A DNA stretch of 64,000 nt, taken from assembly GCA_018241685.1 (NCBI GenBank), contig JAFEDJ010000019.1, positions 1,265 through 65,264 of the forward strand, written 5' to 3'. The notes under the pieces are model-generated. The model made no database searches. It saw nothing but the letters and a program-made list of their open reading frames with translations, and was not told the origin of the DNA. A program made the translations under genes and the position numbers. This stretch comes from Pseudomonadota bacterium. GTDB taxonomy: Bacteria > Pseudomonadota > Gammaproteobacteria > Burkholderiales > Rhodocyclaceae. Positions 1 through 64,000 of this stretch are shown piece after piece. Position 1 is the stretch's first letter. Each line of letters opens with the position of its first letter.

Positions 1-1
1 T

Positions 2-166
2 AAGAAGCGAAACTTTGTCGCCGAACGCCTCACCGAGACGTTCCAGTTCTATCTGGACTCGCTCGGTGAACTTCTTTTGTTCGGGGGCATAGTCTTCAAA
101 AAAGTAATAGACAAACAACTTCGCTTCGGGCTCGACAGTCCCAAGGTACGTTTGTGTAACCCACAT
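2..166 (-). CDS. Hypothetical cassette protein, 5' part only (MWVTQTYLGTVEPEAKLFVYYFFEDY...), runs off the window
   Basis: ATG at 166 with GGAG 8-11 nt upstream; frame open to base 2; lies directly after the attC-like site at 191-259. Confidence 0.6.
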   Translation of the reverse strand, partial: MWVTQTYLGTVEPEAKLFVYYFFEDYAPEQKKFTERVQIELERLGEAFGDKVSLL

Positions 167-190
167 TATAACACTCCGATATGATATGAC

Positions 191-259
191 GCCCAATGTT
201 TGAATTCACCGGCCTTGCGCGGCTTTATGCGAAAGTTCCGGTGGAATGATGGTGCCTCA
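191..259 (-). mobile_element. Degenerate attC-like site 1
   Basis: Minus strand reads CCATC-ATTCCAC-CGG...TTCGCATAAAGCCGCGCAAG...CCGGT-GAATT-CAAAC-ATTGGGC. It is an imperfect palindrome with an L''/L' extra base; R' is ATTGGGC (GTTRRRY with G>A) and R'' is eroded. Confidence 0.65.
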
Positions 260-269
260 CTGGAAGGGG

Positions 270-1235
270 CTAGGAGTCAGCTTTGGGTGGCTTGGCTAGG
301 AAGTAGTCCAGACGGCCAATAGGCGAGTAAGGCTTCGCGAGCTTTATGACGGCCCACTTGCTGCCTGCATGAAACACACTCATGGCAGGAACTCGATACT
401 GCATCTCCCGAATCACCAAATGTTCTTTGGTGCCTAAGTCGCGAAGAATCCATTGTTCAAGATACTTGCGTGCTCCCACCTCGCCATCCAGCATGAAGTA
501 GATATTATCGAGGACGTCTTGTACGGTTGTGTCGGGGCCTATCTCGATGTGTTTCACACGTGGGGCTTCGGACTTCATATTGAGGTCTATGGCTACGTTG
601 TACCGGGCGTTGGATGCTGAGGGTAACGCGCCGTTGTCCGCCGTAGCGTTCATTACCTGCGCAAAGCGACGATCAAGATACTCTCGAAGCGTGTCCATCG
701 CCTGCGCGAGCGAAGGATTTGGAGGGGATGTAGACACAATCGCGTCATCCGACTTCTCCCGTGTGAGTGCTGCGACGGCTTCCTCTAGAACAGGGCGCGC
801 CATTCCCTCATCAAAAGGAATCTGATGCATGGCTAGGAGCTTCTCGGCGAAGCGCTTGAGTGAGTCGTAGTCTGCAAGTTGGAACGTCTGGTACATCGCG
901 AGAGGAAAGGGAACATCGGCAACGCTATCAATACCAACGCAGACAGGTATGACGGCACAGTTTATTTGTGCTGCTCCGAACCCTGCTTCGAACAACAGCC
1001 AAGGTCGGTTAACGCTCTGTGGAGTAAGCAGTACCACCAGCGCTCTGCTGTCAGCGATTTGACGGCGTATTTCGTCAAGCCAGACTTGACCAGGACGAAG
1101 CCCACCGCTGGGGCCATCATCAGAAGAGTGCCACACAGAAATTTGTCCGAGCGTGAGGCGCTGTACTGCTTGAGCAATGGCCTTTGCTCTCTCGCGATCA
1201 CGCGAGTCGTGACTGAGGAACAGTTTGTGAGGCAT
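270..1235 (-). CDS. TIR-domain protein (TIR_2-like) with a predicted C-terminal beta-grasp/ubiquitin-like domain
   Basis: N-terminal KLFLSH..RD, VW, ALVVLLTPQS..RPWLLFEAG with the catalytic Glu; C-terminal IEIGPDTTVQDVLDNI...WILRD...GSKWAVI resembles the ubiquitin strand-helix pattern. Confidence 0.8.
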   Translation of the reverse strand: MPHKLFLSHDSRDRERAKAIAQAVQRLTLGQISVWHSSDDGPSGGLRPGQVWLDEIRRQIADSRALVVLLTPQSVNRPWLLFEAGFGAAQINCAVIPVCVGIDSVADVPFPLAMYQTFQLADYDSLKRFAEKLLAMHQIPFDEGMARPVLEEAVAALTREKSDDAIVSTSPPNPSLAQAMDTLREYLDRRFAQVMNATADNGALPSASNARYNVAIDLNMKSEAPRVKHIEIGPDTTVQDVLDNIYFMLDGEVGARKYLEQWILRDLGTKEHLVIREMQYRVPAMSVFHAGSKWAVIKLAKPYSPIGRLDYFLAKPPKADS

Positions 1236-1310
1236 CGGTGGTCCAGTATAGAAAGTTCAGTATTTTCAGCTACTGCTTGTGCTGAAGTGCTACATCGATA
1301 TCCGGAAGGT

Positions 1311-1400
1311 GCATAGCGTTTTTGCATGTCCGAATTTCAAGTAATGCAGACAGCGTCGAGTCGGCCGGTTTTTTACTGGATGCAGCGGATGATCGGTCGG
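1311..1400 (-). mobile_element. Possible degenerate long attC-like site 2
   Basis: Minus strand ...ATCCG..CCAGTAA...TTACTTG..TCGGAC...CAAAAAC-GCTATGC; inverted arms AGTAA/TTACT and TCCG/CGGA; R' GCTATGC (GTTRRRY with T>C); lies between two cassette genes. Confidence 0.4.
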
Positions 1401-1577
1401 AGTCCGGGATTTGACCGAGAAACAGTAGAACATCAAGGACTGAGGATCGACTTCGCCGTGCATCGTTGCTGTGCCTGTAGTTCGGGGGATAAAGCTAGGA
1501 GAGGTGAATGGCCTGTTCGTTCACTGGGTACTGTATCAGTCGAGAGATCAATTACATTGTTGTATATAAGCCACGCT

Positions 1578-2135
1578 TCATATGGAATGACTTTCTGGAT
1601 ACCGGCTGTACAAGCGATTCTGCAAACGTGCTAGTTCCTTCATTGTTTTCATGTACTCCCGTTCGAGCTTCTTTGGCAGGGATATATAGCCGTGTTGGTC
1701 GGCCAGGTTGCCCGTGTTCAAGATTTCAAATCTTCTCTTGGCCAAGTAGAGGAAGCGGGTGACGTCGTGATCTTTGACGAGAGGCTGTCGGAGATTATCA
1801 ACCTGCCTTCCGATGTATTTTCTGTTTGGGTCAGGAAGGAAGGTGATGACATCAAACCGGCGCTCCCGAGAAGAAATGTCAATGTACTCGCCAGTTGGAC
1901 TTAACCAGACGGCATGAAACTCAGCCTCGATGAATACACCCGGACGCTCCCAGATGGCCCAGCCAATCACCTGTTCGCCACCAAAGGACGAGACGTGCCC
2001 TGGAAGGATAGAGAAGCACTCGTTCTCTGGTTGGTTTGGGGGTGGTTGGCAGACGACGGTCGCAGGTACTTGCTCGGGTACGATGCCACAACAAAACTCT
2101 CTGACATGCAGAGCATTAGCAGGGGCAGCACGCAT
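1578..2135 (-). CDS. Hypothetical protein with a transglutaminase/papain-like Cys-His-Asp motif set
   Basis: NECF (C40), GWAIW, AEFHAVW (H74), GEYIDI (D86); start moved to ATG 2135 because the track's start lies inside the attC-like site. Confidence 0.6.
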   Translation of the reverse strand: MRAAPANALHVREFCCGIVPEQVPATVVCQPPPNQPENECFSILPGHVSSFGGEQVIGWAIWERPGVFIEAEFHAVWLSPTGEYIDISSRERRFDVITFLPDPNRKYIGRQVDNLRQPLVKDHDVTRFLYLAKRRFEILNTGNLADQHGYISLPKKLEREYMKTMKELARLQNRLYSRYPESHSI

Positions 2136-2146
2136 AGGGAAATGAC

Positions 2147-2215
2147 CTCTATCATTTGACATGAGCGGCATGGTCGGGCTTGCCGGGACATATCCGCTCG
2201 ATGGAAGGTGGCGTC
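2147..2215 (-). mobile_element. Degenerate attC-like site 3
   Basis: Minus strand CCTTC-CATCGAG-CGGATATGTCCCGGCAAGCCCGACCATGCCG-CTCATG-TCAAAT-GATAGAG. It is a classic attC hairpin with the extra base in L''; R' is GATAGAG; it abuts the kwaB stop codon. Confidence 0.7.
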
Positions 2216-3128
2216 ACACTTGGGTTGCGTCTGGTACGTCGTAGATGAAGTCAGTGACTTCGCTTAGCAGTCGATGGTCAAGCAGTACTTGCATGATTGC
2301 TTTTGTCGTCTGGTCGCAAGGGACGAGTTGCCCTGTTTGTGGATCAAAGTTCAGCCCCCAGTTTCGTCGTGTGTTGACAGTTTGAACCGCATTGAGGAAG
2401 CCGGGGCGCCTAAAAAGCGCCCGCTCCTCAATTCGAGCCATGCGCCTTAGTTGAATCGAGTTCGTTCCAACGTGATCAATTAGAGGCTGCATGTTGGTAA
2501 ACAAGTTTGCAAAGTTCTGGTCTTGCTGAAGTCCAACGAAGGCCTGGGCATAAGAAGCCCGGTGCTCCATCGCCGACTCGAAGGCGCGTTTGCTCGCGAT
2601 GAAAAGGCCTTGCTGGTGTGCGTAAAAATCAAAGGTCTTCTCGATCGCAAAGGCGTTATCCTCAGCTGCAGACAACTCGCCATTTCGAAAAACGATGTTG
2701 ATATGTGTCTTCAGATATGAGGTCTTCCAGTTGCTCGCAGTCTTCTTGACGGCGTAGACGACTTGGCCATTGCAAACGAACTTAACAAGGTAGCCGCCCG
2801 CGTTCTTGAGATCCTTGATCGATTGGACTCGGCAGTCAGGCTCTGGGCGGTCGACTCGTGCCTTGAGGTACTCAAAGTCGCTGCCCGCTAATTGGGTGGT
2901 TAGACAGCTGTTTTCATTGTTTTGAGCGAGGTATGAGTAGGCTGCATACTCCGTAATTCGATTCACTTCGCTTCGCACTACACCAAGAAGCAATGCGTTC
3001 AGTGCTTCGTCAGTTTGAACGTAGTGCGCGGAAAATTTATATGCAGTAGAGCTTCGTTTGTAGACCCAAAGATGGATATGACTATTTTCAAAGTCGAATG
3101 CTCTAAGTGAAGCAAATGTTTGCTGCAT
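2214..3128 (-). CDS. kwaB: Kiwa anti-phage protein KwaB (DUF4868-like)
   Basis: 304 aa soluble protein with LW.YK N-terminus, FAIEKTFDF, FE..M..R and LRRMARI motifs; its ATG directly follows the TAG of the kwaA-like gene. Confidence 0.8.
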   Translation of the reverse strand: MQQTFASLRAFDFENSHIHLWVYKRSSTAYKFSAHYVQTDEALNALLLGVVRSEVNRITEYAAYSYLAQNNENSCLTTQLAGSDFEYLKARVDRPEPDCRVQSIKDLKNAGGYLVKFVCNGQVVYAVKKTASNWKTSYLKTHINIVFRNGELSAAEDNAFAIEKTFDFYAHQQGLFIASKRAFESAMEHRASYAQAFVGLQQDQNFANLFTNMQPLIDHVGTNSIQLRRMARIEERALFRRPGFLNAVQTVNTRRNWGLNFDPQTGQLVPCDQTTKAIMQVLLDHRLLSEVTDFIYDVPDATQV

Positions 3129-3713
3129 CTACTTGTCCCTGAGTATGTAGAAGTCTTGGACGGTCTGCCCCATCTGCTCACCGATCTCAAGGTTGCCGTA
3201 CTTAAGAACGCGAACATCCTTTTCTATGCCATTGATAACAATCGTTGCTTCGTACAGTTTCCACCCGAATATCAGAAGGAGCGGATTCATGAGGATTTGT
3301 CCCGACTTCAGTGTTATGGCAAACATCCAGAGTAGAAAGACTCCGAATCCTATGAGTTTCTGTGGATCACCGTAGGCTATTCCCATGAACGAAACAACGT
3401 ATGGGAAGGTATAGTTAATGATCTCGTTTGGTGTCGCCTTCATCCGCTTTACGTCTATCAAGAACGGACATCTAATTCTCAGAAGGGAACTCTTCGCGAG
3501 AAGCGTCGCCGCCGCAGTGACCGCTAGAAATGAGATGGATAAGACCGGGTTATCAAACGGTACGAACAGACATTCACTAGCTTTGAGGCTTGTGGTTGTA
3601 CAAAAAGGACGTGCCCACCACTGTGCCGATATGTCCTGCATCGCAAGAATGATCGCGAGTGGAAAGTAGGAGCCTAAGAAGATTAGGAGCCCTGGTATCA
3701 GGTGAAATTGCAT
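3129..3713 (-). CDS. kwaA: Kiwa anti-phage membrane protein KwaA
   Basis: About 4 TM segments; SYFPL, NYTFPYVVSF and NPLLLIFGWKLYE motifs; coupled to kwaB. Confidence 0.8.
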   Translation of the reverse strand: MQFHLIPGLLIFLGSYFPLAIILAMQDISAQWWARPFCTTTSLKASECLFVPFDNPVLSISFLAVTAAATLLAKSSLLRIRCPFLIDVKRMKATPNEIINYTFPYVVSFMGIAYGDPQKLIGFGVFLLWMFAITLKSGQILMNPLLLIFGWKLYEATIVINGIEKDVRVLKYGNLEIGEQMGQTVQDFYILRDK

Positions 3714-3758
3714 TGCAGGATGTTAATATTCAAGCGTGGTTCAGTGGTTGTTTGTGAT

Positions 3759-3826
3759 GTCCAACGTCTGAGTTTACTGGTCTGCGCGGTTTGTTGCGCA
3801 GGTCCGGTGGCGTGATGAGGTGGGGA
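3759..3826 (-). mobile_element. attC-like site 4 (intact GTT core)
   Basis: Minus strand CCCCAC-CTCATC-ACGCCAC-CGGACCTGCGCAACAAACCGCGCAGACCAGT-AAACT-CAGAC-GTTGGAC; same repeat family as site 1; R' is a perfect GTTRRRY. Confidence 0.7.
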
Positions 3827-3858
3827 TCGGTACGGAAAATTATTAGCCGTATACTTAG

Positions 3859-4341
3859 CTATTCATCAAAGCCATGAATAATTGACTTGGCAATACAGGT
3901 GCAATCGATGGCAACTCCTGGGAGTAGATAACCTGCTTCCGTAAGCAGCCCAAGGTTTGATTCGAATCGCTGACCAGAAAATCGGGCATGCGACGCATTG
4001 GGGTTGTTCTTCCTTAAACCGCAGGTGGTTGCTGTCCAAATGCATTTGGAAATGCCAAGGTCTTGTTTTCGTACTTGTTCTTTTCGCGCGGCGGCGATAT
4101 TGACGAAGTATCTGGATACAGCTGCGGCCTGACTCTTCTCCAGCTTGTAGCGTGCCGTAACTTCCTTTGCGAGCGAATGTAGATCTCGACCACATTCATA
4201 CACCAAAATACCAAATTCGCTTTTTTCGTCAAATTGAAGAAGAGAAAAATAATCCTTGGCTATCTGCACAGATTGCTCCGGCGAAACCTTGAGTCTCTCT
4301 TCAAAGTCTTTGGCAGTGTATGAAGGGTATCCATTTGGCAT
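3859..4341 (-). CDS. Hypothetical protein with a MuF/SPP1-gp7-like (phage minor head protein) C-terminal motif
   Basis: CIW.......H..FSGQRF...G......LPG..IDCTC...II matches the MuF pattern Y.W...H...G..F...PG..INCRC. Confidence 0.55.
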   Translation of the reverse strand: MPNGYPSYTAKDFEERLKVSPEQSVQIAKDYFSLLQFDEKSEFGILVYECGRDLHSLAKEVTARYKLEKSQAAAVSRYFVNIAAARKEQVRKQDLGISKCIWTATTCGLRKNNPNASHARFSGQRFESNLGLLTEAGYLLPGVAIDCTCIAKSIIHGFDE

Positions 4342-4664
4342 TCACAGTGCCTTTGCTTTTCGGAAGAATTTTAAGAACACGCGAACTCCAATATTTCAAG
4401 CCGACCGGGGGCTATCTCCAACGTAAACCTAATTGTCGCCTTCGTCATTCCACATATGTGGAGCTGGATTGATCCGTGGGGCGTTGCTGGCGCTCCGTCT
4501 TCATAAAGGCGTCAGTAACAAGGACTACAACCCGTCATCATCCGCCCGATTCTCACGTCTGCCGATTCTCAGCAGAATGGCATTTATCCTGTCAGTTTCA
4601 CTATGCACTGCGTCACTCGCGTGCTTCTCCACGGACTGCTTTGCTGCCCCATCAATCGTTCTAC

Positions 4665-4694
4665 TTGACGGTCGTCCAGCACTGGTTCGATACT
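4665..4694 (+). promoter_or_regulatory. Putative sigma70 promoter of the c4 operon
   Basis: TTGACG-N18-GATACT just upstream of the a1/b1 target region. Confidence 0.4.
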
Positions 4695-4757
4695 CCACCG
4701 CGTCACCTAAACAATGGTGATCGGGTGTAGGAACCCGGATTGCAAAGGCCGATGAAG

Positions 4758-4780
4758 GCCGCGTTTTGACGCGGCTTTTT
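4758..4780 (+). terminator. Rho-independent terminator between the a1/b1 sites and the c4 RNA
   Basis: GCCGCGT-TTTG-ACGCGGC followed by TTTTT. Confidence 0.7.
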
Positions 4781-4808
4781 CTTGTCGGAGTACGGTTGCG
4801 CCCTTTCA

Positions 4809-4888
4809 ATGGCGGGCCGTGCGGGGCAGCCGTGAGGCTGGCCGGTTCCTTTGCCCGGTATTCCTACCCCCGCACGGTTCCGCCGCCC
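4809..4888 (+). ncRNA. c4 antisense RNA (P1/P7 C4, P4 CI-like)
   Basis: Closing stem GGCGGGCCGTGCGGGG/CCCCGCACGGTTCCGCC; CAGCC-GTGA-GGCTG GNRA hairpin; exposed CCTTTGC (4848-4854) and TTCCTAC (4861-4867) are complementary to GTAGGAA/GCAAAGG upstream (4727, 4742) and downstream (4891, 4922). Confidence 0.8.
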
Positions 4889-4939
4889 CCGTAGGAAGGG
4901 GTGGCGGAGATGCAAATCGCAGCAAAGGAGCAACACCTC

Positions 4940-5050
4940 ATGACCATTCACGCCGAAGGGCGCGCAGACGTGCGCGTGCCGATTGCATCTGTTTCTTTCG
5001 CTTCACATTCAGCTCATTCGTCGCACGTGACGAGGAGGGCCAGGGCATGA
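4940..5050 (+). CDS. 36-aa peptide in the icd-like position after c4
   Basis: AAGGAG RBS overlapped by a c4 target; MTIHAEGRADVRVPIASVSF...; its stop overlaps the next ATG (ATGA). Confidence 0.5.
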   Translation: MTIHAEGRADVRVPIASVSFASHSAHSSHVTRRARA

Positions 5051-5334
5051 GCACGCCGATGCGCTTTCCCGCCCCCGCGAGCCCGATTTATGTTCTTGCC
5101 AGCGCGGCTGACGCGCTCGCCCTCACCGATCAACTCACCGCACGACAGGCTCAACTACAAGCGCTCCTTGCGATGACCCATGGCAACGCGGGGGATGTCT
5201 TCCGGCGCATGGATGTAGATTGCCAGGAGAACTACCTGTGGGCCTGCGCGATGATTGCGGGGGAGTTGCGGGAACTGATGGAAGCGATTCAGACTAGGTG
5301 GCGTGAAGAGAGGGCAGTGCACATCAAGGAGTGA
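5047..5334 (+). CDS. 95-aa helical hypothetical protein (QLQALL...QENYLWAC), c4-controlled
   Basis: ATGA coupling to the upstream peptide and GAGGAG upstream; corresponds to the 3' part of track ORF 4819..5334. Confidence 0.6.
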   Translation: MSTPMRFPAPASPIYVLASAADALALTDQLTARQAQLQALLAMTHGNAGDVFRRMDVDCQENYLWACAMIAGELRELMEAIQTRWREERAVHIKE

Positions 5335-5342
5335 TGGCGGGA

Positions 5343-5757
5343 ATGTTCATGTTGCCGCCCCCTTGATCATCGAGCGCTCGGCAACTTCTTGATAGCAGCC
5401 GGCAACATGCTTCGTTCACCCGGCAGGCAAGCATGTTGCCGGGTGAACATTCGATGTTGGTGCTGCAGCATTGAATACGCGCTTCAGCGCATTGAGTGCT
5501 CAGGTATCAATATTGAACATTCAATACGCTGATGGTTTATGTTCGGCCGTGAACATTGAATGTTAAGACCGCCGTATAGCATGTAGACGTCGCAATGATT
5601 GATGTTGCGACGTCAACTTTTTTCGTGGACAGCGACGCATGACATATGGAGCCGCTTACATCGAAAGCGCGGCCGTCAACATCGATGGAGGCGCCGGCAA
5701 CATTCGATGTTGCGCCCGCAACGATTCAGCCGCGGGTTTCATCGTTGATCAATGTTG
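5343..5757. repeat. Non-coding array of AACAT/ATGTT half-sites and nested inverted repeats
   Basis: 15 AACAT/ATGTT copies counted; GCAACAT-TCG-ATGTTGC at 5697-5713; 14-bp inverted repeat 5399-5412/5429-5442; 10-bp inverted repeat GACGTCGCAA/TTGCGACGTC at 5586-5614. Confidence 0.8.
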
Positions 5758-5819
5758 ATGGAATATACATCCCTTGTCATCATGCGTGCTCTGATTGAGT
5801 GGGCTCGAGGGAGAAGTCG

Positions 5820-8800
5820 ATGTTGCGTCATCTATCGCGTCGCGGTTTCGGGCTGGTGCCCTTGCTGCTGGTGCTTGCCGCGCTCGCTGCGGCGGGTGTG
5901 TTTGTCGCCAAGACGCAGCAATCCGATGAGGCGGAGTCTGTGGACGGGCCGTTCCAGATTGCGGATTTCGCCAATCGTGACTTCGAGGGCTCGCCGGCGC
6001 TGGCGCTGAGCTTCACGCATCCGATGGATGCGCGGCGGGATTACGACGGGGCGATCCAGGTGTTCGAGATGCCGCCCCGCACGGGTGAGGCCAAGCCGCA
6101 CACTCAAGACGACGAGGACGCCGACAATCAGGGCGAGGGCACGCCCGGCAGCGGCAATCCGCAGGTCAGTACGGCCCCGGCGGATGTGGCGATCGACGGC
6201 GGCAAGCTGGTGAAGGGCGCCTGGGTGGTGGGGGACAACCCGCGCATCCTGTATTTCCCGCACATCAAGCCGCAAACCCGTTACGTGGTGCGCGTGGCGG
6301 CGGGGCTGCCGTCGAAGGCCGGCCAGACGTTGGCGGAAGCCAGCAGTTATTCGGTGGTCACCGCCGTCGTCTCGCCGGCCTATTACTTCGCCAGCCGTGG
6401 CATGGTGCTGCCGGCCAAGCAGAACGGCGGGCTGCCGGTGGTCACGGTCAACGTGCCGGAGGTGGATGTCCAGTTCCTTCGCGTCAAGCCGGACCAGTTG
6501 CCACGCTTCCTCGACAAGGTGATCAGCGGGCCGCGTCCGCAGCGGGGCAAGCGCCAGCAGAATAACGACGGCTACGATTACGATGAAGAGTACGACGGCG
6601 ACGAGGACTGGCGCGCGACCGATCTCAAGGGGGCTATCGACAACTGGTCGCTCGACAATTTGCACAGCCTGACGGAGAGCGTGTTCACCGGCCGCTTCCT
6701 GACCGAGCAGAAGCCCAACAAGCGCAACGTCACTTTCCTTCCGGTCGAGGACATCAAGGAGCTTCGCGAGCCCGGCATCTACATCGCGGTGATGAGCCAG
6801 CCGAACCGTTTCCGCTACGACTATCAGGTCACTTATTTCTATGTCAGCGATCTCGGCTTGAGTACCCGGCTGTTCGCCAAGGGGGCCGATGCCTACGTCA
6901 GCTCGCTGACCACCGGCAAGGCGATGGCGGGGGTCGAGGTGGCCTGGATGGATGAGAACGCCAAGGTCCTGGCGCGCGCCGAGACCGACAGCAACGGACG
7001 GGCCCCCTTTGCGGAGCGGCCGGCTGCCGCCAAGCTCATTCTGGCGCGTAACGGCCAGCAGATCTCGTTGATTGCACTGAAGGAGCCGGCGCTGGATCTT
7101 TCGGAATACGACATCGCGGGCCTGCCCGGTCGGCCTGTGCGCTTGTTTGCGTACTCCGGTCGCAACCTGTATCGACCGGGCGAGAGCTTCGATCTGTCCG
7201 TATTGGCGCGGGATGCGGACGGCCGCGCCGTACCGCCACAGCCGATCCAGGCCATCCTCAGGCGGCCGGACGGCAAGAGCCAGTTCACTGCCACCTGGCA
7301 ACCGGACGGCAAGCTGGGGGGCTATTACCAGAACCGCATCGCGCTGCCGGTGGATGCGCCGACAGGCTCATGGACGCTGGAGCTGCGTGCCGACCCGGCC
7401 GACAAGCTGGCCACCACCAGCTTCCGTTTCGGCGTCGAGGAGTTTTTGCCGGAGCGCATGAAGCTCGATCTGGCCAGCAAGCAGGCCACGGTGTCGCCCA
7501 ATGACACGCTGACCATCGCCGTCAAGGGTGCTTATCTCTACGGCGCGCCGGCGGCTGGCAACCAGTTGCTCGGGGTTGCCGTCTTCGAGCGCCAGAAGAA
7601 TCCGCTGGCTCAGAAGCTGCCCGGTTTCGAGTTTGGCGACACCAATGAGGAGAGCCAGCGCCAGCGCGTGGAACTGGACCAGAGCCAGCTCGACGAGAAC
7701 GGTGAGCTGGCGCTCGACGTGGATCTCGCGCCGGCCAAGGACAAGCGGTCGCCCTACACCGTGCGGACCACGCTGAGCCTGCTGGAGAGCGGCGGCCGGC
7801 CGGTGGTGCGCAATTTCGAGCGGGTGATCTGGCCGGCGCCGGTGTTGGTGGGTGTCCGCCCGCTGTTCACCGGCGACTACGCCCGCGAAGGCAGCATCGC
7901 GCAGTTCGAGGTGGTGCGCGCCAACGCCGAGGGCAAGTTGAGCGCAGGCAGCGGGCTGCCGGTGCGCCTGTTCCGCGAGAACCGCGATTACTACTGGCGC
8001 TTCGACGACCAGCGCGGCTGGCATTCGGGTTTCACGGAGACCGACGAACTGGTGAACACCGCGAGCGTCAGCATTCCCGATGGCGGACGCGGCAAGCTCG
8101 GTGTGCCGGTCAAATACGGGCGTTACCGCCTGGAGATCACCGATCCGGCCACGCAGCAGACGACGAAATACCGCTTCTACGCCGGCTGGAGCGCCCGTGG
8201 CGACGAAACCCAGGGCGTCCGTCCCGATCGTGTCGCACTGAAGTTCGACAAGCCGGCCTACCAGGATGGCGAGACCGCCAAGCTGAGCATCACGCCGCCG
8301 CACGCCGGTGAGGCGCTGATCACCGTCGAGGCGGACAAGACCCTGTGGGTCAGGCGCATCCCGGTGGCCCTTGATGGCACGACGGTCGAGATTCCGGTGG
8401 ACAAGGCGTGGAAGCGCCACGACCTGTATGTGTCGGTCAGCGTGCTGCGGCCGGGCAGTGCTGGCGAAAAGGTCACCCCGGCGCGGGCCTTGGGCCTGGC
8501 GCACCTGCCGCTTGAACGGGGCGAGCGCAAGCTGGCGGTGAGTCTCGATGCGCCGAAGAAGATGCTGCCGGACACGCGCCTCAAGGTGAAGGTCAAGGCG
8601 CCCGGCGCTGCCGGCCAGCAGGCGGTGGTCACGCTGTCCGCCGTCGATGTGGGCATCCTCAACATCACGCGCTACACGACGCCCGACCCGCACGGCCACT
8701 TCTTCGGCAAGCTGCGTTACGGCGCCGACCAGTACGACGTGTACGGCCGTCTGATCGAGAAGATGGGCGGCCAGAAGGGCAAGCTCAAGTTCGGTGGCGA

Positions 8801-10964
8801 TGCCGCGCCGAAGGCGACCAAGAGCCTGCCCAAGAAGGTGCGCCTGGTGGATCTGTTCTCCGGGCCGGTGCTGCTCAACGCGCAGGGCGAAGCCGAGATC
8901 GCCCTCGACGTGCCTGATTTCAACGGCACGCTGCGCCTGATGGCGGTGGTCGCGGCACCCGAGAAGTTCGGCAACGCCGAGGCGGAGACGGTTGTTGCCG
9001 CGCCGCTGGTGGCCGAGCTGATGACGCCGCGCTTCCTGACGGTAGGTGACAACGCCACCATCGCCCTCGACCTGCACAACCTGTCCGGTGCGGCGCAGAA
9101 GCTCAAGGTGCGCATCGAGAATGCGGACGGCCTGAAGATCCAGAACGCCGAGCGCGAGCTGGACCTCAAGGATCAGCAGAAGCAGACGCTGCGCTTCCCG
9201 CTCGAAGCGGGCAACGCCTTCGGCCTGACCGATGTGCGGGTCCACGTCAGCAGCGTTGCCGGCCTCAAGCTGGAGCGCAGCTTCGGCCTGCAGGTCCAGG
9301 CGGCGACGCCGCAACAGCAGGTGCTCAAGCTGCTTGCCGTCGGGCCGGGCGAGACGGTGGAGGTGAAGGACGCGGAACTGGGCGGCTTCATCCGGAGCAC
9401 CGTGCAATCGCATCTGGTGCTCTCCAACAAGGCGCCGATCGACGTGCGCAGCGCCATCCAGGGGCTGCTGACCTATCCCTACGGCTGCGCAGAGCAGACG
9501 ACCAGCACGGCCTACCCGCATGTGCTGATCGACGAGGAGGGGGCCCGGCTGTTCGGGCTCAAGGCCTACACCCGCGCGCAGCGGGAAGACATGCTGGAGA
9601 AGGCCATCGCCCGGCTTGGCGCGATGCAGGCGCCGAACGGCGGCTTCAGCCTGTGGGGCAATGTGTCCGAGTACCAGTACTGGCTGTCGGCCTATGTCGG
9701 CAACTTCCTGCTCGATGCCCGCGAACAGGGCTTCCAGGTGCCGGAGGCGATGCAGAAGAAGACCCAGGAATTCCTGCTCAAGTATCTGCAGGAAGGCGTG
9801 GCCGGTCTGCCGACCGGCAAGCTGAGCTACAACGAGAACGGCTGGCAGGATTACCGCTTCGGCGGTTCCGGCCGTTTCGGCGTGCTTGCCTACGGCGCCT
9901 ATGTGCTGGCTCGTGAATCCAAGGCGCCGCTGTCCACGCTGCGCCAGATGTTCGAGGTCCGCAGCCAGGCGCACTCGGGGCTGGCCCTGGTGCAGCTCGG
10001 CCTGGCGCTCAAGCTGATGGGCGATGAAACCCGTGCCCAGACGGCGCTCGCCGAAGGTGTGAAAAAGAGCCGTGACAATGGCTACTGGTGGGGTGACTAC
10101 GGCAGCCCGCTGCGGGATGCGGCGCTGTCCTACGCGCTGCTCGACCGCCACAAGGTGAAGGTCGACGGCCGTGACAATCTGGTTGCCGTTGCTGCCGCCG
10201 AACTGGGCAAGAACCGTTACACCAGCACCCAGGAGAAGCTCGCGCTGTTCCTGCTCGGCCGCAACTTCACCAAGGCCGGCGAAGGCGAGGGCGGGTGGAC
10301 GGCGGAAGTGCTCGGCAAGGACACGCCGGAAGTCATCAACGGTGCTGGCACGCTGATCCGGCCGCTGTCGGCAACGGCCTTGCAGGGCGGCGTTCGTATC
10401 CGGAACACCTACAAGGACAAGCTCTACCTGCAACTCAGCCTGAGCGGCAATCCGGCGAAGATGCCGGCCAACCGCGACGACGCCATCGCATTGAGCCGCG
10501 ACCTGTTCGAAGCCGACGGCACGCCGCTGAAGAGCCGCACGCTGAAGGTTGGTGAATCGGTCATCGTGCGCATCAAGGTCAATCCGCACAGCTGGGTCAA
10601 TACCGGCATGGTGGTGGACCACATCCCGGCCGGCCTGGAGATCGAGAACCTCAATATCGTCCAGGGTGAAGGCATGGGCAGCACGACGATCGAGGGCATC
10701 AACCCGGCCGAGGCGATGCAGGACCCGCGCATCCAGCACGTCGAGTTCCGCGATGACCGCTTCGTGGTGGCCGCCCGGCTGCACGGCAAGCTCAGCCTGT
10801 TCTACCGCGCACGGGTCGTCACCCCCGGCAAGTTCGTCTTCCCACCGCTGTACGCCGAGGACATGTACCGCCCGGATGTCTATGGCCTTAGCACTGGCGA
10901 GGCGACCCTGACGGTGAGCGACGGCAAGGACAAGCCGGCTGCCGCAGCGCCGGCCAAACCGTAA
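5820..10964 (+). CDS. yfhM: Bacterial alpha-2-macroglobulin (YfhM/MG2 family)
   Basis: About 1715 aa; YRPGE MG2 motif, VEEFLPERM, thioester motif YPYGCAEQ, C-terminal MYRP; paired with pbpC. Confidence 0.95.
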   Translation: MLRHLSRRGFGLVPLLLVLAALAAAGVFVAKTQQSDEAESVDGPFQIADFANRDFEGSPALALSFTHPMDARRDYDGAIQVFEMPPRTGEAKPHTQDDEDADNQGEGTPGSGNPQVSTAPADVAIDGGKLVKGAWVVGDNPRILYFPHIKPQTRYVVRVAAGLPSKAGQTLAEASSYSVVTAVVSPAYYFASRGMVLPAKQNGGLPVVTVNVPEVDVQFLRVKPDQLPRFLDKVISGPRPQRGKRQQNNDGYDYDEEYDGDEDWRATDLKGAIDNWSLDNLHSLTESVFTGRFLTEQKPNKRNVTFLPVEDIKELREPGIYIAVMSQPNRFRYDYQVTYFYVSDLGLSTRLFAKGADAYVSSLTTGKAMAGVEVAWMDENAKVLARAETDSNGRAPFAERPAAAKLILARNGQQISLIALKEPALDLSEYDIAGLPGRPVRLFAYSGRNLYRPGESFDLSVLARDADGRAVPPQPIQAILRRPDGKSQFTATWQPDGKLGGYYQNRIALPVDAPTGSWTLELRADPADKLATTSFRFGVEEFLPERMKLDLASKQATVSPNDTLTIAVKGAYLYGAPAAGNQLLGVAVFERQKNPLAQKLPGFEFGDTNEESQRQRVELDQSQLDENGELALDVDLAPAKDKRSPYTVRTTLSLLESGGRPVVRNFERVIWPAPVLVGVRPLFTGDYAREGSIAQFEVVRANAEGKLSAGSGLPVRLFRENRDYYWRFDDQRGWHSGFTETDELVNTASVSIPDGGRGKLGVPVKYGRYRLEITDPATQQTTKYRFYAGWSARGDETQGVRPDRVALKFDKPAYQDGETAKLSITPPHAGEALITVEADKTLWVRRIPVALDGTTVEIPVDKAWKRHDLYVSVSVLRPGSAGEKVTPARALGLAHLPLERGERKLAVSLDAPKKMLPDTRLKVKVKAPGAAGQQAVVTLSAVDVGILNITRYTTPDPHGHFFGKLRYGADQYDVYGRLIEKMGGQKGKLKFGGDAAPKATKSLPKKVRLVDLFSGPVLLNAQGEAEIALDVPDFNGTLRLMAVVAAPEKFGNAEAETVVAAPLVAELMTPRFLTVGDNATIALDLHNLSGAAQKLKVRIENADGLKIQNAERELDLKDQQKQTLRFPLEAGNAFGLTDVRVHVSSVAGLKLERSFGLQVQAATPQQQVLKLLAVGPGETVEVKDAELGGFIRSTVQSHLVLSNKAPIDVRSAIQGLLTYPYGCAEQTTSTAYPHVLIDEEGARLFGLKAYTRAQREDMLEKAIARLGAMQAPNGGFSLWGNVSEYQYWLSAYVGNFLLDAREQGFQVPEAMQKKTQEFLLKYLQEGVAGLPTGKLSYNENGWQDYRFGGSGRFGVLAYGAYVLARESKAPLSTLRQMFEVRSQAHSGLALVQLGLALKLMGDETRAQTALAEGVKKSRDNGYWWGDYGSPLRDAALSYALLDRHKVKVDGRDNLVAVAAAELGKNRYTSTQEKLALFLLGRNFTKAGEGEGGWTAEVLGKDTPEVINGAGTLIRPLSATALQGGVRIRNTYKDKLYLQLSLSGNPAKMPANRDDAIALSRDLFEADGTPLKSRTLKVGESVIVRIKVNPHSWVNTGMVVDHIPAGLEIENLNIVQGEGMGSTTIEGINPAEAMQDPRIQHVEFRDDRFVVAARLHGKLSLFYRARVVTPGKFVFPPLYAEDMYRPDVYGLSTGEATLTVSDGKDKPAAAAPAKP

Positions 10965-10967
10965 GGC

Positions 10968-13313
10968 ATGACGCAACGCGCAGCATGGTGGATTGCCGGG
11001 CGCGGATGGCTGAGACGCCGTCCGCGCTGGCAGTGGGGTGTGTTGCTCGCGCTGCTCGTATTGGCTGGGCTGGACCATGCTTTTCCACCGCCGGTGCCCG
11101 GCCGTGATGCGCCGAACGCGCTGCTCATCGTCGCCCGCGACGGCACACCGCTGCGGGCCTTTCCGGATCGCGACCATGTGTGGCGCCATCCGGTGGCGCT
11201 GGCGGATGTATCGCCGCTCTATCTTGAGGCGCTGGAGCGCTACGAGGACCGCTGGTTCCGCTGGCATCCTGGCGTCAATCCGCTGGCCCTGACGCGGGCG
11301 GCGTGGCAGTGGCTGCGCCATGGGCGCATCGTCTCCGGCGGTTCGACGCTGACCATGCAGGTCGCCCGCATCATCGAGCCGACGCCGCGGACGCTGCTTG
11401 GCAAGGGCCGGCAGATCCTGCGCGCGCTGCAGCTCGAGCTGCACTATTCGAAGGACGAGATCCTCGCCCTCTACGTCAATTACGCGCCGATGGGCGGCGT
11501 GCTCGAAGGGGTCGAGGCGGCCAGCCGGGCTTATCTCGGCAAGCCGGCCAAACGCTTGAGCCACGCGGATGCGGCGCTGCTGACCGTGCTGCCGCAGATG
11601 CCGTCGCGCCTGCGGCCGGATCGTCAGCCGGCCCGGGCGCGGGTGGCGCGCGACAAGGTGGTGCACCGCATGGCCGGTGTGTGGCCGGACAGCGACATCC
11701 GCGATGCGCTGCAGGAGCCGATCATCGCCCAGACGGCGCGCGATCCGCTGCTTGCGCCCTTGCTCGCCGAGCGGCTGCGCAAGGACGCGCGTGGCCGGCA
11801 GCGTATCGACACGACCATCGACGCCCAGACCCAGCAGACCGTCGAGCTGCTGCTCACCAGCCGGCTCGCCGCCTTGCCGCCGCGGGTGTCGATGGCTGCG
11901 CTGGTGGTGGATAACGCAACGCTGGAGGTTCGCGCTTATGCGGGCTCGGCCGATTTCGGCGATACCGACCGCTTCGCCTTCGTGGACATGGTGCGTGCGT
12001 CGCGGTCGCCCGGCTCGACGCTCAAACCCTTCCTGTACGGGCTGGCGCTCGATGAAGGGCTGATCCATTCGGAGTCCCTGCTTGCCGATGTGCCGCAATC
12101 CTTCGGCGGCTATCAGCCGGGCAATTTCCAGCAGTCCTTCCACGGGGCGGTTAGCGTGTCCGAAGCCTTGAGCAAGTCCCTCAACGTGCCGGCCGTCGAG
12201 GTGCTCGACCGGCTGGAGCCGGGCCGTTTCGTCGCCGCCCTGCGGCGGGGTGGCCTGAAGCTGGATTTTCCCAAAGGCGAAGCGCCCAACCTGTCGGTGA
12301 TCCTCGGCGGTGCCGGTACGACGCTCGAGCAACTGGTCGGCGCCTACACGGCCTTTGCCCGCGAGGGGGTTTCCGGTAAGCCGCGTTACCGAACGGATGA
12401 ACCGCTGGTCGAACAGCGCATGCTGTCGCCCGGCGCGGCCTTCATCATCCGCGATGTGCTCGAATCCGGCGGACCGGTGGGCCGCGCGGTCGAGCAGGGG
12501 CCGGGCATCCGCCGCGGCATTGCGTGGAAGACCGGGACCAGCTTCGGCTTCCGCGATGCGTGGTCGATCGGCGTGTCGGACCGCTATACGGTCGGTGTGT
12601 GGATCGGCCGCCCGGACGGCACGCCGAACCCCGGTTTCTTCGGCGCCAACATCGCGGCGCCGCTGTTGGTCGATATCTTCTCGGCAGTGGATGGTCAGCC
12701 GGCTACGACCCGAACGCCGCCGCCTTCCGTGCATCAGGAAAAGATCTGCTGGCCGCTCGGCACGCGTTTTCAGCCGGAGGAAGAGGCCCTCTGCCATCGC
12801 CAGGCTATCGCCTGGGTGCTCAACGACACCGCGCCGCCAACCTTTCCCGACCGGCTGCGCAGCGGCGAGATGCGCTACGCCTACGAGGTCGACGCGGTCA
12901 GCGGCTTGCGCGTCACGGCGGCGTGCAGCACCCGCCCGCGCCGCCAGGTCGAGGCCGTGCATTGGCCGACCGCGCTGGACCCGTGGCTGAGCTCCGATCT
13001 GCGCGCCAAGGCGCAGCCGCCGGCGTGGGATGCCGGTTGTCAGAAGCAGGCCGAGCCGGACGCTGGTCTGAGCATCGTCGGTCTGAGCAGCGGTGAGGTG
13101 ATCAAGCGTCCGCGCCCTGATCAGGCGCCGGTGATCCGCCTCGAACTGCGCGGTCAGCGTGGGCAGGTTTATTGGCTGATCAACGGCCGGCTGGTCGCTC
13201 ACCGGCCCGCCACCCAGCCCTTGATTCAAACTCTGACCGAAACCGGCCGTGTCGACATCACCGCGATGGATGAGCAGGGCCGTTACGACCGGATCAGCGT
13301 CAGCGTGCGCTGA
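10968..13313 (+). CDS. pbpC: Penicillin-binding protein 1C
   Basis: EDRWF and GGSTLTMQVAR transglycosylase motifs, SxxK (GSTLKPF), SLN, KTGTS and a C-terminal PBP1C domain. Confidence 0.95.
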   Translation: MTQRAAWWIAGRGWLRRRPRWQWGVLLALLVLAGLDHAFPPPVPGRDAPNALLIVARDGTPLRAFPDRDHVWRHPVALADVSPLYLEALERYEDRWFRWHPGVNPLALTRAAWQWLRHGRIVSGGSTLTMQVARIIEPTPRTLLGKGRQILRALQLELHYSKDEILALYVNYAPMGGVLEGVEAASRAYLGKPAKRLSHADAALLTVLPQMPSRLRPDRQPARARVARDKVVHRMAGVWPDSDIRDALQEPIIAQTARDPLLAPLLAERLRKDARGRQRIDTTIDAQTQQTVELLLTSRLAALPPRVSMAALVVDNATLEVRAYAGSADFGDTDRFAFVDMVRASRSPGSTLKPFLYGLALDEGLIHSESLLADVPQSFGGYQPGNFQQSFHGAVSVSEALSKSLNVPAVEVLDRLEPGRFVAALRRGGLKLDFPKGEAPNLSVILGGAGTTLEQLVGAYTAFAREGVSGKPRYRTDEPLVEQRMLSPGAAFIIRDVLESGGPVGRAVEQGPGIRRGIAWKTGTSFGFRDAWSIGVSDRYTVGVWIGRPDGTPNPGFFGANIAAPLLVDIFSAVDGQPATTRTPPPSVHQEKICWPLGTRFQPEEEALCHRQAIAWVLNDTAPPTFPDRLRSGEMRYAYEVDAVSGLRVTAACSTRPRRQVEAVHWPTALDPWLSSDLRAKAQPPAWDAGCQKQAEPDAGLSIVGLSSGEVIKRPRPDQAPVIRLELRGQRGQVYWLINGRLVAHRPATQPLIQTLTETGRVDITAMDEQGRYDRISVSVR

Positions 13314-13331
13314 GGGCGCCGCCTCCGCGTG

Positions 13332-14429
13332 TCAGCCCTGTTGTTCAGTCGACAGCGGGTGGGTTTCCTGTTTGGGCGGGAAGATGGCCTTGTGCGCCAG
13401 ATGGTAGGCCAGCAGCAGCGGTGGCATGCGCAGCCAGTGGGCACGGATGTAGAGGCTGCGGCGTGCCAGCGGGGTGAAGCGATCGGCGGTGCTCGGGTGT
13501 TGCGGGCACAGTACGCGGGCGTAGATGCCGTCGAGCATGCGCTGGACGATGCCCGTGTCGGCGAGGCAGCGGCTGCGGGCCGCGATGCGCTCGGGGAGCG
13601 GCGTGCCGAGCAGGCGGTGGCAATAGCGCAGCGCAAGGCGCAGCGGGCCGGATAGCTGAAGTTGTGCGGCCCGTTCGAGGAGCCCGTCCCAGGCGGTGTC
13701 GTCACGGGCCAGGTGGCGCAGCAGCAGATCGAGGTCGGTGAGGTCGCGCAGCAGGTTGTCCGGTTCGCCTTCGTGGAACAGATGCGAGGCGCTGTGCAGG
13801 ATCAGGTCGGGCAGCGACAGGGTGTGCACGCCGGGCAGATCGGGTAGGGCGACGCTGGCTTCGATCAGCAGGCGGGCATCGGGTTTGAGGCGGGCGGTCG
13901 GCGGCAAGATGGTGTGGTGTACGTCGAGCGCGGAGCCGCGGAAGACATGGCGCATCGCAGGCAGTTCGTGCATCCAGCGGCGGTAGTAGCGCTGGTCGTA
14001 GTCGTCGGTGGCGGTGCTGGCCCAGCCCTTGAGCATCAGTGCGGATTCGGCATCGCCGAGGCGCTCCTTCGGCAGCAGGATGTCCACGTCGGAGAACAGC
14101 CGGCCCTGGGCGGCGGGCAGTCCGGCGGCGACGTAGGCGGCGCCCTTCAGCAGGATCACCGTGATGCCGGCCGGTTTGAGCGCCTCGCGGAGGAAGCAGG
14201 CTTCCCGCCGGATCGCGTGGCGCTGTTCGCTCGCCATCACTGCGCCGGACAGCAGGTGGTTGTGAGGCTGCTCCGGAATGTCGGCTTCGACGCCAGCGCT
14301 CTGCAGGCGCAGGAACAGCCGGCCGACCAGGTTGGCATGGCGCGCCTGGCGGACGAGCAGATCCCAGTCGGCGGTGCCGAGACGGCGGATCGATTCGGGG
14401 TGGCGGTAGGTCTCGATGAGGAGGTTCAT
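13332..14429 (-). CDS. Nucleotidyltransferase family protein (NTP_transf_5-like)
   Basis: LLKGAAY, GRLFSDVDILL and LDVH motifs; ATG at 14429 overlaps the kinase stop (ATGA). Confidence 0.85.
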   Translation of the reverse strand: MNLLIETYRHPESIRRLGTADWDLLVRQARHANLVGRLFLRLQSAGVEADIPEQPHNHLLSGAVMASEQRHAIRREACFLREALKPAGITVILLKGAAYVAAGLPAAQGRLFSDVDILLPKERLGDAESALMLKGWASTATDDYDQRYYRRWMHELPAMRHVFRGSALDVHHTILPPTARLKPDARLLIEASVALPDLPGVHTLSLPDLILHSASHLFHEGEPDNLLRDLTDLDLLLRHLARDDTAWDGLLERAAQLQLSGPLRLALRYCHRLLGTPLPERIAARSRCLADTGIVQRMLDGIYARVLCPQHPSTADRFTPLARRSLYIRAHWLRMPPLLLAYHLAHKAIFPPKQETHPLSTEQQG

Positions 14430-15346
14430 TCGGCCATGCCCTCCGCGGCGAGGCGGTCGAACACTGCAATGGCGTCGTCGAGGCGGCTGTATTCGAAGCT
14501 GTAGTTGCGCGTCCGCTCGATGATGTCTCCGACCGCCTTGAAGCCGCGTGCGCCGAGCACGTGGTAGTTCATGGCGTTGTCGGCGAGTTGCATGAAGGCG
14601 GTGCCGCTGCCCATCGGGGTCAGCGTCGCGTCGGCGCCGGCGCGGTAGCGCGGAAGCACCATCCAGGCGGGATCGGCCCATTCGCCGACGGCCTCGACGC
14701 TGGCCTGGGTCGGCGCCATCAGCGCGACGGTGCCCTTGGTGGTGTCGAGTATCGGCCGGGTGAGGAAGGCATCGGGCGCGTAGGTGCGAATGATGTCGAT
14801 GGACGCGTTCTTCAGGTTCACCGGCCGGGCGAGGCCCATGATCTGGCCGGTGTCGAGGCGGATCAGCGTGAGTTCATCGGATAACAGGCGCCAGCCCCGG
14901 TTGACCAGTGCGGCGCACAGGGTGCTCTTGCCCGACCCCGGCGGTGCCGGGAGGATGGCCGCGTGCTTGCCGCGTGCGACCGAGGCTGCGTGGATGACCA
15001 GGATGTGGTGGCAGTAGGCCGTCACGCACCAGTTCAGGCCCCATTCGAGCATCGGCAAGGCCTGGCCGCGCGGTAGCGGCGTGAACGGCTCGACGGCATC
15101 GACGATGAAACGTGCCTGCGGTGCAATCCATCGACGCAGGCCATGGCCGGGCTGGACACCGACATGGAAGTCGATGAAGGGCTTGTCGTCGATCAGCGGA
15201 TGATGGGCGTAGAGCCGGGCGAGTTCATCGGCGAGCTCGGGAATTCCGCTCTGCAGGCGGCAGTTGAACGGTCCGGTGGCCAGTCGGATACCGTCTCCAC
15301 CTAGCCGCGCGCGGAATTCAGCCAGGGAAAGATCACGAATTTTCAA
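14426..15346 (-). CDS. HprK-related kinase A
   Basis: IHAASV, Walker A PGSGKST, GWRLLSDEL and LARPVNLK motifs. Confidence 0.9.
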   Translation of the reverse strand: MKIRDLSLAEFRARLGGDGIRLATGPFNCRLQSGIPELADELARLYAHHPLIDDKPFIDFHVGVQPGHGLRRWIAPQARFIVDAVEPFTPLPRGQALPMLEWGLNWCVTAYCHHILVIHAASVARGKHAAILPAPPGSGKSTLCAALVNRGWRLLSDELTLIRLDTGQIMGLARPVNLKNASIDIIRTYAPDAFLTRPILDTTKGTVALMAPTQASVEAVGEWADPAWMVLPRYRAGADATLTPMGSGTAFMQLADNAMNYHVLGARGFKAVGDIIERTRNYSFEYSRLDDAIAVFDRLAAEGMAE

Positions 15347-15665
15347 GGGAATGGCTCGGAGCGGCCTGAATCAGGCGGGCGCCGATCAGCGCGTCGAGGG
15401 CCGCCACAACGAGTTGCCGGCAATCCTCCGGGGCTGCATCGGGCTCTTCCTGGCAGATGGCGTGGATCAATTCGTCTTCGGAGCGCTGCCGGCCGGGAAC
15501 CGACAGCTGATCAAGCACGAATCGGGTGACCGGGGCGAGCAGAAGGGTTGCACCGGCTTGTGGGTCGTAGCGGACCCACCCTTCATCTACGTCTTTCCAG
15601 AGTACATCCGCCAAGCCTTCGAACAGGGTCTCGCTGGCGGAGTACCGGATGCCGGCCGGGACCAA
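15333..15665 (-). CDS. HPr-rel-A system PqqD-family peptide chaperone (RRE-like)
   Basis: About 110 aa; W.D.DEG.V.YDP..G.T.LL followed by helical L..L...LI; sits immediately upstream of the kinase. Confidence 0.8.
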   Translation of the reverse strand: MVPAGIRYSASETLFEGLADVLWKDVDEGWVRYDPQAGATLLLAPVTRFVLDQLSVPGRQRSEDELIHAICQEEPDAAPEDCRQLVVAALDALIGARLIQAAPSHSLENS

Positions 15666-15680
15666 AAGTCAGCGTCGCTA

Positions 15681-16223
15681 TCAGGGGAGCAGCACGTAGT
15701 CGAGGTAGGTTTCCACCTGAGCTGCATTCCACGTGACGCCCAGCGTAGGCTGGTAGGCATTGGCCACAACACCGGTGTCCCACATCTTCTTGACTTCGTC
15801 CGCGCTGAAGAGCGAGGTGCTGCCGACATTGGCGCTCAGCCAGGCGGCAACGATCTTGCGTTGGATCGACGAGCCGGAGGAGAGAATCTCGCGGAATGAT
15901 TTGGTAACTGTGGAGCTGAAGACTTCGTTGAACAGCTTGTCGAGAGTGGTGTCAGTGGGATTCTGGGTGGCGTAGGTGGTCCAGAAGCTGACGCCGTTCA
16001 CTTTGGTAGAGCAGGGCGTGGTGCCGTTGCGGCTGAGATTGCCGGAAGCAGAGAAGCCCGAAGGCCGCTTGCATTCTGCGGCAAGCGCCGGAACGCTCTT
16101 GAGTGCCATCAGAACAGGAGCGCCGGCCAGACCGGTTTTTATCAGCTTGCGGCGGGACAACAAGGGCGCTGCGGCGCTGCTGCCTTGTTGTGCGACCGAT
16201 TTTTCCGAGTGCTCCAGTTTCAT
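15681..16223 (-). CDS. Tat-like secreted protein with a conserved C..PSGF.SGN.S...C motif (candidate modification substrate)
   Basis: GAGG RBS; SRRKLIK twin-Arg motif, hydrophobic stretch and PALA-A cleavage site, then CKRPSGFSASGNLSRNGTTPC. Confidence 0.75.
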   Translation of the reverse strand: MKLEHSEKSVAQQGSSAAAPLLSRRKLIKTGLAGAPVLMALKSVPALAAECKRPSGFSASGNLSRNGTTPCSTKVNGVSFWTTYATQNPTDTTLDKLFNEVFSSTVTKSFREILSSGSSIQRKIVAAWLSANVGSTSLFSADEVKKMWDTGVVANAYQPTLGVTWNAAQVETYLDYVLLP

Positions 16224-16331
16224 CCTAAACCTCTTCGTTCTGGCACCGTACGTCGGCGCGGTTGAACGTAATATAAGTACACCTGATTTACAGGGGCGTG
16301 ACATTTGCACGCTTATGTTCAAAATAGATTA

Positions 16332-16347
16332 AGCAAATTTTGTTCCG
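16332..16347 (-). promoter_or_regulatory. Putative sigma54 promoter of the kinase/PqqD cluster
   Basis: CGGAACAAAATTTGCT = GG-N10-GC with TTGC; about 110 bp upstream of ATG 16223. Confidence 0.6.
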
Positions 16348-16648
16348 CGAATTTTATAGCATACAGGATGCTGATTCAAAACGAATTTTTATGAGGTGCC
16401 GAAGAGCGTCGGAAAAAAAGGCCGGTTTGTGTAAAAAAAGTCGACGAACTTTGGCGCCAATATCTGCGGGCGTCGGGCCCCTTTGAGTTGATGATCTGCG
16501 CATGCTTCGCATGCTTCCGATGATTCATCCGCCGGTTTGCAACAGACGTCAACGACGTGTGTAGGAGGGAGCGCTCGCGGGTTTTGTTGCTGCCGGCGGG
16601 GTGAAGATGTGTGTTATCCGTCGATGGGGCCGTCGTGCGCGGAGGCGC

Positions 16649-16999
16649 TCACCCTGCCACGGCCGCCGGCGACAGTGCTGTCGCGAGTTGGCCGACCGCA
16701 CTCCAGTCGAGGGCTTGCGGCCCGCCCGGCGTCTCTACCGAAATGCCGTCCGCGCCCACCGGCGCGACGAAGATCGCGTCGCTGGCGATGGGGGACATGA
16801 AGAGTTCGGTCTCGGCGCTCTTGCCGTCCCGCACTGCGACCATCGCGAGGGCGAGGGTGTGGGCCTCGTGGGGCGTGAGGCGCACCGTGAGGGTGCTACC
16901 GACCCTCAGGGTGAGCAGGCGGCCAAGGGCACGATGTGTCGTTTCCGAGACCGAGAACGGGGGTTTGTCGGCTTCCCGACTGCCATGCGTGTCGCTCAT
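16649..16999 (-). CDS. Hypothetical protein, 116 aa
   Basis: ATGA coupling to the upstream gene; GC-rich codon usage. Confidence 0.7.
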   Translation of the reverse strand: MSDTHGSREADKPPFSVSETTHRALGRLLTLRVGSTLTVRLTPHEAHTLALAMVAVRDGKSAETELFMSPIASDAIFVAPVGADGISVETPGGPQALDWSAVGQLATALSPAAVAG

Positions 17000-17487
17000 G
17001 CGCCGTCCCCGTGGGCGAGGAGGGCTGCGATCACCGAGCCGCCGGCACCGTCTTCGGGGTCGAGTTCCTGCAGTTTGGCGAGGGCCTTGGCCGAGGCGTC
17101 CTGGTTGTCGCGGCGCAGCTCGATGAAGGCGACAGCCTTCAGGAACTGCAGCAGGAAGCGGCGCGGTGCGGCCGGGGCGGCGGAGACGTCGGCAAGGCTC
17201 CAGCCGGTCCAGGTGCGCGGCAGGGCGGCTTGGTCGGCAGCCCGGGCGAGGGCCGTGACGGCGGTCTCGAAGGCGGAGTCGAAATCGCGCAGCTTGTTCT
17301 GCAGCTTGAACAGGCAACGGTAGGACGGCAGTACGTCCGGCGCCACCTCGATGGCCGTGCGGAAGAAGGCGCGGGCGCGGGCCGGGTCGCTGGAATGGAT
17401 GGCGACGCCCTGTTGCAGCAGGGCGTTGATGTTGTCGGGTACGTCGCCGAAATCGACGGTGTCCTCGCTGAGGGCGGTAACGCTCAT
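16996..17487 (-). CDS. TPR-like helical hypothetical protein, family recalled from nif-associated loci
   Basis: GGAGAG RBS; TPR-like helices, LKAVAFIELR and DPEDGAGGSVI C-terminus. Confidence 0.65.
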   Translation of the reverse strand: MSVTALSEDTVDFGDVPDNINALLQQGVAIHSSDPARARAFFRTAIEVAPDVLPSYRCLFKLQNKLRDFDSAFETAVTALARAADQAALPRTWTGWSLADVSAAPAAPRRFLLQFLKAVAFIELRRDNQDASAKALAKLQELDPEDGAGGSVIAALLAHGDGA

Positions 17488-17526
17488 TGAACTCTCCGGG
17501 GTTTTCTGTTGTTGTCGGAGAGGTTT

Positions 17527-17542
17527 AGCAATTATGGGGCCA
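17527..17542 (-). promoter_or_regulatory. Putative sigma54 promoter
   Basis: TGGCCCCATAATTGCT = GG-N10-GC with TTGC, 40 bp upstream of ATG 17487. Confidence 0.7.
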
Positions 17543-17562
17543 GCATCGGCGGGCCCCATCCG

Positions 17563-18600
17563 TCAGCGACAGGCGAGGCGGAAGCCGGCCTCGATGGCGG
17601 CGGCGTCGAGGCGCCGGCCGATGATGACGATGGTGGTCTCGCGGGCTTCGCCTGCCTGCCACGGGCGGCCGTAGTCGAAGCCGGTGATGCGGTGGACGCC
17701 CTGAAAGACCAGGCGCCGCTCCTCGCCCCGTACGGCCAGGATGCCCTTGTAGCGCAGCATGTCGTTGCCGCTCTTGAGCAGCAGCTCTTCGACGAAATTG
17801 CCCATCAGGCCCACATCCACGTCGCCGGCGTGATGCAGCACCAGCGAGGCGATATCGTCGTTGTGGCGCACGAAGGGCTGGCGCTCTGCACCACCGCGGC
17901 GTAGGCCGCTGGGCGTGGCGTCGGCGAGGAAGCCCGGGGTGTGCTCCAGCACGTCGGTGAGCACGAAGGCGTCGAGGGTGAACAGCGCGGCGACGGCATC
18001 CGCGTCGGCGGGGACGGTGGTGATCGGCACGCGCAGGTTGATGCGGCGCAGGCGGGCTTCCAGCGCTTCCAGCTCGGCGGGTTCGACGAGTTCGGTCTTG
18101 CTCAGCAGGATGCGGTCGGCGAAGCCGATCTGCGCGGCGGCGACGCGGTTCTCGTCGAGCTGCTTGCCGGCATGGACGGCGTCCACGATGGCGAGGATGC
18201 CGTCCAGCTCGTAACGGTCGCGCACGCCTTCATCGACGAAGAAGGCCTGGGCGACGGGCGCCGGGTCGGCGAGGCCGGTGGTCTCGATGACCAGACGTTC
18301 GAAGTCCAGCTCGCCGCGGTCGCGGCGGTCGGCCAGCGCGGCGAGGGACAGGCTCAGTTCGCCGCGCACGCTGCAGCAGATGCAGCCATTGGCGAGCTCG
18401 ACGACTTCGACGGCCGGCGAACCGGCGATCAGCCCACCGTCGATACCGACGGCGCCGAATTCGTTTTCGAGTACGGCGATCTTCTTGTGGCCGGCCGTGT
18501 TCAGGTAGCGGTTGAGCAGCGTGGTCTTGCCGGCGCCGAGGAAGCCGGTGAGGATGGTGGCGCGGATCGGCGGGCGGGGAATGGCGAGGGGATTGGTCAT
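17563..18600 (-). CDS. yjiA: CobW/COG0523 GTPase (YjiA-like)
   Basis: GFLGAGKTT, ENEFG, GCICC, ETTGLADP and C-terminal RYKG/FQGVH motifs. Confidence 0.92.
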   Translation of the reverse strand: MTNPLAIPRPPIRATILTGFLGAGKTTLLNRYLNTAGHKKIAVLENEFGAVGIDGGLIAGSPAVEVVELANGCICCSVRGELSLSLAALADRRDRGELDFERLVIETTGLADPAPVAQAFFVDEGVRDRYELDGILAIVDAVHAGKQLDENRVAAAQIGFADRILLSKTELVEPAELEALEARLRRINLRVPITTVPADADAVAALFTLDAFVLTDVLEHTPGFLADATPSGLRRGGAERQPFVRHNDDIASLVLHHAGDVDVGLMGNFVEELLLKSGNDMLRYKGILAVRGEERRLVFQGVHRITGFDYGRPWQAGEARETTIVIIGRRLDAAAIEAGFRLACR

Positions 18601-18676
18601 GGTCCGGATTCAATGAAAAATCGGCCGGAAACCCGCCAGAAGCGGGCTTGCCGGCCGAAGAATACGCGTGCCTTGC

Positions 18677-18880
18677 TCAGCAGCAGCGCCCCGGGCGTCC
18701 GTCGGCGCCGCCGTAGCGGGCTTCCTGGCGTTCCCGGAAGAACTCTTCATAGCTCATGATGGGCTTGTCCGGGTGGTTGAGGCGCATGTGCTGCACGTAG
18801 GTATCGTAGTCGGGCATGCCCACCATCAGGCGGGCGGCCTGACCGAGGTACTTGCCTACGCGGGCGAGGTCAGAGAACAC
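18677..18880 (-). CDS. ybdD: CstA-associated YbdD/YjiX (DUF466) protein
   Basis: [14 protein letters not shown]...HPD...[14 protein letters not shown]...RCC; GTG start with AAGGAG. Confidence 0.9.
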
Positions 18881-18890
18881 ACTGTGCTCC

Positions 18891-20948
18891 TTACTTGGCC
18901 GGAAGCGGCTCGAAAGGCGTTTCGAGCGTGGTCGGCTTGTTGGCGTTGAGGGCGCGCAGGCAGGCCGGGATGGCATAGACGACGATCGCGACCACCAGCA
19001 GGATGAAGAGGCCGGACATGGTGGCATCCACATAGTTGTTGGTGATGATCTGGTGCATCTGGTCCATGTTCTTCGCCGGCGCCAGGATCTCGCCCTTGTC
19101 GAGCGCAGCCTGGTACTTGTGGGCGTTGGCGAGGAAGCCGATCTTCGGGTTCTCGTGGAACATCTTCTGCCAGCCGGCGGTCAGCGTGCAGGTCAGCAGC
19201 CAGGCTGTGGGCACGATCGTCACCCACGCGAACTGCTGGCGCTTCATCTTGAACAGCACTACGGTGGCGAGGGTCAGCGCGACGCCAGCCAGCATCTGGT
19301 TGGCGATGCCGAACAGCGGCCACAGGGTGTTGATGCCACCTAGCGGGTCGACCACGCCTTGGTACAGGAAGTAGCCCCAGGCCGCCACGCATAGCGCGGT
19401 GGCGACGAGGCTGGCGAAGATGGAGTCCATCTTGCGCATGGACGGCACGAAGGTGCCCATCAGATCCTGCAGCATGAAGCGGCCCGCACGGGTGCCCGCA
19501 TCGACGGCGGTGAGGATGAACAGGGCCTCGAAGAGGATCGCGAAGTGGTACCAGAAAGCCATCATCGCCTTGCCGCCGAGGGCATTGGAGAGGATGTGGG
19601 CCATGCCGACAGCCAGCGTGGGTGCGCCGCCGGCGCGGGAGATGATGGTCTTTTCGCCGACGTCCTGGGCGGTCTGCAGCAGCATGTCGGGGGTCAGTAC
19701 GAAGCCCCATTGGGAGATTGCCTGGGCGGCGCTTTCGGCCGTCTTGCCGATCACCGCGGCCGGGCTGTTCATCGCGAAGTAGACGCCCGGTTCGATGACC
19801 GAGGCGGCGACCAGCGCCATCATGGCGACGAAGGACTCCATCAACATGCCGCCGTAGCCGATGAAGCGGGCGTTCTTCTCGTTGTCGAGCAGTTTGGGGG
19901 TGGTGCCCGACGAGATCAGTGCGTGGAAGCCGGACACGGCGCCGCAGGCGATGGTGATGAAGAGGAAGGGGAACAGGCTGCCGGACCACACCGGGCCGCT
20001 GCCGTCGATGAACTTGGTTAGGGCCGGCATCTGCAGGTTCGGCGCGACGATGGCGATGCCGATGGCCAGGCCGACGATGGTGCCGATCTTCAGGAAGGTG
20101 GACAGGTAGTCCCGCGGCGCCAGCAGCAGCCATACGGGCAGCACGGAGGCGATGAAGCCGTAGCCGACCAGCAGCCAGGTGAGCTGCTTGCCGTCGAAGG
20201 TGAACAGCGGGCCCCACGTTGGGCTGGCAGCGATGTCACCGCCGAAGACAATCGCGGCCATCAGCAGCACGAAGCCGATCAGGGACATTTCACCGATACG
20301 GCCCGGGCGGATGAAGCGGGTATACACGCCCATCAGCAGCGCGATGGGGATGGTGGCGCCGACGGTGAACATGCCCCACGGGGATTCGGCCAGCGCCTTC
20401 ACGACGATCAGCGCCAGCACCGCGAGGATGATGACCATGATCATGAAGGTGCCGAACAGCGCGATCACGCCGGGCACCGGGCCGAGTTCGGTCTTGACCA
20501 GATCGCCGAGGGAGCGGCCATCGCGGCGTGTGGAGATGAAGAGCACCATGAAATCCTGCACAGCCCCGGCGAAGACCACGCCGGCGAGGATCCACAGCAT
20601 GCCCGGCAGATAGCCCATCTGTGCGGCCAGCACGGGGCCGACCAGTGGGCCGGCGCCGGCGATGGCGGCGAAGTGGTGGCCGAACAGCACGTACTTGTCA
20701 GTGGGGACGTAGTCGAGGCCGTCGTTATGGCGGACAGCCGGGGTCATGCGGTTGGGGTCGAGCTCCATCACCTTCTCGGCGATGAACAGGCTGTAGTAGC
20801 GGTAGGCGATGAGATAGGTACACACCGCGGCGATGACCAACCACAGGGCGTTGATGGTCTCGCCGCGGTGCAGGGCTACGGTGCCGAACGCGGCTGCGCC
20901 GAGCACGGCAACGGCCCCCCAGCCGAGGTGACGCTGTATGGATGACAT
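18891..20948 (-). CDS. cstA: Carbon starvation protein A / peptide-pyruvate transporter
   Basis: [28 protein letters not shown] and GGAPTLA motifs; many TM segments; start at MSSIQRH. Confidence 0.95.
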
Positions 20949-21192
20949 GGTTTTCCTCACTGTCTGTTTCGTGGAGACGCACGAACCTTCGCCCGACCAG
21001 TGAGGAGGAAATGGTGCCGTCCCCGGTTGGGCGTGAGCACCGGATCGACCGTGGGGCCGGGAGAAAGCCCGCCAGCGGCCCATTGTGTGTCTTATAACTT
21101 TAGTTGCAATTCGGGCCGCTTGCCCATTCTTTGCATGCGGCCCGGTATGGTCAATCAGGGTTATCACACATTGCGTCTCCCCTTGACGCAGA

Positions 21193-23922
<2,730 letters not shown>

Positions 23923-23948
23923 TCAGCGGAGTCACCTCGGGTGTCGTC

Positions 23949-24560
23949 ATGAATTACCCCAGTTTTTTCGATGAAATTCCCCCGTTGCGGGTGCGCGACC
24001 CGCTGGCTGAATTCCTGGGCGCCGCCGAGGGTGGCCTGATCGAATACCGCTATCTCGACGCGGTGCGGCTGGCCGGGCACTCCTGTCCGACGGTGGCGAG
24101 CGCCTACCGGCTGACTTGCCTGGCGCTGGCGGCCCTCTATGGCGCGGAATTACCCGAGCGCGGCGGTGTGCACGTGAGCTTCCGCGACAGCCGGACGGCG
24201 GGCGTGACCGGTGTGATCGCCAACGTGGTGTCGCTGCTCACCGGGGTGACGGTGGATACCGGCTTCAAGGGCCTCGCGGGGCGTTTCGACCGCCGCGACC
24301 TGCTGGCCTTCGACGCCGAACAGCCTCTCGATCTGCGTTTCCGCCGCGTGGATACCGGTGCGGCTGTCGACGCGATGAGCACGCTGCGCGAGGTGCCGGC
24401 CAATCCGCGCATGATCCCTTTGATGCAGTTGAGCTTGGCCGGCCAGGCCAGCGACGATGAAGTGCAGGAGTTCCGGCAGCTGTGGCAGGACCGCGTCCGG
24501 CGGGTGTTGCTGGACCATGGCGACGACCCCGCGGTGTTCGTCGTCCGCCAAGCCAATTGA
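23949..24560 (+). CDS. FmdE/FwdE-like protein
   Basis: AVRLAGHSCPTVASAY (HxCP metal motif), P.RG.I, GF.GL.G.F.RR. Confidence 0.7.
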   Translation: MNYPSFFDEIPPLRVRDPLAEFLGAAEGGLIEYRYLDAVRLAGHSCPTVASAYRLTCLALAALYGAELPERGGVHVSFRDSRTAGVTGVIANVVSLLTGVTVDTGFKGLAGRFDRRDLLAFDAEQPLDLRFRRVDTGAAVDAMSTLREVPANPRMIPLMQLSLAGQASDDEVQEFRQLWQDRVRRVLLDHGDDPAVFVVRQAN

Positions 24561-24569
24561 ATCCAGGAG

Positions 24570-25118
24570 ATGGTCATGAGCCGCAAGTCAGGTCGACAAC
24601 CCGCTGCCCCTAGCGACGCGGAGCGAAGCTACAGCTCTCCGCCCTGTTACGCCGGCGACTTCCCCGGCCATTTCGGCGAGGAGGTGCCGAGCGCCGAGGC
24701 GCTGCGCATCGAGCGCCTCAATGCGTTGCTGGAAGCCGAGCGCGCCGGCGCCAAGGTGCTGGCCATCCTGCGCGATGAACTGGATGCCCGTGCGCCCTTG
24801 CGCGGCTTGCTGGAGCGCCTGCAGAAGGACGAAGGCAGCAACGCGGTGGTGCTGTACAAGACCATCCAGCGCCTGGGCGGCACGGCGTCCCACGAGACCG
24901 GCGCCTTCGTGCACAAGACCCTGGCCATCGACGGGCTGGACGCTCGCCTGCGCTTCCTGAACAAGGGGCAGGCCTGGGTGGTGCGCAAGATCGATGAAGT
25001 GCTGACCGACATCGACGATCCCGATGCCCGGCGCATGCTGGAGGAGATGCGCCGCTCCCACGTGGACAACATTGCTGTCTGCGAGGCGGCGCTTGGCGAT
25101 CCGCCGATGTCCCTGTGA
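24570..25118 (+). CDS. Ferritin-like (DUF6306-like) protein
   Basis: LLEAERAGA...KDE....FLNKGQAWV...H..NI four-helix pattern. Confidence 0.6.
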   Translation: MVMSRKSGRQPAAPSDAERSYSSPPCYAGDFPGHFGEEVPSAEALRIERLNALLEAERAGAKVLAILRDELDARAPLRGLLERLQKDEGSNAVVLYKTIQRLGGTASHETGAFVHKTLAIDGLDARLRFLNKGQAWVVRKIDEVLTDIDDPDARRMLEEMRRSHVDNIAVCEAALGDPPMSL

Positions 25119-25124
25119 GATGGA

Positions 25125-26426
25125 TCAGGAACTGGGCTCCGCCTCCCGCAGCGTATTACGGCCCGCGCTCTTGGCTGCATACATTGCGACGTCCGCGCGT
25201 TTGAGTATTCCGTCGATGCCGTCGTCCTTGCCGGAGAACAGTGTCAGGCCGATGCTGGGCGTGCTGGTGTAGGAAAGCTCGCCCAGTCGATAGGGGCCGT
25301 TGAGCGCTTGAAGGATCTTGTTGCCGACGGCGCGGGCATTGACGATGGCTTCGTCGAAAGGACCAGACAAGTTTTCCAGCATCACCACGAATTCGTCGCC
25401 TCCGAGGCGCGCGACAGTGTCCTGCTCCCGCACGCAGCCGCGCAGGCGGCTGGCGACCTCGATCAACAACTCGTCGCCCTTGGCGTGGCCGTGGGTGTCG
25501 TTGAGATGCTTGAAACGGTCCATGTCGAGGAACATCAGCGCGCCGAACTGCTTGTTGCGCTGGTTGCGCAGTACTGCCTGCTGCAGGCGCTCGATCAGCA
25601 GGCGTCGATTGGGGAGTTCGGTGAGCACGTCGAAGTAGGCGAGATGATGGATCTCTGCCTCATGGCGCTTGCGTTCGGTGATATTGGCGATGCTGCCGAC
25701 CATTCGGGTCGGCTCGCCGGAGGCGGCCCGTTCGACGATGCGGCCACGGTCGGCCACCCACACGTAGTGTCCGCAGGTATGGCGCAGGCGGTGTTCGCTG
25801 GCGTAGACGCCGTCGCCGGCCAGGCAGGCGCCGAGCACGCGCTGTACCCTGGCGCGGTCGTCCGGATGGATGAGGTTCATGAAGGTATCCACCGGGTGGG
25901 TCAGGAAGGACATGTCCAGGCCCAGGATCCGGCACCAGGATGCGTTGTGATGGACCACGCCGTCAGGCATGCGCCAGTCCCATACTCCTTCGCCGGTGGC
26001 TTCCATCACGTAGCGCAGGCATTCCTCGCTGGCCTTCAGCTCCTGGGACAGGCTGCTGATGCGCAGGATGTTGCGGATGCGCAGCTTGACCAGCTCCACC
26101 TTGAATGGCTTGATGATGTAGTCGGCGACACCGAGGCTGAGCCCTGAGAGTTCCGATTCCAGGTCCGAGAGGGCGGTCACGAAGATGATGGGCGTCTTTG
26201 CCAACGCAGGTTCGGCCTTGAAGCGACGGCAGGTCTCGAAGCCGTCCATGCCCGGCATCATTACGTCGAGCAGGATCAAGTCGGGCGGAGACTCGCGGGC
26301 CATGACCAGGCCTTCCGGCCCCGAACTGGCGATCTGCAGGTCGAATTCCCCGGCCAGGGCCATGCCCAGGGTGTACAAATTGGTGGGCGTATCGTCGATC
26401 GCCAGGATGCGGGGTTTGCCGTTCAT
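25125..26426 (-). CDS. Response regulator-PAS-GGDEF diguanylate cyclase
   Basis: REC (DD, LLDVMMP, KP), PAS (GVWDW, IHPDD), RxxD I-site and GGDEF. Confidence 0.93.
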   Translation of the reverse strand: MNGKPRILAIDDTPTNLYTLGMALAGEFDLQIASSGPEGLVMARESPPDLILLDVMMPGMDGFETCRRFKAEPALAKTPIIFVTALSDLESELSGLSLGVADYIIKPFKVELVKLRIRNILRISSLSQELKASEECLRYVMEATGEGVWDWRMPDGVVHHNASWCRILGLDMSFLTHPVDTFMNLIHPDDRARVQRVLGACLAGDGVYASEHRLRHTCGHYVWVADRGRIVERAASGEPTRMVGSIANITERKRHEAEIHHLAYFDVLTELPNRRLLIERLQQAVLRNQRNKQFGALMFLDMDRFKHLNDTHGHAKGDELLIEVASRLRGCVREQDTVARLGGDEFVVMLENLSGPFDEAIVNARAVGNKILQALNGPYRLGELSYTSTPSIGLTLFSGKDDGIDGILKRADVAMYAAKSAGRNTLREAEPSS

Positions 26427-29400
26427 GATGCTTGTCGTGCGCTTGTTGAAGCCGCGAGGGTTCGTAGCCGTTCCAGGGCCGGGCCGAAGCGGAAACTGGC
26501 CAGCAAGGTACCGATCTCGCTGATTTCGGCGGCAAGATCGGTGCCGCTGACGAGGGCTTGAAGTTCCTTGAAACGGATCAGGGCGTCGAACTTCTGGCCT
26601 GCCAGCAAGGGTTCCAGTTCGCCGACGAGGGCCAGCAGGAGCCCGTTATCCAACGGTGGTGCTGTCGGGCCGGCGCCAGGGGCGCCTCGCAGCCACTTGG
26701 CCAGAACTGTTCGCAGGGTGTCGATGGGCACCGGTTTGGAGAGGAAATCGTTCATGCCGGCGCGGATGCTGCGCTGCAGGTCTTCATCGAAAGCCGAGGC
26801 AGTGAGGGCGATGATCGGCAGCGGCGGTCGGGCGTTGAGGCGCTCCCACGTGCGGATGCGCTCGGTGGCGGTGTAGCCGTCCACGTCCGGCATCTGGCAG
26901 TCCATCAGCACGAGATCCGGTGGCGTGCCGAGGGTGACGGCGTCCACCGCTTCGCGGCCGTCGCAGGCGAGCGTGGCGCTCAGGCCGAGCTTGCCGAGCA
27001 GGGCGGCGATGACCTTGCGTTCGGTGCCGTTGTCGTCCACCACCAGCACCTTGCCGCTCAGGGCGCAGGTGGTCGCGGGCTCGCCGTCGGCAGCGACCTT
27101 GGCATTTTCGGTTCCCAGGCGCTCCGCGCGGATCCGGAACCAGAAGTGGGAGCCTTGTCCGGGAGTGCTGCTGACCCCGACCGTGCCATCCATCAATTCA
27201 GCCAGGCTGCGCACGATGGACAGACCGAGCCCGGAGCCCCCGTATTCGCGGGTCGTGGAGCTGTCGGCTTGGTTGAAGGGCTGGAAGAGTCGGGGCAACT
27301 TGTCTGCGTGAATGCCGATGCCGGTGTCCGACACGGAGAACTCCAGGGTGGAGTGGTTGCCGCCACGCTCCACCTCATGGGCATCGATGTGGATTTCTCC
27401 GCGTGATGTGAACTTGATGGCGTTGCCGATCAGGTTGGACAGCATTTGGCGCAGTCGGTGGGCGTCGATCCGGAAGCATGCCCCGGCCTTGCCATGCCAG
27501 TGTGTTTCGATGACGAGCCCCTTGCGCCACGCGCTCTCTTCGAACAAGGACTTGAGTTCTTGAAGGCACTGGGCGGGATCGACGGGGGCTGGCTCAATGA
27601 GGAGTTTGCCGGCTTCGATCTTGGACAGGTCCAGCATGTCGTTGAGCAGCGTGAGCAGAGTCTGGCCGGCCTTGATGATGATGTGGGCGTATTCCTGGCG
27701 CTGGGGGTCGGTAATGCCCGGGGACAGGAGGATCTGGGCCATGCCGAGAATGCCGTTCATCGGTGTCCGGATTTCGTGGCTCATCGTGGCCAGGAACTGG
27801 CTCTTGGCGAGGCTGGCTGTTTCCGCCGCCTGTCTGGCCCGCACCAGCTCGGTGATGTCCACGCGGAAGCCGACGGTATATCCATTGGCGGTGCGTCGCT
27901 CACGGATCTTCAGCCAGCGGCCGTCGTCGAGTCGCTGTATGACCTCGGAGTTTCCGTCTTGATGCCAGGCCAGGCGCTCGGCCAGCCACGCCTCCTCGCG
28001 TCCCAGCGCATCCGGATAAATGGCGTGCTGCAGGCCGGCGTGCAGGATCTCCTCGAAGCTGCGGCCCACTTCGATGGGAACGGTGCCCCGGTAGATCTGG
28101 CGGTATTCCTCGTTGAAAAAGGCCAGCCGGTCGTCGGTGTCGTAAATCACGAAACCTTCGCCGATGGTATCGATGGCCGAATGGAGTAGCTGCTCGCTCT
28201 CGATGCGCTTGGCCTCCGCTTCCTTGCGCGCGGCAATGTCCATTTGAGTGCCGTACATCATGAGGGGACGTCCGTCCGGCGAGCGGCTGATGACTCGGCC
28301 GCGATTGAGCATCCAGGCCCAGCGGCCCTCCTTGGTGCGGATGCGGGTTTCGTACTCGTATTGATCGATCTTGCCGGCGAAGTGCTGACGCAGGATGTCT
28401 ATGGAGTGGGCGAGGTCATCCGGATGGATGAGCTGTGTCCAGGTGTCAATGGTGAGCGGCTGCAGTTCGTCGAGCCGATAGCCGAGCATCTCGGCCCAGC
28501 GTTCGTTGAATTGCACTTCGCCGCTCTGGATGTTCCATTCCCAGGTTCCGGCCCCGGTACCGTTGAGTACATTGACGAGGCGCTGGCGTTCGTCGCGCAG
28601 GTCTTGCTCGGCCTGTTTGCGGTCGGTGATGTCGCGGGACATCACGATGAAGCGGCACGGCTGGTTTGGCGGCGCCGGCTTACGGGCGACCGAGAGTTCG
28701 AACCAGCGATTGCCGTCGGCGAGCTGGAGCAGAATGACGCGGCCGTAATCGGCGCCGTGCTTGCAGGCCGCGTGCAGTGCATCGCGCAGGGTTGCCGCGG
28801 CGCCTTCGGGGAGAATGTCGAAGGCGCTGCGCCCGAGCAGTTCATTCCTTGGAGCCGCGAGTAGAGCCTCGCGTCTGGCGCGGACATCCAGGTAGATGCC
28901 TTCTTCATCGAGTTCGAACAGCAGGTCGGGAACCGCTTCGAGGGTCGCGGCCAACTGAGCCTGGCTGCGCCGGAGGCGTTGGTTGACCCGAACGGTGTAC
29001 ACCGTCACCGAGCCGGCACAGGCGGTAATGGCCAGGGTCAGTACGAGATAGCGGAGCAGTTCGTTGTAGGTGGTTTTGCCCTTTTCGGGGTCGTAAAGAA
29101 AGCCGTCCAGGGCGTAGTTCTCGGGAAGCAGGCCGATTTCTGAGTAGCTGTCGGCAATGTGTCGCCAGCGCCCTGGGTTCATGTAGCCGATGGTGACCAT
29201 GTCGGCATGGATCAGGGCCTCGGTGCGCTCCGCTTCGTACTGGATCTGCACGCGGGATTCTTGCGGAGCGTATTTTTCGAGGATCAGGTCGATGGTTTCT
29301 GTCGGATGGGCGAGTGCGTGCTCCCATCCGCGCAGGCTGGCTTCGATGAATGCCTTGACCTGTCCCGGATTGGCCCGGAGTTGTTGTTCGGAGGTGAACA

Positions 29401-30037
29401 GGTTGTCGCCATAGAAGTCGATGCCTGCAGCCCGCGGTGTGTAGATGTGATGGGGGAAGTGGATCTGGTCGAGACGGAAAGCCTGATCGGTGACATGCGC
29501 GCTTGTTGCATCCGTCTTGCCGGAGGTCAGGTCGGTGATATCGAAGCTCTGAGGTTGGCGCTGGATGGCGTCGATGGGCACGCCTTCCCGCTTGAGATAC
29601 ACCAGTAGCTCGTCCGCCATGGGGTCCAGCATGACCCGTTTGCCGAGCAGGTTCTGAATGCTGTCGGTGGCGCTGAAGGTCCCTGTGATAAGCACATAGG
29701 GGGAATGTTGCTGGATGACGGCCAGGGCCACTACCGGCTTGCCGGCTTTGCGGGCCAGCAGCAGACTGCTGGAGCCGACGCCGAATGTGGCACGACCGGA
29801 TACGACTTCCTCTACGCTATCTGTTCCCGGCCCGGCTTCACGGATTTGTACGTCGAGCCCTGCCTCCTCGTAGTAACCGCGTTCCTTGGCGACGTAATAT
29901 CCGGCGAACTCGAAACCGTGCCGCCATTTGAGCTGAACGACGGTGCTCCCGGCCGCATGAGCAAGGGACAGAGGGAGCATCAGCTGCAGTGCGAACAGCG
30001 CAGAGAGCAAGAGCCTAGAGGCAGGAATGTCGATCAT
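26423..30037 (-). CDS. Hybrid sensor kinase: NMT1/THI5-like binding domain, PAS x3, HisKA, HATPase, REC
   Basis: QLKW.H.FEFAGYY, FYGD.LFT, SHEIRTPMNG, NAIKFT, GGSGLGL, DCQMP. Confidence 0.93.
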   Translation of the reverse strand: MIDIPASRLLLSALFALQLMLPLSLAHAAGSTVVQLKWRHGFEFAGYYVAKERGYYEEAGLDVQIREAGPGTDSVEEVVSGRATFGVGSSSLLLARKAGKPVVALAVIQQHSPYVLITGTFSATDSIQNLLGKRVMLDPMADELLVYLKREGVPIDAIQRQPQSFDITDLTSGKTDATSAHVTDQAFRLDQIHFPHHIYTPRAAGIDFYGDNLFTSEQQLRANPGQVKAFIEASLRGWEHALAHPTETIDLILEKYAPQESRVQIQYEAERTEALIHADMVTIGYMNPGRWRHIADSYSEIGLLPENYALDGFLYDPEKGKTTYNELLRYLVLTLAITACAGSVTVYTVRVNQRLRRSQAQLAATLEAVPDLLFELDEEGIYLDVRARREALLAAPRNELLGRSAFDILPEGAAATLRDALHAACKHGADYGRVILLQLADGNRWFELSVARKPAPPNQPCRFIVMSRDITDRKQAEQDLRDERQRLVNVLNGTGAGTWEWNIQSGEVQFNERWAEMLGYRLDELQPLTIDTWTQLIHPDDLAHSIDILRQHFAGKIDQYEYETRIRTKEGRWAWMLNRGRVISRSPDGRPLMMYGTQMDIAARKEAEAKRIESEQLLHSAIDTIGEGFVIYDTDDRLAFFNEEYRQIYRGTVPIEVGRSFEEILHAGLQHAIYPDALGREEAWLAERLAWHQDGNSEVIQRLDDGRWLKIRERRTANGYTVGFRVDITELVRARQAAETASLAKSQFLATMSHEIRTPMNGILGMAQILLSPGITDPQRQEYAHIIIKAGQTLLTLLNDMLDLSKIEAGKLLIEPAPVDPAQCLQELKSLFEESAWRKGLVIETHWHGKAGACFRIDAHRLRQMLSNLIGNAIKFTSRGEIHIDAHEVERGGNHSTLEFSVSDTGIGIHADKLPRLFQPFNQADSSTTREYGGSGLGLSIVRSLAELMDGTVGVSSTPGQGSHFWFRIRAERLGTENAKVAADGEPATTCALSGKVLVVDDNGTERKVIAALLGKLGLSATLACDGREAVDAVTLGTPPDLVLMDCQMPDVDGYTATERIRTWERLNARPPLPIIALTASAFDEDLQRSIRAGMNDFLSKPVPIDTLRTVLAKWLRGAPGAGPTAPPLDNGLLLALVGELEPLLAGQKFDALIRFKELQALVSGTDLAAEISEIGTLLASFRFGPALERLRTLAASTSARQAS

Positions 30038-30234
30038 AACAAATTGATAATTTTGTCAAAAATATCAATTTGTTTTGCATTTGTAAATCGATTTTTATGA
30101 ATTTATTGTTTTGTGCAGTATGTCTGCCGTATGTGTGAACCAGCGCACAAATCAGAGGCTTTGAATATCGCCGGCGCCTCCCGCGGGGGCTGATGGTTTC
30201 AGGGACAGGGTTCGGCCAGTCCTGACCGGTTGAG

Positions 30235-32473
30235 TCAATGCCTGCCGCGTTCAAGCCAGTGAAGCAGGCAGGCATGGAGCCGGGCCGGGTCCACCGGTTT
30301 GGAGAGAAAGTCGTCCATGCCCGCTGCGAGGCAGCGTTCCCGGTCTTCGCGGAAGGCATTGGCGGTGAGCGCGACGATCGGCGTGTTGCTGTTTCGGGCA
30401 GCTTGCGGATCTCATGGCAGGCGGCGAGTCCATCCATCACCGGCATTTGCATGTCGAGCAGGATCAGTGCGTAGGGTGTCTGCTTGGCGAAGGCCAGCGC
30501 CTCGGCGCCGTTGTTTGCGGTGTCCACGGCCAGGCCGGCATCGGTGAGCATCTCGCTGGCGACGAGCTGATTGATCTGTTCGTCCTCCGCCAGGAGGATT
30601 CTTGCGCCGGCGTGGCAGGTGCGCAGGGCGTCGAGGGCGTCCACATCGTTGGCCTTGTCTGCCGTCCGAAGGGGGGCATCGCTGATTCCCAAGCGGACGG
30701 TGAACCAGAAGGTGCTGCCGGCGCCAGCGGTGCTCGATACGCCGGTCTCGCCACCCATCAGCCGGGCCAGGTGGCGATTGATGGCGAGCCCGAGGCCGGT
30801 GCCGCCGTACTTGCGTGTCGTCGAACCGTCAGCCTGTTCGAAGGCGTTGAACAGGCGGGCCTGCTGTGCGGGCGTCAGTCCGATGCCGGTGTCGCTGACC
30901 GAGAAGCGGAGCAGCACCTGGCCGTCCCGCTCTTCCTCGCGCCGGACGGTGAGGCGCACATGGCCGCGCTCGGTGAACTTGATGGCGTTGCTGAGGTAGT
31001 TGAGCAGCATCTGGGTGAGCCGCGTCATGTCCCCATGCAGGGTTTCGGGCAGCGGGTCGATATCGACGCCGTAGTCGAGGTCCTTGGTGCGCGCCTTCTC
31101 GCCGATCTGGCTGGATACCGAGGCCAGGAGGTTGTCCAGGCGGAAGCCCACCTGCTCGATGACGAGCTTGCCGGCTTCGACTTTCGACAGGTCGAGGATG
31201 TCGTTGATGATCTCCAGCAGGTGGGCTGCAGCGTGGCCGATGCGGTCCAGCAACTCGTGCTGGCGCGGGCTGGCGGGTTCCTTCCGGAGGATGTGGGTGA
31301 GTCCGACGATCGCGTTCATCGGAGTGCGGATCTCGTGGCTCATCGTCGCCAGGAAAGTGCTCTTGGCCTGGTTGGCAGCCTCCGCCTGGGCGCTGCGGCG
31401 TTCGAGTTGGCGGTTGAGTTCCTCGACCTGGCTGGTCCGTGCCTCTACCAGTTCCTGCAGATGATGGCGATGGCGGTCCAGTTCGGTGGCGAGGCGTTTG
31501 TGCTCGTTGATGTCGGTGTGGGTGCCGGACATGATCAGCGGCTGGCCTGTCGGGGCGCGTTCGACCACTTTTCCGCGGGACAGTATCCAGTGCCATTCGC
31601 CATTCTTTGTGAGGCAGCGCAGCTCAGCCTCGTGGAGTGGGCGAAGCCCTTGCAGGTGCGCTTCGATCGAGCGCGCATTGGCGGCCAGATCGTCGGGGTG
31701 GACGTAGCGGGGCCAGTTCTTCTCGCTGAGATCGCGCTCGCCCGGCGTGTAGCCAAGCATGGTCTCGAACCGGTCGCTGACGTCGAACGCATGGGTCTGG
31801 AGGTTCCAGTCCCAGAAGCCTTGATCGGAGCCTTCGATCACCCGCTCGTAGCGGGCGCGGGCGGCTGCTTCCAGTTGTTCGGCCTGGTGCCGGGCGCGCA
31901 TCGACAGATAGGCCAGGCTGATGATGCCGGTGATGAAGAGCAGGGCGGCAGCACTGGCCAGCTGGAAGTTGCGCTCGAAGCGTGCAGCGAGCAGGCGTCC
32001 GCGCTCGCGTATCACGCCGTCCGCGCGGGCGGCCTGGCGTTCGAGTCGTGGTAGGCGATCAGCAGGCCGACTTCGCGCTGGGGCTCGCGGCTGCCCCGAT
32101 GGCGCCAGTCGGCGAGCAGGGCCTCGAAATGCCGGACCTTGCGCTGCAATTCATCGGCGGGCGTCGGTGTTCGGGTCTCCAGGTCCGATACCGTCGCGGC
32201 CAGCGAGCCGGCGGCCTGACGCAGCAACGCGAGGCCCTGTTCGCTGCGGAAAGGGGAGCCGTCTGCGTCGCCCAGGCTGGCGTAGAGAAAACCTTTGGCC
32301 AGCTCGGTTCGGGCCAGCCGGACGGTTTCCAGGCGCCGGTTCACGTCGGTAAGATCCCGTTGCTGCTCGGCGTACAGCCAGACGAGGGCGGTGGCGATCA
32401 GTACCGCCAGGGCCATGGTGATGGCCAGCAGCAGGTGGGGGCGGCGGGTGAGGCGGGGGCGCAGGGTACTCAC
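30235..32473 (-). pseudogene. Hybrid sensor kinase (periplasmic domain-PAS-HisKA-HATPase-REC) broken by two 1-bp frameshifts
   Basis: Adding 1 nt at about 32045 joins AYHD-LERQAARADGVIRE; adding 1 nt at about 30394 restores [33 protein letters not shown] through to TGA at 30235. Confidence 0.85.
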
Positions 32474-33345
32474 CGGGCGAGTACCTCCCGGGTCCGGACG
32501 GTGCCGGGCAGCTCCCCATCATCGAAACCAAAGGCCGAGACCAGCGTCCGGTGTTCGAGGCTACCGACGTAGCCAGCTTGTGCGGCGTTCCAGGCGGCTT
32601 GCAGGTGGGTGTCGTCCTTGCGGAAGGCGAAAGCCCCGTAGCCAATCCGCCCTTGCGGTATGTCCGGCTGGGTGAACGGCGCGGCGATCTCAGTGTGGCC
32701 AAGTTCGTGCAGCAAGGCCAGCCAGCGCAGGGAGGGGAGGGACAGGGCGAACCCCTGGACTGCGCCGGTTTCGACGGCGATCCGGCCGGTGCGGGCATCC
32801 GGTACGTGTGTGAGCTGTGCCGGGTCACGGACCAGTGCGGCGAGCTGGGCCTCTTCGATGGAGCCGGAGAGTACAGCGATCTTCACCAGCCTGTTGTGGA
32901 CGGCGTCGGCATACGAGTGCAGTGCATGGGGATTGCCGGGATTGACCAGCAGCCCTTCGCGAACGTGGAAGGTGGGTTCCGAGAAGGCGACGCGGTGGGC
33001 GCGTTCAGGCGTGATGAACATGCCCGCGGCGATCACGTCGATGCGGCCGTCCTCGAGATCGGAGATCAGTTCGGAGAACTCGGCGAGGCGCCATTCGATA
33101 TGTGGAATGCCGAGCCGGGCGACGATACGGCGGGCGACCTCGGGGGATTCGCCGGTTACGTCGCCATTGGCCCGCAGATAGGCGTAGGGGGCTTCGATGG
33201 CGTAGCCGATGCGGATCACGCCGGGTTCGCGCAGCCCGAGGGGCGAGTCCGGATGTTCCGTGCGGGGCCACACGGCGACGGCAAGGCCGAGTACGAGCGC
33301 AGCCGCCAGCAGTAGCCCAACAAAGGAAGCCCGGTTCATCGGCAC
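32470..33345 (-). CDS. EhuB-like (ectoine/polar amino acid) substrate-binding protein, orphan
   Basis: IRIG.A.EAPYAY...GDVTGESPEVAR, LI..L..GRIDVIAAGMFITPER; coupled (GTGA) to the kinase; no permease nearby. Confidence 0.8.
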   Translation of the reverse strand: MPMNRASFVGLLLAAALVLGLAVAVWPRTEHPDSPLGLREPGVIRIGYAIEAPYAYLRANGDVTGESPEVARRIVARLGIPHIEWRLAEFSELISDLEDGRIDVIAAGMFITPERAHRVAFSEPTFHVREGLLVNPGNPHALHSYADAVHNRLVKIAVLSGSIEEAQLAALVRDPAQLTHVPDARTGRIAVETGAVQGFALSLPSLRWLALLHELGHTEIAAPFTQPDIPQGRIGYGAFAFRKDDTHLQAAWNAAQAGYVGSLEHRTLVSAFGFDDGELPGTVRTREVLAR

Positions 33346-33370
33346 GGATTCAGGGAGTCGCGATCTGCGG

Positions 33371-33871
33371 CTAATTTAGCCCATATCTACGTGGGGCTTG
33401 TGGTTCAACCGTGAGCTGGTCGTGATCTCTGTCCTTGCTGTCGTCTTCGGCCTTGCAGCGGGCGATGGCGGCCAGTGCGGCTCCGACCCGTAGCAGCACG
33501 CCCTGGCGGCGCAGGTAGGCGTTCTGGACCCGGTAGGCGAGTGCCTCGTGGCGCAGGGTGTCCTCGCAACGGGCGAAGAGGTCGGGGCCGTAGCGCCGGA
33601 ATTGCAGGACATGGACGAATTCGTGCAGCAGGTAGGAATGGTCGGCAGGCTGGCTCAGGTCCAGGCGCGCGTCGATCAGGATGCGGTAGCGGGGGATATC
33701 GAAGTAGGCGGCGATGCCGACGCATTCGGCCGGCCGTTCGGGGCAGACCTGCTGGCGCAGATCGGCCGGGGTCAGCCGGACGATCGGCGGCAGGTCTTCC
33801 GGTGCCTGGGCCGGCAGGCCGCTGACAGATGAGGCGAAGGCCAGCAGCCAGGCGATGAGTTCCGTGTCCAT
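33371..33871 (-). CDS. HExxH metallopeptidase-like protein (DUF6647-like)
   Basis: C.....C, LLHEFVHVLQ and C...E..AY..Q motifs; real start is ATG 33871 inside the longer track ORF. Confidence 0.65.
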   Translation of the reverse strand: MDTELIAWLLAFASSVSGLPAQAPEDLPPIVRLTPADLRQQVCPERPAECVGIAAYFDIPRYRILIDARLDLSQPADHSYLLHEFVHVLQFRRYGPDLFARCEDTLRHEALAYRVQNAYLRRQGVLLRVGAALAAIARCKAEDDSKDRDHDQLTVEPQAPRRYGLN

Positions 33872-33969
33872 GACGTCGCTCCCAGAGGGCGGGGCCCTTC
33901 GGGAGGTGGACTGCGGCGGCACGGATCGGTTTCGCCGGGATGATCGCCGGCCCGGCGGGGGGCTTTCCG

Positions 33970-34359
33970 CTACGCGGCGTCGGGCCACATCAGCGTGCGT
34001 AGCTCGGCGCCGATGCGCTCGCCGCGTCCCCAGGCTGTGGTGGCTTCGATGAACAGGCGGGCATCTGCCGGGTCGTTGACCAGCACGTCGTATTCGGCGA
34101 AGAAACTGCCGTCCGCGTTGATGATCAGGCTGCCCTTGCGTCCGGCCCCGTCGGCCGGCCAGGTGCCGATCAGCGCGGCTTCCCCGGTGTAGGGGTCGTC
34201 GCGCAGGCTGTAATCGGCCCGCGCCGGATCGATGTCCGGCGCGGGAAGGCCGTGGCGCTCCACCTCCTGGGCGAGACGGGCGCAGATCCGTTCGAGCAGC
34301 GGGCGCTCCTGCGCCAGCCGCCCGTCCGTGCTGCCGCTCACGGCCTGTCCGGTGCTCAC
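33970..34359 (-). CDS. Conserved nif-operon hypothetical protein
   Basis: DPY....L.G.W, G.L.IN.DGSFFAEYDV, F.EA.TAWG; coupled to fdxB. Confidence 0.7.
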   Translation of the reverse strand: MSTGQAVSGSTDGRLAQERPLLERICARLAQEVERHGLPAPDIDPARADYSLRDDPYTGEAALIGTWPADGAGRKGSLIINADGSFFAEYDVLVNDPADARLFIEATTAWGRGERIGAELRTLMWPDAA

Positions 34360-34637
34360 AGCGAGGCCGGCGAGTGGGTGTGACAGTCCTTCGGACAGAC
34401 CCGGCCACAGGAACCGCAGCCGATGCAGTCCATCGCGTCGGCGATGGCCATCACCATCGTGTTGTCGTCGTCGCCTTCGTCATCATCGTCGAATTCGCGT
34501 TCGACGAGTTCGAAGACGTTGCGCGGACAAACCTTGTAGCAGCGGCCGCAGCCGATGCAGGTTTCCTGGTTGAGGTCGGTGACGAAGGTCGGGGTGTAGG
34601 CTTTGCCGCCCCGGGTCAAGCCGGTAATCGTTTCCAT
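34356..34637 (-). CDS. fdxB: Ferredoxin III, nif-specific
   Basis: CIGCGRCYKVCP and CIGCGSCGRVCP; TGLTRGG N-terminus. Confidence 0.92.
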   Translation of the reverse strand: METITGLTRGGKAYTPTFVTDLNQETCIGCGRCYKVCPRNVFELVEREFDDDDEGDDDNTMVMAIADAMDCIGCGSCGRVCPKDCHTHSPASL

Positions 34638-34664
34638 GATCGTGCCTTGATTGCGTGGTGCTGC

Positions 34665-34883
34665 TTACTGACCGCCGGCGGCGGCCAGCTTGCGGTTGGC
34701 CTCGGCCCATGCCTGGCAGGCCTCGTAGGTGGATTTGGCGATGCCGGGAATCTCCTCGTAGGCGGCCGGCAGGCGGTCTTCCACCAGGTCGTGCATCTGC
34801 GATGCCCATTCGGAGGCGATGCGCTTGAGCTTGCGCACCTCCTTGTCGAGGGCCTTGATTTCCTCTTCGGTCATGGCGCTCAC
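34665..34883 (-). CDS. CCE_0567/DUF683 Rop-like nif protein
   Basis: KEVRKLK..ASE.A..MHDL.EDRLP motif. Confidence 0.85.
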   Translation of the reverse strand: MSAMTEEEIKALDKEVRKLKRIASEWASQMHDLVEDRLPAAYEEIPGIAKSTYEACQAWAEANRKLAAAGGQ

Positions 34884-34884
34884 C

Positions 34885-35355
34885 TTACAGACCGGCGACT
34901 TCCGGGTACTTGCCGACGATCGCCAGGGCGACGGACAGCAGCTTGTCGGCCTCGTCCTTCATCTTGCCGATGCTGTCGAAGCCGAAGCGATGGACGTCGC
35001 GCAGGGTGCGGTCGAGGACGATCAGTTTGCCCACCGAGATCAGCGCGCGGCCAAAGCCTTCGTGGGTGATGTTGATGATCGAGCTGGCCATCAGGCCGCT
35101 TTCCTTTTCGATCAGCACCGCCAGGCCGTTGTAGAAGGCCTTCACGCGGGACAGGATGACTTCGTCCGGATCGCCGATCACCGGGATCTCGCGGCGCTGG
35201 TCCTTGGTGACGATGAAGGGGGCCAGCACCCGTTCGTTGGGCCAGCCGTCGTAGGTGCCATAGGAGTCAAGCGCGCGCATCTGCTTGACCATCTCTTTGA
35301 CGTAATCGGAACTCCACAGGCCTTCGTCAGCGGTGGCGGTAGTCATTGTTGTCAC
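34885..35355 (-). CDS. NifX-associated protein (DUF269)
   Basis: RALDSYG, REIPVIGDPD, HEGFGR and RDVHRFGF motifs. Confidence 0.92.
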   Translation of the reverse strand: MTTMTTATADEGLWSSDYVKEMVKQMRALDSYGTYDGWPNERVLAPFIVTKDQRREIPVIGDPDEVILSRVKAFYNGLAVLIEKESGLMASSIINITHEGFGRALISVGKLIVLDRTLRDVHRFGFDSIGKMKDEADKLLSVALAIVGKYPEVAGL

Positions 35356-35825
35356 TCCTTGGATAAAGCGGCTTGAAAATAGATCGGCAGGGCGGAGCCC
35401 GATGCCGGCGCGGTATTTGCGATGGCGAGGATGCGCACCCCGCTCGGGATGCGGGCGGCGGCGAGGCGGGCACCGACGAAGCCGGACAGCGCGCCGAGCA
35501 GCGCGCCGAGGGCTTCGCCGCTGCTGCCGAACAGGCCGTGCGCCAGCGCCATGCCGGCGATCAGCCCGACGGTCGGCAGCCCGTAGGCGACGCCGACGGC
35601 GGTGGTCATGGATTCGGAGCTGACGGAGAGGTCGACGATGTCGCCCGCCTTGGCGCCCACCGTGTTGGCGAGGCGCAGCACCATGCGTCCGTGCAGCCCG
35701 ACCTTGCCCTCCTTGGGCACGCCGCAGGCGCTGGCAGTGCCGCAGCTGGAGCAGTCGCTGCCGCCGGCTTCGACTTCAGCCCATGCGGCGTCTGCCGCGA
35801 TGACGCGGCCTTGTTCGATCATCAT
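35352..35825 (-). CDS. rseC: RseC/MucC-family membrane protein
   Basis: G.V.......V......CSSCG....CG, N..GA.AGD.V, AYGLP and two TM segments. Confidence 0.85.
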   Translation of the reverse strand: MMIEQGRVIAADAAWAEVEAGGSDCSSCGTASACGVPKEGKVGLHGRMVLRLANTVGAKAGDIVDLSVSSESMTTAVGVAYGLPTVGLIAGMALAHGLFGSSGEALGALLGALSGFVGARLAAARIPSGVRILAIANTAPASGSALPIYFQAALSKE

Positions 35826-36247
35826 TCGCTCCACCCTTCCTCTTCCATGTCCGCAAAACGCTCGGCGGCCTTGGGCGTGCCACGGTTGACCGCCTTGGCC
35901 AGCCAGCCGGTGGGGCCTTCCTTGAGTTCGCCCTGCAGCATCGCGATGACGGAATCGATGGTGGTGCCGTTCTCGACCTTGACCGGTTGCACACCCTTGG
36001 AGAGCAGGCGCTGGATCGCCGAGGCGCCGACCGCTTCGCTGAACACCGCGGCGCAGCCGTCGAGGAGGGCGATCTTGGCGTCCAGCTTGCCCTCGTGGCC
36101 GTCCATCGCGGTTTCGATGAACTGGGCGACCTCGATGAGGCGCGAGCTCTCGGGGCCGATCTCGTGGATGGCGAAGGCGCTGGCGGCACCGAAGTGCTGA
36201 TCGATGATCACTCGGTCACTGCTGGCAAAGGCAACAAGTAGCTGCAT
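35822..36247 (-). CDS. nifX: FeMo-cofactor carrier NifX
   Basis: VAFASSD...DQHFG, GHEGKL..KI.LL.GC.A, GVQPVK and WL.KA motifs. Confidence 0.95.
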   Translation of the reverse strand: MQLLVAFASSDRVIIDQHFGAASAFAIHEIGPESSRLIEVAQFIETAMDGHEGKLDAKIALLDGCAAVFSEAVGASAIQRLLSKGVQPVKVENGTTIDSVIAMLQGELKEGPTGWLAKAVNRGTPKAAERFADMEEEGWSE

Positions 36248-36257
36248 GGCGGATTCC

Positions 36258-37676
36258 TCAGTGGAGTGGGAGACCACCAGCCGTAGGCGCCGTGGCGGCC
36301 GTGCCGAGCTCGGCGAAGGCTTCTGCGGGCCGGAAGATGGACCGGTACGGGGCGATGAGGTGGTGTTCTTCATGATGTTCGAGCAGCAGGTTGGCGAGGT
36401 CGAACAAGGCTTGCCGGCTACCGCGGTAGCCGATCCAGGTGCGGGTGTAGCCACCCACGAGGTCGTACTGGGGGAAACCGATGCGCAGGATCGGCACGCC
36501 GAGGCGCTCGGCGCTGGAAACCGCGTGGGAGTTACCGATGACGAGCTGGCACTGGCCCTCACGCCCGGCGATCTCCAGGTCTTCCAGGTCGCCGATGTGT
36601 ACCTTGTCGGCGGGCACGTCGTCGAGAGACGGCGCGCGGACCGGTGCGATGGCGGCGACGATTTCCGAGCCGACGGACTTGAGGAACTGGCTCATGCCGA
36701 GCAGTAGGTCGGGGTCCGCGGCAATTGCAACGCGCGCCATGCCGAGCATGAAGTGGCAATCGACGAGAGCGTCCTGGTACTGGGCGCGCTGGCGTTCGAT
36801 ACGCTCCGGCACCGGATGGCCGGACACTTCTGCCAGCACGCCGATCAAGCGGTCGTTGGCGTCCAGGCCCATCAGGTGGTCGAAGCGATGGTCGGGCACG
36901 CCGGTGCGCTCGGCCAGCACGTCGGCAGCGGCGTCCAGCGAACGGCCGATGACGATCGTCGCGGCGGCTTCGCCAAGGGTGGCGAATTCGCTGACCGGCG
37001 TGCCGCCGAGGGTCAGCGGCGTGTAGTCCTCGGGCATCAGGTGACCGTCGAGGGAGTCGCCCACGTCGGGCACCATCACCGGGCGCAGGCCGAAGGCTTC
37101 GATGAGTTCCTTCAGCGCCTCGGTGTCGCCGGGCGTCAGGGAGGCGTGGGGAACTACGTTGATCTGGCGCGGGCGCAGGCCGACGCGGGTACGATCTTCC
37201 GGCACCAGCGCTTCGAACATGCCTTTGACGGCCAGCGCGTAGCCGGTTTCCAGGCAGCCGGTGAAGTCCGGCGTATTGACCGGGATCACCGCCACGTGGG
37301 CGTATTCCGGGTACTGGCGGTAGAAGTCCTTGACCAGCCGGGTGATGTCGGTGCCCTGGGTTTCCGACAGGCCGGTGGTCGGCAGGCCGATCATCGCTGG
37401 CTTCTGCTTGGCGCAGATGGTGGCGAGGCCCTGGATCACGTTGTCGTCGGCGCCCATCACGCTGCTGGCCTGGTCCATCGCGGTGGTCTGCAGCGGAATC
37501 GGCTCGCGGAAGTGGCGTACGAAATAAACCTTGGCGAAGGCCGTGCAGCCCTGGCTGCCGTGCAGCATCGGAATGGCGTGGTGGATGCCCAGAAAGGCCA
37601 GGGCGGCGCCGGTCGGCGAGCTGGCCTTGAGGGGGCTCACCGACATGGCCTTGCTGCGCTTGATGATCTCGCTCAT
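36258..37676 (-). CDS. nifN: FeMo-cofactor scaffold NifN
   Basis: [33 protein letters not shown]. Confidence 0.97.
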
Positions 37677-37687
37677 GGCTGGGCTCC

Positions 37688-39184
37688 TCAGGCGGCGGCG
37701 TGGTGGTGGTCGTGCACGTCGTCCATGTCGAAGCCATCATCGAGAGGCATCGGCAGGTCGTCGGCATCCAGCGGCAGTTCGGGTGCGGCAGGGCGCAGCG
37801 CGGCCCACGGTGCGGCGCTGCGGGCCTGCGTCCACACGGGGGATTCGAGGGTCAGGGCGAGTTGCTTGACCAGTTCGAGCATGCCGGTGTAGCCGGCGTA
37901 GCCGAATTCCCGTTCCTGGTTGATGTCGAGGAAGGGCAGGCGGGCCTTGAGGGCGGTGTAAAGGTTGCGGCCGCCGGCGATAAGGATGTCGGCGCGCAGT
38001 TCCTTCACCATGTTGAGCAGCGCGCGCGGCGAGCCATCCTCGACCATCTTGGCTTCCGGGCCCATCAGCTCGCGGATGCGCGCCTTGTCTTCCTCGGTGG
38101 ATTTCTTGGTGGCGGTGGCGACGACCACCAGGCCGAGATCCTGCAGCGCGGAGACGATGGACCAGCTCTTCACGCCGCCGGTGTTGAGCAGCACCCGCTT
38201 GCCTTCGAGGCGCGCGCGCCAGGGCTTGAGGGCGGCGAAGATCTTGGCTTCTTCGCGGGCGATGAGGGCTTCGGTGCGCTCGGTGAGGTCCGGATCGCCG
38301 ATCAGGCGGGCGAAGTCGCGCAGGGCCTGGGTGGTGTCGGTGATGCCGTAGAAGCTGCCCTCGAACCACGGTGTGCCGAAGCGGTCTTCGAGCTTGCGGG
38401 CGACGTTGAGCATCGCCTTGGAGCACACCATCATGTTCACTTCGGCCCGGTGCATGGACTGCACCTCGTGGAAGCGGCCGTCGCCGGACAGGGTGCAGAT
38501 CACGCGGATGCCCAACTCGTCGAGCAGCGGCGCGATGAACCAGAACTCGCCGGCGATGTTGTATTCGCCGATGAGGTTCACATTGTGGATCTTGATGCCG
38601 CGCTTCTCCGCGTATTCGATGGCTGCGGCTGGCGGCGGCAGGGGCTCGGCAGTACCGGCCACGTACTTGACCATCGCCTCGCCGGCAATCCGGTTACCGA
38701 GGTTCTTGGTGCCGTAGAAACCGGCGGAATCGACCGGGACCACCGGCGTGCCCCAGCGTTCGGTGGCGGCCTTGCAGACGGCGTCGATGTCGTCGCCGAC
38801 CAGGGCTGGGACACAGGTGTTGTAGACGAAAACGGCCTTCGGGTTGTGGGTCTCGATGGCCTGCTTGATTGAGTGGAACAGCCGCTTTTCGCTGCGACCC
38901 ATGATCACGTCCTGCTCGGTGAGGTCGGTGGTCATGCCGATGCGGTACAGCGTGGGACCGGTGGAGCGGGTGCCCCGGTTGTCCCAGGAGCTGCCGGCGC
39001 AGGCGATCGGACCGTGGACGATGTGGGCTACGTCGGCGATCGGCAGCAGCGCGATCTGGGCGCCGTCGAAGGCGCAACCACCGGCGGAGGCACCCGGCGT
39101 CGGCTTGGAGCAGCCGGATTTCGCCTTCTTGTTGTGGGTGCAGGCGGGTTCGTCGAGAAGGACTGCTACTTCAGATGGTTTCAC
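37688..39184 (-). CDS. nifE: FeMo-cofactor scaffold NifE
   Basis: [39 protein letters not shown]. Confidence 0.97.
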
Positions 39185-39218
39185 CGCGAATCTCCCGGTT
39201 GGTCTCGGGTATCGATCC

Positions 39219-39233
39219 GCAAGCTCCGTGCCA
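39219..39233 (-). promoter_or_regulatory. sigma54 promoter of nifENX
   Basis: TGGCACGGAGCTTGC, canonical -24/-12. Confidence 0.92.
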
Positions 39234-39297
39234 TCTGGCGGAAGATGCTAAGGCATTGAAATTACAGCAGTGTGGCGAAATGTGGTGGATGTGGGCT

Positions 39298-39344
39298 TGT
39301 GATGAACCCTACAAGCACCGCGGTCCATTGTCAGGGGCTCCACA
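39298..39344. promoter_or_regulatory. Two NifA upstream activator sites
   Basis: TGT-N10-ACA at 39298-39313 and 39329-39344, both with palindromic flanks, 65-110 bp upstream of -24. Confidence 0.88.
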
Positions 39345-39490
39345 ATGGCCGTGCGTCATGCCGAAGGAATGCGGTAATACGCCTTGCCTTTTAAGTACAA
39401 AAACATTCGACGTCCGCGGAATGCCTTGCTATTGTGTGAGGGCGGACTGTCTCTCGTGGCCGCCATTCTTTTCGAAATGGAGCGCGTCAA

Positions 39491-39871
39491 TTGGGTACTA
39501 AGCTTTACGTGGGCAATCTGGCCTACACAGTGGATAAGAGTCGTCTGGAAGAGATTTTTCACGAGTTCGGCACCGTGGCTTCGGCCCAGGTGATCATGGA
39601 TCGTGAAACCGGCCGCTCCAAGGGGTTTGGCTTTGTCGAGATGGGTTCGGATGACGAGGCCCAGGCAGCGATCGCAGGCGCCAATGGTAAAAATTACGAT
39701 GGCCGCAACCTCACGGTGAATGAGGCACGCCCGCAGGAGCCGCGTAGCGGTTTCGGCGGACCCCGTCGGGGTCCGGGGGGCGGAGGCGGTGGTGGCGGTT
39801 TCGGAGGCGGCGGTGGCCGACGAGGTCCGGGCGGTGGCTCTGGCTTCGGCGGTGGCGGCGGACGTTACTGA
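39491..39871 (+). CDS. RRM (RNP-1) RNA-binding protein with Gly-rich tail
   Basis: KLYVGNL (RNP-2), SKGFGFVEM (RNP-1), GR.LTVNEAR; TTG start after GGAG. Confidence 0.92.
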   Translation: MGTKLYVGNLAYTVDKSRLEEIFHEFGTVASAQVIMDRETGRSKGFGFVEMGSDDEAQAAIAGANGKNYDGRNLTVNEARPQEPRSGFGGPRRGPGGGGGGGGFGGGGGRRGPGGGSGFGGGGGRY

Positions 39872-39904
39872 ACCGTATCCCGAGAAGGCATTTCTTCATG
39901 CCGG

Positions 39905-39943
39905 GTTTCCCGCCCGAGCGTCATAAGGCGGGCGGGAAACTTT
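39905..39943 (+). terminator. Intrinsic terminator-like hairpin
   Basis: GTTTCCCGCCCG...CGGGCGGGAAAC followed by TTT; lies between convergent genes. Confidence 0.65.
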
Positions 39944-40035
39944 CACGAAGCGCGTAGTACACGTATGGTGCTGTACGCGTTTGGTCTGTGCTGAGAGTCC
40001 CCCGATAATGCATTTTCTTCTGTCGGAGGCATCCT

Positions 40036-41727
40036 TCAGGCGGCTTCGAAATGTTCCAGCATCAGCTGGATGTTCGCGGCACCGTTGTATTCATTGACTG
40101 CCAGCCGGAAGGCCGCGTGAATCTGCGGTCCCGCCGAGGTGGTGCAGTTGAACTGGATGGCATCGATCCGCGTGTTGCCCTTGCGCAGCTGGAGCTTGAG
40201 GTGCTTGTCTTTTAGGATGCGCTGGTTCTCGACGCGGAAGGTATCGTCGAAGATCGGGGCAGCAAAGCCTTGGCCCCAGATTTCCCGTTCCAGTAGCCTC
40301 GCCGTTTCCAGGTTGTAGAGGCTGTCTTCCAGTGCGCCGTCGGTTTCCAGGCTGCGGGTCAGGTCGGCCGGGTCGATCAGCGACTGCACAACGGCTTCGA
40401 ACAGACTTTCAAAACGTGCCAGATCGCTCTCACGGATGGTGAGGCCTGCGGCCATCGCGTGTCCGCCGAACTTCAGGACCAGATCCGGTGCCTGCTTGGT
40501 CACCAGATCGAGCGCGTCGCGCAAGTGGAGGCCGGGAATCGAACGCCCAGAGCCTTTCAGCTGTCCTTCGTCGCCACGGGCAAAGGCCACCGTGGGGCGG
40601 TGGAACTTCTCCTTGATGCGTCCGGCCAGGATGCCGATTACGCCCTGGTGCCACTCGGGCTGGAACAAGGTCAGCGTGGCCCGGCTGCCCGGGTCGATTC
40701 CGTCCAGTTCGAGCATCGCGCCTTCCTGCATCTCCGCTTCTATGCTGCGCCGTTCCCGGTTGAGGCGGTCGAGTTCCTGGGCGATGTTGAGGGCGCGGCC
40801 CATGTCATCGGTGATCAGGCATTCGATGCCGAGGGACATGTCGGCCAGGCGGCCGGCGGCGTTGAGGCGCGGGCCCAGCGCAAAACCCATGTCGAAGGTG
40901 GTGGCGCGGGTCGCATCGCGTCCGGCTGCTGCAAAAAGCGCCCGGATGCCCGGTTGCATGCGGTCGGCCCGCATGCGCTGCAGGCCCTGGGACACCAGGA
41001 TGCGGTTGTTGTGGTCGAGCTTTACCACGTCAGCGACGGTGCCGAGCGCCACCAGGTCGAGCAGTTCGGCCAGATTCGGCTCTGCACGCCCTTGGAAGAG
41101 GCCACGGTCGCGCAGTTCGGCACGCAGGGCCAGCATCGTGTAGAACATGACGCCGACGCCGGCCAATGCCTTGCTCGGGAATAGGCAGCCGGGCTGGTTG
41201 GGGTTCACGATCACATCGGCTTCGGGCAGCGTGTCGCCCGGCAGGTGGTGGTCGGTGATCACCGTGGCAATACCGTGCTCCCGGGCTGCCGCGACGCCTT
41301 CGACGCTGGCGATGCCGTTGTCTACTGTGATCAGCAGGTCGGGCTCCATCTTGGCTGCCAGCTCGACGATGGCGGGCGTCAGCCCGTAGCCGTATTCGAA
41401 GCGGTTGGGCACCAGGTAGCCGACTTCGGCGCCAAAGGCGCGTAGCGCACGAATACCGACCGCGCAGGCGGTGGCGCCGTCGCAGTCGTAGTCGGCGACG
41501 ATAAGCATGCGGGCGCCGGCTTCTATGGCGTCGGCGAGGATCTGCGCCGCATCCTGAACACCTTTCAGCTGCTGGGGCGGAATCAGGGCCTTGAGGCTGT
41601 AGTCGAGCTCTTCCCGGTTCTCGATGCCGCGGGCTGCGTAGATGCGGGCCAGCAGCGGATGAGTGCCGGCCTCCAGCAGGTGGGTGATCGCGCGGGTGGG
41701 AACAGGGCGGGGGAGAATACGGGTCAT
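40036..41727 (-). CDS. recJ: ssDNA exonuclease RecJ
   Basis: DYDCDG, PNRF..GYG, TVDNG, TDHH, LVALGTVADVV, PRLNAAGR, GGHAMAAG. Confidence 0.96.
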   Translation of the reverse strand: MTRILPRPVPTRAITHLLEAGTHPLLARIYAARGIENREELDYSLKALIPPQQLKGVQDAAQILADAIEAGARMLIVADYDCDGATACAVGIRALRAFGAEVGYLVPNRFEYGYGLTPAIVELAAKMEPDLLITVDNGIASVEGVAAAREHGIATVITDHHLPGDTLPEADVIVNPNQPGCLFPSKALAGVGVMFYTMLALRAELRDRGLFQGRAEPNLAELLDLVALGTVADVVKLDHNNRILVSQGLQRMRADRMQPGIRALFAAAGRDATRATTFDMGFALGPRLNAAGRLADMSLGIECLITDDMGRALNIAQELDRLNRERRSIEAEMQEGAMLELDGIDPGSRATLTLFQPEWHQGVIGILAGRIKEKFHRPTVAFARGDEGQLKGSGRSIPGLHLRDALDLVTKQAPDLVLKFGGHAMAAGLTIRESDLARFESLFEAVVQSLIDPADLTRSLETDGALEDSLYNLETARLLEREIWGQGFAAPIFDDTFRVENQRILKDKHLKLQLRKGNTRIDAIQFNCTTSAGPQIHAAFRLAVNEYNGAANIQLMLEHFEAA

Positions 41728-42755
41728 GGCGTTTGGGCGGCGGGTTGAGGGGCTGCGGCGAGCACGCTGCCAAGCGTGCGTGGCTTGCGCCAGAACTTCC
41801 AGAGTCCGCTCGAGCCGACGTCGAGTTGCAAGGTGTGGCGGTCGTTGGGCACGCTGATGCGGATCGCTTCCAGCTTGCGCGTCTTGAGGTCTGACAGCAA
41901 CGGGGCGAACCAGTTGGTTTCCAGGGCCTGCAGCGCCCGGCACCAGCCTTCCCGGTCCATATGGAGAAGGGGGCGCTGGAGGTCGTCGATCAGCGCGAGG
42001 CCGTTGCCGTCCGGACGGTGGTAATGGTCAGTCGCCGCAGGGCTCAGGCCCGCGTGGCTGGCGAGGCCGCGGGCGAAGGGCTGGTCGGCCTGCAGAGCGG
42101 CGAACGGCCGAGAGCCGGAGGCGGCTGCCGTGCCATTGCCCCACAGCCAGACGCCATTGATGGTGCGCTGGCCCCGTTCCTCCCGCGCCGCATTGACTGG
42201 GTGGCTGAACAACCAGACTTCAATCTCGTTGGAAAGGCGCGCCCAGCGCGGGACGTCTTCACCTTCGGGGAGGAAGAGTTGCACCGGGCGGCCATTGACG
42301 TCGGCAAGGGGATGGAACTCCGGCTGCGGCTCGGCAGCCAGACGGACGTACCAGCGGTCTGGAGCCGGTGCTTCGAAGTGCCCGATGTCCGCGAAAGTCT
42401 CGTTCAGCCCATCCATCAGCGCATGGGCTTCCTCGCGTGTGATGTCGAGCCCGCCAGCGTCGTTGAGCAGCAGCGTGTCGCGGGAGAAGTGCAGGTGGAC
42501 CGGGTCGCAGCACAGCCAGTGACCGTCGGTCGGGGCTGGTGTGCGTTCCCCGAAGCGCCGGAAGCGCGCGTGGGGCAGGCGATCCGTGAGTCCGAAACGT
42601 TCAGCCAGTAAGGTTTCCGGCGTGCTGCGCGGCGTCCAGATTGCCTCGGAGAAGCCAAGCAGCTTGGACAGGGTGGGCAGTGCCAGATCGTCGGCGGGAT
42701 GATGGCCGGGCCCGGTGGGCCAGTCCAGTCCGGGCAGGATCAACTCGAAGTGCAT
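41724..42755 (-). CDS. Phosphoglycerate-mutase-like protein usually found upstream of recJ
   Basis: WLCCDPVH, NEIE.WLF.HPVN.AR..RG...INGVWLWG. Confidence 0.8.
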   Translation of the reverse strand: MHFELILPGLDWPTGPGHHPADDLALPTLSKLLGFSEAIWTPRSTPETLLAERFGLTDRLPHARFRRFGERTPAPTDGHWLCCDPVHLHFSRDTLLLNDAGGLDITREEAHALMDGLNETFADIGHFEAPAPDRWYVRLAAEPQPEFHPLADVNGRPVQLFLPEGEDVPRWARLSNEIEVWLFSHPVNAAREERGQRTINGVWLWGNGTAAASGSRPFAALQADQPFARGLASHAGLSPAATDHYHRPDGNGLALIDDLQRPLLHMDREGWCRALQALETNWFAPLLSDLKTRKLEAIRISVPNDRHTLQLDVGSSGLWKFWRKPRTLGSVLAAAPQPAAQTP

Positions 42756-42895
42756 CGGAACATTCGCTGAAAGCTTACCAGCAGCAGGATGCTGCCGCAG
42801 GTTTTGCCGCAAGCCGTGGAGGACCGGCATCACGACGGGAGTCCAAAAGTACAAAGCCGGGCGCGAGGCCCGGCTCTCTGGACGCGAAGAGTGCC

Positions 42896-43783
42896 TTATT
42901 TCTTCTTCTTCGTCGACTTGGACTTGGTCGTCGTTGCGTCGTTGCTGCCACCCGTGCTGCCGCCCTGTACGCCGAGCTGGCCGCCGGTGCCGAGGCCGCC
43001 CTTCACTTCCTGGGCCTTGTAGTTCTTCACGGCCTTGACCACGTTGTTGTAGGCGTCGGTGAACGCGGCAACGATGACCTTGCCTTCCGCGGTGTTGGTG
43101 TAGCCGCCGAGGCCACCACCGAGGCCGCCGCCAAACAGCGCGCCCATGCCGCCGAAGTCCATGTTGCGGGCGCTGCCTTCGGCCGCCACGAGTTGGACGC
43201 TGGAGCGGTTGTCGACCATCGTCAGCATGGTGCTGGCTTCCTTGACGTTGATGCTGCCAACGACCGCACCGAGCACGCCGCCACCGATGCCGCCCAGGCC
43301 CCCGGTCATGCCGCCCGCGTTGTTGTTGCTGAAGGTGATCGACGGGCTCATGGAGTAGTCGGCGGAGGCCATCTGGCCCTTGCCGAAATTGGAGTTGGAG
43401 CGCAGTTCGCCCGACTGCTGCAGGGCGCGTTCCTGCATCATGTTGTTCATCGCGCGGCCGCGCTCGACCACCACGAAACAGTTGGACTGCTGGATCAGCA
43501 GCTTGAGCACGGGGACGGTCGAGCCGAGCTTCATCTGCCCGGTGAGCACGCCATACCAGGGGGCTCCGGTGTCTTCCACCACGGCGATCGTGCCGAGGGG
43601 GGCTGTGCACTTCTCTAGGGTGGAGTTGGCGTTCTGGGAATTGGCGCCGCCGGCCGAACCGGTGGCGGTAGTCTTGGCTTCCTGTGAGCCCATTTGCATG
43701 TTTGCACAGCCAGACAAGGCTAGCAGCCCGGCGAGAAGGGCGATTTTGTGACGGTATCCTGCCGAGGTTGAAAGGGCTTTCAT
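42896..43783 (-). CDS. CsgG/HfaB-family lipoprotein
   Basis: Lipobox LSGC; LLIQQSNCF.VVERG, GELR..SNFG.GQM..AD. Confidence 0.85.
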   Translation of the reverse strand: MKALSTSAGYRHKIALLAGLLALSGCANMQMGSQEAKTTATGSAGGANSQNANSTLEKCTAPLGTIAVVEDTGAPWYGVLTGQMKLGSTVPVLKLLIQQSNCFVVVERGRAMNNMMQERALQQSGELRSNSNFGKGQMASADYSMSPSITFSNNNAGGMTGGLGGIGGGVLGAVVGSINVKEASTMLTMVDNRSSVQLVAAEGSARNMDFGGMGALFGGGLGGGLGGYTNTAEGKVIVAAFTDAYNNVVKAVKNYKAQEVKGGLGTGGQLGVQGGSTGGSNDATTTKSKSTKKKK

Positions 43784-43879
43784 GATTTCCCCTGGAGTTT
43801 GATGGGTTGAGAACGGATGCTGAACGTTTTTGTCGTTTCTGCCGAGTATTTTAGCGACTGTGCATGGGCTTATCGAGAA

Positions 43880-45475
43880 TCATTTTGAATGCGCGGCACC
43901 AAGCATGGCTGCGCCAAAACGGCTTGAGCAGGCGAGAGCCTGACTCGGACCGAGGTTGCGCGTTTCACTGAATAGACAAGTGCGGCTGCCATCTCCGGAC
44001 AGGAACTCCTGGGTGAGTTCGTGAATGCCAACTGCATCGGTTCGCAGCAGCGCGGACGGGCCGTCCGAGACAAAGCCCGCGCGCGCCGGTCTACGGATGG
44101 CGTCAGCGACAATGACAAGCCATTCGCCATCCTTTTCTGCTGCCAGCGGGATTTCGATGTCGGCGCTGCGTTGAATCGGAGCTTGCTGACTGTTCCCTGC
44201 GGGGTAGAGCAGGCGGACGTCGCTGCGGCCGGCCGACAGCACATACACGTAACCCGCTTCGCTGCTGCTCACGCGCAGGCGGGTCGAGCCTGTTGCCGCG
44301 GACAGTCGGGTCACGTCGACGCGCCGTCGTTGATCGCGCTGGGCGTGGATGATGCGTAGAAACTGGCGGGCGTCGCGGCTTGGTTGGTCGGAGGGCTGCA
44401 GCGCGAGGACGAGATCGCCATTGCCTGCCAAGCCGGGATGCTGAGTGCCAGGGCTGGCGGCGATGCGTTGTCGACTGCAAGAGATCAAGGCATCGCCAGT
44501 GAGCAGGCCCGATGGGCTGTCGAAGGCGGGCTCACCGGACAGGCAGGCATGGAGGGCCTGGCTGAAGAGGCCACCAGCCGGTGTGCCACCCGCGTTCTCG
44601 TTCGGGCGGCTGGCTGTCAGGATGGCCACGTTGGCTGGGAGGCGGCTGAACTCGCTGCTGGATGGCGTTGCCTTGCAGCCTGGATCAGACAAGGCTCGGG
44701 CAAAGCGGGTCGAGATTGTGGTTGCGTTGGGACCGTCACCGCGGCCAGCATCGAGGATCAGGAAGATCTTGTCGGCTTTGCTGGCGAGCAGTTGCAGATG
44801 GTGAGCCAGCTCCTCGAAGGAAAAGGCGCTGCCGTCATGGGTCAGGATCGCCTCGCCGCATCGTCCGGATACCTGGCGATGAATGCCGAAGGCAGAAAGG
44901 TAGATGAAGGCGCGGTCGCCGTTGCCCATGTGGGCGTCGAGTTCTGCAAAGGCCTGGTGCAATCCGTCCCGGTCGAGTTCGCTATCGGTGCGATAGCGGA
45001 TGTTGGCGTCGGGCACTCCGCTGAGGCGCGCCATCCCTGCGCCGAGACGGGCGTCGGCTGCACTGCCATCGAGCACGGTGGACGGAGTTCCGGGAGGCTG
45101 GCCTATCGTGAGGATCAGCGCATGCTGGCTGGCGCGGGGGAGCGGACGCCATGCGTTGCCACCGGCGCCCGAGGTGGCGAATGTCTGGCTGCGGCCTGGT
45201 TCCGCCGCGGCGGTGCGGCTGCGGTCCAGGCTGGTATCCCGGAGCCAACCCGTCCGTCCGCCGGCTGCTTCGACGCGCGTCCAGCCGTTTTGGGCTTCGA
45301 GTACCTGAACTTCGGTGCGGCGCGTGACGTCCATAATGCTGTGCGCCGAGATGGAAGGCTGCGTACGCAGGGGCTCGGAGCGGATCAGCTGCGCGCTTTC
45401 CGCGTGCCCGGCAAGCGGATGAAGGACGAGGGCTGCGGCGGCCAGCAGGGCAGCAAGGTTGGAAGGTGGCATCAC
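43880..45475 (-). CDS. Secreted SH3b + inactive caspase-like (C14) + DUF4384-like protein
   Basis: Signal peptide; SH3 (GWTRVE..GGRTGW); ALILTIG, FIYLSAFG and FLILDAGR; C-terminal LRVSSSEAGYVYVL. Confidence 0.7.
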   Translation of the reverse strand: MMPPSNLAALLAAAALVLHPLAGHAESAQLIRSEPLRTQPSISAHSIMDVTRRTEVQVLEAQNGWTRVEAAGGRTGWLRDTSLDRSRTAAAEPGRSQTFATSGAGGNAWRPLPRASQHALILTIGQPPGTPSTVLDGSAADARLGAGMARLSGVPDANIRYRTDSELDRDGLHQAFAELDAHMGNGDRAFIYLSAFGIHRQVSGRCGEAILTHDGSAFSFEELAHHLQLLASKADKIFLILDAGRGDGPNATTISTRFARALSDPGCKATPSSSEFSRLPANVAILTASRPNENAGGTPAGGLFSQALHACLSGEPAFDSPSGLLTGDALISCSRQRIAASPGTQHPGLAGNGDLVLALQPSDQPSRDARQFLRIIHAQRDQRRRVDVTRLSAATGSTRLRVSSSEAGYVYVLSAGRSDVRLLYPAGNSQQAPIQRSADIEIPLAAEKDGEWLVIVADAIRRPARAGFVSDGPSALLRTDAVGIHELTQEFLSGDGSRTCLFSETRNLGPSQALACSSRFGAAMLGAAHSK

Positions 45476-45633
45476 GCGGTGACGGTCGAAGCTCGGGTTG
45501 CCGGATTATCGGGGCGAGACGATGACAAATGTAAGGAGATAATTCTCACGCCACGCGCGGGATACCCAGCATCGGCCAACTCCGGCACAATGCGCCCCTG
45601 ATCCGCTATCCGGTTATCCGGTTGCCCATCCCG

Positions 45634-46887
45634 ATGTCTTACGAATTCCTCGTCGGCCTGCGTTACACCCGCTCCAAACGGCGTGCGCAGGGCCGCAATC
45701 GTTTCATTTCCTTCATTTCGCTCGTTTCCATGCTGGGCATCGCCCTCGGCGTGGCGGCGCTCATCGTCGTGCTGTCGGTGATGAACGGCTTCCAGCGTGA
45801 ACTGCGTACGCGCATCCTGGGGGTTGCGTCCCATGTGCAGGTGACGGGTTTCGACGGCGAGCTGGCCAGTTGGCAGCGGGTTGCCGACGAGGCCACCAAG
45901 CATCCGCGGGTCAAGGCGGCGGCGCCCTTCGTGCAGGCCCAGGGCATGCTGTCCTTCGACCAGACCGTGCAGGGCACGCTGGTCCGCGGGGTGTTACCGG
46001 ATGCCGAGGACAAGGTGGCCGATTTCGCGCAGCACATGCGCGCCGGGCGGCTCGACGACCTGCAGCCCGGCGGCTTCGGCATCGTGCTCGGTGCCGATCT
46101 GGCGCGGGCGCTGCGGGTGTCGGTCGGCGACAAGGTCACGCTGATCGCGCCGCAGGGGCTGGTCACGCCGGCGGCGATCCTGCCGCGCCTGAAGCAATTC
46201 CGGGTGGTGGGGATTTTCGAGGTCGGCATGTACGAGTACGACTCCAGTCTGGCTTTGATTCACCTGCAGGACGCCCAGACCTTGTATCGCATGGACGACA
46301 GGGTGTCGGGCGTGCGCTTGAAGGTCGATGATCTCTTCGAGGCACCGCGGGTGGCACGTGAATTGGTCAAGTATGTGGATGCGGACCTGCTGGTGTCCGA
46401 CTGGACCCGCAGCCACGCCAATTTCTTCCGTGCGGTGCAGATCGAGAAGAACGTGATGTTCATCATCCTGTTGCTGATCGTCGCGGTGGCGGCTTTCAAT
46501 ATCGTGTCCACGCTGGTGATGGCGGTGCAGGACAAGCAGGCCGACATTGCCATTCTGCGCACGCTGGGGGCGAGCCCGGGCTCGATCATGAGCATCTTCG
46601 TGATCCAGGGGGCGTTGATCGGCTTCATCGGGCTGGCCATCGGTGTGATCGGTGGGGTCACCCTGGCGCTCAACATTGATGTGGTTGTACCGGCCATCGA
46701 ACGGACCTTCGGTATCCAGTTCCTTGCGAAAGACGTGTATTACATTTCCGACCTGCCGTCCGAGCTACTGTGGTCGGACGTGATCGCCATCACCGTGGTG
46801 TCCTTCGTGCTGACGCTGGTGGCGACGCTCTACCCGAGCTGGCGTGCATCGCGCCTCAACCCTGCGGAGGCCCTGCGCTATGAATGA
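45634..46887 (+). CDS. lolC: Lipoprotein-releasing ABC permease LolC/E
   Basis: [42 protein letters not shown]. Confidence 0.93.
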
Positions 46888-47578
46888 CGTGACCAAGCCG
46901 CGCACGGTGCTGGAGTGCAAGGGGCTGTCCAAGTCCTTCCGAGAAGGCGCCGATGCGCTGGAGGTGCTGCGGGACGTGAGCCTGTCGGTGGAGCGCAGCG
47001 AGCGCTTGGCCATCGTCGGCTCCTCGGGCTCGGGCAAGAGCACACTGCTGCACCTGCTGGGGGGGTTGGATGTGCCGTCGGCTGGCGAAGTGCGCTTGCT
47101 CGGCAGGAATTTCTCGACCATTTCCGATGCGGAGCGGGGGCGCCTGCGCAACCAATCCCTTGGTTTCGTGTATCAGTTTCACCACCTGCTGGCGGAGTTC
47201 TCTGCGGTGGAGAACGTTGCCATGCCCTTGTTCGTGCGGCGCATGGACAAGGAAGAAGCTATGGCACAGGCGATGGAAACCCTCAAGGCGGTGGGCCTTG
47301 GGCATCGCCTTGACCACACGCCCGGCGAACTGTCGGGCGGCGAGCGCCAGCGCGCCGCTATTGCCCGGGCGCTGGTGACGCGGCCGGCCTGCGTGCTGGC
47401 CGACGAGCCGACCGGTAATCTCGACCGCCAGACTGCAGAGAAGGTCTTCGGCCTGATGCTCGAACTGGCCGAGGAGCAGGGAACCAGCTTCGTCATCGTC
47501 ACGCATGACACACAGCTGGCTGCCAGGGCCAGCCGCGTCCTGCAACTGCGCGACGGGATTCTCGGCGCCTCCGACTGA
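46880..47578 (+). CDS. lolD: Lipoprotein-releasing ABC ATPase LolD
   Basis: [37 protein letters not shown]. Confidence 0.95.
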
Positions 47579-47703
47579 GCGCTGTTGGATTGCCCGCAGG
47601 GCCGATCGCAGCCGGGTTGCCTCTCGCAGCCCGGATATCGCTTCAATCTGTTCAAGTCTTTTCTAGACTGAATAACCCATTGCGTTATCTGTAGTCCCGT
47701 AAT

Positions 47704-47731
47704 TCAAGGGCTGCAGGGTTCTGGCCGATAA
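47704..47731 (+). promoter_or_regulatory. Putative sigma28 (FliA) promoter
   Basis: TCAAG...GCCGATAA (perfect -10 at 47724-47731) 54 bp upstream of an MCP gene. Confidence 0.7.
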
Positions 47732-47784
47732 AAGGGGCGTGGCAGGCGGCGCTCCGGCTGCCAACCAGATTTCCAGGAGTCAGC

Positions 47785-49806
47785 ATGAAAGCTTTTTTTT
47801 CACCAGCCGTGAGCATGCTCAACCGCATGCGCTATCCGGCCAAGTTCACGCTGTTGGGCCTGATCGCCTTTCTGGTGGTCGGTTTCCTGCTGGCTCAGTT
47901 GACCGTTTCCCTGCGTGCCGACATCGTCTTCACGGAAAAGGAACTGGGTTCGATGGACGGGGTGCCGCGGGTGCTCAAGCTCATCGAGCTGGTGCAGCAA
48001 CATCGCGGCCTGTCTTCCGGCGTGCTGAATGGCAACGAGGAGTTACGGCCGCGTCTGCAGAAGAAGACGGAGGAGGTCGTGGCGGCAGTCGTGGCGGCAG
48101 AGAGCGTGCTTGCCGCTGATGCGGCGCCGTCGGCCAGCAAGCGCTGGACGGAGGTCAAGACGGCCTGGGAGGTGATCCGTGGCGGCGGCCTGCAGATGCC
48201 CCCGCGGGAGAACCTGCAGGCCCATACCGCGATGATCCGCAAGATCGTGCTGACGCTGCATGACCTGGGTGATGACGGCAACCTGGCCCTTGATCCGTCC
48301 CCGGACACCTACTACCTGATCGATAACATGCTGCGGCGGGTGCCGGATGTTTCCGAGCGTCTCGGCCGGTTGCGTGCACTGGGTACTGGCGCGCTGGCGG
48401 CGAAGAGCGTGGATGAACAGCGGCGTTTCGACATCAGCTCCCAGTTGGGCGAGCTGAACATGGCGGTGACCGACCTGAACGAGAACTTCGACCGTTCGGG
48501 CATTGCTAATCGTCATATCCAGGGCGCGCTGGATGCGTTGCGCAAGGAACTCAACGCGGGGACTGCCAACGTGATCGACCAACTTCAGAACCATCTTCTG
48601 AAAGGGGATTACGAGATGGCCGCGCCGGCCTATTTCGACATGGTCACCAAGAGCATCGACATCGTGTTTGCCAAGACCTACCAGGACCTGATTCCCGAGG
48701 CGAGGGGCTTGCTGGTCGCTCGCTTGGCTGCGTCGGAGAAGAAATTCATGCTGGCGGCGGTCCTGTCGTGCACATCGCTGCTGGTCTTGCTCTATTTGTC
48801 GATGGCCTTCTGCCTGTCGGTGATGCAGTCGGTGAGCGAGTTGCGGGCCGGCGCCAAGGAATTGGCTGCGGGTAACCTGCGTGAGCGCATCACGCTGTCG
48901 GCTCGGGATGAACTGCACCTGGTGGCGGACCAGTTCAACGAGATGGCCCAGGCCTTCTCGGACGTGATCACCAAGGTCCAGCGCGGCGCCAACGATGTGG
49001 CTGCGTCCGCGGTATCGTTGGCCAGTTCTGCATCCCAGGTATCGAACGGCTCGGATCAGCAGAGCGCGGCCGCCTCAAATATGGCGGCGGCGGTCGAGGA
49101 GATGACCGTCGGCATCGAGGAGATCGCCAGCAGTGCATCGTCGGCGGAGGGTATTTCTGCGGAGTCCGGGCGCCTGTCTGCGGAAGGGGGCGCCGTCGTG
49201 GCCAGGACAGTGGCCGAGATGGAGCGGATTTCCGTGTCGGTGCGTGAGTCCGCCGACGTGATCCAGGATCTCGGTGATCAGTCCGCGAAGATTTCCGCCA
49301 TCGTCAATTCCATCAAGGAGATTGCCGATCAGACCAATCTGCTGGCCCTCAATGCGGCGATCGAGGCGGCGCGTGCCGGCGAGACCGGCCGGGGCTTCGC
49401 GGTGGTGGCCGATGAGGTGCGGAAGCTGGCTGAGCGGACGGCCAAGGCCACCGATGAGATTACCGGCATGGTCGCGGCCATTCAGCAGGGCACCAGCCGT
49501 GCAGTGGACACCATGCAGGGCGGTGTCGTGCGGGTGCAGGAGGGGGTGGAGCTGGCGGGCCAGGCCGGAGCGTCGATGGACCAGATCCGCGCCGGTGCTA
49601 ATCAGGTGGTGGCCGCGGTGACGGATATTTCGTCGGCCTTGCGGGAGCAGGGTGCGGCAAGTACCGACATCGCCCGCAACGTGGAACAGATCGCCCAGAT
49701 GGCCGAGCAGAATTCGGCTGCGGTGCGGGAAACGGCCAATACGGCGCGTCGTCTTGAAAACCTGGCCCAGCAGCTACGGGCCGAGGTCTCCCACTTCCAT
49801 ATCTGA
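47785..49806 (+). CDS. Methyl-accepting chemotaxis protein
   Basis: Two TM segments, [40 protein letters not shown]. Confidence 0.96.
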
Positions 49807-49859
49807 AACCTGCTGCAGCGGCAGGGTGTGTGCGCCGCTGCAGCCGTCCTTGAGGGTTC

Positions 49860-50966
49860 TTACTCCGGCAGCAGCGCGCCCTCCAGTTCTTGTCGTCCGA
49901 GAGGGGAGGCCATCGCGATCACGTATTGCCCCGGTTCGAGCATGAATTCCTTCGGTGGATTGAAGACGAAATCGCTGCCGCGGCGAACGGCAAGCATTAC
50001 GTAGTTGGGGCTGCGCAGGCGTAGGGTCTCCAGCGCACGGGGTTCGAACCGCTCCGGCACCTCGACCTCCTCGAGGCGCAGCTTGTGCTCGGAGCGCAGC
50101 ATTTCGTCCAGAAACGACACCACGTGCGGGCGGATCATGCTGGACGCGATCCGCATGCCGCCCGTGAAGTCCGGCGAGATCACGCTGTCTGCACCTGCCT
50201 TGCGCAGTTTTTCGGCATTGCGCACCTCGTGGCAGCGCGCCACGATCCGGATACCCGGATTGAGCTGCTTGGCGGTGAACACGATCATCAGGTTGCGGCT
50301 GTCGTCGCCGGTGACGGCGAACAGACCGCGGGCATCCTGGATGCCCGCTGCCAGCAGTAGGTCGTCGTCGGAGGCGTCGCCTCCCAGGTAGATCAGGCCA
50401 GGCAGGCGTTCCCGCTGGGCTTCCAGGGCGGCTTCGTCGGCGTCGATGGCGACGTAGTGCCGGTGGGTTGTGGTCAGCTCGTTGGCCACGTTGCGCCCCA
50501 CGCGACCGAAGCCGCAGATGATGAAATGCTGATGCAGTTTGTGGACCTGCTTTTCCATGCGTCGTCTCCGCAGGGTGTAGTCGAGATCGCTCTCGAGGAA
50601 AAAGACGGTGAGGCTGGTGAACAGGAAGGTCACAGCGCCAAAGCCGGCCAGGGCGATGAGGCCGGCAAAGAGCCGCGCGGCAAAGCCGTCGATCGGTACA
50701 ACCTCGCCATAGCCGACAGTCGTGACCGTAATCAGCGTCATGTAGATGGCGTCGGACAAGTTCGCCTTGTCGCCGCCGGCCCAGTAGAAGCCCACGGTGC
50801 CGAGGAGGATCAGCCCGATCAGCACACCTGCCGCGTAGTAGATGCGCAGCAGGATGCGCGGCAACTGGCTGGTTCGGCTGGACGGTTTCTTGGGATGGTG
50901 TCGTCGCCGCAGATGGAGGTGCTGGCGCAATCGCCGCAGCAGCGCGAGAACGATGGACATCTTCAT
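49860..50966 (-). CDS. Potassium channel with RCK/TrkA domains
   Basis: TTVGYG filter, IICGFGRVG, GDAS, TrkA-C. Confidence 0.92.
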   Translation of the reverse strand: MKMSIVLALLRRLRQHLHLRRRHHPKKPSSRTSQLPRILLRIYYAAGVLIGLILLGTVGFYWAGGDKANLSDAIYMTLITVTTVGYGEVVPIDGFAARLFAGLIALAGFGAVTFLFTSLTVFFLESDLDYTLRRRRMEKQVHKLHQHFIICGFGRVGRNVANELTTTHRHYVAIDADEAALEAQRERLPGLIYLGGDASDDDLLLAAGIQDARGLFAVTGDDSRNLMIVFTAKQLNPGIRIVARCHEVRNAEKLRKAGADSVISPDFTGGMRIASSMIRPHVVSFLDEMLRSEHKLRLEEVEVPERFEPRALETLRLRSPNYVMLAVRRGSDFVFNPPKEFMLEPGQYVIAMASPLGRQELEGALLPE

Positions 50967-51502
50967 GGCCGGTGTGCCCGCCGCTTGTGCCACTGGTGGA
51001 TCAGGTAGGTCCGCCAGGCAAGACGAGTCAGCAGGTAGCCCGAAAAGGCCAGCACGAAGGCCAGTACGATGAGTCCGATCGCCAGCGGACGGCCAAGGCC
51101 GATGAGCCAGTGGGTCAGATCGATCATCCAGGCGATCAGGCCGGCTGAGCCCCATTCTGGCGGCTGGGTGAATTGGCCCACTCCAGGGCCAAGAACCCAT
51201 TCACCGATCGAGAACGCGGCAATGTAGATCGGGACGATGGTGAAGGGGTTGGTGTACAGCGTGGTGAACAGGGCAAGGGGCAGGTTGACCCTGAACAGCA
51301 GGCAGCAGATCGCTGCGCCGAGCATCTGGAACGGCCCCGGGATCAGGCCGCAGAACAGCCCGACGGCAATTGCGCCGGCCGCCGAGTGACGGTTGAGGTG
51401 CCACAAGCGTGGGTGGAACAGGGTCGAGCCAAAGGGGGCAAGCCAGCGGTTGGCGGCCAGCGACGCGTGGTCCGGCAGATGGCGCTTCAGCAGTCGTCGC
51501 AT
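50963..51502 (-). CDS. DUF2062 membrane protein
   Basis: LWHLNR.S.AG..A.GLF....P.P.QM, VNLP, NPFT. Confidence 0.88.
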   Translation of the reverse strand: MRRLLKRHLPDHASLAANRWLAPFGSTLFHPRLWHLNRHSAAGAIAVGLFCGLIPGPFQMLGAAICCLLFRVNLPLALFTTLYTNPFTIVPIYIAAFSIGEWVLGPGVGQFTQPPEWGSAGLIAWMIDLTHWLIGLGRPLAIGLIVLAFVLAFSGYLLTRLAWRTYLIHQWHKRRAHRP

Positions 51503-51605
51503 TTTCTTGTTATTCGTCTCGGGCCGGGCCCTTCTCCTCAGGACTGAATTCTAGCTGACGTCAGCCCCCTTGGTGTTTGCTCCGCTTCTCGCTAAATTGC
51601 GGCTC

Positions 51606-53948
51606 ATGCGGATTATGTCTATTGGATTTTTTGCGGGAATTCTCGGTTGCCAGATGGCAGCCGTGCTGCCGTCGTCGGAGGGTGTCCAGGGGCTTCTCCT
51701 CGGTGCGGCCGCCGGTTTTCTCCTCGCTGCGGTCGTCGCGTGGTTGCGAATGCCGGCGGTCGCCAAAGCGCTACTGTTGCTGGCGACCGTTCTGGCCGGA
51801 TGGGGCTTTGCGGCCTGGCGTGCAGAACTGCGCCTGGCCGACTCCCTGCCGATGGCGCTCGAAGGGCAGGACGTGACGGTGACGGGGGTGGTCGCCGGCC
51901 TGCCGCAGGACTTCGAGCGGGGGCTGCGCTTCACGTTTCGTGTCGAGAGTGGCGTGGAGGGTGTGCCGGAAATGCTGTCGCTGGCCTGGTACAAGGGCTT
52001 TCGTGACGACGAATGGCACACGCTGCCGGCCCTTCACGCCGGCGAGCGATGGCGGCTGACCGTCCGTCTCAAGCGCCCCCACGGCAACGTCAACCCCCAC
52101 GGTTTCGATTACGAAGGCTGGTTGCTGGAGCAGGGGATCCGGGCCACCGGCTATGTGCGCCCGGATAGGGCGAATCTACGTTTGGATGCCTTCGTGCCGG
52201 GGATCATGAACCTCGTCGAGCGCTCTCGGGAGCACATCCGGGCGCGTTTCCAGGAGGCCTTGCCCGACGCTGAGTACAGGGGCGTGCTGCTCGCGCTGGC
52301 GATCGGTGATCAGCGGGCGATCAGTCAGGAGCAATGGCAGATCTTTGCCCGCACGGGGATAGCGCACCTGGTGGCCATCAGCGGTGCCCACGTCACGATG
52401 CTGGCGGCCTTGGTGGCCGGGGCATTGGGGTGGGCCTGGCGGCGCTGCCCGTGGCTGGCATTGCGCTGGCCGGCCCAGCAGGCCGCGGTGCTGGCCGGTT
52501 TTTTGGCGGCCTTTGGGTATTGTCTGCTGGCCGGTTGGGGCGTACCGGCCCAGCGTACGCTGTACATGCTCGGCTGCGTTGCGCTGGCCCTGTTGCTGCG
52601 TCGGGAGACCGAGCCGAGCCGAGTGCTGGCTTTCGCGTTGCTGGTCGTCCTGCTCATCGATCCCTGGGCGATTCTGGCGGCGGGCTTCTGGCTGTCCTTC
52701 GGCGCGGTGGCCCTGCTGTTGCTGGTCGGCAGCGGGCGTCTGCGTACCGCCGGTTGGCTGCACGAGGGGCTGCGCGCCCAGTGGGCGGTGACGCTGGGGT
52801 TGGTCCCGGCTTTGCTGGTGTTGTTCCAGCAGTTCTCGTTGGTATCACCGCTGGCGAACGGCATTGCCATTCCGCTGATCAGTTTCATCGTCACACCGCT
52901 GGCCATTGCCTATGCACTTGTGCCGCTGCAGATGTTCGCTGACTTGGCGCACATGGCGCTGGCGGCGACGATGGTGCCGATCGAGTGGCTGGCGGAATTT
53001 CCGATGGCCCGGTGGCAACAGGCAGCTCCACCCCCGGAGTTGGCCGTTCTCGCCACTCTGGGTTGCCTGTGGGCGCTGCTGCCGCGAGGAACGCCCGTGC
53101 GTTGGCTGGGTCTGGCGATGTTGGTGCCCATGGTGATGTGGACACCACCGCGGCCACCGCCGGGCGAGGCCTGGGTTGCCGTGCTGGACGTGGGGCAGGG
53201 CCTGGCGGTGCATGTGCAGACGGCCAACAGCGACCTGATCTATGACACCGGCCCGGCTTTTTCCGCAGATGCGAACAGCGGGGAGCGGATCCTGTTGCCC
53301 TATCTGCGCGCAATGGGCGTGCGCCGGCTCGATACGTTGGTGGTGACGCATCAGGACAACGACCATGCCGGCGGCGCGGAGGCCGTGCTGGCGGGTATCC
53401 CGGTCGGAGCGGTGCTGTTCTCCCTACCGGAGAATCACCCCGTACGCCTGATCGCCGACCACAGGGGCCGCGCCTGCGCGGCGGGGCAGGGATGGGAGCA
53501 GGATGGCGTGCGCTTCTCGGTGCTGCATCCCGTTGGCGGTAGTGTCCCGCGGAAGAGCAATGACGCGTCCTGCGTGCTGCAGGTGGAGGCGGGGGGACGC
53601 CGAGTGCTGCTGAGCTCCGACATCGAGGCAGTCTCCGAAGCTGGGTTGCTCGGACGCAACCCAGCCGCGCTGGCCAGCGATGTGGTGGTGGCGCCCCATC
53701 ATGGAAGCCGGACTTCCTCCACGCCGGCCTTCATCGCAGCCACTTCCCCGCATTGGGTGATCTTCCCGGTGGGCTATCGCAACCGCTTCCGCCATCCGAA
53801 TCCCGAAGTCTGGGCGCGCTGGGCAGCCAGCGGCGCCCGCCTGTTGCGGACGGATGCCAGCGGCGCCGTCCGGATCCGGCTGGGGGCCGGAGAGGTGCAG
53901 GTGGACGCGGCCCGTGAGGCCTTTCCACGCTATTGGCACGGGCGATGA
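51606..53948 (+). CDS. comEC: Competence protein ComEC/Rec2
   Basis: PHG..NP.GFDYE, G..HL.AISG.H, LSF.AV, LDVGQG, TH.DNDH.GG, PHHGS. Confidence 0.95.
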   Translation: MRIMSIGFFAGILGCQMAAVLPSSEGVQGLLLGAAAGFLLAAVVAWLRMPAVAKALLLLATVLAGWGFAAWRAELRLADSLPMALEGQDVTVTGVVAGLPQDFERGLRFTFRVESGVEGVPEMLSLAWYKGFRDDEWHTLPALHAGERWRLTVRLKRPHGNVNPHGFDYEGWLLEQGIRATGYVRPDRANLRLDAFVPGIMNLVERSREHIRARFQEALPDAEYRGVLLALAIGDQRAISQEQWQIFARTGIAHLVAISGAHVTMLAALVAGALGWAWRRCPWLALRWPAQQAAVLAGFLAAFGYCLLAGWGVPAQRTLYMLGCVALALLLRRETEPSRVLAFALLVVLLIDPWAILAAGFWLSFGAVALLLLVGSGRLRTAGWLHEGLRAQWAVTLGLVPALLVLFQQFSLVSPLANGIAIPLISFIVTPLAIAYALVPLQMFADLAHMALAATMVPIEWLAEFPMARWQQAAPPPELAVLATLGCLWALLPRGTPVRWLGLAMLVPMVMWTPPRPPPGEAWVAVLDVGQGLAVHVQTANSDLIYDTGPAFSADANSGERILLPYLRAMGVRRLDTLVVTHQDNDHAGGAEAVLAGIPVGAVLFSLPENHPVRLIADHRGRACAAGQGWEQDGVRFSVLHPVGGSVPRKSNDASCVLQVEAGGRRVLLSSDIEAVSEAGLLGRNPAALASDVVVAPHHGSRTSSTPAFIAATSPHWVIFPVGYRNRFRHPNPEVWARWAASGARLLRTDASGAVRIRLGAGEVQVDAAREAFPRYWHGR

Positions 53949-54013
53949 GGGTCGATGGCCGATGGTGAATGTTATCCTTGGGCCATCAGTCAGTGAGCGA
54001 AGCGGGTTTTACC

Positions 54014-54943
54014 ATGAGCATTTTCGAGCCTTATCGCCGCCTGCTTGCCCCCTTGCAGGTCGTACCTTCCGATTCCGCCACCACGCTCTCCCTCGAGCCC
54101 CGGCTCCGCAGCGTGCAGTGCGCCTCGCCCCATGGGCTGCACCGGATGGCCTATACCGAATGGGGCGATCCGGACAATCCCCGTGTGGTGTTGTGCGTGC
54201 ATGGCCTGACCCGTAATGGACGCGATTTCGATGATCTGGCCCGTGCATTGGCCGCCCACTATCGGGTAGTGTGTCCGGACGTGGTCGGGCGCGGGCAGAG
54301 CAGTTGGTTGCCGGTGAAGGCCGATTACCAGTTGCCGACCTATGTGGCGGACATGGTGACGCTGGTCGCCCGCCTCGACGTCGAGACCGTGCATTGGGTC
54401 GGGACGTCCATGGGGGGGCTGATTGGCATGGTGCTGGCCAGTCTGCCGGATAATCCGATCCGACGCTTGGTGCTGAATGATGTGGGGCCGGTTCTGCCCG
54501 CGGAGTCCCTGCTCCGCATCGGGCAATATGTGGGGCAGGCACCGGTCTTCCCCAGCTACGAGACAGCCGAGGCCTACGTGCGGGCGGTCAGTGCGCCCTT
54601 CGGACACCTCAGCGACGCTCAGTGGCGTCATCTGACCGAACCGTCCGTCAAACAGGTGGATGGGGGCTGGGCGATGCGTTACGACCCGGCGATCGGAGAT
54701 GCTTTCCGCGACCCGCAGATGGCGGATGTGAATCTGTGGCCGATCTATGAAGCCATCGGCTGCCCCACGCTGGTCCTGCGCGGGGCGGATTCCGACCTGT
54801 TGTTGCCGGATACTGCACGCCAGATGGGCGTACGGGGCCCGCGGGCGCGGGTTGTCGAGATTCCGGATGTGGGCCATGCGCCGACCCTGATGGATCCGGC
54901 CCAGATCGCGCCGATCCGTGACTTCCTGCTGGAGGCGTGTTGA
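54014..54943 (+). CDS. Alpha/beta hydrolase
   Basis: CVHGLTRN.RDFD, GTSMGG nucleophile elbow, GHAP. Confidence 0.92.
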   Translation: MSIFEPYRRLLAPLQVVPSDSATTLSLEPRLRSVQCASPHGLHRMAYTEWGDPDNPRVVLCVHGLTRNGRDFDDLARALAAHYRVVCPDVVGRGQSSWLPVKADYQLPTYVADMVTLVARLDVETVHWVGTSMGGLIGMVLASLPDNPIRRLVLNDVGPVLPAESLLRIGQYVGQAPVFPSYETAEAYVRAVSAPFGHLSDAQWRHLTEPSVKQVDGGWAMRYDPAIGDAFRDPQMADVNLWPIYEAIGCPTLVLRGADSDLLLPDTARQMGVRGPRARVVEIPDVGHAPTLMDPAQIAPIRDFLLEAC

Positions 54944-55629
54944 TGCAGGGCGCGTGGTTGACGGCCTTCAGCGTCGTGGATTGGATCGCGGTGAGCTGGT
55001 TCATCTTCTGCTGGACCGGTTACGGCTGGCTCGTCGAGCACGGCCCTGGCGGCACGATGCGCGGCCTGATGGGGGCCAGCCACGCCTTCCGTCTGGAATG
55101 GGGCCGGCAGATGTTGCGCCGCGAGGTGCGTGTGGCGGACTCCGGGCTGGTCGGCAACCTGATGCAGAACGTGTCCTTCTACGCCAACACCACGATCTAC
55201 GTGATCGCCGGATTGCTGGCGCTGCTCGGCACGATGGACAAGCTGATCGATGCTGCGTCCGACCTGCCGTTTGCCCGGCATGTGTCGCGGGAGGTGTGGG
55301 AGGTCAAGCTATTGCTGCTGCTGATGGTCTTCGTGGTGGCCTACTTCAAGTTCACCTGGTCGCTGCGGCAGTTCAACATGCTGTCCATCCTGATCGGTGC
55401 GGCGCCGCCGCCGGGGGAGGGCACGGAAGAGGACGTGCAGCGCTTCGCCAAGGTGAACTCCCTGGCGGGGGATGAGTTCAACCGCGGCATCCGGGCCTAT
55501 TACTTCGGCCTGGCCGCGGTGTTCTGGTTCGTACACCCATGGCTGTTCTTCGCGGTGACGAGCTTCATCGTGCTGGTCTTGTACCGGCGCGATTTCCTGT
55601 CCCACACCTACTCGGCGATGCGTGCCTGA
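54943..55629 (+). CDS. DUF599 membrane protein
   Basis: R..W...M..R..R..D, F.WSLRQFN, FN.G.RAYYF. Confidence 0.9.
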   Translation: MQGAWLTAFSVVDWIAVSWFIFCWTGYGWLVEHGPGGTMRGLMGASHAFRLEWGRQMLRREVRVADSGLVGNLMQNVSFYANTTIYVIAGLLALLGTMDKLIDAASDLPFARHVSREVWEVKLLLLLMVFVVAYFKFTWSLRQFNMLSILIGAAPPPGEGTEEDVQRFAKVNSLAGDEFNRGIRAYYFGLAAVFWFVHPWLFFAVTSFIVLVLYRRDFLSHTYSAMRA

Positions 55630-56028
55630 TCAGCTGTCCTGCTCGAGCTTTACCGAGACGGAGTTGATGCAGTAGCGCAGCCCGGTGGGGGCCGGGCCAT
55701 CTTCGAATACATGCCCGAGGTGCGCCCCGCAGTTGTGGCACAACACTTCGGTGCGCAGCATGAAGTGGCTGCGGTCCTCGGCCTCTTCGACGTTCTCCGG
55801 GGCTGCCGCGGTATGGAAGCTCGGCCAGCCGCAGCCGGAGTCGTACTTGTGCTCGGACGAGAACAGGTCGGCGCCGCAGCAGGTGCACACGTACTTGCCC
55901 TGTTCGTGGCAGTCCCAGTAACGGCCTGTAAAGGCGCGCTCGGTGCCCTTCTGGCGAGTGACGACGTATTCCTCGGGGGACAACTGGGCGCGCCATTCGG
56001 CGTCGGTCTTTTCGATCTTGTGGCTCAT
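55630..56028 (-). CDS. msrB: Peptide-methionine (R)-S-oxide reductase
   Basis: [30 protein letters not shown]. Confidence 0.96.
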
Positions 56029-56100
56029 GGATGTCTCCGGTGGGGGATGCCGGATGGAGCGTCCGACGAGCGGGAAGGTTCCCACCCGTCGGGTGGGCGG

Positions 56101-57270
56101 TCAGTGCAGGTGCTTGGGCATCTGCTCGGCCTGCTCCTCTGGCAGTTCGGCATGTACGGCTTCGCCTTCGGGCGAGGGGTACATGGGGGCGCCGCAGTCG
56201 TCGCAGTATTCCATCGGGAACTCGTTGTCGAGGGTCAGGATGTCGGTGATGCCGCAGGCACGCAGTGTGGCCTCGATCTGGCCCAGGGTTTCGACGCTCT
56301 CGTCCTCGGCGCCGAGAAGTGGCCACACCACGCCGTGCACCACGTCGTTTTGCCCGCGCAGGGTGAAGCCGATGCGGAACTCCTCCACCTGGCGCTCGAA
56401 GAAGGGCGCTACGACAGCACGCAGACTGGCGGCCGGCGCGTCCATCGTAGTGCTGAGAAAGGCGACCGAAGCCTGGATGGAGTAGGGGCGGGACATCTTG
56501 TCCGCCTCGCGGCTGGCGGCGAAGTAGGCGTCCGGCAGGACGACTTCGAAGGCGCAGCCGGTGAGCAGCGGGGTGATGCAGGCGCCGCCCTGGGCGCGCC
56601 ACTGTTCCAGGGCCTGGTCGCGGGTGCAGTCCTCTTCCTGCCAGCGGAAGATCGGGGCGCCCTTCGGGACGATGACCGCGCCGAGTATGTAGCGATTGTC
56701 GGACAGGAACTGGGCGGTTTCCGGCAGGTTGTCGGTCTTGATGTGCAGGTCGCTGTCGTTCTCAGCGGCCCGGCCGATATGGGTGGCCAGATCGGCGGTG
56801 GCGCAGTAGCCCTGCGGCAGCTGGTCGGGGCTGAACAGGAAGTCGGCGAGGGCCAGCTTGACGCCGTTGGCCAGCACGTGGGCCTTGAGCTGTACGCGCA
56901 GGTTGGCCATCACGGCGGCTGCGATCGGCGCTGCCGGAATACGGTAGCGGGACCAGGCCATCACCGGCACGGCGATCAGCAGCACGTCCTGCTGGTCGTC
57001 GGACTTGAGGGCGCCTTCGGCCCGCGACTCGATCATGTCGGCGAGTTCGTCGTAGGCATGGACGCTGGCCGTGCTGAGGTGGTCGAGGGCCGTCGTCAGG
57101 GTGTCCTCGTCTTCGGCGCTCAAAAAATGATCCACCGCGGCGGCCAGGCGCAGGTCCCAGAAGTGGTCTTCGGCGCGGCTGCTCGAATCGGCAAGACCGT
57201 TGGCGAGCCACAGCAATTGTTCGGCGTCCCGCGGCAGTCCGCCGCGACGCCCGAGTCGATTACGTTTCAT
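56101..57270 (-). CDS. DUF2863 family protein
   Basis: SSSR.ED.FW, LP.AY..A.R, HGVVWPL, C.DCGAP.YP. Confidence 0.85.
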   Translation of the reverse strand: MKRNRLGRRGGLPRDAEQLLWLANGLADSSSRAEDHFWDLRLAAAVDHFLSAEDEDTLTTALDHLSTASVHAYDELADMIESRAEGALKSDDQQDVLLIAVPVMAWSRYRIPAAPIAAAVMANLRVQLKAHVLANGVKLALADFLFSPDQLPQGYCATADLATHIGRAAENDSDLHIKTDNLPETAQFLSDNRYILGAVIVPKGAPIFRWQEEDCTRDQALEQWRAQGGACITPLLTGCAFEVVLPDAYFAASREADKMSRPYSIQASVAFLSTTMDAPAASLRAVVAPFFERQVEEFRIGFTLRGQNDVVHGVVWPLLGAEDESVETLGQIEATLRACGITDILTLDNEFPMEYCDDCGAPMYPSPEGEAVHAELPEEQAEQMPKHLH

Positions 57271-57329
57271 CGGGGGCTCTCCGTGTAGTTATGGATTGGA
57301 CAGTGGACGTCCGTTGGGGATTCCCGGTC

Positions 57330-58154
57330 TCAATAGGTGAGGGGATCGATGCGCACTTCCTGCAGGATGATGGTGGAGATTTCTTCGATGGACTTGGTGG
57401 TCGAGTCGAGCCACTTGATGCCTTCGCGCTTCATCATGCGCTGGGCTGCTTCGATTTCCGCCAGACAGTTGTCGATCGATGCGTAGCGGCTGTTGGGGCG
57501 GCGCTCCTGGCGGATCTGGGACAGGCGATCCGGGCCGATGGTGAGGCCGAACAGCTTGTGGCGGAAGCGGGAAAGCTCGCCGGGCAGCTTGTTGCGTTCG
57601 AAATCTTCGGGAATCAGCGGATAGTTGGCCGCCTTGATGCCGAACTGCATCGCGAGGTAAAGGCTGGTCGGCGTCTTGCCGGAGCGGGAGACGCCAACGA
57701 GGATCACATCGGCCTCGGCGAGGTCCGTATTGGAGACGCCGTCGTCGTGGGCCAGCGTGAAGTTGATGGCCTCGATGCGTTTCTTGTAGTCCTGGCTGTC
57801 GGCAATGCCATGGAAGCGCCCGGCCGCGTGGGTGGAGCGCTGTCCGAGTTCGTTCTCGAGAGGCTCGATGAACTTCTCGAACAGGTCGAGGAACAGCGCG
57901 TCGGCTTCGCGCAGCGCGGCAACGGCTTCCGGATCCACCAGCGTGTTGAAGACAATGGGCCGCAGGCCGCTCTCGATGGCCGCATCCCGAATCTTGAGTG
58001 CGCAGTCGCGGGCCTTCTCCGGGGAGTCGATGAAGGGCATGCGGTGATTACGGAAACGGGATTCCGGAAACTGCGCGAGAAGACTGTGGCCAAGGGTCTC
58101 GGCCGTGATGCCTGTTCCGTCGGAAATGAAGAATACGGGGCGGGTCTGAGTCAT
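57330..58154 (-). CDS. ppsR: PEP synthase regulatory kinase/pyrophosphorylase
   Basis: [28 protein letters not shown]; divergent from ppsA. Confidence 0.95.
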
Positions 58155-58421
58155 GAACGTGCCAACAGGGAAAAGGACATGTTTGTCGGCCGGGAGGCCG
58201 AGGGCAGGTCTGCATCTTATCCCATTCTGACCGTTGGGCTCCGTTTGAGCCCCGGATGCGCCGGCGCCCCCCGATTGCCCTGATATGCATTCCGCCTGAA
58301 GTGGGCATGGTTAGGATAAACCCTGCATGCGGCAGGGCAACAAAACGACTTACAATACGGCCTGACGACGTGAGTCGCCCAGATTTACTTTCTTCATTAC
58401 CTCCCCAGGATGAGTCCTTTT

Positions 58422-60788
58422 ATGGCCCGTAACGTCATTCCTTTCCAAGAGCTGCGCATGTCCGATGTCGAGCAGGTCGGCGGCAAGAACGCCTCCCTCG
58501 GCGAAATGATCAGCCAGCTGCCGTCCAGCGTACGCGTTCCCGGTGGCTTTGCCACCACGGCAGCCGCCTACCGCGAGTTCCTGTCCCATCAGGGCCTGGC
58601 GGAGCGCATCAGCGGCGCACTCGAAAGCCTGGACGTGGATGACGTGGTTGCTCTGGCAAAGACCGGCGCCCAGATCCGCGAGTGGATCGTCGATACCCCG
58701 TTCCCGCCGGCCCTCGAGGCCGAGATCAAGGCCGCCTACGAGCAGCTCACCGCTGAAGGCGACGGCAGCTTCGCTGTGCGTTCCTCCGCGACCGCCGAAG
58801 ATTTGCCCGATGCGTCTTTCGCCGGCCAGCAGGAATCCTTCCTGAACATCCACGGCTACGAAAACATCCTGCACGCCATCAAGGAAGTGTTCGCGTCGCT
58901 CTATAACGACCGCGCCATCGCCTACCGCGTGCACAAGGGCTTCACCCACGCTGAAGTCGCGCTGTCTGCTGGCGTGCAGCGTATGGTGCGCTCCGACATC
59001 GGTGCTTCCGGCGTGATGTTCACGATGGATACCGAGTCCGGCTTCGACGGCGTGGTGTTCATCACCGCCTCCTACGGCCTCGGCGAAACCGTCGTGCAAG
59101 GTGCCGTGAATCCGGACGAGTTCTACGTTCACAAGGCCACCCTGGCTGAAGGCAAGCCGGCGATCATCCGCCGCAACCTGGGCTCCAAGCTGATCAAGAT
59201 GGTCTTCGCCGACAAGAAGGAAGCCGGCAAGTCCACCCGCACCATCGACGTTGCCGAAGCCGAGCGCAATGTTTACTCGCTGACCGACGAAGACGTGCTG
59301 GAACTTGGCCGCTACGCGTCCATCATCGAAAAGCACTACGGTCGTCCGATGGACATCGAGTGGGGCAAGAGCGGTGACGACGGCAAGCTGTACATCCTGC
59401 AGGCTCGTCCGGAAACCGTTAAGAGCCAGCAGTCCGGCCACGTGATGGAAAAGTATCGCCTCAAGCAATACAGCAAGTCCATCACCCATGGTCGCGCCAT
59501 CGGCCAAAAGATCGGTGCCGGCCACGTCCGCATCGTCAAGGACGCCTCCGAGATGGATCGTGTGAAGGCTGGCGACATCCTCGTCACCGACATGACCGAT
59601 CCGAACTGGGAGCCGGTGATGAAGCGCGCTTCCGCCATCGTGACCAACCGCGGCGGCCGTACCTGTCACGCGGCGATCATCGCCCGTGAGCTGGGCATCC
59701 CGGCCATCGTTGGTTGCGGCAACGCCACCGAAGTGCTGGAAGAGAACGACGAAGTCACCGTGTCCTGCGCCGAAGGCGATACTGGCTATGTGTACCGCGG
59801 CAAGCTGGACTTCGAAGTGGTCACCACCGACATGGGCAACCTGCCCGACATCCCGGTAAAGATCATGATGAACGTCGGCAACCCGGAGCTGGCCTTCGAG
59901 TTCGCGCAGATCCCGAACGGCGGTGTCGGCCTGGCCCGTCTCGAGTTCGTGATCAACAACATGATCGGCATCCACCCGAAGGCGATCCTCGAGATCAACC
60001 AGGTGCCGGCCAGTCTGCGTGCCGAAATCACCCGTCGCTCCCGCGGCTATGCCACGCCGAAGCAGTTCTTCATCGAGAAGCTGGTGGAAGGCGTCGCCAC
60101 CATCGCCGCGGCCTTCTATCCGAAGCCCGTGATCGTCCGCCTGTCCGACTTCAAGTCGAACGAGTACCGCAAGCTGCTGGGCGGCGAGATCTACGAGCCG
60201 GAAGAAGAAAACCCCATGCTGGGCTTCCGTGGCGCGTCCCGCTACATCGCCCACAGCTTCCGTGACTGCTTCGAGCTCGAGTGCGCAGCGATGAAGAAGG
60301 TGCGCAACGAGCTGGGCCTGACCAACGTTCAGCTGATGGTGCCCTTCGTGCGCAATCTGGACGAAGCCAGGGGCGTCGTCGAGCTGCTGGCCGAACACGG
60401 CCTGAAGCAGGGCGAGAACGATCTCAAGCTGATCATGATGTGTGAGATCCCGTCCAACGCGCTGCTGGCTGACCAGTTCCTGGAGATCTTCGATGGTTTT
60501 TCCATCGGCTCCAACGACCTGACCCAGCTGACTCTCGGTCTGGACCGCGACTCCGGTCTGGTGGCGCACTCCTTCGACGAGCGCGATCCTGCGGTCAAGC
60601 AACTGCTCTCGATGGCCATCCAGAGCGCTAACAAGCTCGGCAAGTATGTCGGCATCTGCGGTCAGGGCCCGTCCGACCACGCCGACTTTGCGGAATGGCT
60701 GATGGACGAAGGTATCCAGACCATCTCTCTCAACCCGGATACGGTTGTGGATACGTGGCTGAAACTGGCTGCCCACCAGAAGGGCTGA
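58422..60788 (+). CDS. ppsA: Phosphoenolpyruvate synthase
   Basis: [46 protein letters not shown]. Confidence 0.97.
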
Positions 60789-60809
60789 CGTTTCGCCGTC
60801 AATGGATGG

Positions 60810-60841
60810 GCAAAAAAGCCGGGGAAACCCGGCTTTTTTGC
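60810..60841 (+). terminator. Rho-independent terminator (bidirectional type)
   Basis: GCAAAAAAGCCGGG-GAAA-CCCGGCTTTTTTGC. Confidence 0.9.
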
Positions 60842-60934
60842 GTTCGCAGCCTGCATCGTGTGGAAAGGAATGCCGAGGCTCTGATAGTGTCTTGATACGT
60901 CCGTCATCGATGGCCGGCAACGCGAGGAGGTGGC

Positions 60935-61378
60935 ATGGAATTCGAGTGGTGGCACTGGATCGTGCTGGGCATTGCATTGGTCATTGCTGAACTGGTTGTG
61001 CCGGCCTTCTTCGTCATCTGGTTCGGCCTTGGAGCGTTGCTGGTTGGGCTATCGTTGGTTCTGTGGCCCGGCCTCGGTGTAACGGTGCAGGTGTTGCTTT
61101 GGATACTGGCCTCGCTGGCGATGGTGGTGCTGTGGTTCAGGGTATTCAATCGGAGTGATTACAAAACCCGGATTGGGCAGTCGGATGGCAATGCGATTGG
61201 TGAGATTGGTCTGGTCTCCAAAGCGGCAGTTCCATTCGAGCGCGGCAGGGTTCGTTTTCAAAAGCCCTTGCTCGGTTCCGAGGAGTGGGAGTGTGTGGTC
61301 GAGGAATCCGTGGCCGTCGGGGAGCGCGTGCAGGTTGTGGCCGTGGAGGGTAGTTTCCTGAGGGTGGAGAAGCGCTGA
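60935..61378 (+). CDS. NfeD-family protein
   Basis: W.W...G..L...E, FF..WFG.GA, OB-fold tail GRV...GSEEW. Confidence 0.9.
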   Translation: MEFEWWHWIVLGIALVIAELVVPAFFVIWFGLGALLVGLSLVLWPGLGVTVQVLLWILASLAMVVLWFRVFNRSDYKTRIGQSDGNAIGEIGLVSKAAVPFERGRVRFQKPLLGSEEWECVVEESVAVGERVQVVAVEGSFLRVEKR

Positions 61379-61394
61379 GAAACGTAAGGAGGGG

Positions 61395-62258
61395 GTGATG
61401 AGCGCTGGGTTTATCGTGGTGCTGGCAATTCTGGTCTTTGTCGTGGTGACCATTGCCAAAGGGGTGCGTATCGTGCCTCAGGGCGAGGAGTGGATCGTCG
61501 AGCGCTTGGGCAGGTACTTCGGGACCTTGAAGCCGGGTCTCAACATCATCATCCCGTATCTCGATCAGGTAGCCTACAAGCTTGTGACCAAGGACATCAT
61601 TCTCGATGTCCAGGAGCAGGAGGTTATTACCCGGGACAATGCAGTAATCCTTACGAATGCGATTGCCTTCCTGAAAGTGACCGACCCGGTTAAGGCAGTC
61701 TATGGCGTTACGGATTTCTCGGAAGCCATCCGTAACATGATCATGACCACCTTGCGGTCCATCATTGGTGAGATGGAGCTTGACGAGGCGCTTTCCAGCC
61801 GCGACAAGATCAAAGCTCGCCTGCGGGAGAGCATTGCGGATGAGGCCATCGATTGGGGGTTGACGGTCAAGTCAGTTGAGATCCAGGACATCAAGCCGTC
61901 TCCGTCTATGCAGAAGGCCATGGAACAACAGGCCTCCGCCGAGCGGGAGCGCAAGGCGCTGGTCACTCGGGCCGAAGGAGCGAAGCAGGCGGCCATCCTG
62001 GAGGCAGAGGCGCGTCTAGAAGCATCCAAGCGGGATGCCAGTGCGCAGGTGATGCTTGCCGAAGCGTCGGCCGAAGCCATCCGGCGTGTAAGTGCAGCGG
62101 TTGGAACCGAGAGCGCGCCGATGCTGTTCCTGCTTGGGGAGAAATATATCGCATCGCTTGAGCGCCTGGGGGCGTCCGAGAGCGCCCGGGTCGTGGTGTT
62201 GCCTGCCGATCTGCAGGAGGCGGTACGGGGACTGATCGGTGGCGTCGCCAAGCGCTGA
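61395..62258 (+). CDS. SPFH/stomatin-like (QmcA) protein
   Basis: IVPQG..W.VERLG, Q..IT.DN, WG..V..VEI.DI. Confidence 0.93.
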   Translation: MMSAGFIVVLAILVFVVVTIAKGVRIVPQGEEWIVERLGRYFGTLKPGLNIIIPYLDQVAYKLVTKDIILDVQEQEVITRDNAVILTNAIAFLKVTDPVKAVYGVTDFSEAIRNMIMTTLRSIIGEMELDEALSSRDKIKARLRESIADEAIDWGLTVKSVEIQDIKPSPSMQKAMEQQASAERERKALVTRAEGAKQAAILEAEARLEASKRDASAQVMLAEASAEAIRRVSAAVGTESAPMLFLLGEKYIASLERLGASESARVVVLPADLQEAVRGLIGGVAKR

Positions 62259-62331
62259 AGTTCAGCTTGCCGGAGTGAGGTGCGGAATGGAGTTTCTCCG
62301 CGGGCTCTCGCCCATGTAGGATAGCCCGCCT

Positions 62332-63309
62332 ATGCTCGCCTATATCGTTCGTCGGCTGCTTTATGCACCGCTCATCCTTCTTGGTGTAAATCTACTCACT
62401 TTTGCCCTGTTTTTCGTGGTGAACACCCCGGATGACATGGCGCGCATGCAGTTGGGTGGCAAGCGCGTGACACCAGAGGCCATTGAGAGATGGAAGGTTG
62501 AGCGCGGCTACGACAAACCGCTGCTGTTCAATGTAGAAGCCCATGGTGTGGGGAGGGTGACGCAAACTGTCTTCTTTGAGAAATCCTTGAGGATGTTTGT
62601 CTTCGATTTTGGTCGGGCGGATGACGGACGGGATATCGCAACCGAGATCCGCGATCGGATGGGACCCTCGCTGGCCATTGCGTTGCCGACTTTCGTGTTG
62701 GGCTTGTTTGTGACCGTCGCCTTTGCGTTGCTGCTCGTTTTTTTTCGAGCGTCGTACCTTGATTTTTGGGGCGGGGTGCTGTGCATCGGAATGATGTCCA
62801 TTTCGGGGCTTTTTTACATCATTGGTGGGCAGTGGCTTGTTTCTAAAGTCTGGCATCTCGTTCCTATTTCTGGCTACGGTCAGGGGGCTGACGTCTCACG
62901 CTTTCTCCTGCTGCCAGTTCTGATTGGTGTCGTGGGAGGGATCGGGGCGAGTTCCCGCTGGTATAGAACGATCTTTCTCGAGGAGGTAGGAAAGGACTAC
63001 GTGAGGACGGCCAGGGCGAAGGGCTTGTCCGAACTGCAGGCCTTGTCCCGGCATGTATTGAAAAACGGAATGATCCCCATCCTGACGGGTGTGGTGGTGG
63101 TCATTCCATCCTTGTTCATGGGTAGCCTGTTGACGGAGTCCTTTTTTGGCATACCTGGGCTGGGGAGTTACACAATCGACGCAATCAATGCACAGGAGTT
63201 TCTGGTCGTGCGGGCGATGGTCTTCATCGGAGCGCTACTGTACATAGTGGGGCTGCTATTGACGGATTTATCGTACACATTGGTGGATCCGCGGGTGAGG
63301 TTGGAATGA
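62332..63309 (+). CDS. Peptide/nickel ABC permease (OppB/DppB-like)
   Basis: Y..RRLL, DFG.A.DG, DYVRTARAKGL EAA motif, E.FF.IPGLG. Confidence 0.92.
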   Translation: MLAYIVRRLLYAPLILLGVNLLTFALFFVVNTPDDMARMQLGGKRVTPEAIERWKVERGYDKPLLFNVEAHGVGRVTQTVFFEKSLRMFVFDFGRADDGRDIATEIRDRMGPSLAIALPTFVLGLFVTVAFALLLVFFRASYLDFWGGVLCIGMMSISGLFYIIGGQWLVSKVWHLVPISGYGQGADVSRFLLLPVLIGVVGGIGASSRWYRTIFLEEVGKDYVRTARAKGLSELQALSRHVLKNGMIPILTGVVVVIPSLFMGSLLTESFFGIPGLGSYTIDAINAQEFLVVRAMVFIGALLYIVGLLLTDLSYTLVDPRVRLE

Positions 63310-64000
63310 TGGCCTTTCAGCCCGTCGTGCTGTGGACCGACATGTTGCTGTTCGGGCTGCTTGCCTGTATTGCCCTGGCAATCAGCCGAGCCCGGAAGAG
63401 TGAGCCTTTGCAGGCGGCTTGGCGTCGTGTTGGTGAGAGTAGCGTTGGGATGGCTTCTCTCACCATTTTGCTGCTATTTCTGCTGGTAGGGGTGGTCGAT
63501 AGCTTGCATTACCGCTCGCGTCTGGGGGCAGAAACTGGATCCAAAGAGCAATTGTCGATCGAGGTCCGTAGCCTTTTTGATGCGCTTGCCGAGCCTCTGC
63601 GATCCAGGGTGGAAAAGACCTACTCGGCACCACTTGCCTATCGCCTTTTTGCAAGAGAGACCATCGAGGGGGCGGATGGCGTGCAGCGACGAGAGTTTCC
63701 GAGATTGAGGTTCGGTGGTAGTGGGTTGCAGTATCCGGGAGACGATCACGCAGGGGATGTGCTCGGACGTGTTGGTATTGGGTTGGCAGTAGCGGCAAGC
63801 TCATGGGGCGTGCTGGCGCTTGTCCTGGTGAAGTGGGTTGCTCTGTCTCGCAGCGTACCTCTCGGTGCGGCCTGGAGGGCAATCTGGAGAGGGCGAGGGG
63901 GCCTGGCTTGGCGTGCTGTGCTCGCAACCGCCGGTGTCGTCTGTGTTTTTGCTGGGCCGCTAATCGCCCTGGCGGGCGAATATCATGTGTTTGGCACGGA
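63306..64000 (+). CDS. ABC permease (OppC-like), 3' truncated by the window edge
   Basis: ATGA coupling to the upstream permease; MAFQPVVLWTD, EKTYSAP, ends at H.FGT. Confidence 0.8.
   Translation, partial: MMAFQPVVLWTDMLLFGLLACIALAISRARKSEPLQAAWRRVGESSVGMASLTILLLFLLVGVVDSLHYRSRLGAETGSKEQLSIEVRSLFDALAEPLRSRVEKTYSAPLAYRLFARETIEGADGVQRREFPRLRFGGSGLQYPGDDHAGDVLGRVGIGLAVAASSWGVLALVLVKWVALSRSVPLGAAWRAIWRGRGGLAWRAVLATAGVVCVFAGPLIALAGEYHVFGT

Follow-up and report, generated by a model that had tools for sequence, protein, structure and literature searches.

What the enzymes encoded at positions 13332-16223 of the window, the whole stretch of 64,000 nucleotides analysed here, act upon is the question raised by this locus. 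The trio of PqqD-like protein, kinase and nucleotidyltransferase found there already has an entry in NCBIfam, the uncharacterised 'HPr-rel-A system' (TIGR04352, TIGR04353 and an adjacent NTP_transf_5 protein). The kinase of the window belongs to this system with a high score over its full length, and the genes of the PqqD-like protein and the nucleotidyltransferase stand on either side of it in the usual order. The trio is widespread and yet an orphan, with named enzymes and no substrate. Only the enzymes and a chaperone are named in the entry, whereas the locus contains a constant fourth member, designated here protein X, for which Pfam and NCBIfam hold no model. The substrate and product of such clusters had been called uncharacterised in the preliminary description of this DNA; indeed, a literature search on the family names and on RRE plus Tat brought up no publication dealing with the system, and the family names record no function, substrate or product. 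The quartet was found in hundreds of bacterial species, a recurrence which makes it probable that it modifies a protein, in a manner not described so far, prior to export. The reading retained here, with a confidence slightly better than even, is a four-component system in which an RRE would guide the phosphorylation of serine, a nucleotidyltransferase would elaborate the product and the Tat pathway would export it.

The four genes lie on the minus strand and are translationally coupled; the tight operon proposed in the preliminary description is thus borne out in its coordinates, strand and coupling. Gene X (15681-16223, 180 residues) starts with an ATG at 16223, preceded by the ribosome-binding site AAGAGG. 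The gene of the PqqD-family RRE-like protein (15333-15665, 110 residues) begins with a TTG codon 15 nt past the stop of gene X, and its end is overlapped over 14 nt by the start of the gene encoding HprK-related kinase A (14426-15346, 306 residues). The stop codon of the latter shares one base with the ATG of the NTP_transf_5 nucleotidyltransferase gene (13332-14426, 364 residues), in the sequence TGATG. A single 3.3-kb contig on the minus strand (13285-16572; run X4, biofilm, 3298 nt) spans all four genes, with the reservation that this is a metatranscriptome in which contaminating DNA is possible. In run X9, separate pieces cover most of the four genes, and about 14210-14500 is left uncovered. 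A consensus scan of the AT-rich region located 5' of gene X gave a candidate sigma-70-like promoter, TTGAAT-17-TAAAAT (16351-16379, minus strand), and the RNA contigs reach further upstream than this match. An Rfam scan of positions 13000-17600 gave no match. The operon is bordered by alpha-2-macroglobulin/PbpC on one side and by a 187-aa unknown protein, CobW and CstA on the other.

The kinase matches TIGR04352 (HprK_rel_A) with 376.6 bits, for an equivalog cutoff of 200, over positions 2-280 of the 280 of the model. It carries the P-loop PAPPGSGKST (K140) and an LSDE motif (D157/E158), and residues E101, N105, H119, G139, K140, T142, D157, E158, K179 and N260 are invariant among 45 diverse members of a family that comprises 406 clusters (50% identity) at E<=1e-30. 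The nucleotidyltransferase scores 181.4 bits with PF14907 (NTP_transf_5, cutoff 31.2) and displays the motifs K94-G95, D113-x-D115 and D168-V-H-H, its catalytic residues being invariant in 42 homologues. Its AF2 model (pLDDT 90.3) contains a canonical minimal nucleotidyltransferase core, in which G, DxD and D are invariant, and was matched by Foldseek to MenT1, ANT(2'')-Ia, LnuA and FKRP; nothing significant was obtained when the sequences of the two enzymes were searched against the PDB. Kinase and NTP_transf_5 protein are fused in P0143, P0145 and P0154, and PqqD-kinase fusions exist as well. The PqqD-like protein of the window matches TIGR04353 over its full length (1-74 of 74) with 24.8 bits (cutoff 35, E 3e-5) and PF05402 with 22.6 bits (cutoff 23.4), both narrowly below the cutoff. 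Among 30 positional orthologues, 29 reach E<=0.01 with TIGR04353 (best 3.6e-21); the best PDB matches of the orthologue profile are the leader-binding lasso B1 proteins TbiB1 (5v1u, E 0.003) and TfuB1 (6jx3, E 0.014). By analogy with these proteins, it may act as an RRE binding the leader of X. A mirror-tree comparison of PqqD with the leader, core and domain of X gave a partial r of 0.09, that is no specific co-variation, with PqqD distances near saturation (mean 0.77).

The association of protein X with the trio was examined in both directions. Of 186 loci fetched via the kinase, 176 have gene X directly upstream of PqqD-kinase-NTase and in the same orientation (176 of the 178 that possess it). 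These loci (38-97% identity) come from Zoogloea, Massilia, Thiobacillus, Nitrotoga, Methylococcaceae, Malonomonas, and Planctomycetaceae and Nitrospirota MAGs. Of the eight loci devoid of X, seven are contigs that end too early, and the one true exception keeps the kinase and nucleotidyltransferase and lacks both X and PqqD. Conversely, 51 X genes were found in 185,579 species genomes with a degenerate back-translated DNA pattern, CKxPSGFSxSGN, covering the window's own subgroup of X only, and a kinase is located downstream in all 46 for which downstream DNA is available. The co-occurrence is therefore obligate both ways, as it should be if the preliminary description was right to pair the motif gene with the trio. 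This pairing of a Tat-signal protein with the RRE, kinase and nucleotidyltransferase is well supported by comparative genomics, and the same can be said of the designation of the 180-aa protein as the likely substrate.

The extent of the system was further delimited. A kinase pattern matched at least 599 stretches among the 185,579 species genomes; a word-index protein search returned 17 homologues of X, a number that reflects a limit of sensitivity and not rarity, as judged from the locus-based HMM search. X, PqqD, kinase and nucleotidyltransferase are the only universal neighbours in 146 non-redundant loci, the NTP_transf_5 gene being present in 144 of them. A hidden precursor ORF would find no room between X and the kinase, since the gap (median 320 nt) is occupied by PqqD. 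The flanks vary by lineage and the four genes therefore move as a module; their recurrence as a unit in differing contexts, in about 180 fetched loci, takes the arrangement far beyond chance. Two tandem X genes were observed in one locus.

The sequence of protein X, ...SRRKLIKTGLAGAPVLMALKSVPALAA-E-CKRPSGFSASGNLSRNGTTPC..., was quoted in the preliminary description exactly as translated from the DNA. Its signal peptide (residues 1-49; 16077-16223, minus strand) is composed of a Tat-type stretch, S-R24-R25-K-L-I-K, followed by the hydrophobic h-region GLAGAPVLMALKSVPALAA and by an A-x-A type cleavage site, ALA-A. Next comes the core motif (residues 51-71; 16011-16073, minus strand), C51-K-R-P-S55-G-F-S-A-S60-G-N-L-S64-...-C71, the proposed modification site, which is invariant among close homologues and disordered in the AF2 model. 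The C-terminal domain (residues 72-180; 15684-16010, minus strand) is compact and mostly helical in this model, with a pLDDT of 75-95, mostly >85, over residues 71-180. It has no fold match in the PDB by Foldseek (best E 3.9), and the X sequence matches neither the PDB nor any Pfam or NCBIfam model.

The conservation of X is concentrated at its N-terminal side. In 146 non-redundant X proteins, the twin arginine is present in 100% and is followed by [RK] in 85% and [LF] in 92%, so that [ST]RR[RK][LF] agrees with the Tat consensus. On the basis of this motif and its conservation, X is predicted to be exported by Tat. The c-region of the signal, L-x-S-x-P-x-[LMWF]-[AG], is 75-93% conserved. In the core, the cysteine is found in 97% of the sequences, the three serines in 92%, 91% and 95%, the two glycines in 77% each and the asparagine in 71%. 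The top conserved residues of the family are accordingly the twin arginine, one cysteine and three serines right behind the signal peptide. Conservation reaches 0.80 in the signal vs 0.49 in the mature domain, the C-terminal domain being the least conserved part. That the cysteine-bracketed serine motif is the business end of the protein, as first suggested, is thus well supported, the motif and the signal being the best-conserved parts of the family. A second cysteine is usual, and the number of cysteines in the mature region is even in 69% of the proteins, most commonly 2. X proteins are 150-260 aa long, the median distance between the RR motif and the C-terminus being 170 aa. Two other interpretations of this region were discarded. 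The conserved cysteine is not that of a lipoprotein, for the preceding residue is N/E/D/Q/V and not G/A/S, and the spacing between h-region and cysteine, which varies by 2-13 residues, also counters this reading. The likeness of 'KSPSGFLS' to the Ser46 region of HPr (KSIMGVMS) was rejected as a coincidence, the aligned serine being 34% conserved and replaced by an arginine in the window.

Taken as a whole, this pattern makes X a well-supported candidate substrate of the trio, and the following pathway can be proposed. X would be synthesised in the cytoplasm with its twin-arginine signal peptide. The PqqD-family protein, acting as an RRE, would bind the conserved signal/leader L-x-S-x-P-x-L-A beside the cleavage site and offer the disordered stretch next to it, C-x3-S-G-x3(4)-S-G-N-x-S, to the two enzymes. 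With ATP as donor, HprK-related kinase A would then transfer phosphate to at least one of the three near-invariant serines, and the NTP_transf_5 enzyme may elaborate the phosphoserine with a phosphodiester-linked sugar or nucleotide-derived group, as in the PsmN/pseudomycoidin case. Since the protein would by then be folded and bulky, it would leave by Tat and not by Sec. Signal peptidase I would cut off the 'leader', and with this removal and the Tat exit the cassette would need no dedicated protease or transporter. Once in the periplasm, the modified serines would probably lie within a loop closed by a disulfide between the two flanking cysteines. In its most novel form, this model has the Tat signal serving at once as a RiPP-type leader from which the RRE directs kinase and nucleotidyltransferase to place a phosphodiester-linked group, either a phospho-sugar or a phospho-nucleotide, on serines of a folded protein, prior to Tat export and trimming by signal peptidase; it is put forward tentatively, its chances being somewhat less than even.

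The acceptor serines are putative, and the chemistry of both enzymatic steps is suggested here by the analogy with paeninodin and pseudomycoidin. In these lasso systems (PadeK; PsmK/PsmN), as in the cassette, an HPr-kinase homologue, a nucleotidyltransferase-fold protein and a PqqD/B1 RRE are co-encoded. The kinase homologue phosphorylates a serine of the lasso precursor (PMC8498205) before maturation, and the nucleotidyltransferase PsmN, in a DxD-dependent manner, is required for the addition of one or two hexoses on the phosphate (PMC6993621). PsmN may make the donor substrate instead of transferring it; its reported Phyre2 templates (PMC6993621) are ANT(2''), also retrieved by Foldseek for the window enzyme. 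The lasso precedents invoked in the preliminary description are thus real, whereas one point of the analogy does not hold. The kinases characterised in lasso systems modify a serine at the C-terminus; the X family has no conserved C-terminal residue (serine is last in 22 of 146, 15%, and the window protein ends in ...VLLP), so that the acceptor would be internal and N-proximal. The gene arrangement is that of a RiPP, with a precursor gene beside an RRE and tailoring enzymes and with leader and core conserved. The substrate differs in size, about 20 aa for a lasso peptide vs about 130 residues, with a folded domain, for X after cleavage. The leader differs as well, being a Tat signal peptide presumably cut by signal peptidase I. 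The cyclase, B2 protease and ABC exporter of lasso clusters have no counterpart in the cassette. In agreement with the preliminary description, neither a lasso cyclase (asparagine-synthetase-like C protein) nor a transglutaminase-like leader protease (B/B2) is encoded among the window neighbours, and neither is a universal extra neighbour in the 146 loci.

Could the cassette simply be a decayed lasso cluster which has lost its cyclase and protease and has no coherent present function? PqqD/B1-like, HPr-kinase-like and NTP_transf_5-type genes are all known from lasso clusters, and lasso B1 proteins are the best PDB matches of the PqqD profile. Such a decay is nonetheless very improbable in view of four intact genes, conserved over about 150 non-redundant loci, whose catalytic residues do not vary and which are represented in a metatranscriptome contig (contaminating DNA being possible), while no cyclase or B2 remnant is seen in any of the 146 non-redundant loci and X, a Tat-signal protein of 150-260 aa, does not resemble the short lasso precursor (about 40-60 aa). 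A different chemistry on the same substrate is unlikely, though less so: phosphorylation or nucleotidylation of serine could lead to dehydroalanine and then to a lanthionine-like thioether with cysteine, or the nucleotidyltransferase could AMPylate or UMPylate serine directly, the kinase having another site of action or working as a phosphorylase. Class II-IV lanthipeptide synthetases activate serine by phosphorylation, and the family signature of one cysteine, three serines and usually a second cysteine is lanthipeptide raw material. The nucleotidyltransferase fold is moreover generic, and its top structural matches, MenT1, ANT(2'') and LnuA, are true nucleotidyl transferases. On the other hand, Pfam and NCBIfam detect a lyase or cyclase domain in none of the four proteins, the cysteines with their prevailing even count are equally explained by periplasmic disulfides, and the sole characterised pair of kinase and NTP_transf_5-type protein yields a phospho-hexose.

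The trio might also modify another peptide or a small molecule, for instance an exopolysaccharide precursor, X being a co-regulated periplasmic partner such as a binding protein, receptor or matrix protein. The vicinity of XrtA/PEP-CTERM exopolysaccharide genes in a fraction of the loci and the well-folded C-terminal domain of X, atypical for a RiPP precursor, speak for this possibility. It is improbable in the face of several observations: most loci are away from exopolysaccharide genes, no other conserved ORF is found in or beside the cassette, a PqqD/RRE protein calls for a ligand that is a peptide or protein, the best-conserved parts of X are the unstructured Ser/Cys segment and the signal peptide and not the domain, and X and PqqD are lost jointly where kinase and nucleotidyltransferase persist. 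The best Foldseek match of the nucleotidyltransferase model, the MenT1 toxin (8an5, E 5e-4), and the presence in the window of a defence island (Kiwa and a TIR protein) about 10 kb away evoke a module of toxin-antitoxin or anti-phage function, whose toxin would be a MenT/AbiEii-like nucleotidyltransferase. There is very little chance that this holds, since PADLOC models match none of the four proteins, the likeness to MenT1 is confined to the common minimal core (TM 0.3-0.6, 17% identity), the cassette is found in housekeeping or exopolysaccharide contexts and not in defence islands, and there is no room in known toxin-antitoxin systems for an RRE or for a protein exported by Tat.

The proposed pre-export modification of X shares its logic with the Tat proofreading chaperones (the REMPs TorD, DmsD and NapD), in which a dedicated cytoplasmic protein binds one cognate twin-arginine signal until maturation is complete. 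The REMPs differ by their TorD/NapD folds and by cofactor insertion, vs a winged-helix RRE and a covalent modification here, the binding of PqqD to the signal being putative. Weaker relatives are provided by SynChlorMet (ScmC, HprK-like; ScmD, PqqD-like) and HprK-related kinase B (GAK), with 22 and 18.5 bits for the kinase and 19 bits for the PqqD-like protein, all far under the family cutoffs. These are also uncharacterised peptide-modification cassettes combining an HprK-like protein with other maturation genes, and they carry radical SAM or ATP-grasp partners. A PqqD-like partner was seen in this analysis for SynChlorMet (ScmD) only, and the Tat protein is missing from both.

The orphan trio is now tied to one conserved, unannotated family of Tat proteins and, within it, to a short segment (about 14 residues) in which three serines are near-invariant, which makes the system directly testable. 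If the proposal is true, RRE-guided tailoring would reach beyond small peptides to exported folded proteins, and a reason for using Tat besides cofactor insertion would be at hand. Bacterial protein modifications would gain a new class, found across several hundred species or more, and for the first time an RRE pathway would be seen to rely on the general secretion machinery for both its protease and its exporter. It may also reveal a new phosphodiester-linked protein modification, with relevance to the biofilm or floc matrix of wastewater bacteria such as Zoogloea. A role linked to exopolysaccharide or floc matrix is possible, because XrtA/PEP-CTERM loci are often adjacent.

As regards these neighbours, about 23% of the non-redundant loci adjoin XrtA/PEP-CTERM exopolysaccharide genes and 77% do not, the assignments being based on TIGR03027 (246 bits), TIGR03007 (624 bits) and TIGR03016.

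The four genes of the cassette are arranged head-to-tail on the minus strand (13332-16223). Gene X (15681-16223), encoding the putative 180-aa substrate, starts with an ATG preceded by AAGAGG, and the TTG start of the PqqD-like gene (15333-15665, 110 aa) is found 15 nt past its stop codon. The end of the PqqD-like ORF is overlapped over 14 nt by the kinase gene (14426-15346, 306 aa), whose stop codon has one base in common with the ATG of the nucleotidyltransferase (NTase) gene (13332-14426, 364 aa). A full-length match of 376.6 bits (cutoff 200) places the kinase in TIGR04352, "HprK-related kinase A", and the NTase belongs to the NTP_transf_5 family (PF14907, 181.4 bits). The PqqD-like protein falls just short of the cutoffs of two models that it matches from end to end, namely TIGR04353, "HPr-rel-A system PqqD family peptide chaperone", with 24.8 bits against 35, and Pfam PqqD, with 22.6 bits against 23.4. 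The window copy is a member of the named, uncharacterised HPr-rel-A system of NCBIfam. X itself matches no Pfam or NCBIfam model; its ORF (MKLEHSEKSVAQQGSSAAAPLLSRRKLIKTGLAGAPVLMALKSVPALAAECKRPSGFSASGNLSRNGTTPC...) reads exactly as quoted in the preliminary description, which confirms that observation. The neighbours are unrelated to the cassette, with alpha-2-macroglobulin and PbpC on one flank and a 187-aa ORF, a CobW-type GTPase and CstA on the other. The genes for alpha-2-macroglobulin (1721 aa) and PbpC (Transgly, Transpeptidase and BiPBP_C) at 5799-13313 converge on the cassette; a 1953-aa antisense ORF (7368-13229) was rejected as a high-GC artefact. The 187-aa ORF (16996-17559), upstream of the cassette, belongs to no Pfam family, gives a sole, faint match to the T3SS chaperone SctY (20 bits, cutoff 70) and is not kept beside the cassette in other genomes.

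A word-indexed protein search with X returned only 17 homologues. All of their long contigs carry the same four-gene cassette, but with flanks unlike those of the window (a Pkinase-cNMP gene upstream, glutaredoxin-prmC-prfA-hemA downstream), and this recurrence in differing neighbourhoods indicates that the cassette moves as a module. The association between X and the PqqD-kinase-NTase trio was examined in both directions. In the forward test, loci were fetched, one genome per species, with the window kinase and two alignments of diverse kinases drawn from an exhaustive representative search, and an HMM of X was built and iterated on them. An X-family ORF was detected in 178 of the 186 loci, and in 176 of these it is directly upstream of the trio on the same strand; two Sedimenticola genomes carry X 2.7 kb off on the opposite strand. 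Three seeming misses of the first pass are a divergent X subgroup, and seven of the eight final misses are contigs ending at most 400 bp upstream of the kinase. The sole real exception among assessable loci, a Nitrosomonadaceae MAG (L085, 5000-8000), has kept the kinase and the NTase with neither X nor PqqD upstream. In the reverse test, which covers the motif subgroup of the window's own X, a back-translated CKxPSGFSxSGN pattern was run against 185,579 species genomes, with about 4 chance matches expected from its information content. Among the 56 matches, 51 fall in X-family ORFs and 5 are due to chance. The kinase is downstream in 46/46 of the X genes followed by at least 570 bp of DNA, and so is the NTase in all those followed by at least 2.5 kb. 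The co-occurrence of the motif gene with the trio, proposed as a check in the preliminary description, was thus observed both ways (176/186 loci forward, 46/46 reverse). X, PqqD, kinase and NTase are moreover the only universal genes when flanking ORFs are clustered across loci. Between the stop codon of X and the start of the kinase there is a median of 320 nt (IQR 295-335), which is just what the PqqD gene occupies, and no small precursor can therefore be hidden there. In a Burkholderiaceae MAG (L189, 5650-7084), two tandem, diverged X paralogues, both with CKxPSGFSxSGN, precede a single PqqD-kinase pair, an arrangement like that of multi-precursor RiPP clusters.

The conservation of X is concentrated in two segments. 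Averaged over columns, conservation among 31 close homologues is 0.80 between the twin arginines and the signal peptide end and 0.79 in the Cys-to-Cys segment, vs 0.49 in the rest of the protein and 0.45 in the N-terminal n-region. The same trend is visible in 146 non-redundant family members, whose pairwise identity is often below 35%. In window numbering, conservation over the entire protein is highest at R24 and R25 (100% each), the Leu (88%), Ser (90%) and Pro (75%) of the c-region, the Ala/Gly of the cleavage site (93%), C51 (97%), S55 (92%), G56 (77%), S60 (91%), G61 (77%), N62 (71%), S64 (95%) and W81, a Trp about 17 residues past S64 (84%). The arginine motif, [ST]-R-R-[RK]-[LF], matches the Tat consensus, and the family signature consists of a Tat signal, x1-4, C-x3-S-G-x3(4)-S-G-N-x-S and, further on, a second C. 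A lipobox was rejected for the conserved Cys because this residue is in no case preceded by G, A or S and stands at a varying distance from the h-region. It is unusual for conservation to be higher in a signal peptide than in the mature domain; this would be expected if the signal were specifically read by another protein. In the AlphaFold model, residues 1-52 are without structure, residues 51-70 are of low confidence (pLDDT about 59) and residues from about 71 to 180 form a confident, mostly helical domain (pLDDT 75-95, mostly >85) with no PDB match by fold or sequence. The mature part most commonly contains two Cys, and their number is even in 69% of the family, a pattern as expected for periplasmic disulfides. 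The C-termini are variable, the last residue being Ser in 15%. The N-proximal Ser motif is fixed, whereas the mature domain differs greatly from lineage to lineage (for instance in loci L059, L077 and L082), its variation including additional Cys pairs and long inserts rich in Ser, Gly or Pro.

The other three proteins have no signal peptide, as judged by inspection of their N-termini. The kinase family comprises 6,688 clusters at 50% identity for E<=1e-3 and 406 for E<=1e-30. Residues E101, N105, H119, the P-loop G139-K140-x-T142, D157-E158, K179 and N260 are invariant in 45 diverse kinases, as are K94-G95, D113-x-D115 and D168-V-H-H in 42 NTase homologues. The core of the NTase AlphaFold model (pLDDT 90.3) resembles the minimal nucleotidyltransferases MenT1 (E 5e-4), ANT(2'')-Ia and LnuA, and more weakly the ribitol-phosphate transferase FKRP. 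Nine representatives of the kinase family reach about 690-720 aa (P0143, P0145, P0146, P0154, P0169, P0176, P0213, P0220 and P0230), and the three that were scanned, P0143, P0145 and P0154, are natural fusions of the kinase followed by NTP_transf_5. Two others, P0144 and P0171, combine TIGR04353 and then TIGR04352 in apparent PqqD-kinase fusions, which may be frameshift or gene-calling artefacts since these two genes overlap. When a profile of 30 positional PqqD orthologues was compared with the PDB, the top two matches were TbiB1 (5v1u, E 0.003) and TfuB1 (6jx3, E 0.014), both aligned over nearly the full length; these nearest matches are leader-binding B1 proteins of lasso peptide pathways. 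Lasso B1 proteins bind a Y-x-x-P-x-L leader motif, which the L-x-S-x-P-x-L of the X c-region appears to recall. In a mirror-tree comparison, PqqD, whose distances are near saturation, gave no sign of specific co-variation with the X leader (partial r 0.09).

The cassette is read on these grounds as RRE-guided kinase/NTase tailoring carried over from lasso peptides to an exported protein. X would be synthesised with a Tat signal doubling as a leader, to which the PqqD-type RRE would bind so as to present the adjoining disordered Ser-rich segment. The kinase would phosphorylate at least one of S55, S60 and S64, and the NTP_transf_5 enzyme would elaborate the phosphate. Since nucleoside triphosphates are the expected co-substrates of both enzymes, any modification must come before export. 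Once folded and modified, the protein would leave through Tat and lose its leader to signal peptidase I, and a C51-C71 disulfide loop would close around the modified site. This mechanism would explain why the twin arginines are invariant and the signal peptide conserved, why there is no dedicated protease or exporter, why L085 has lost X together with PqqD, and why fusions exist. The chemistry of both steps is proposed by precedent. Lasso clusters encode HPr-kinase homologues that act on the linear precursor by phosphorylating one of its Ser residues (PMC8498205). PsmN of the pseudomycoidin cluster, an "uncharacterised NTP transferase" for which ANT(2'') served as modelling template and which D134A/D136A inactivates, is needed for the addition of one or two 162-Da hexoses to the pseudomycoidin phosphate (PMC6993621). 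The analogy fails in one respect, as the lasso phospho-acceptor is the C-terminal Ser whereas the candidate serines of X are internal.

A different chemistry on the same substrate is unlikely; it could be direct nucleotidylation, or the formation of dehydroalanine and of a thioether with the conserved Cys. It is also rather improbable that X is a partner instead of the substrate, the trio acting on something linked to exopolysaccharide (EPS).

About 23% of the non-redundant loci (about 33/146, including L044, L095 and L099) directly adjoin XrtA/PEP-CTERM exopolysaccharide genes, namely those of the export protein TIGR03027 (246 bits), the chain-length determinant TIGR03007 (624 bits) and the outer-membrane protein TIGR03016, and in L044 X starts about 100 bp past the export gene. 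The window's own cassette is not beside such genes. The adjacency in those loci may point to a function in the biology of the matrix or floc.

A decayed lasso cluster, to which the B1-like PqqD protein might point, is poorly supported and highly improbable. Nor is the cassette a lasso cluster: the cyclase, the B2 protease and a short precursor were each looked for and are all absent. No lasso cyclase or transglutaminase-type protease is encoded near the cassette in the window, which bears out what the preliminary description had noted. A toxin-antitoxin module, despite the MenT1-like NTase core, finds equally poor support and is very unlikely indeed. A known defence system was rejected as well, PADLOC giving no match for the cassette.

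No paper on the X/trio system was found by literature search. As far as these libraries show, two elements appear to be new: the constant fourth component, a model-less family of Tat-signal proteins, as the likely substrate, and the narrowing of its likely target to three near-invariant serines.

The locus is present in two biofilm metatranscriptomes. A single 3,298-nt metatranscriptome contig spans 13285-16572, from 349 nt above the X start to 47 nt past the NTase stop, which is consistent with a single transcript, DNA carry-over being possible. A sigma-70-like consensus match lies upstream of X (16379-16351, minus strand), and an Rfam scan of the cassette region returned no family. The contigs of two runs are 10 nt shorter than the window at an indel at 16497, in the AT-rich leader/promoter upstream of X. 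In the metatranscriptome run X9, assembler depth drops along the operon, from about 96-164 over X to 52 over PqqD and kinase and 13 over the NTase. This gradient (15900-16600 vs 13300-14200) would be compatible with a higher abundance of precursor than of enzyme transcripts, contig depth being a poor measure.

Elsewhere in the window, a signalling cluster (25125-32015) comprises a response regulator with GGDEF (25125-26426) and two large hybrid histidine kinases (26423-30037 and 30015-32015). The start of the window is occupied by a low-GC island (270-4341, GC 0.49-0.55 vs about 0.65 elsewhere), which contains a TIR-domain protein (270-1235) and a complete Kiwa anti-phage system, with KwaB at 2214-3128 (408 bits) and KwaA at 3129-3713 (PADLOC, 238 bits), and is probably a horizontally acquired defence island.
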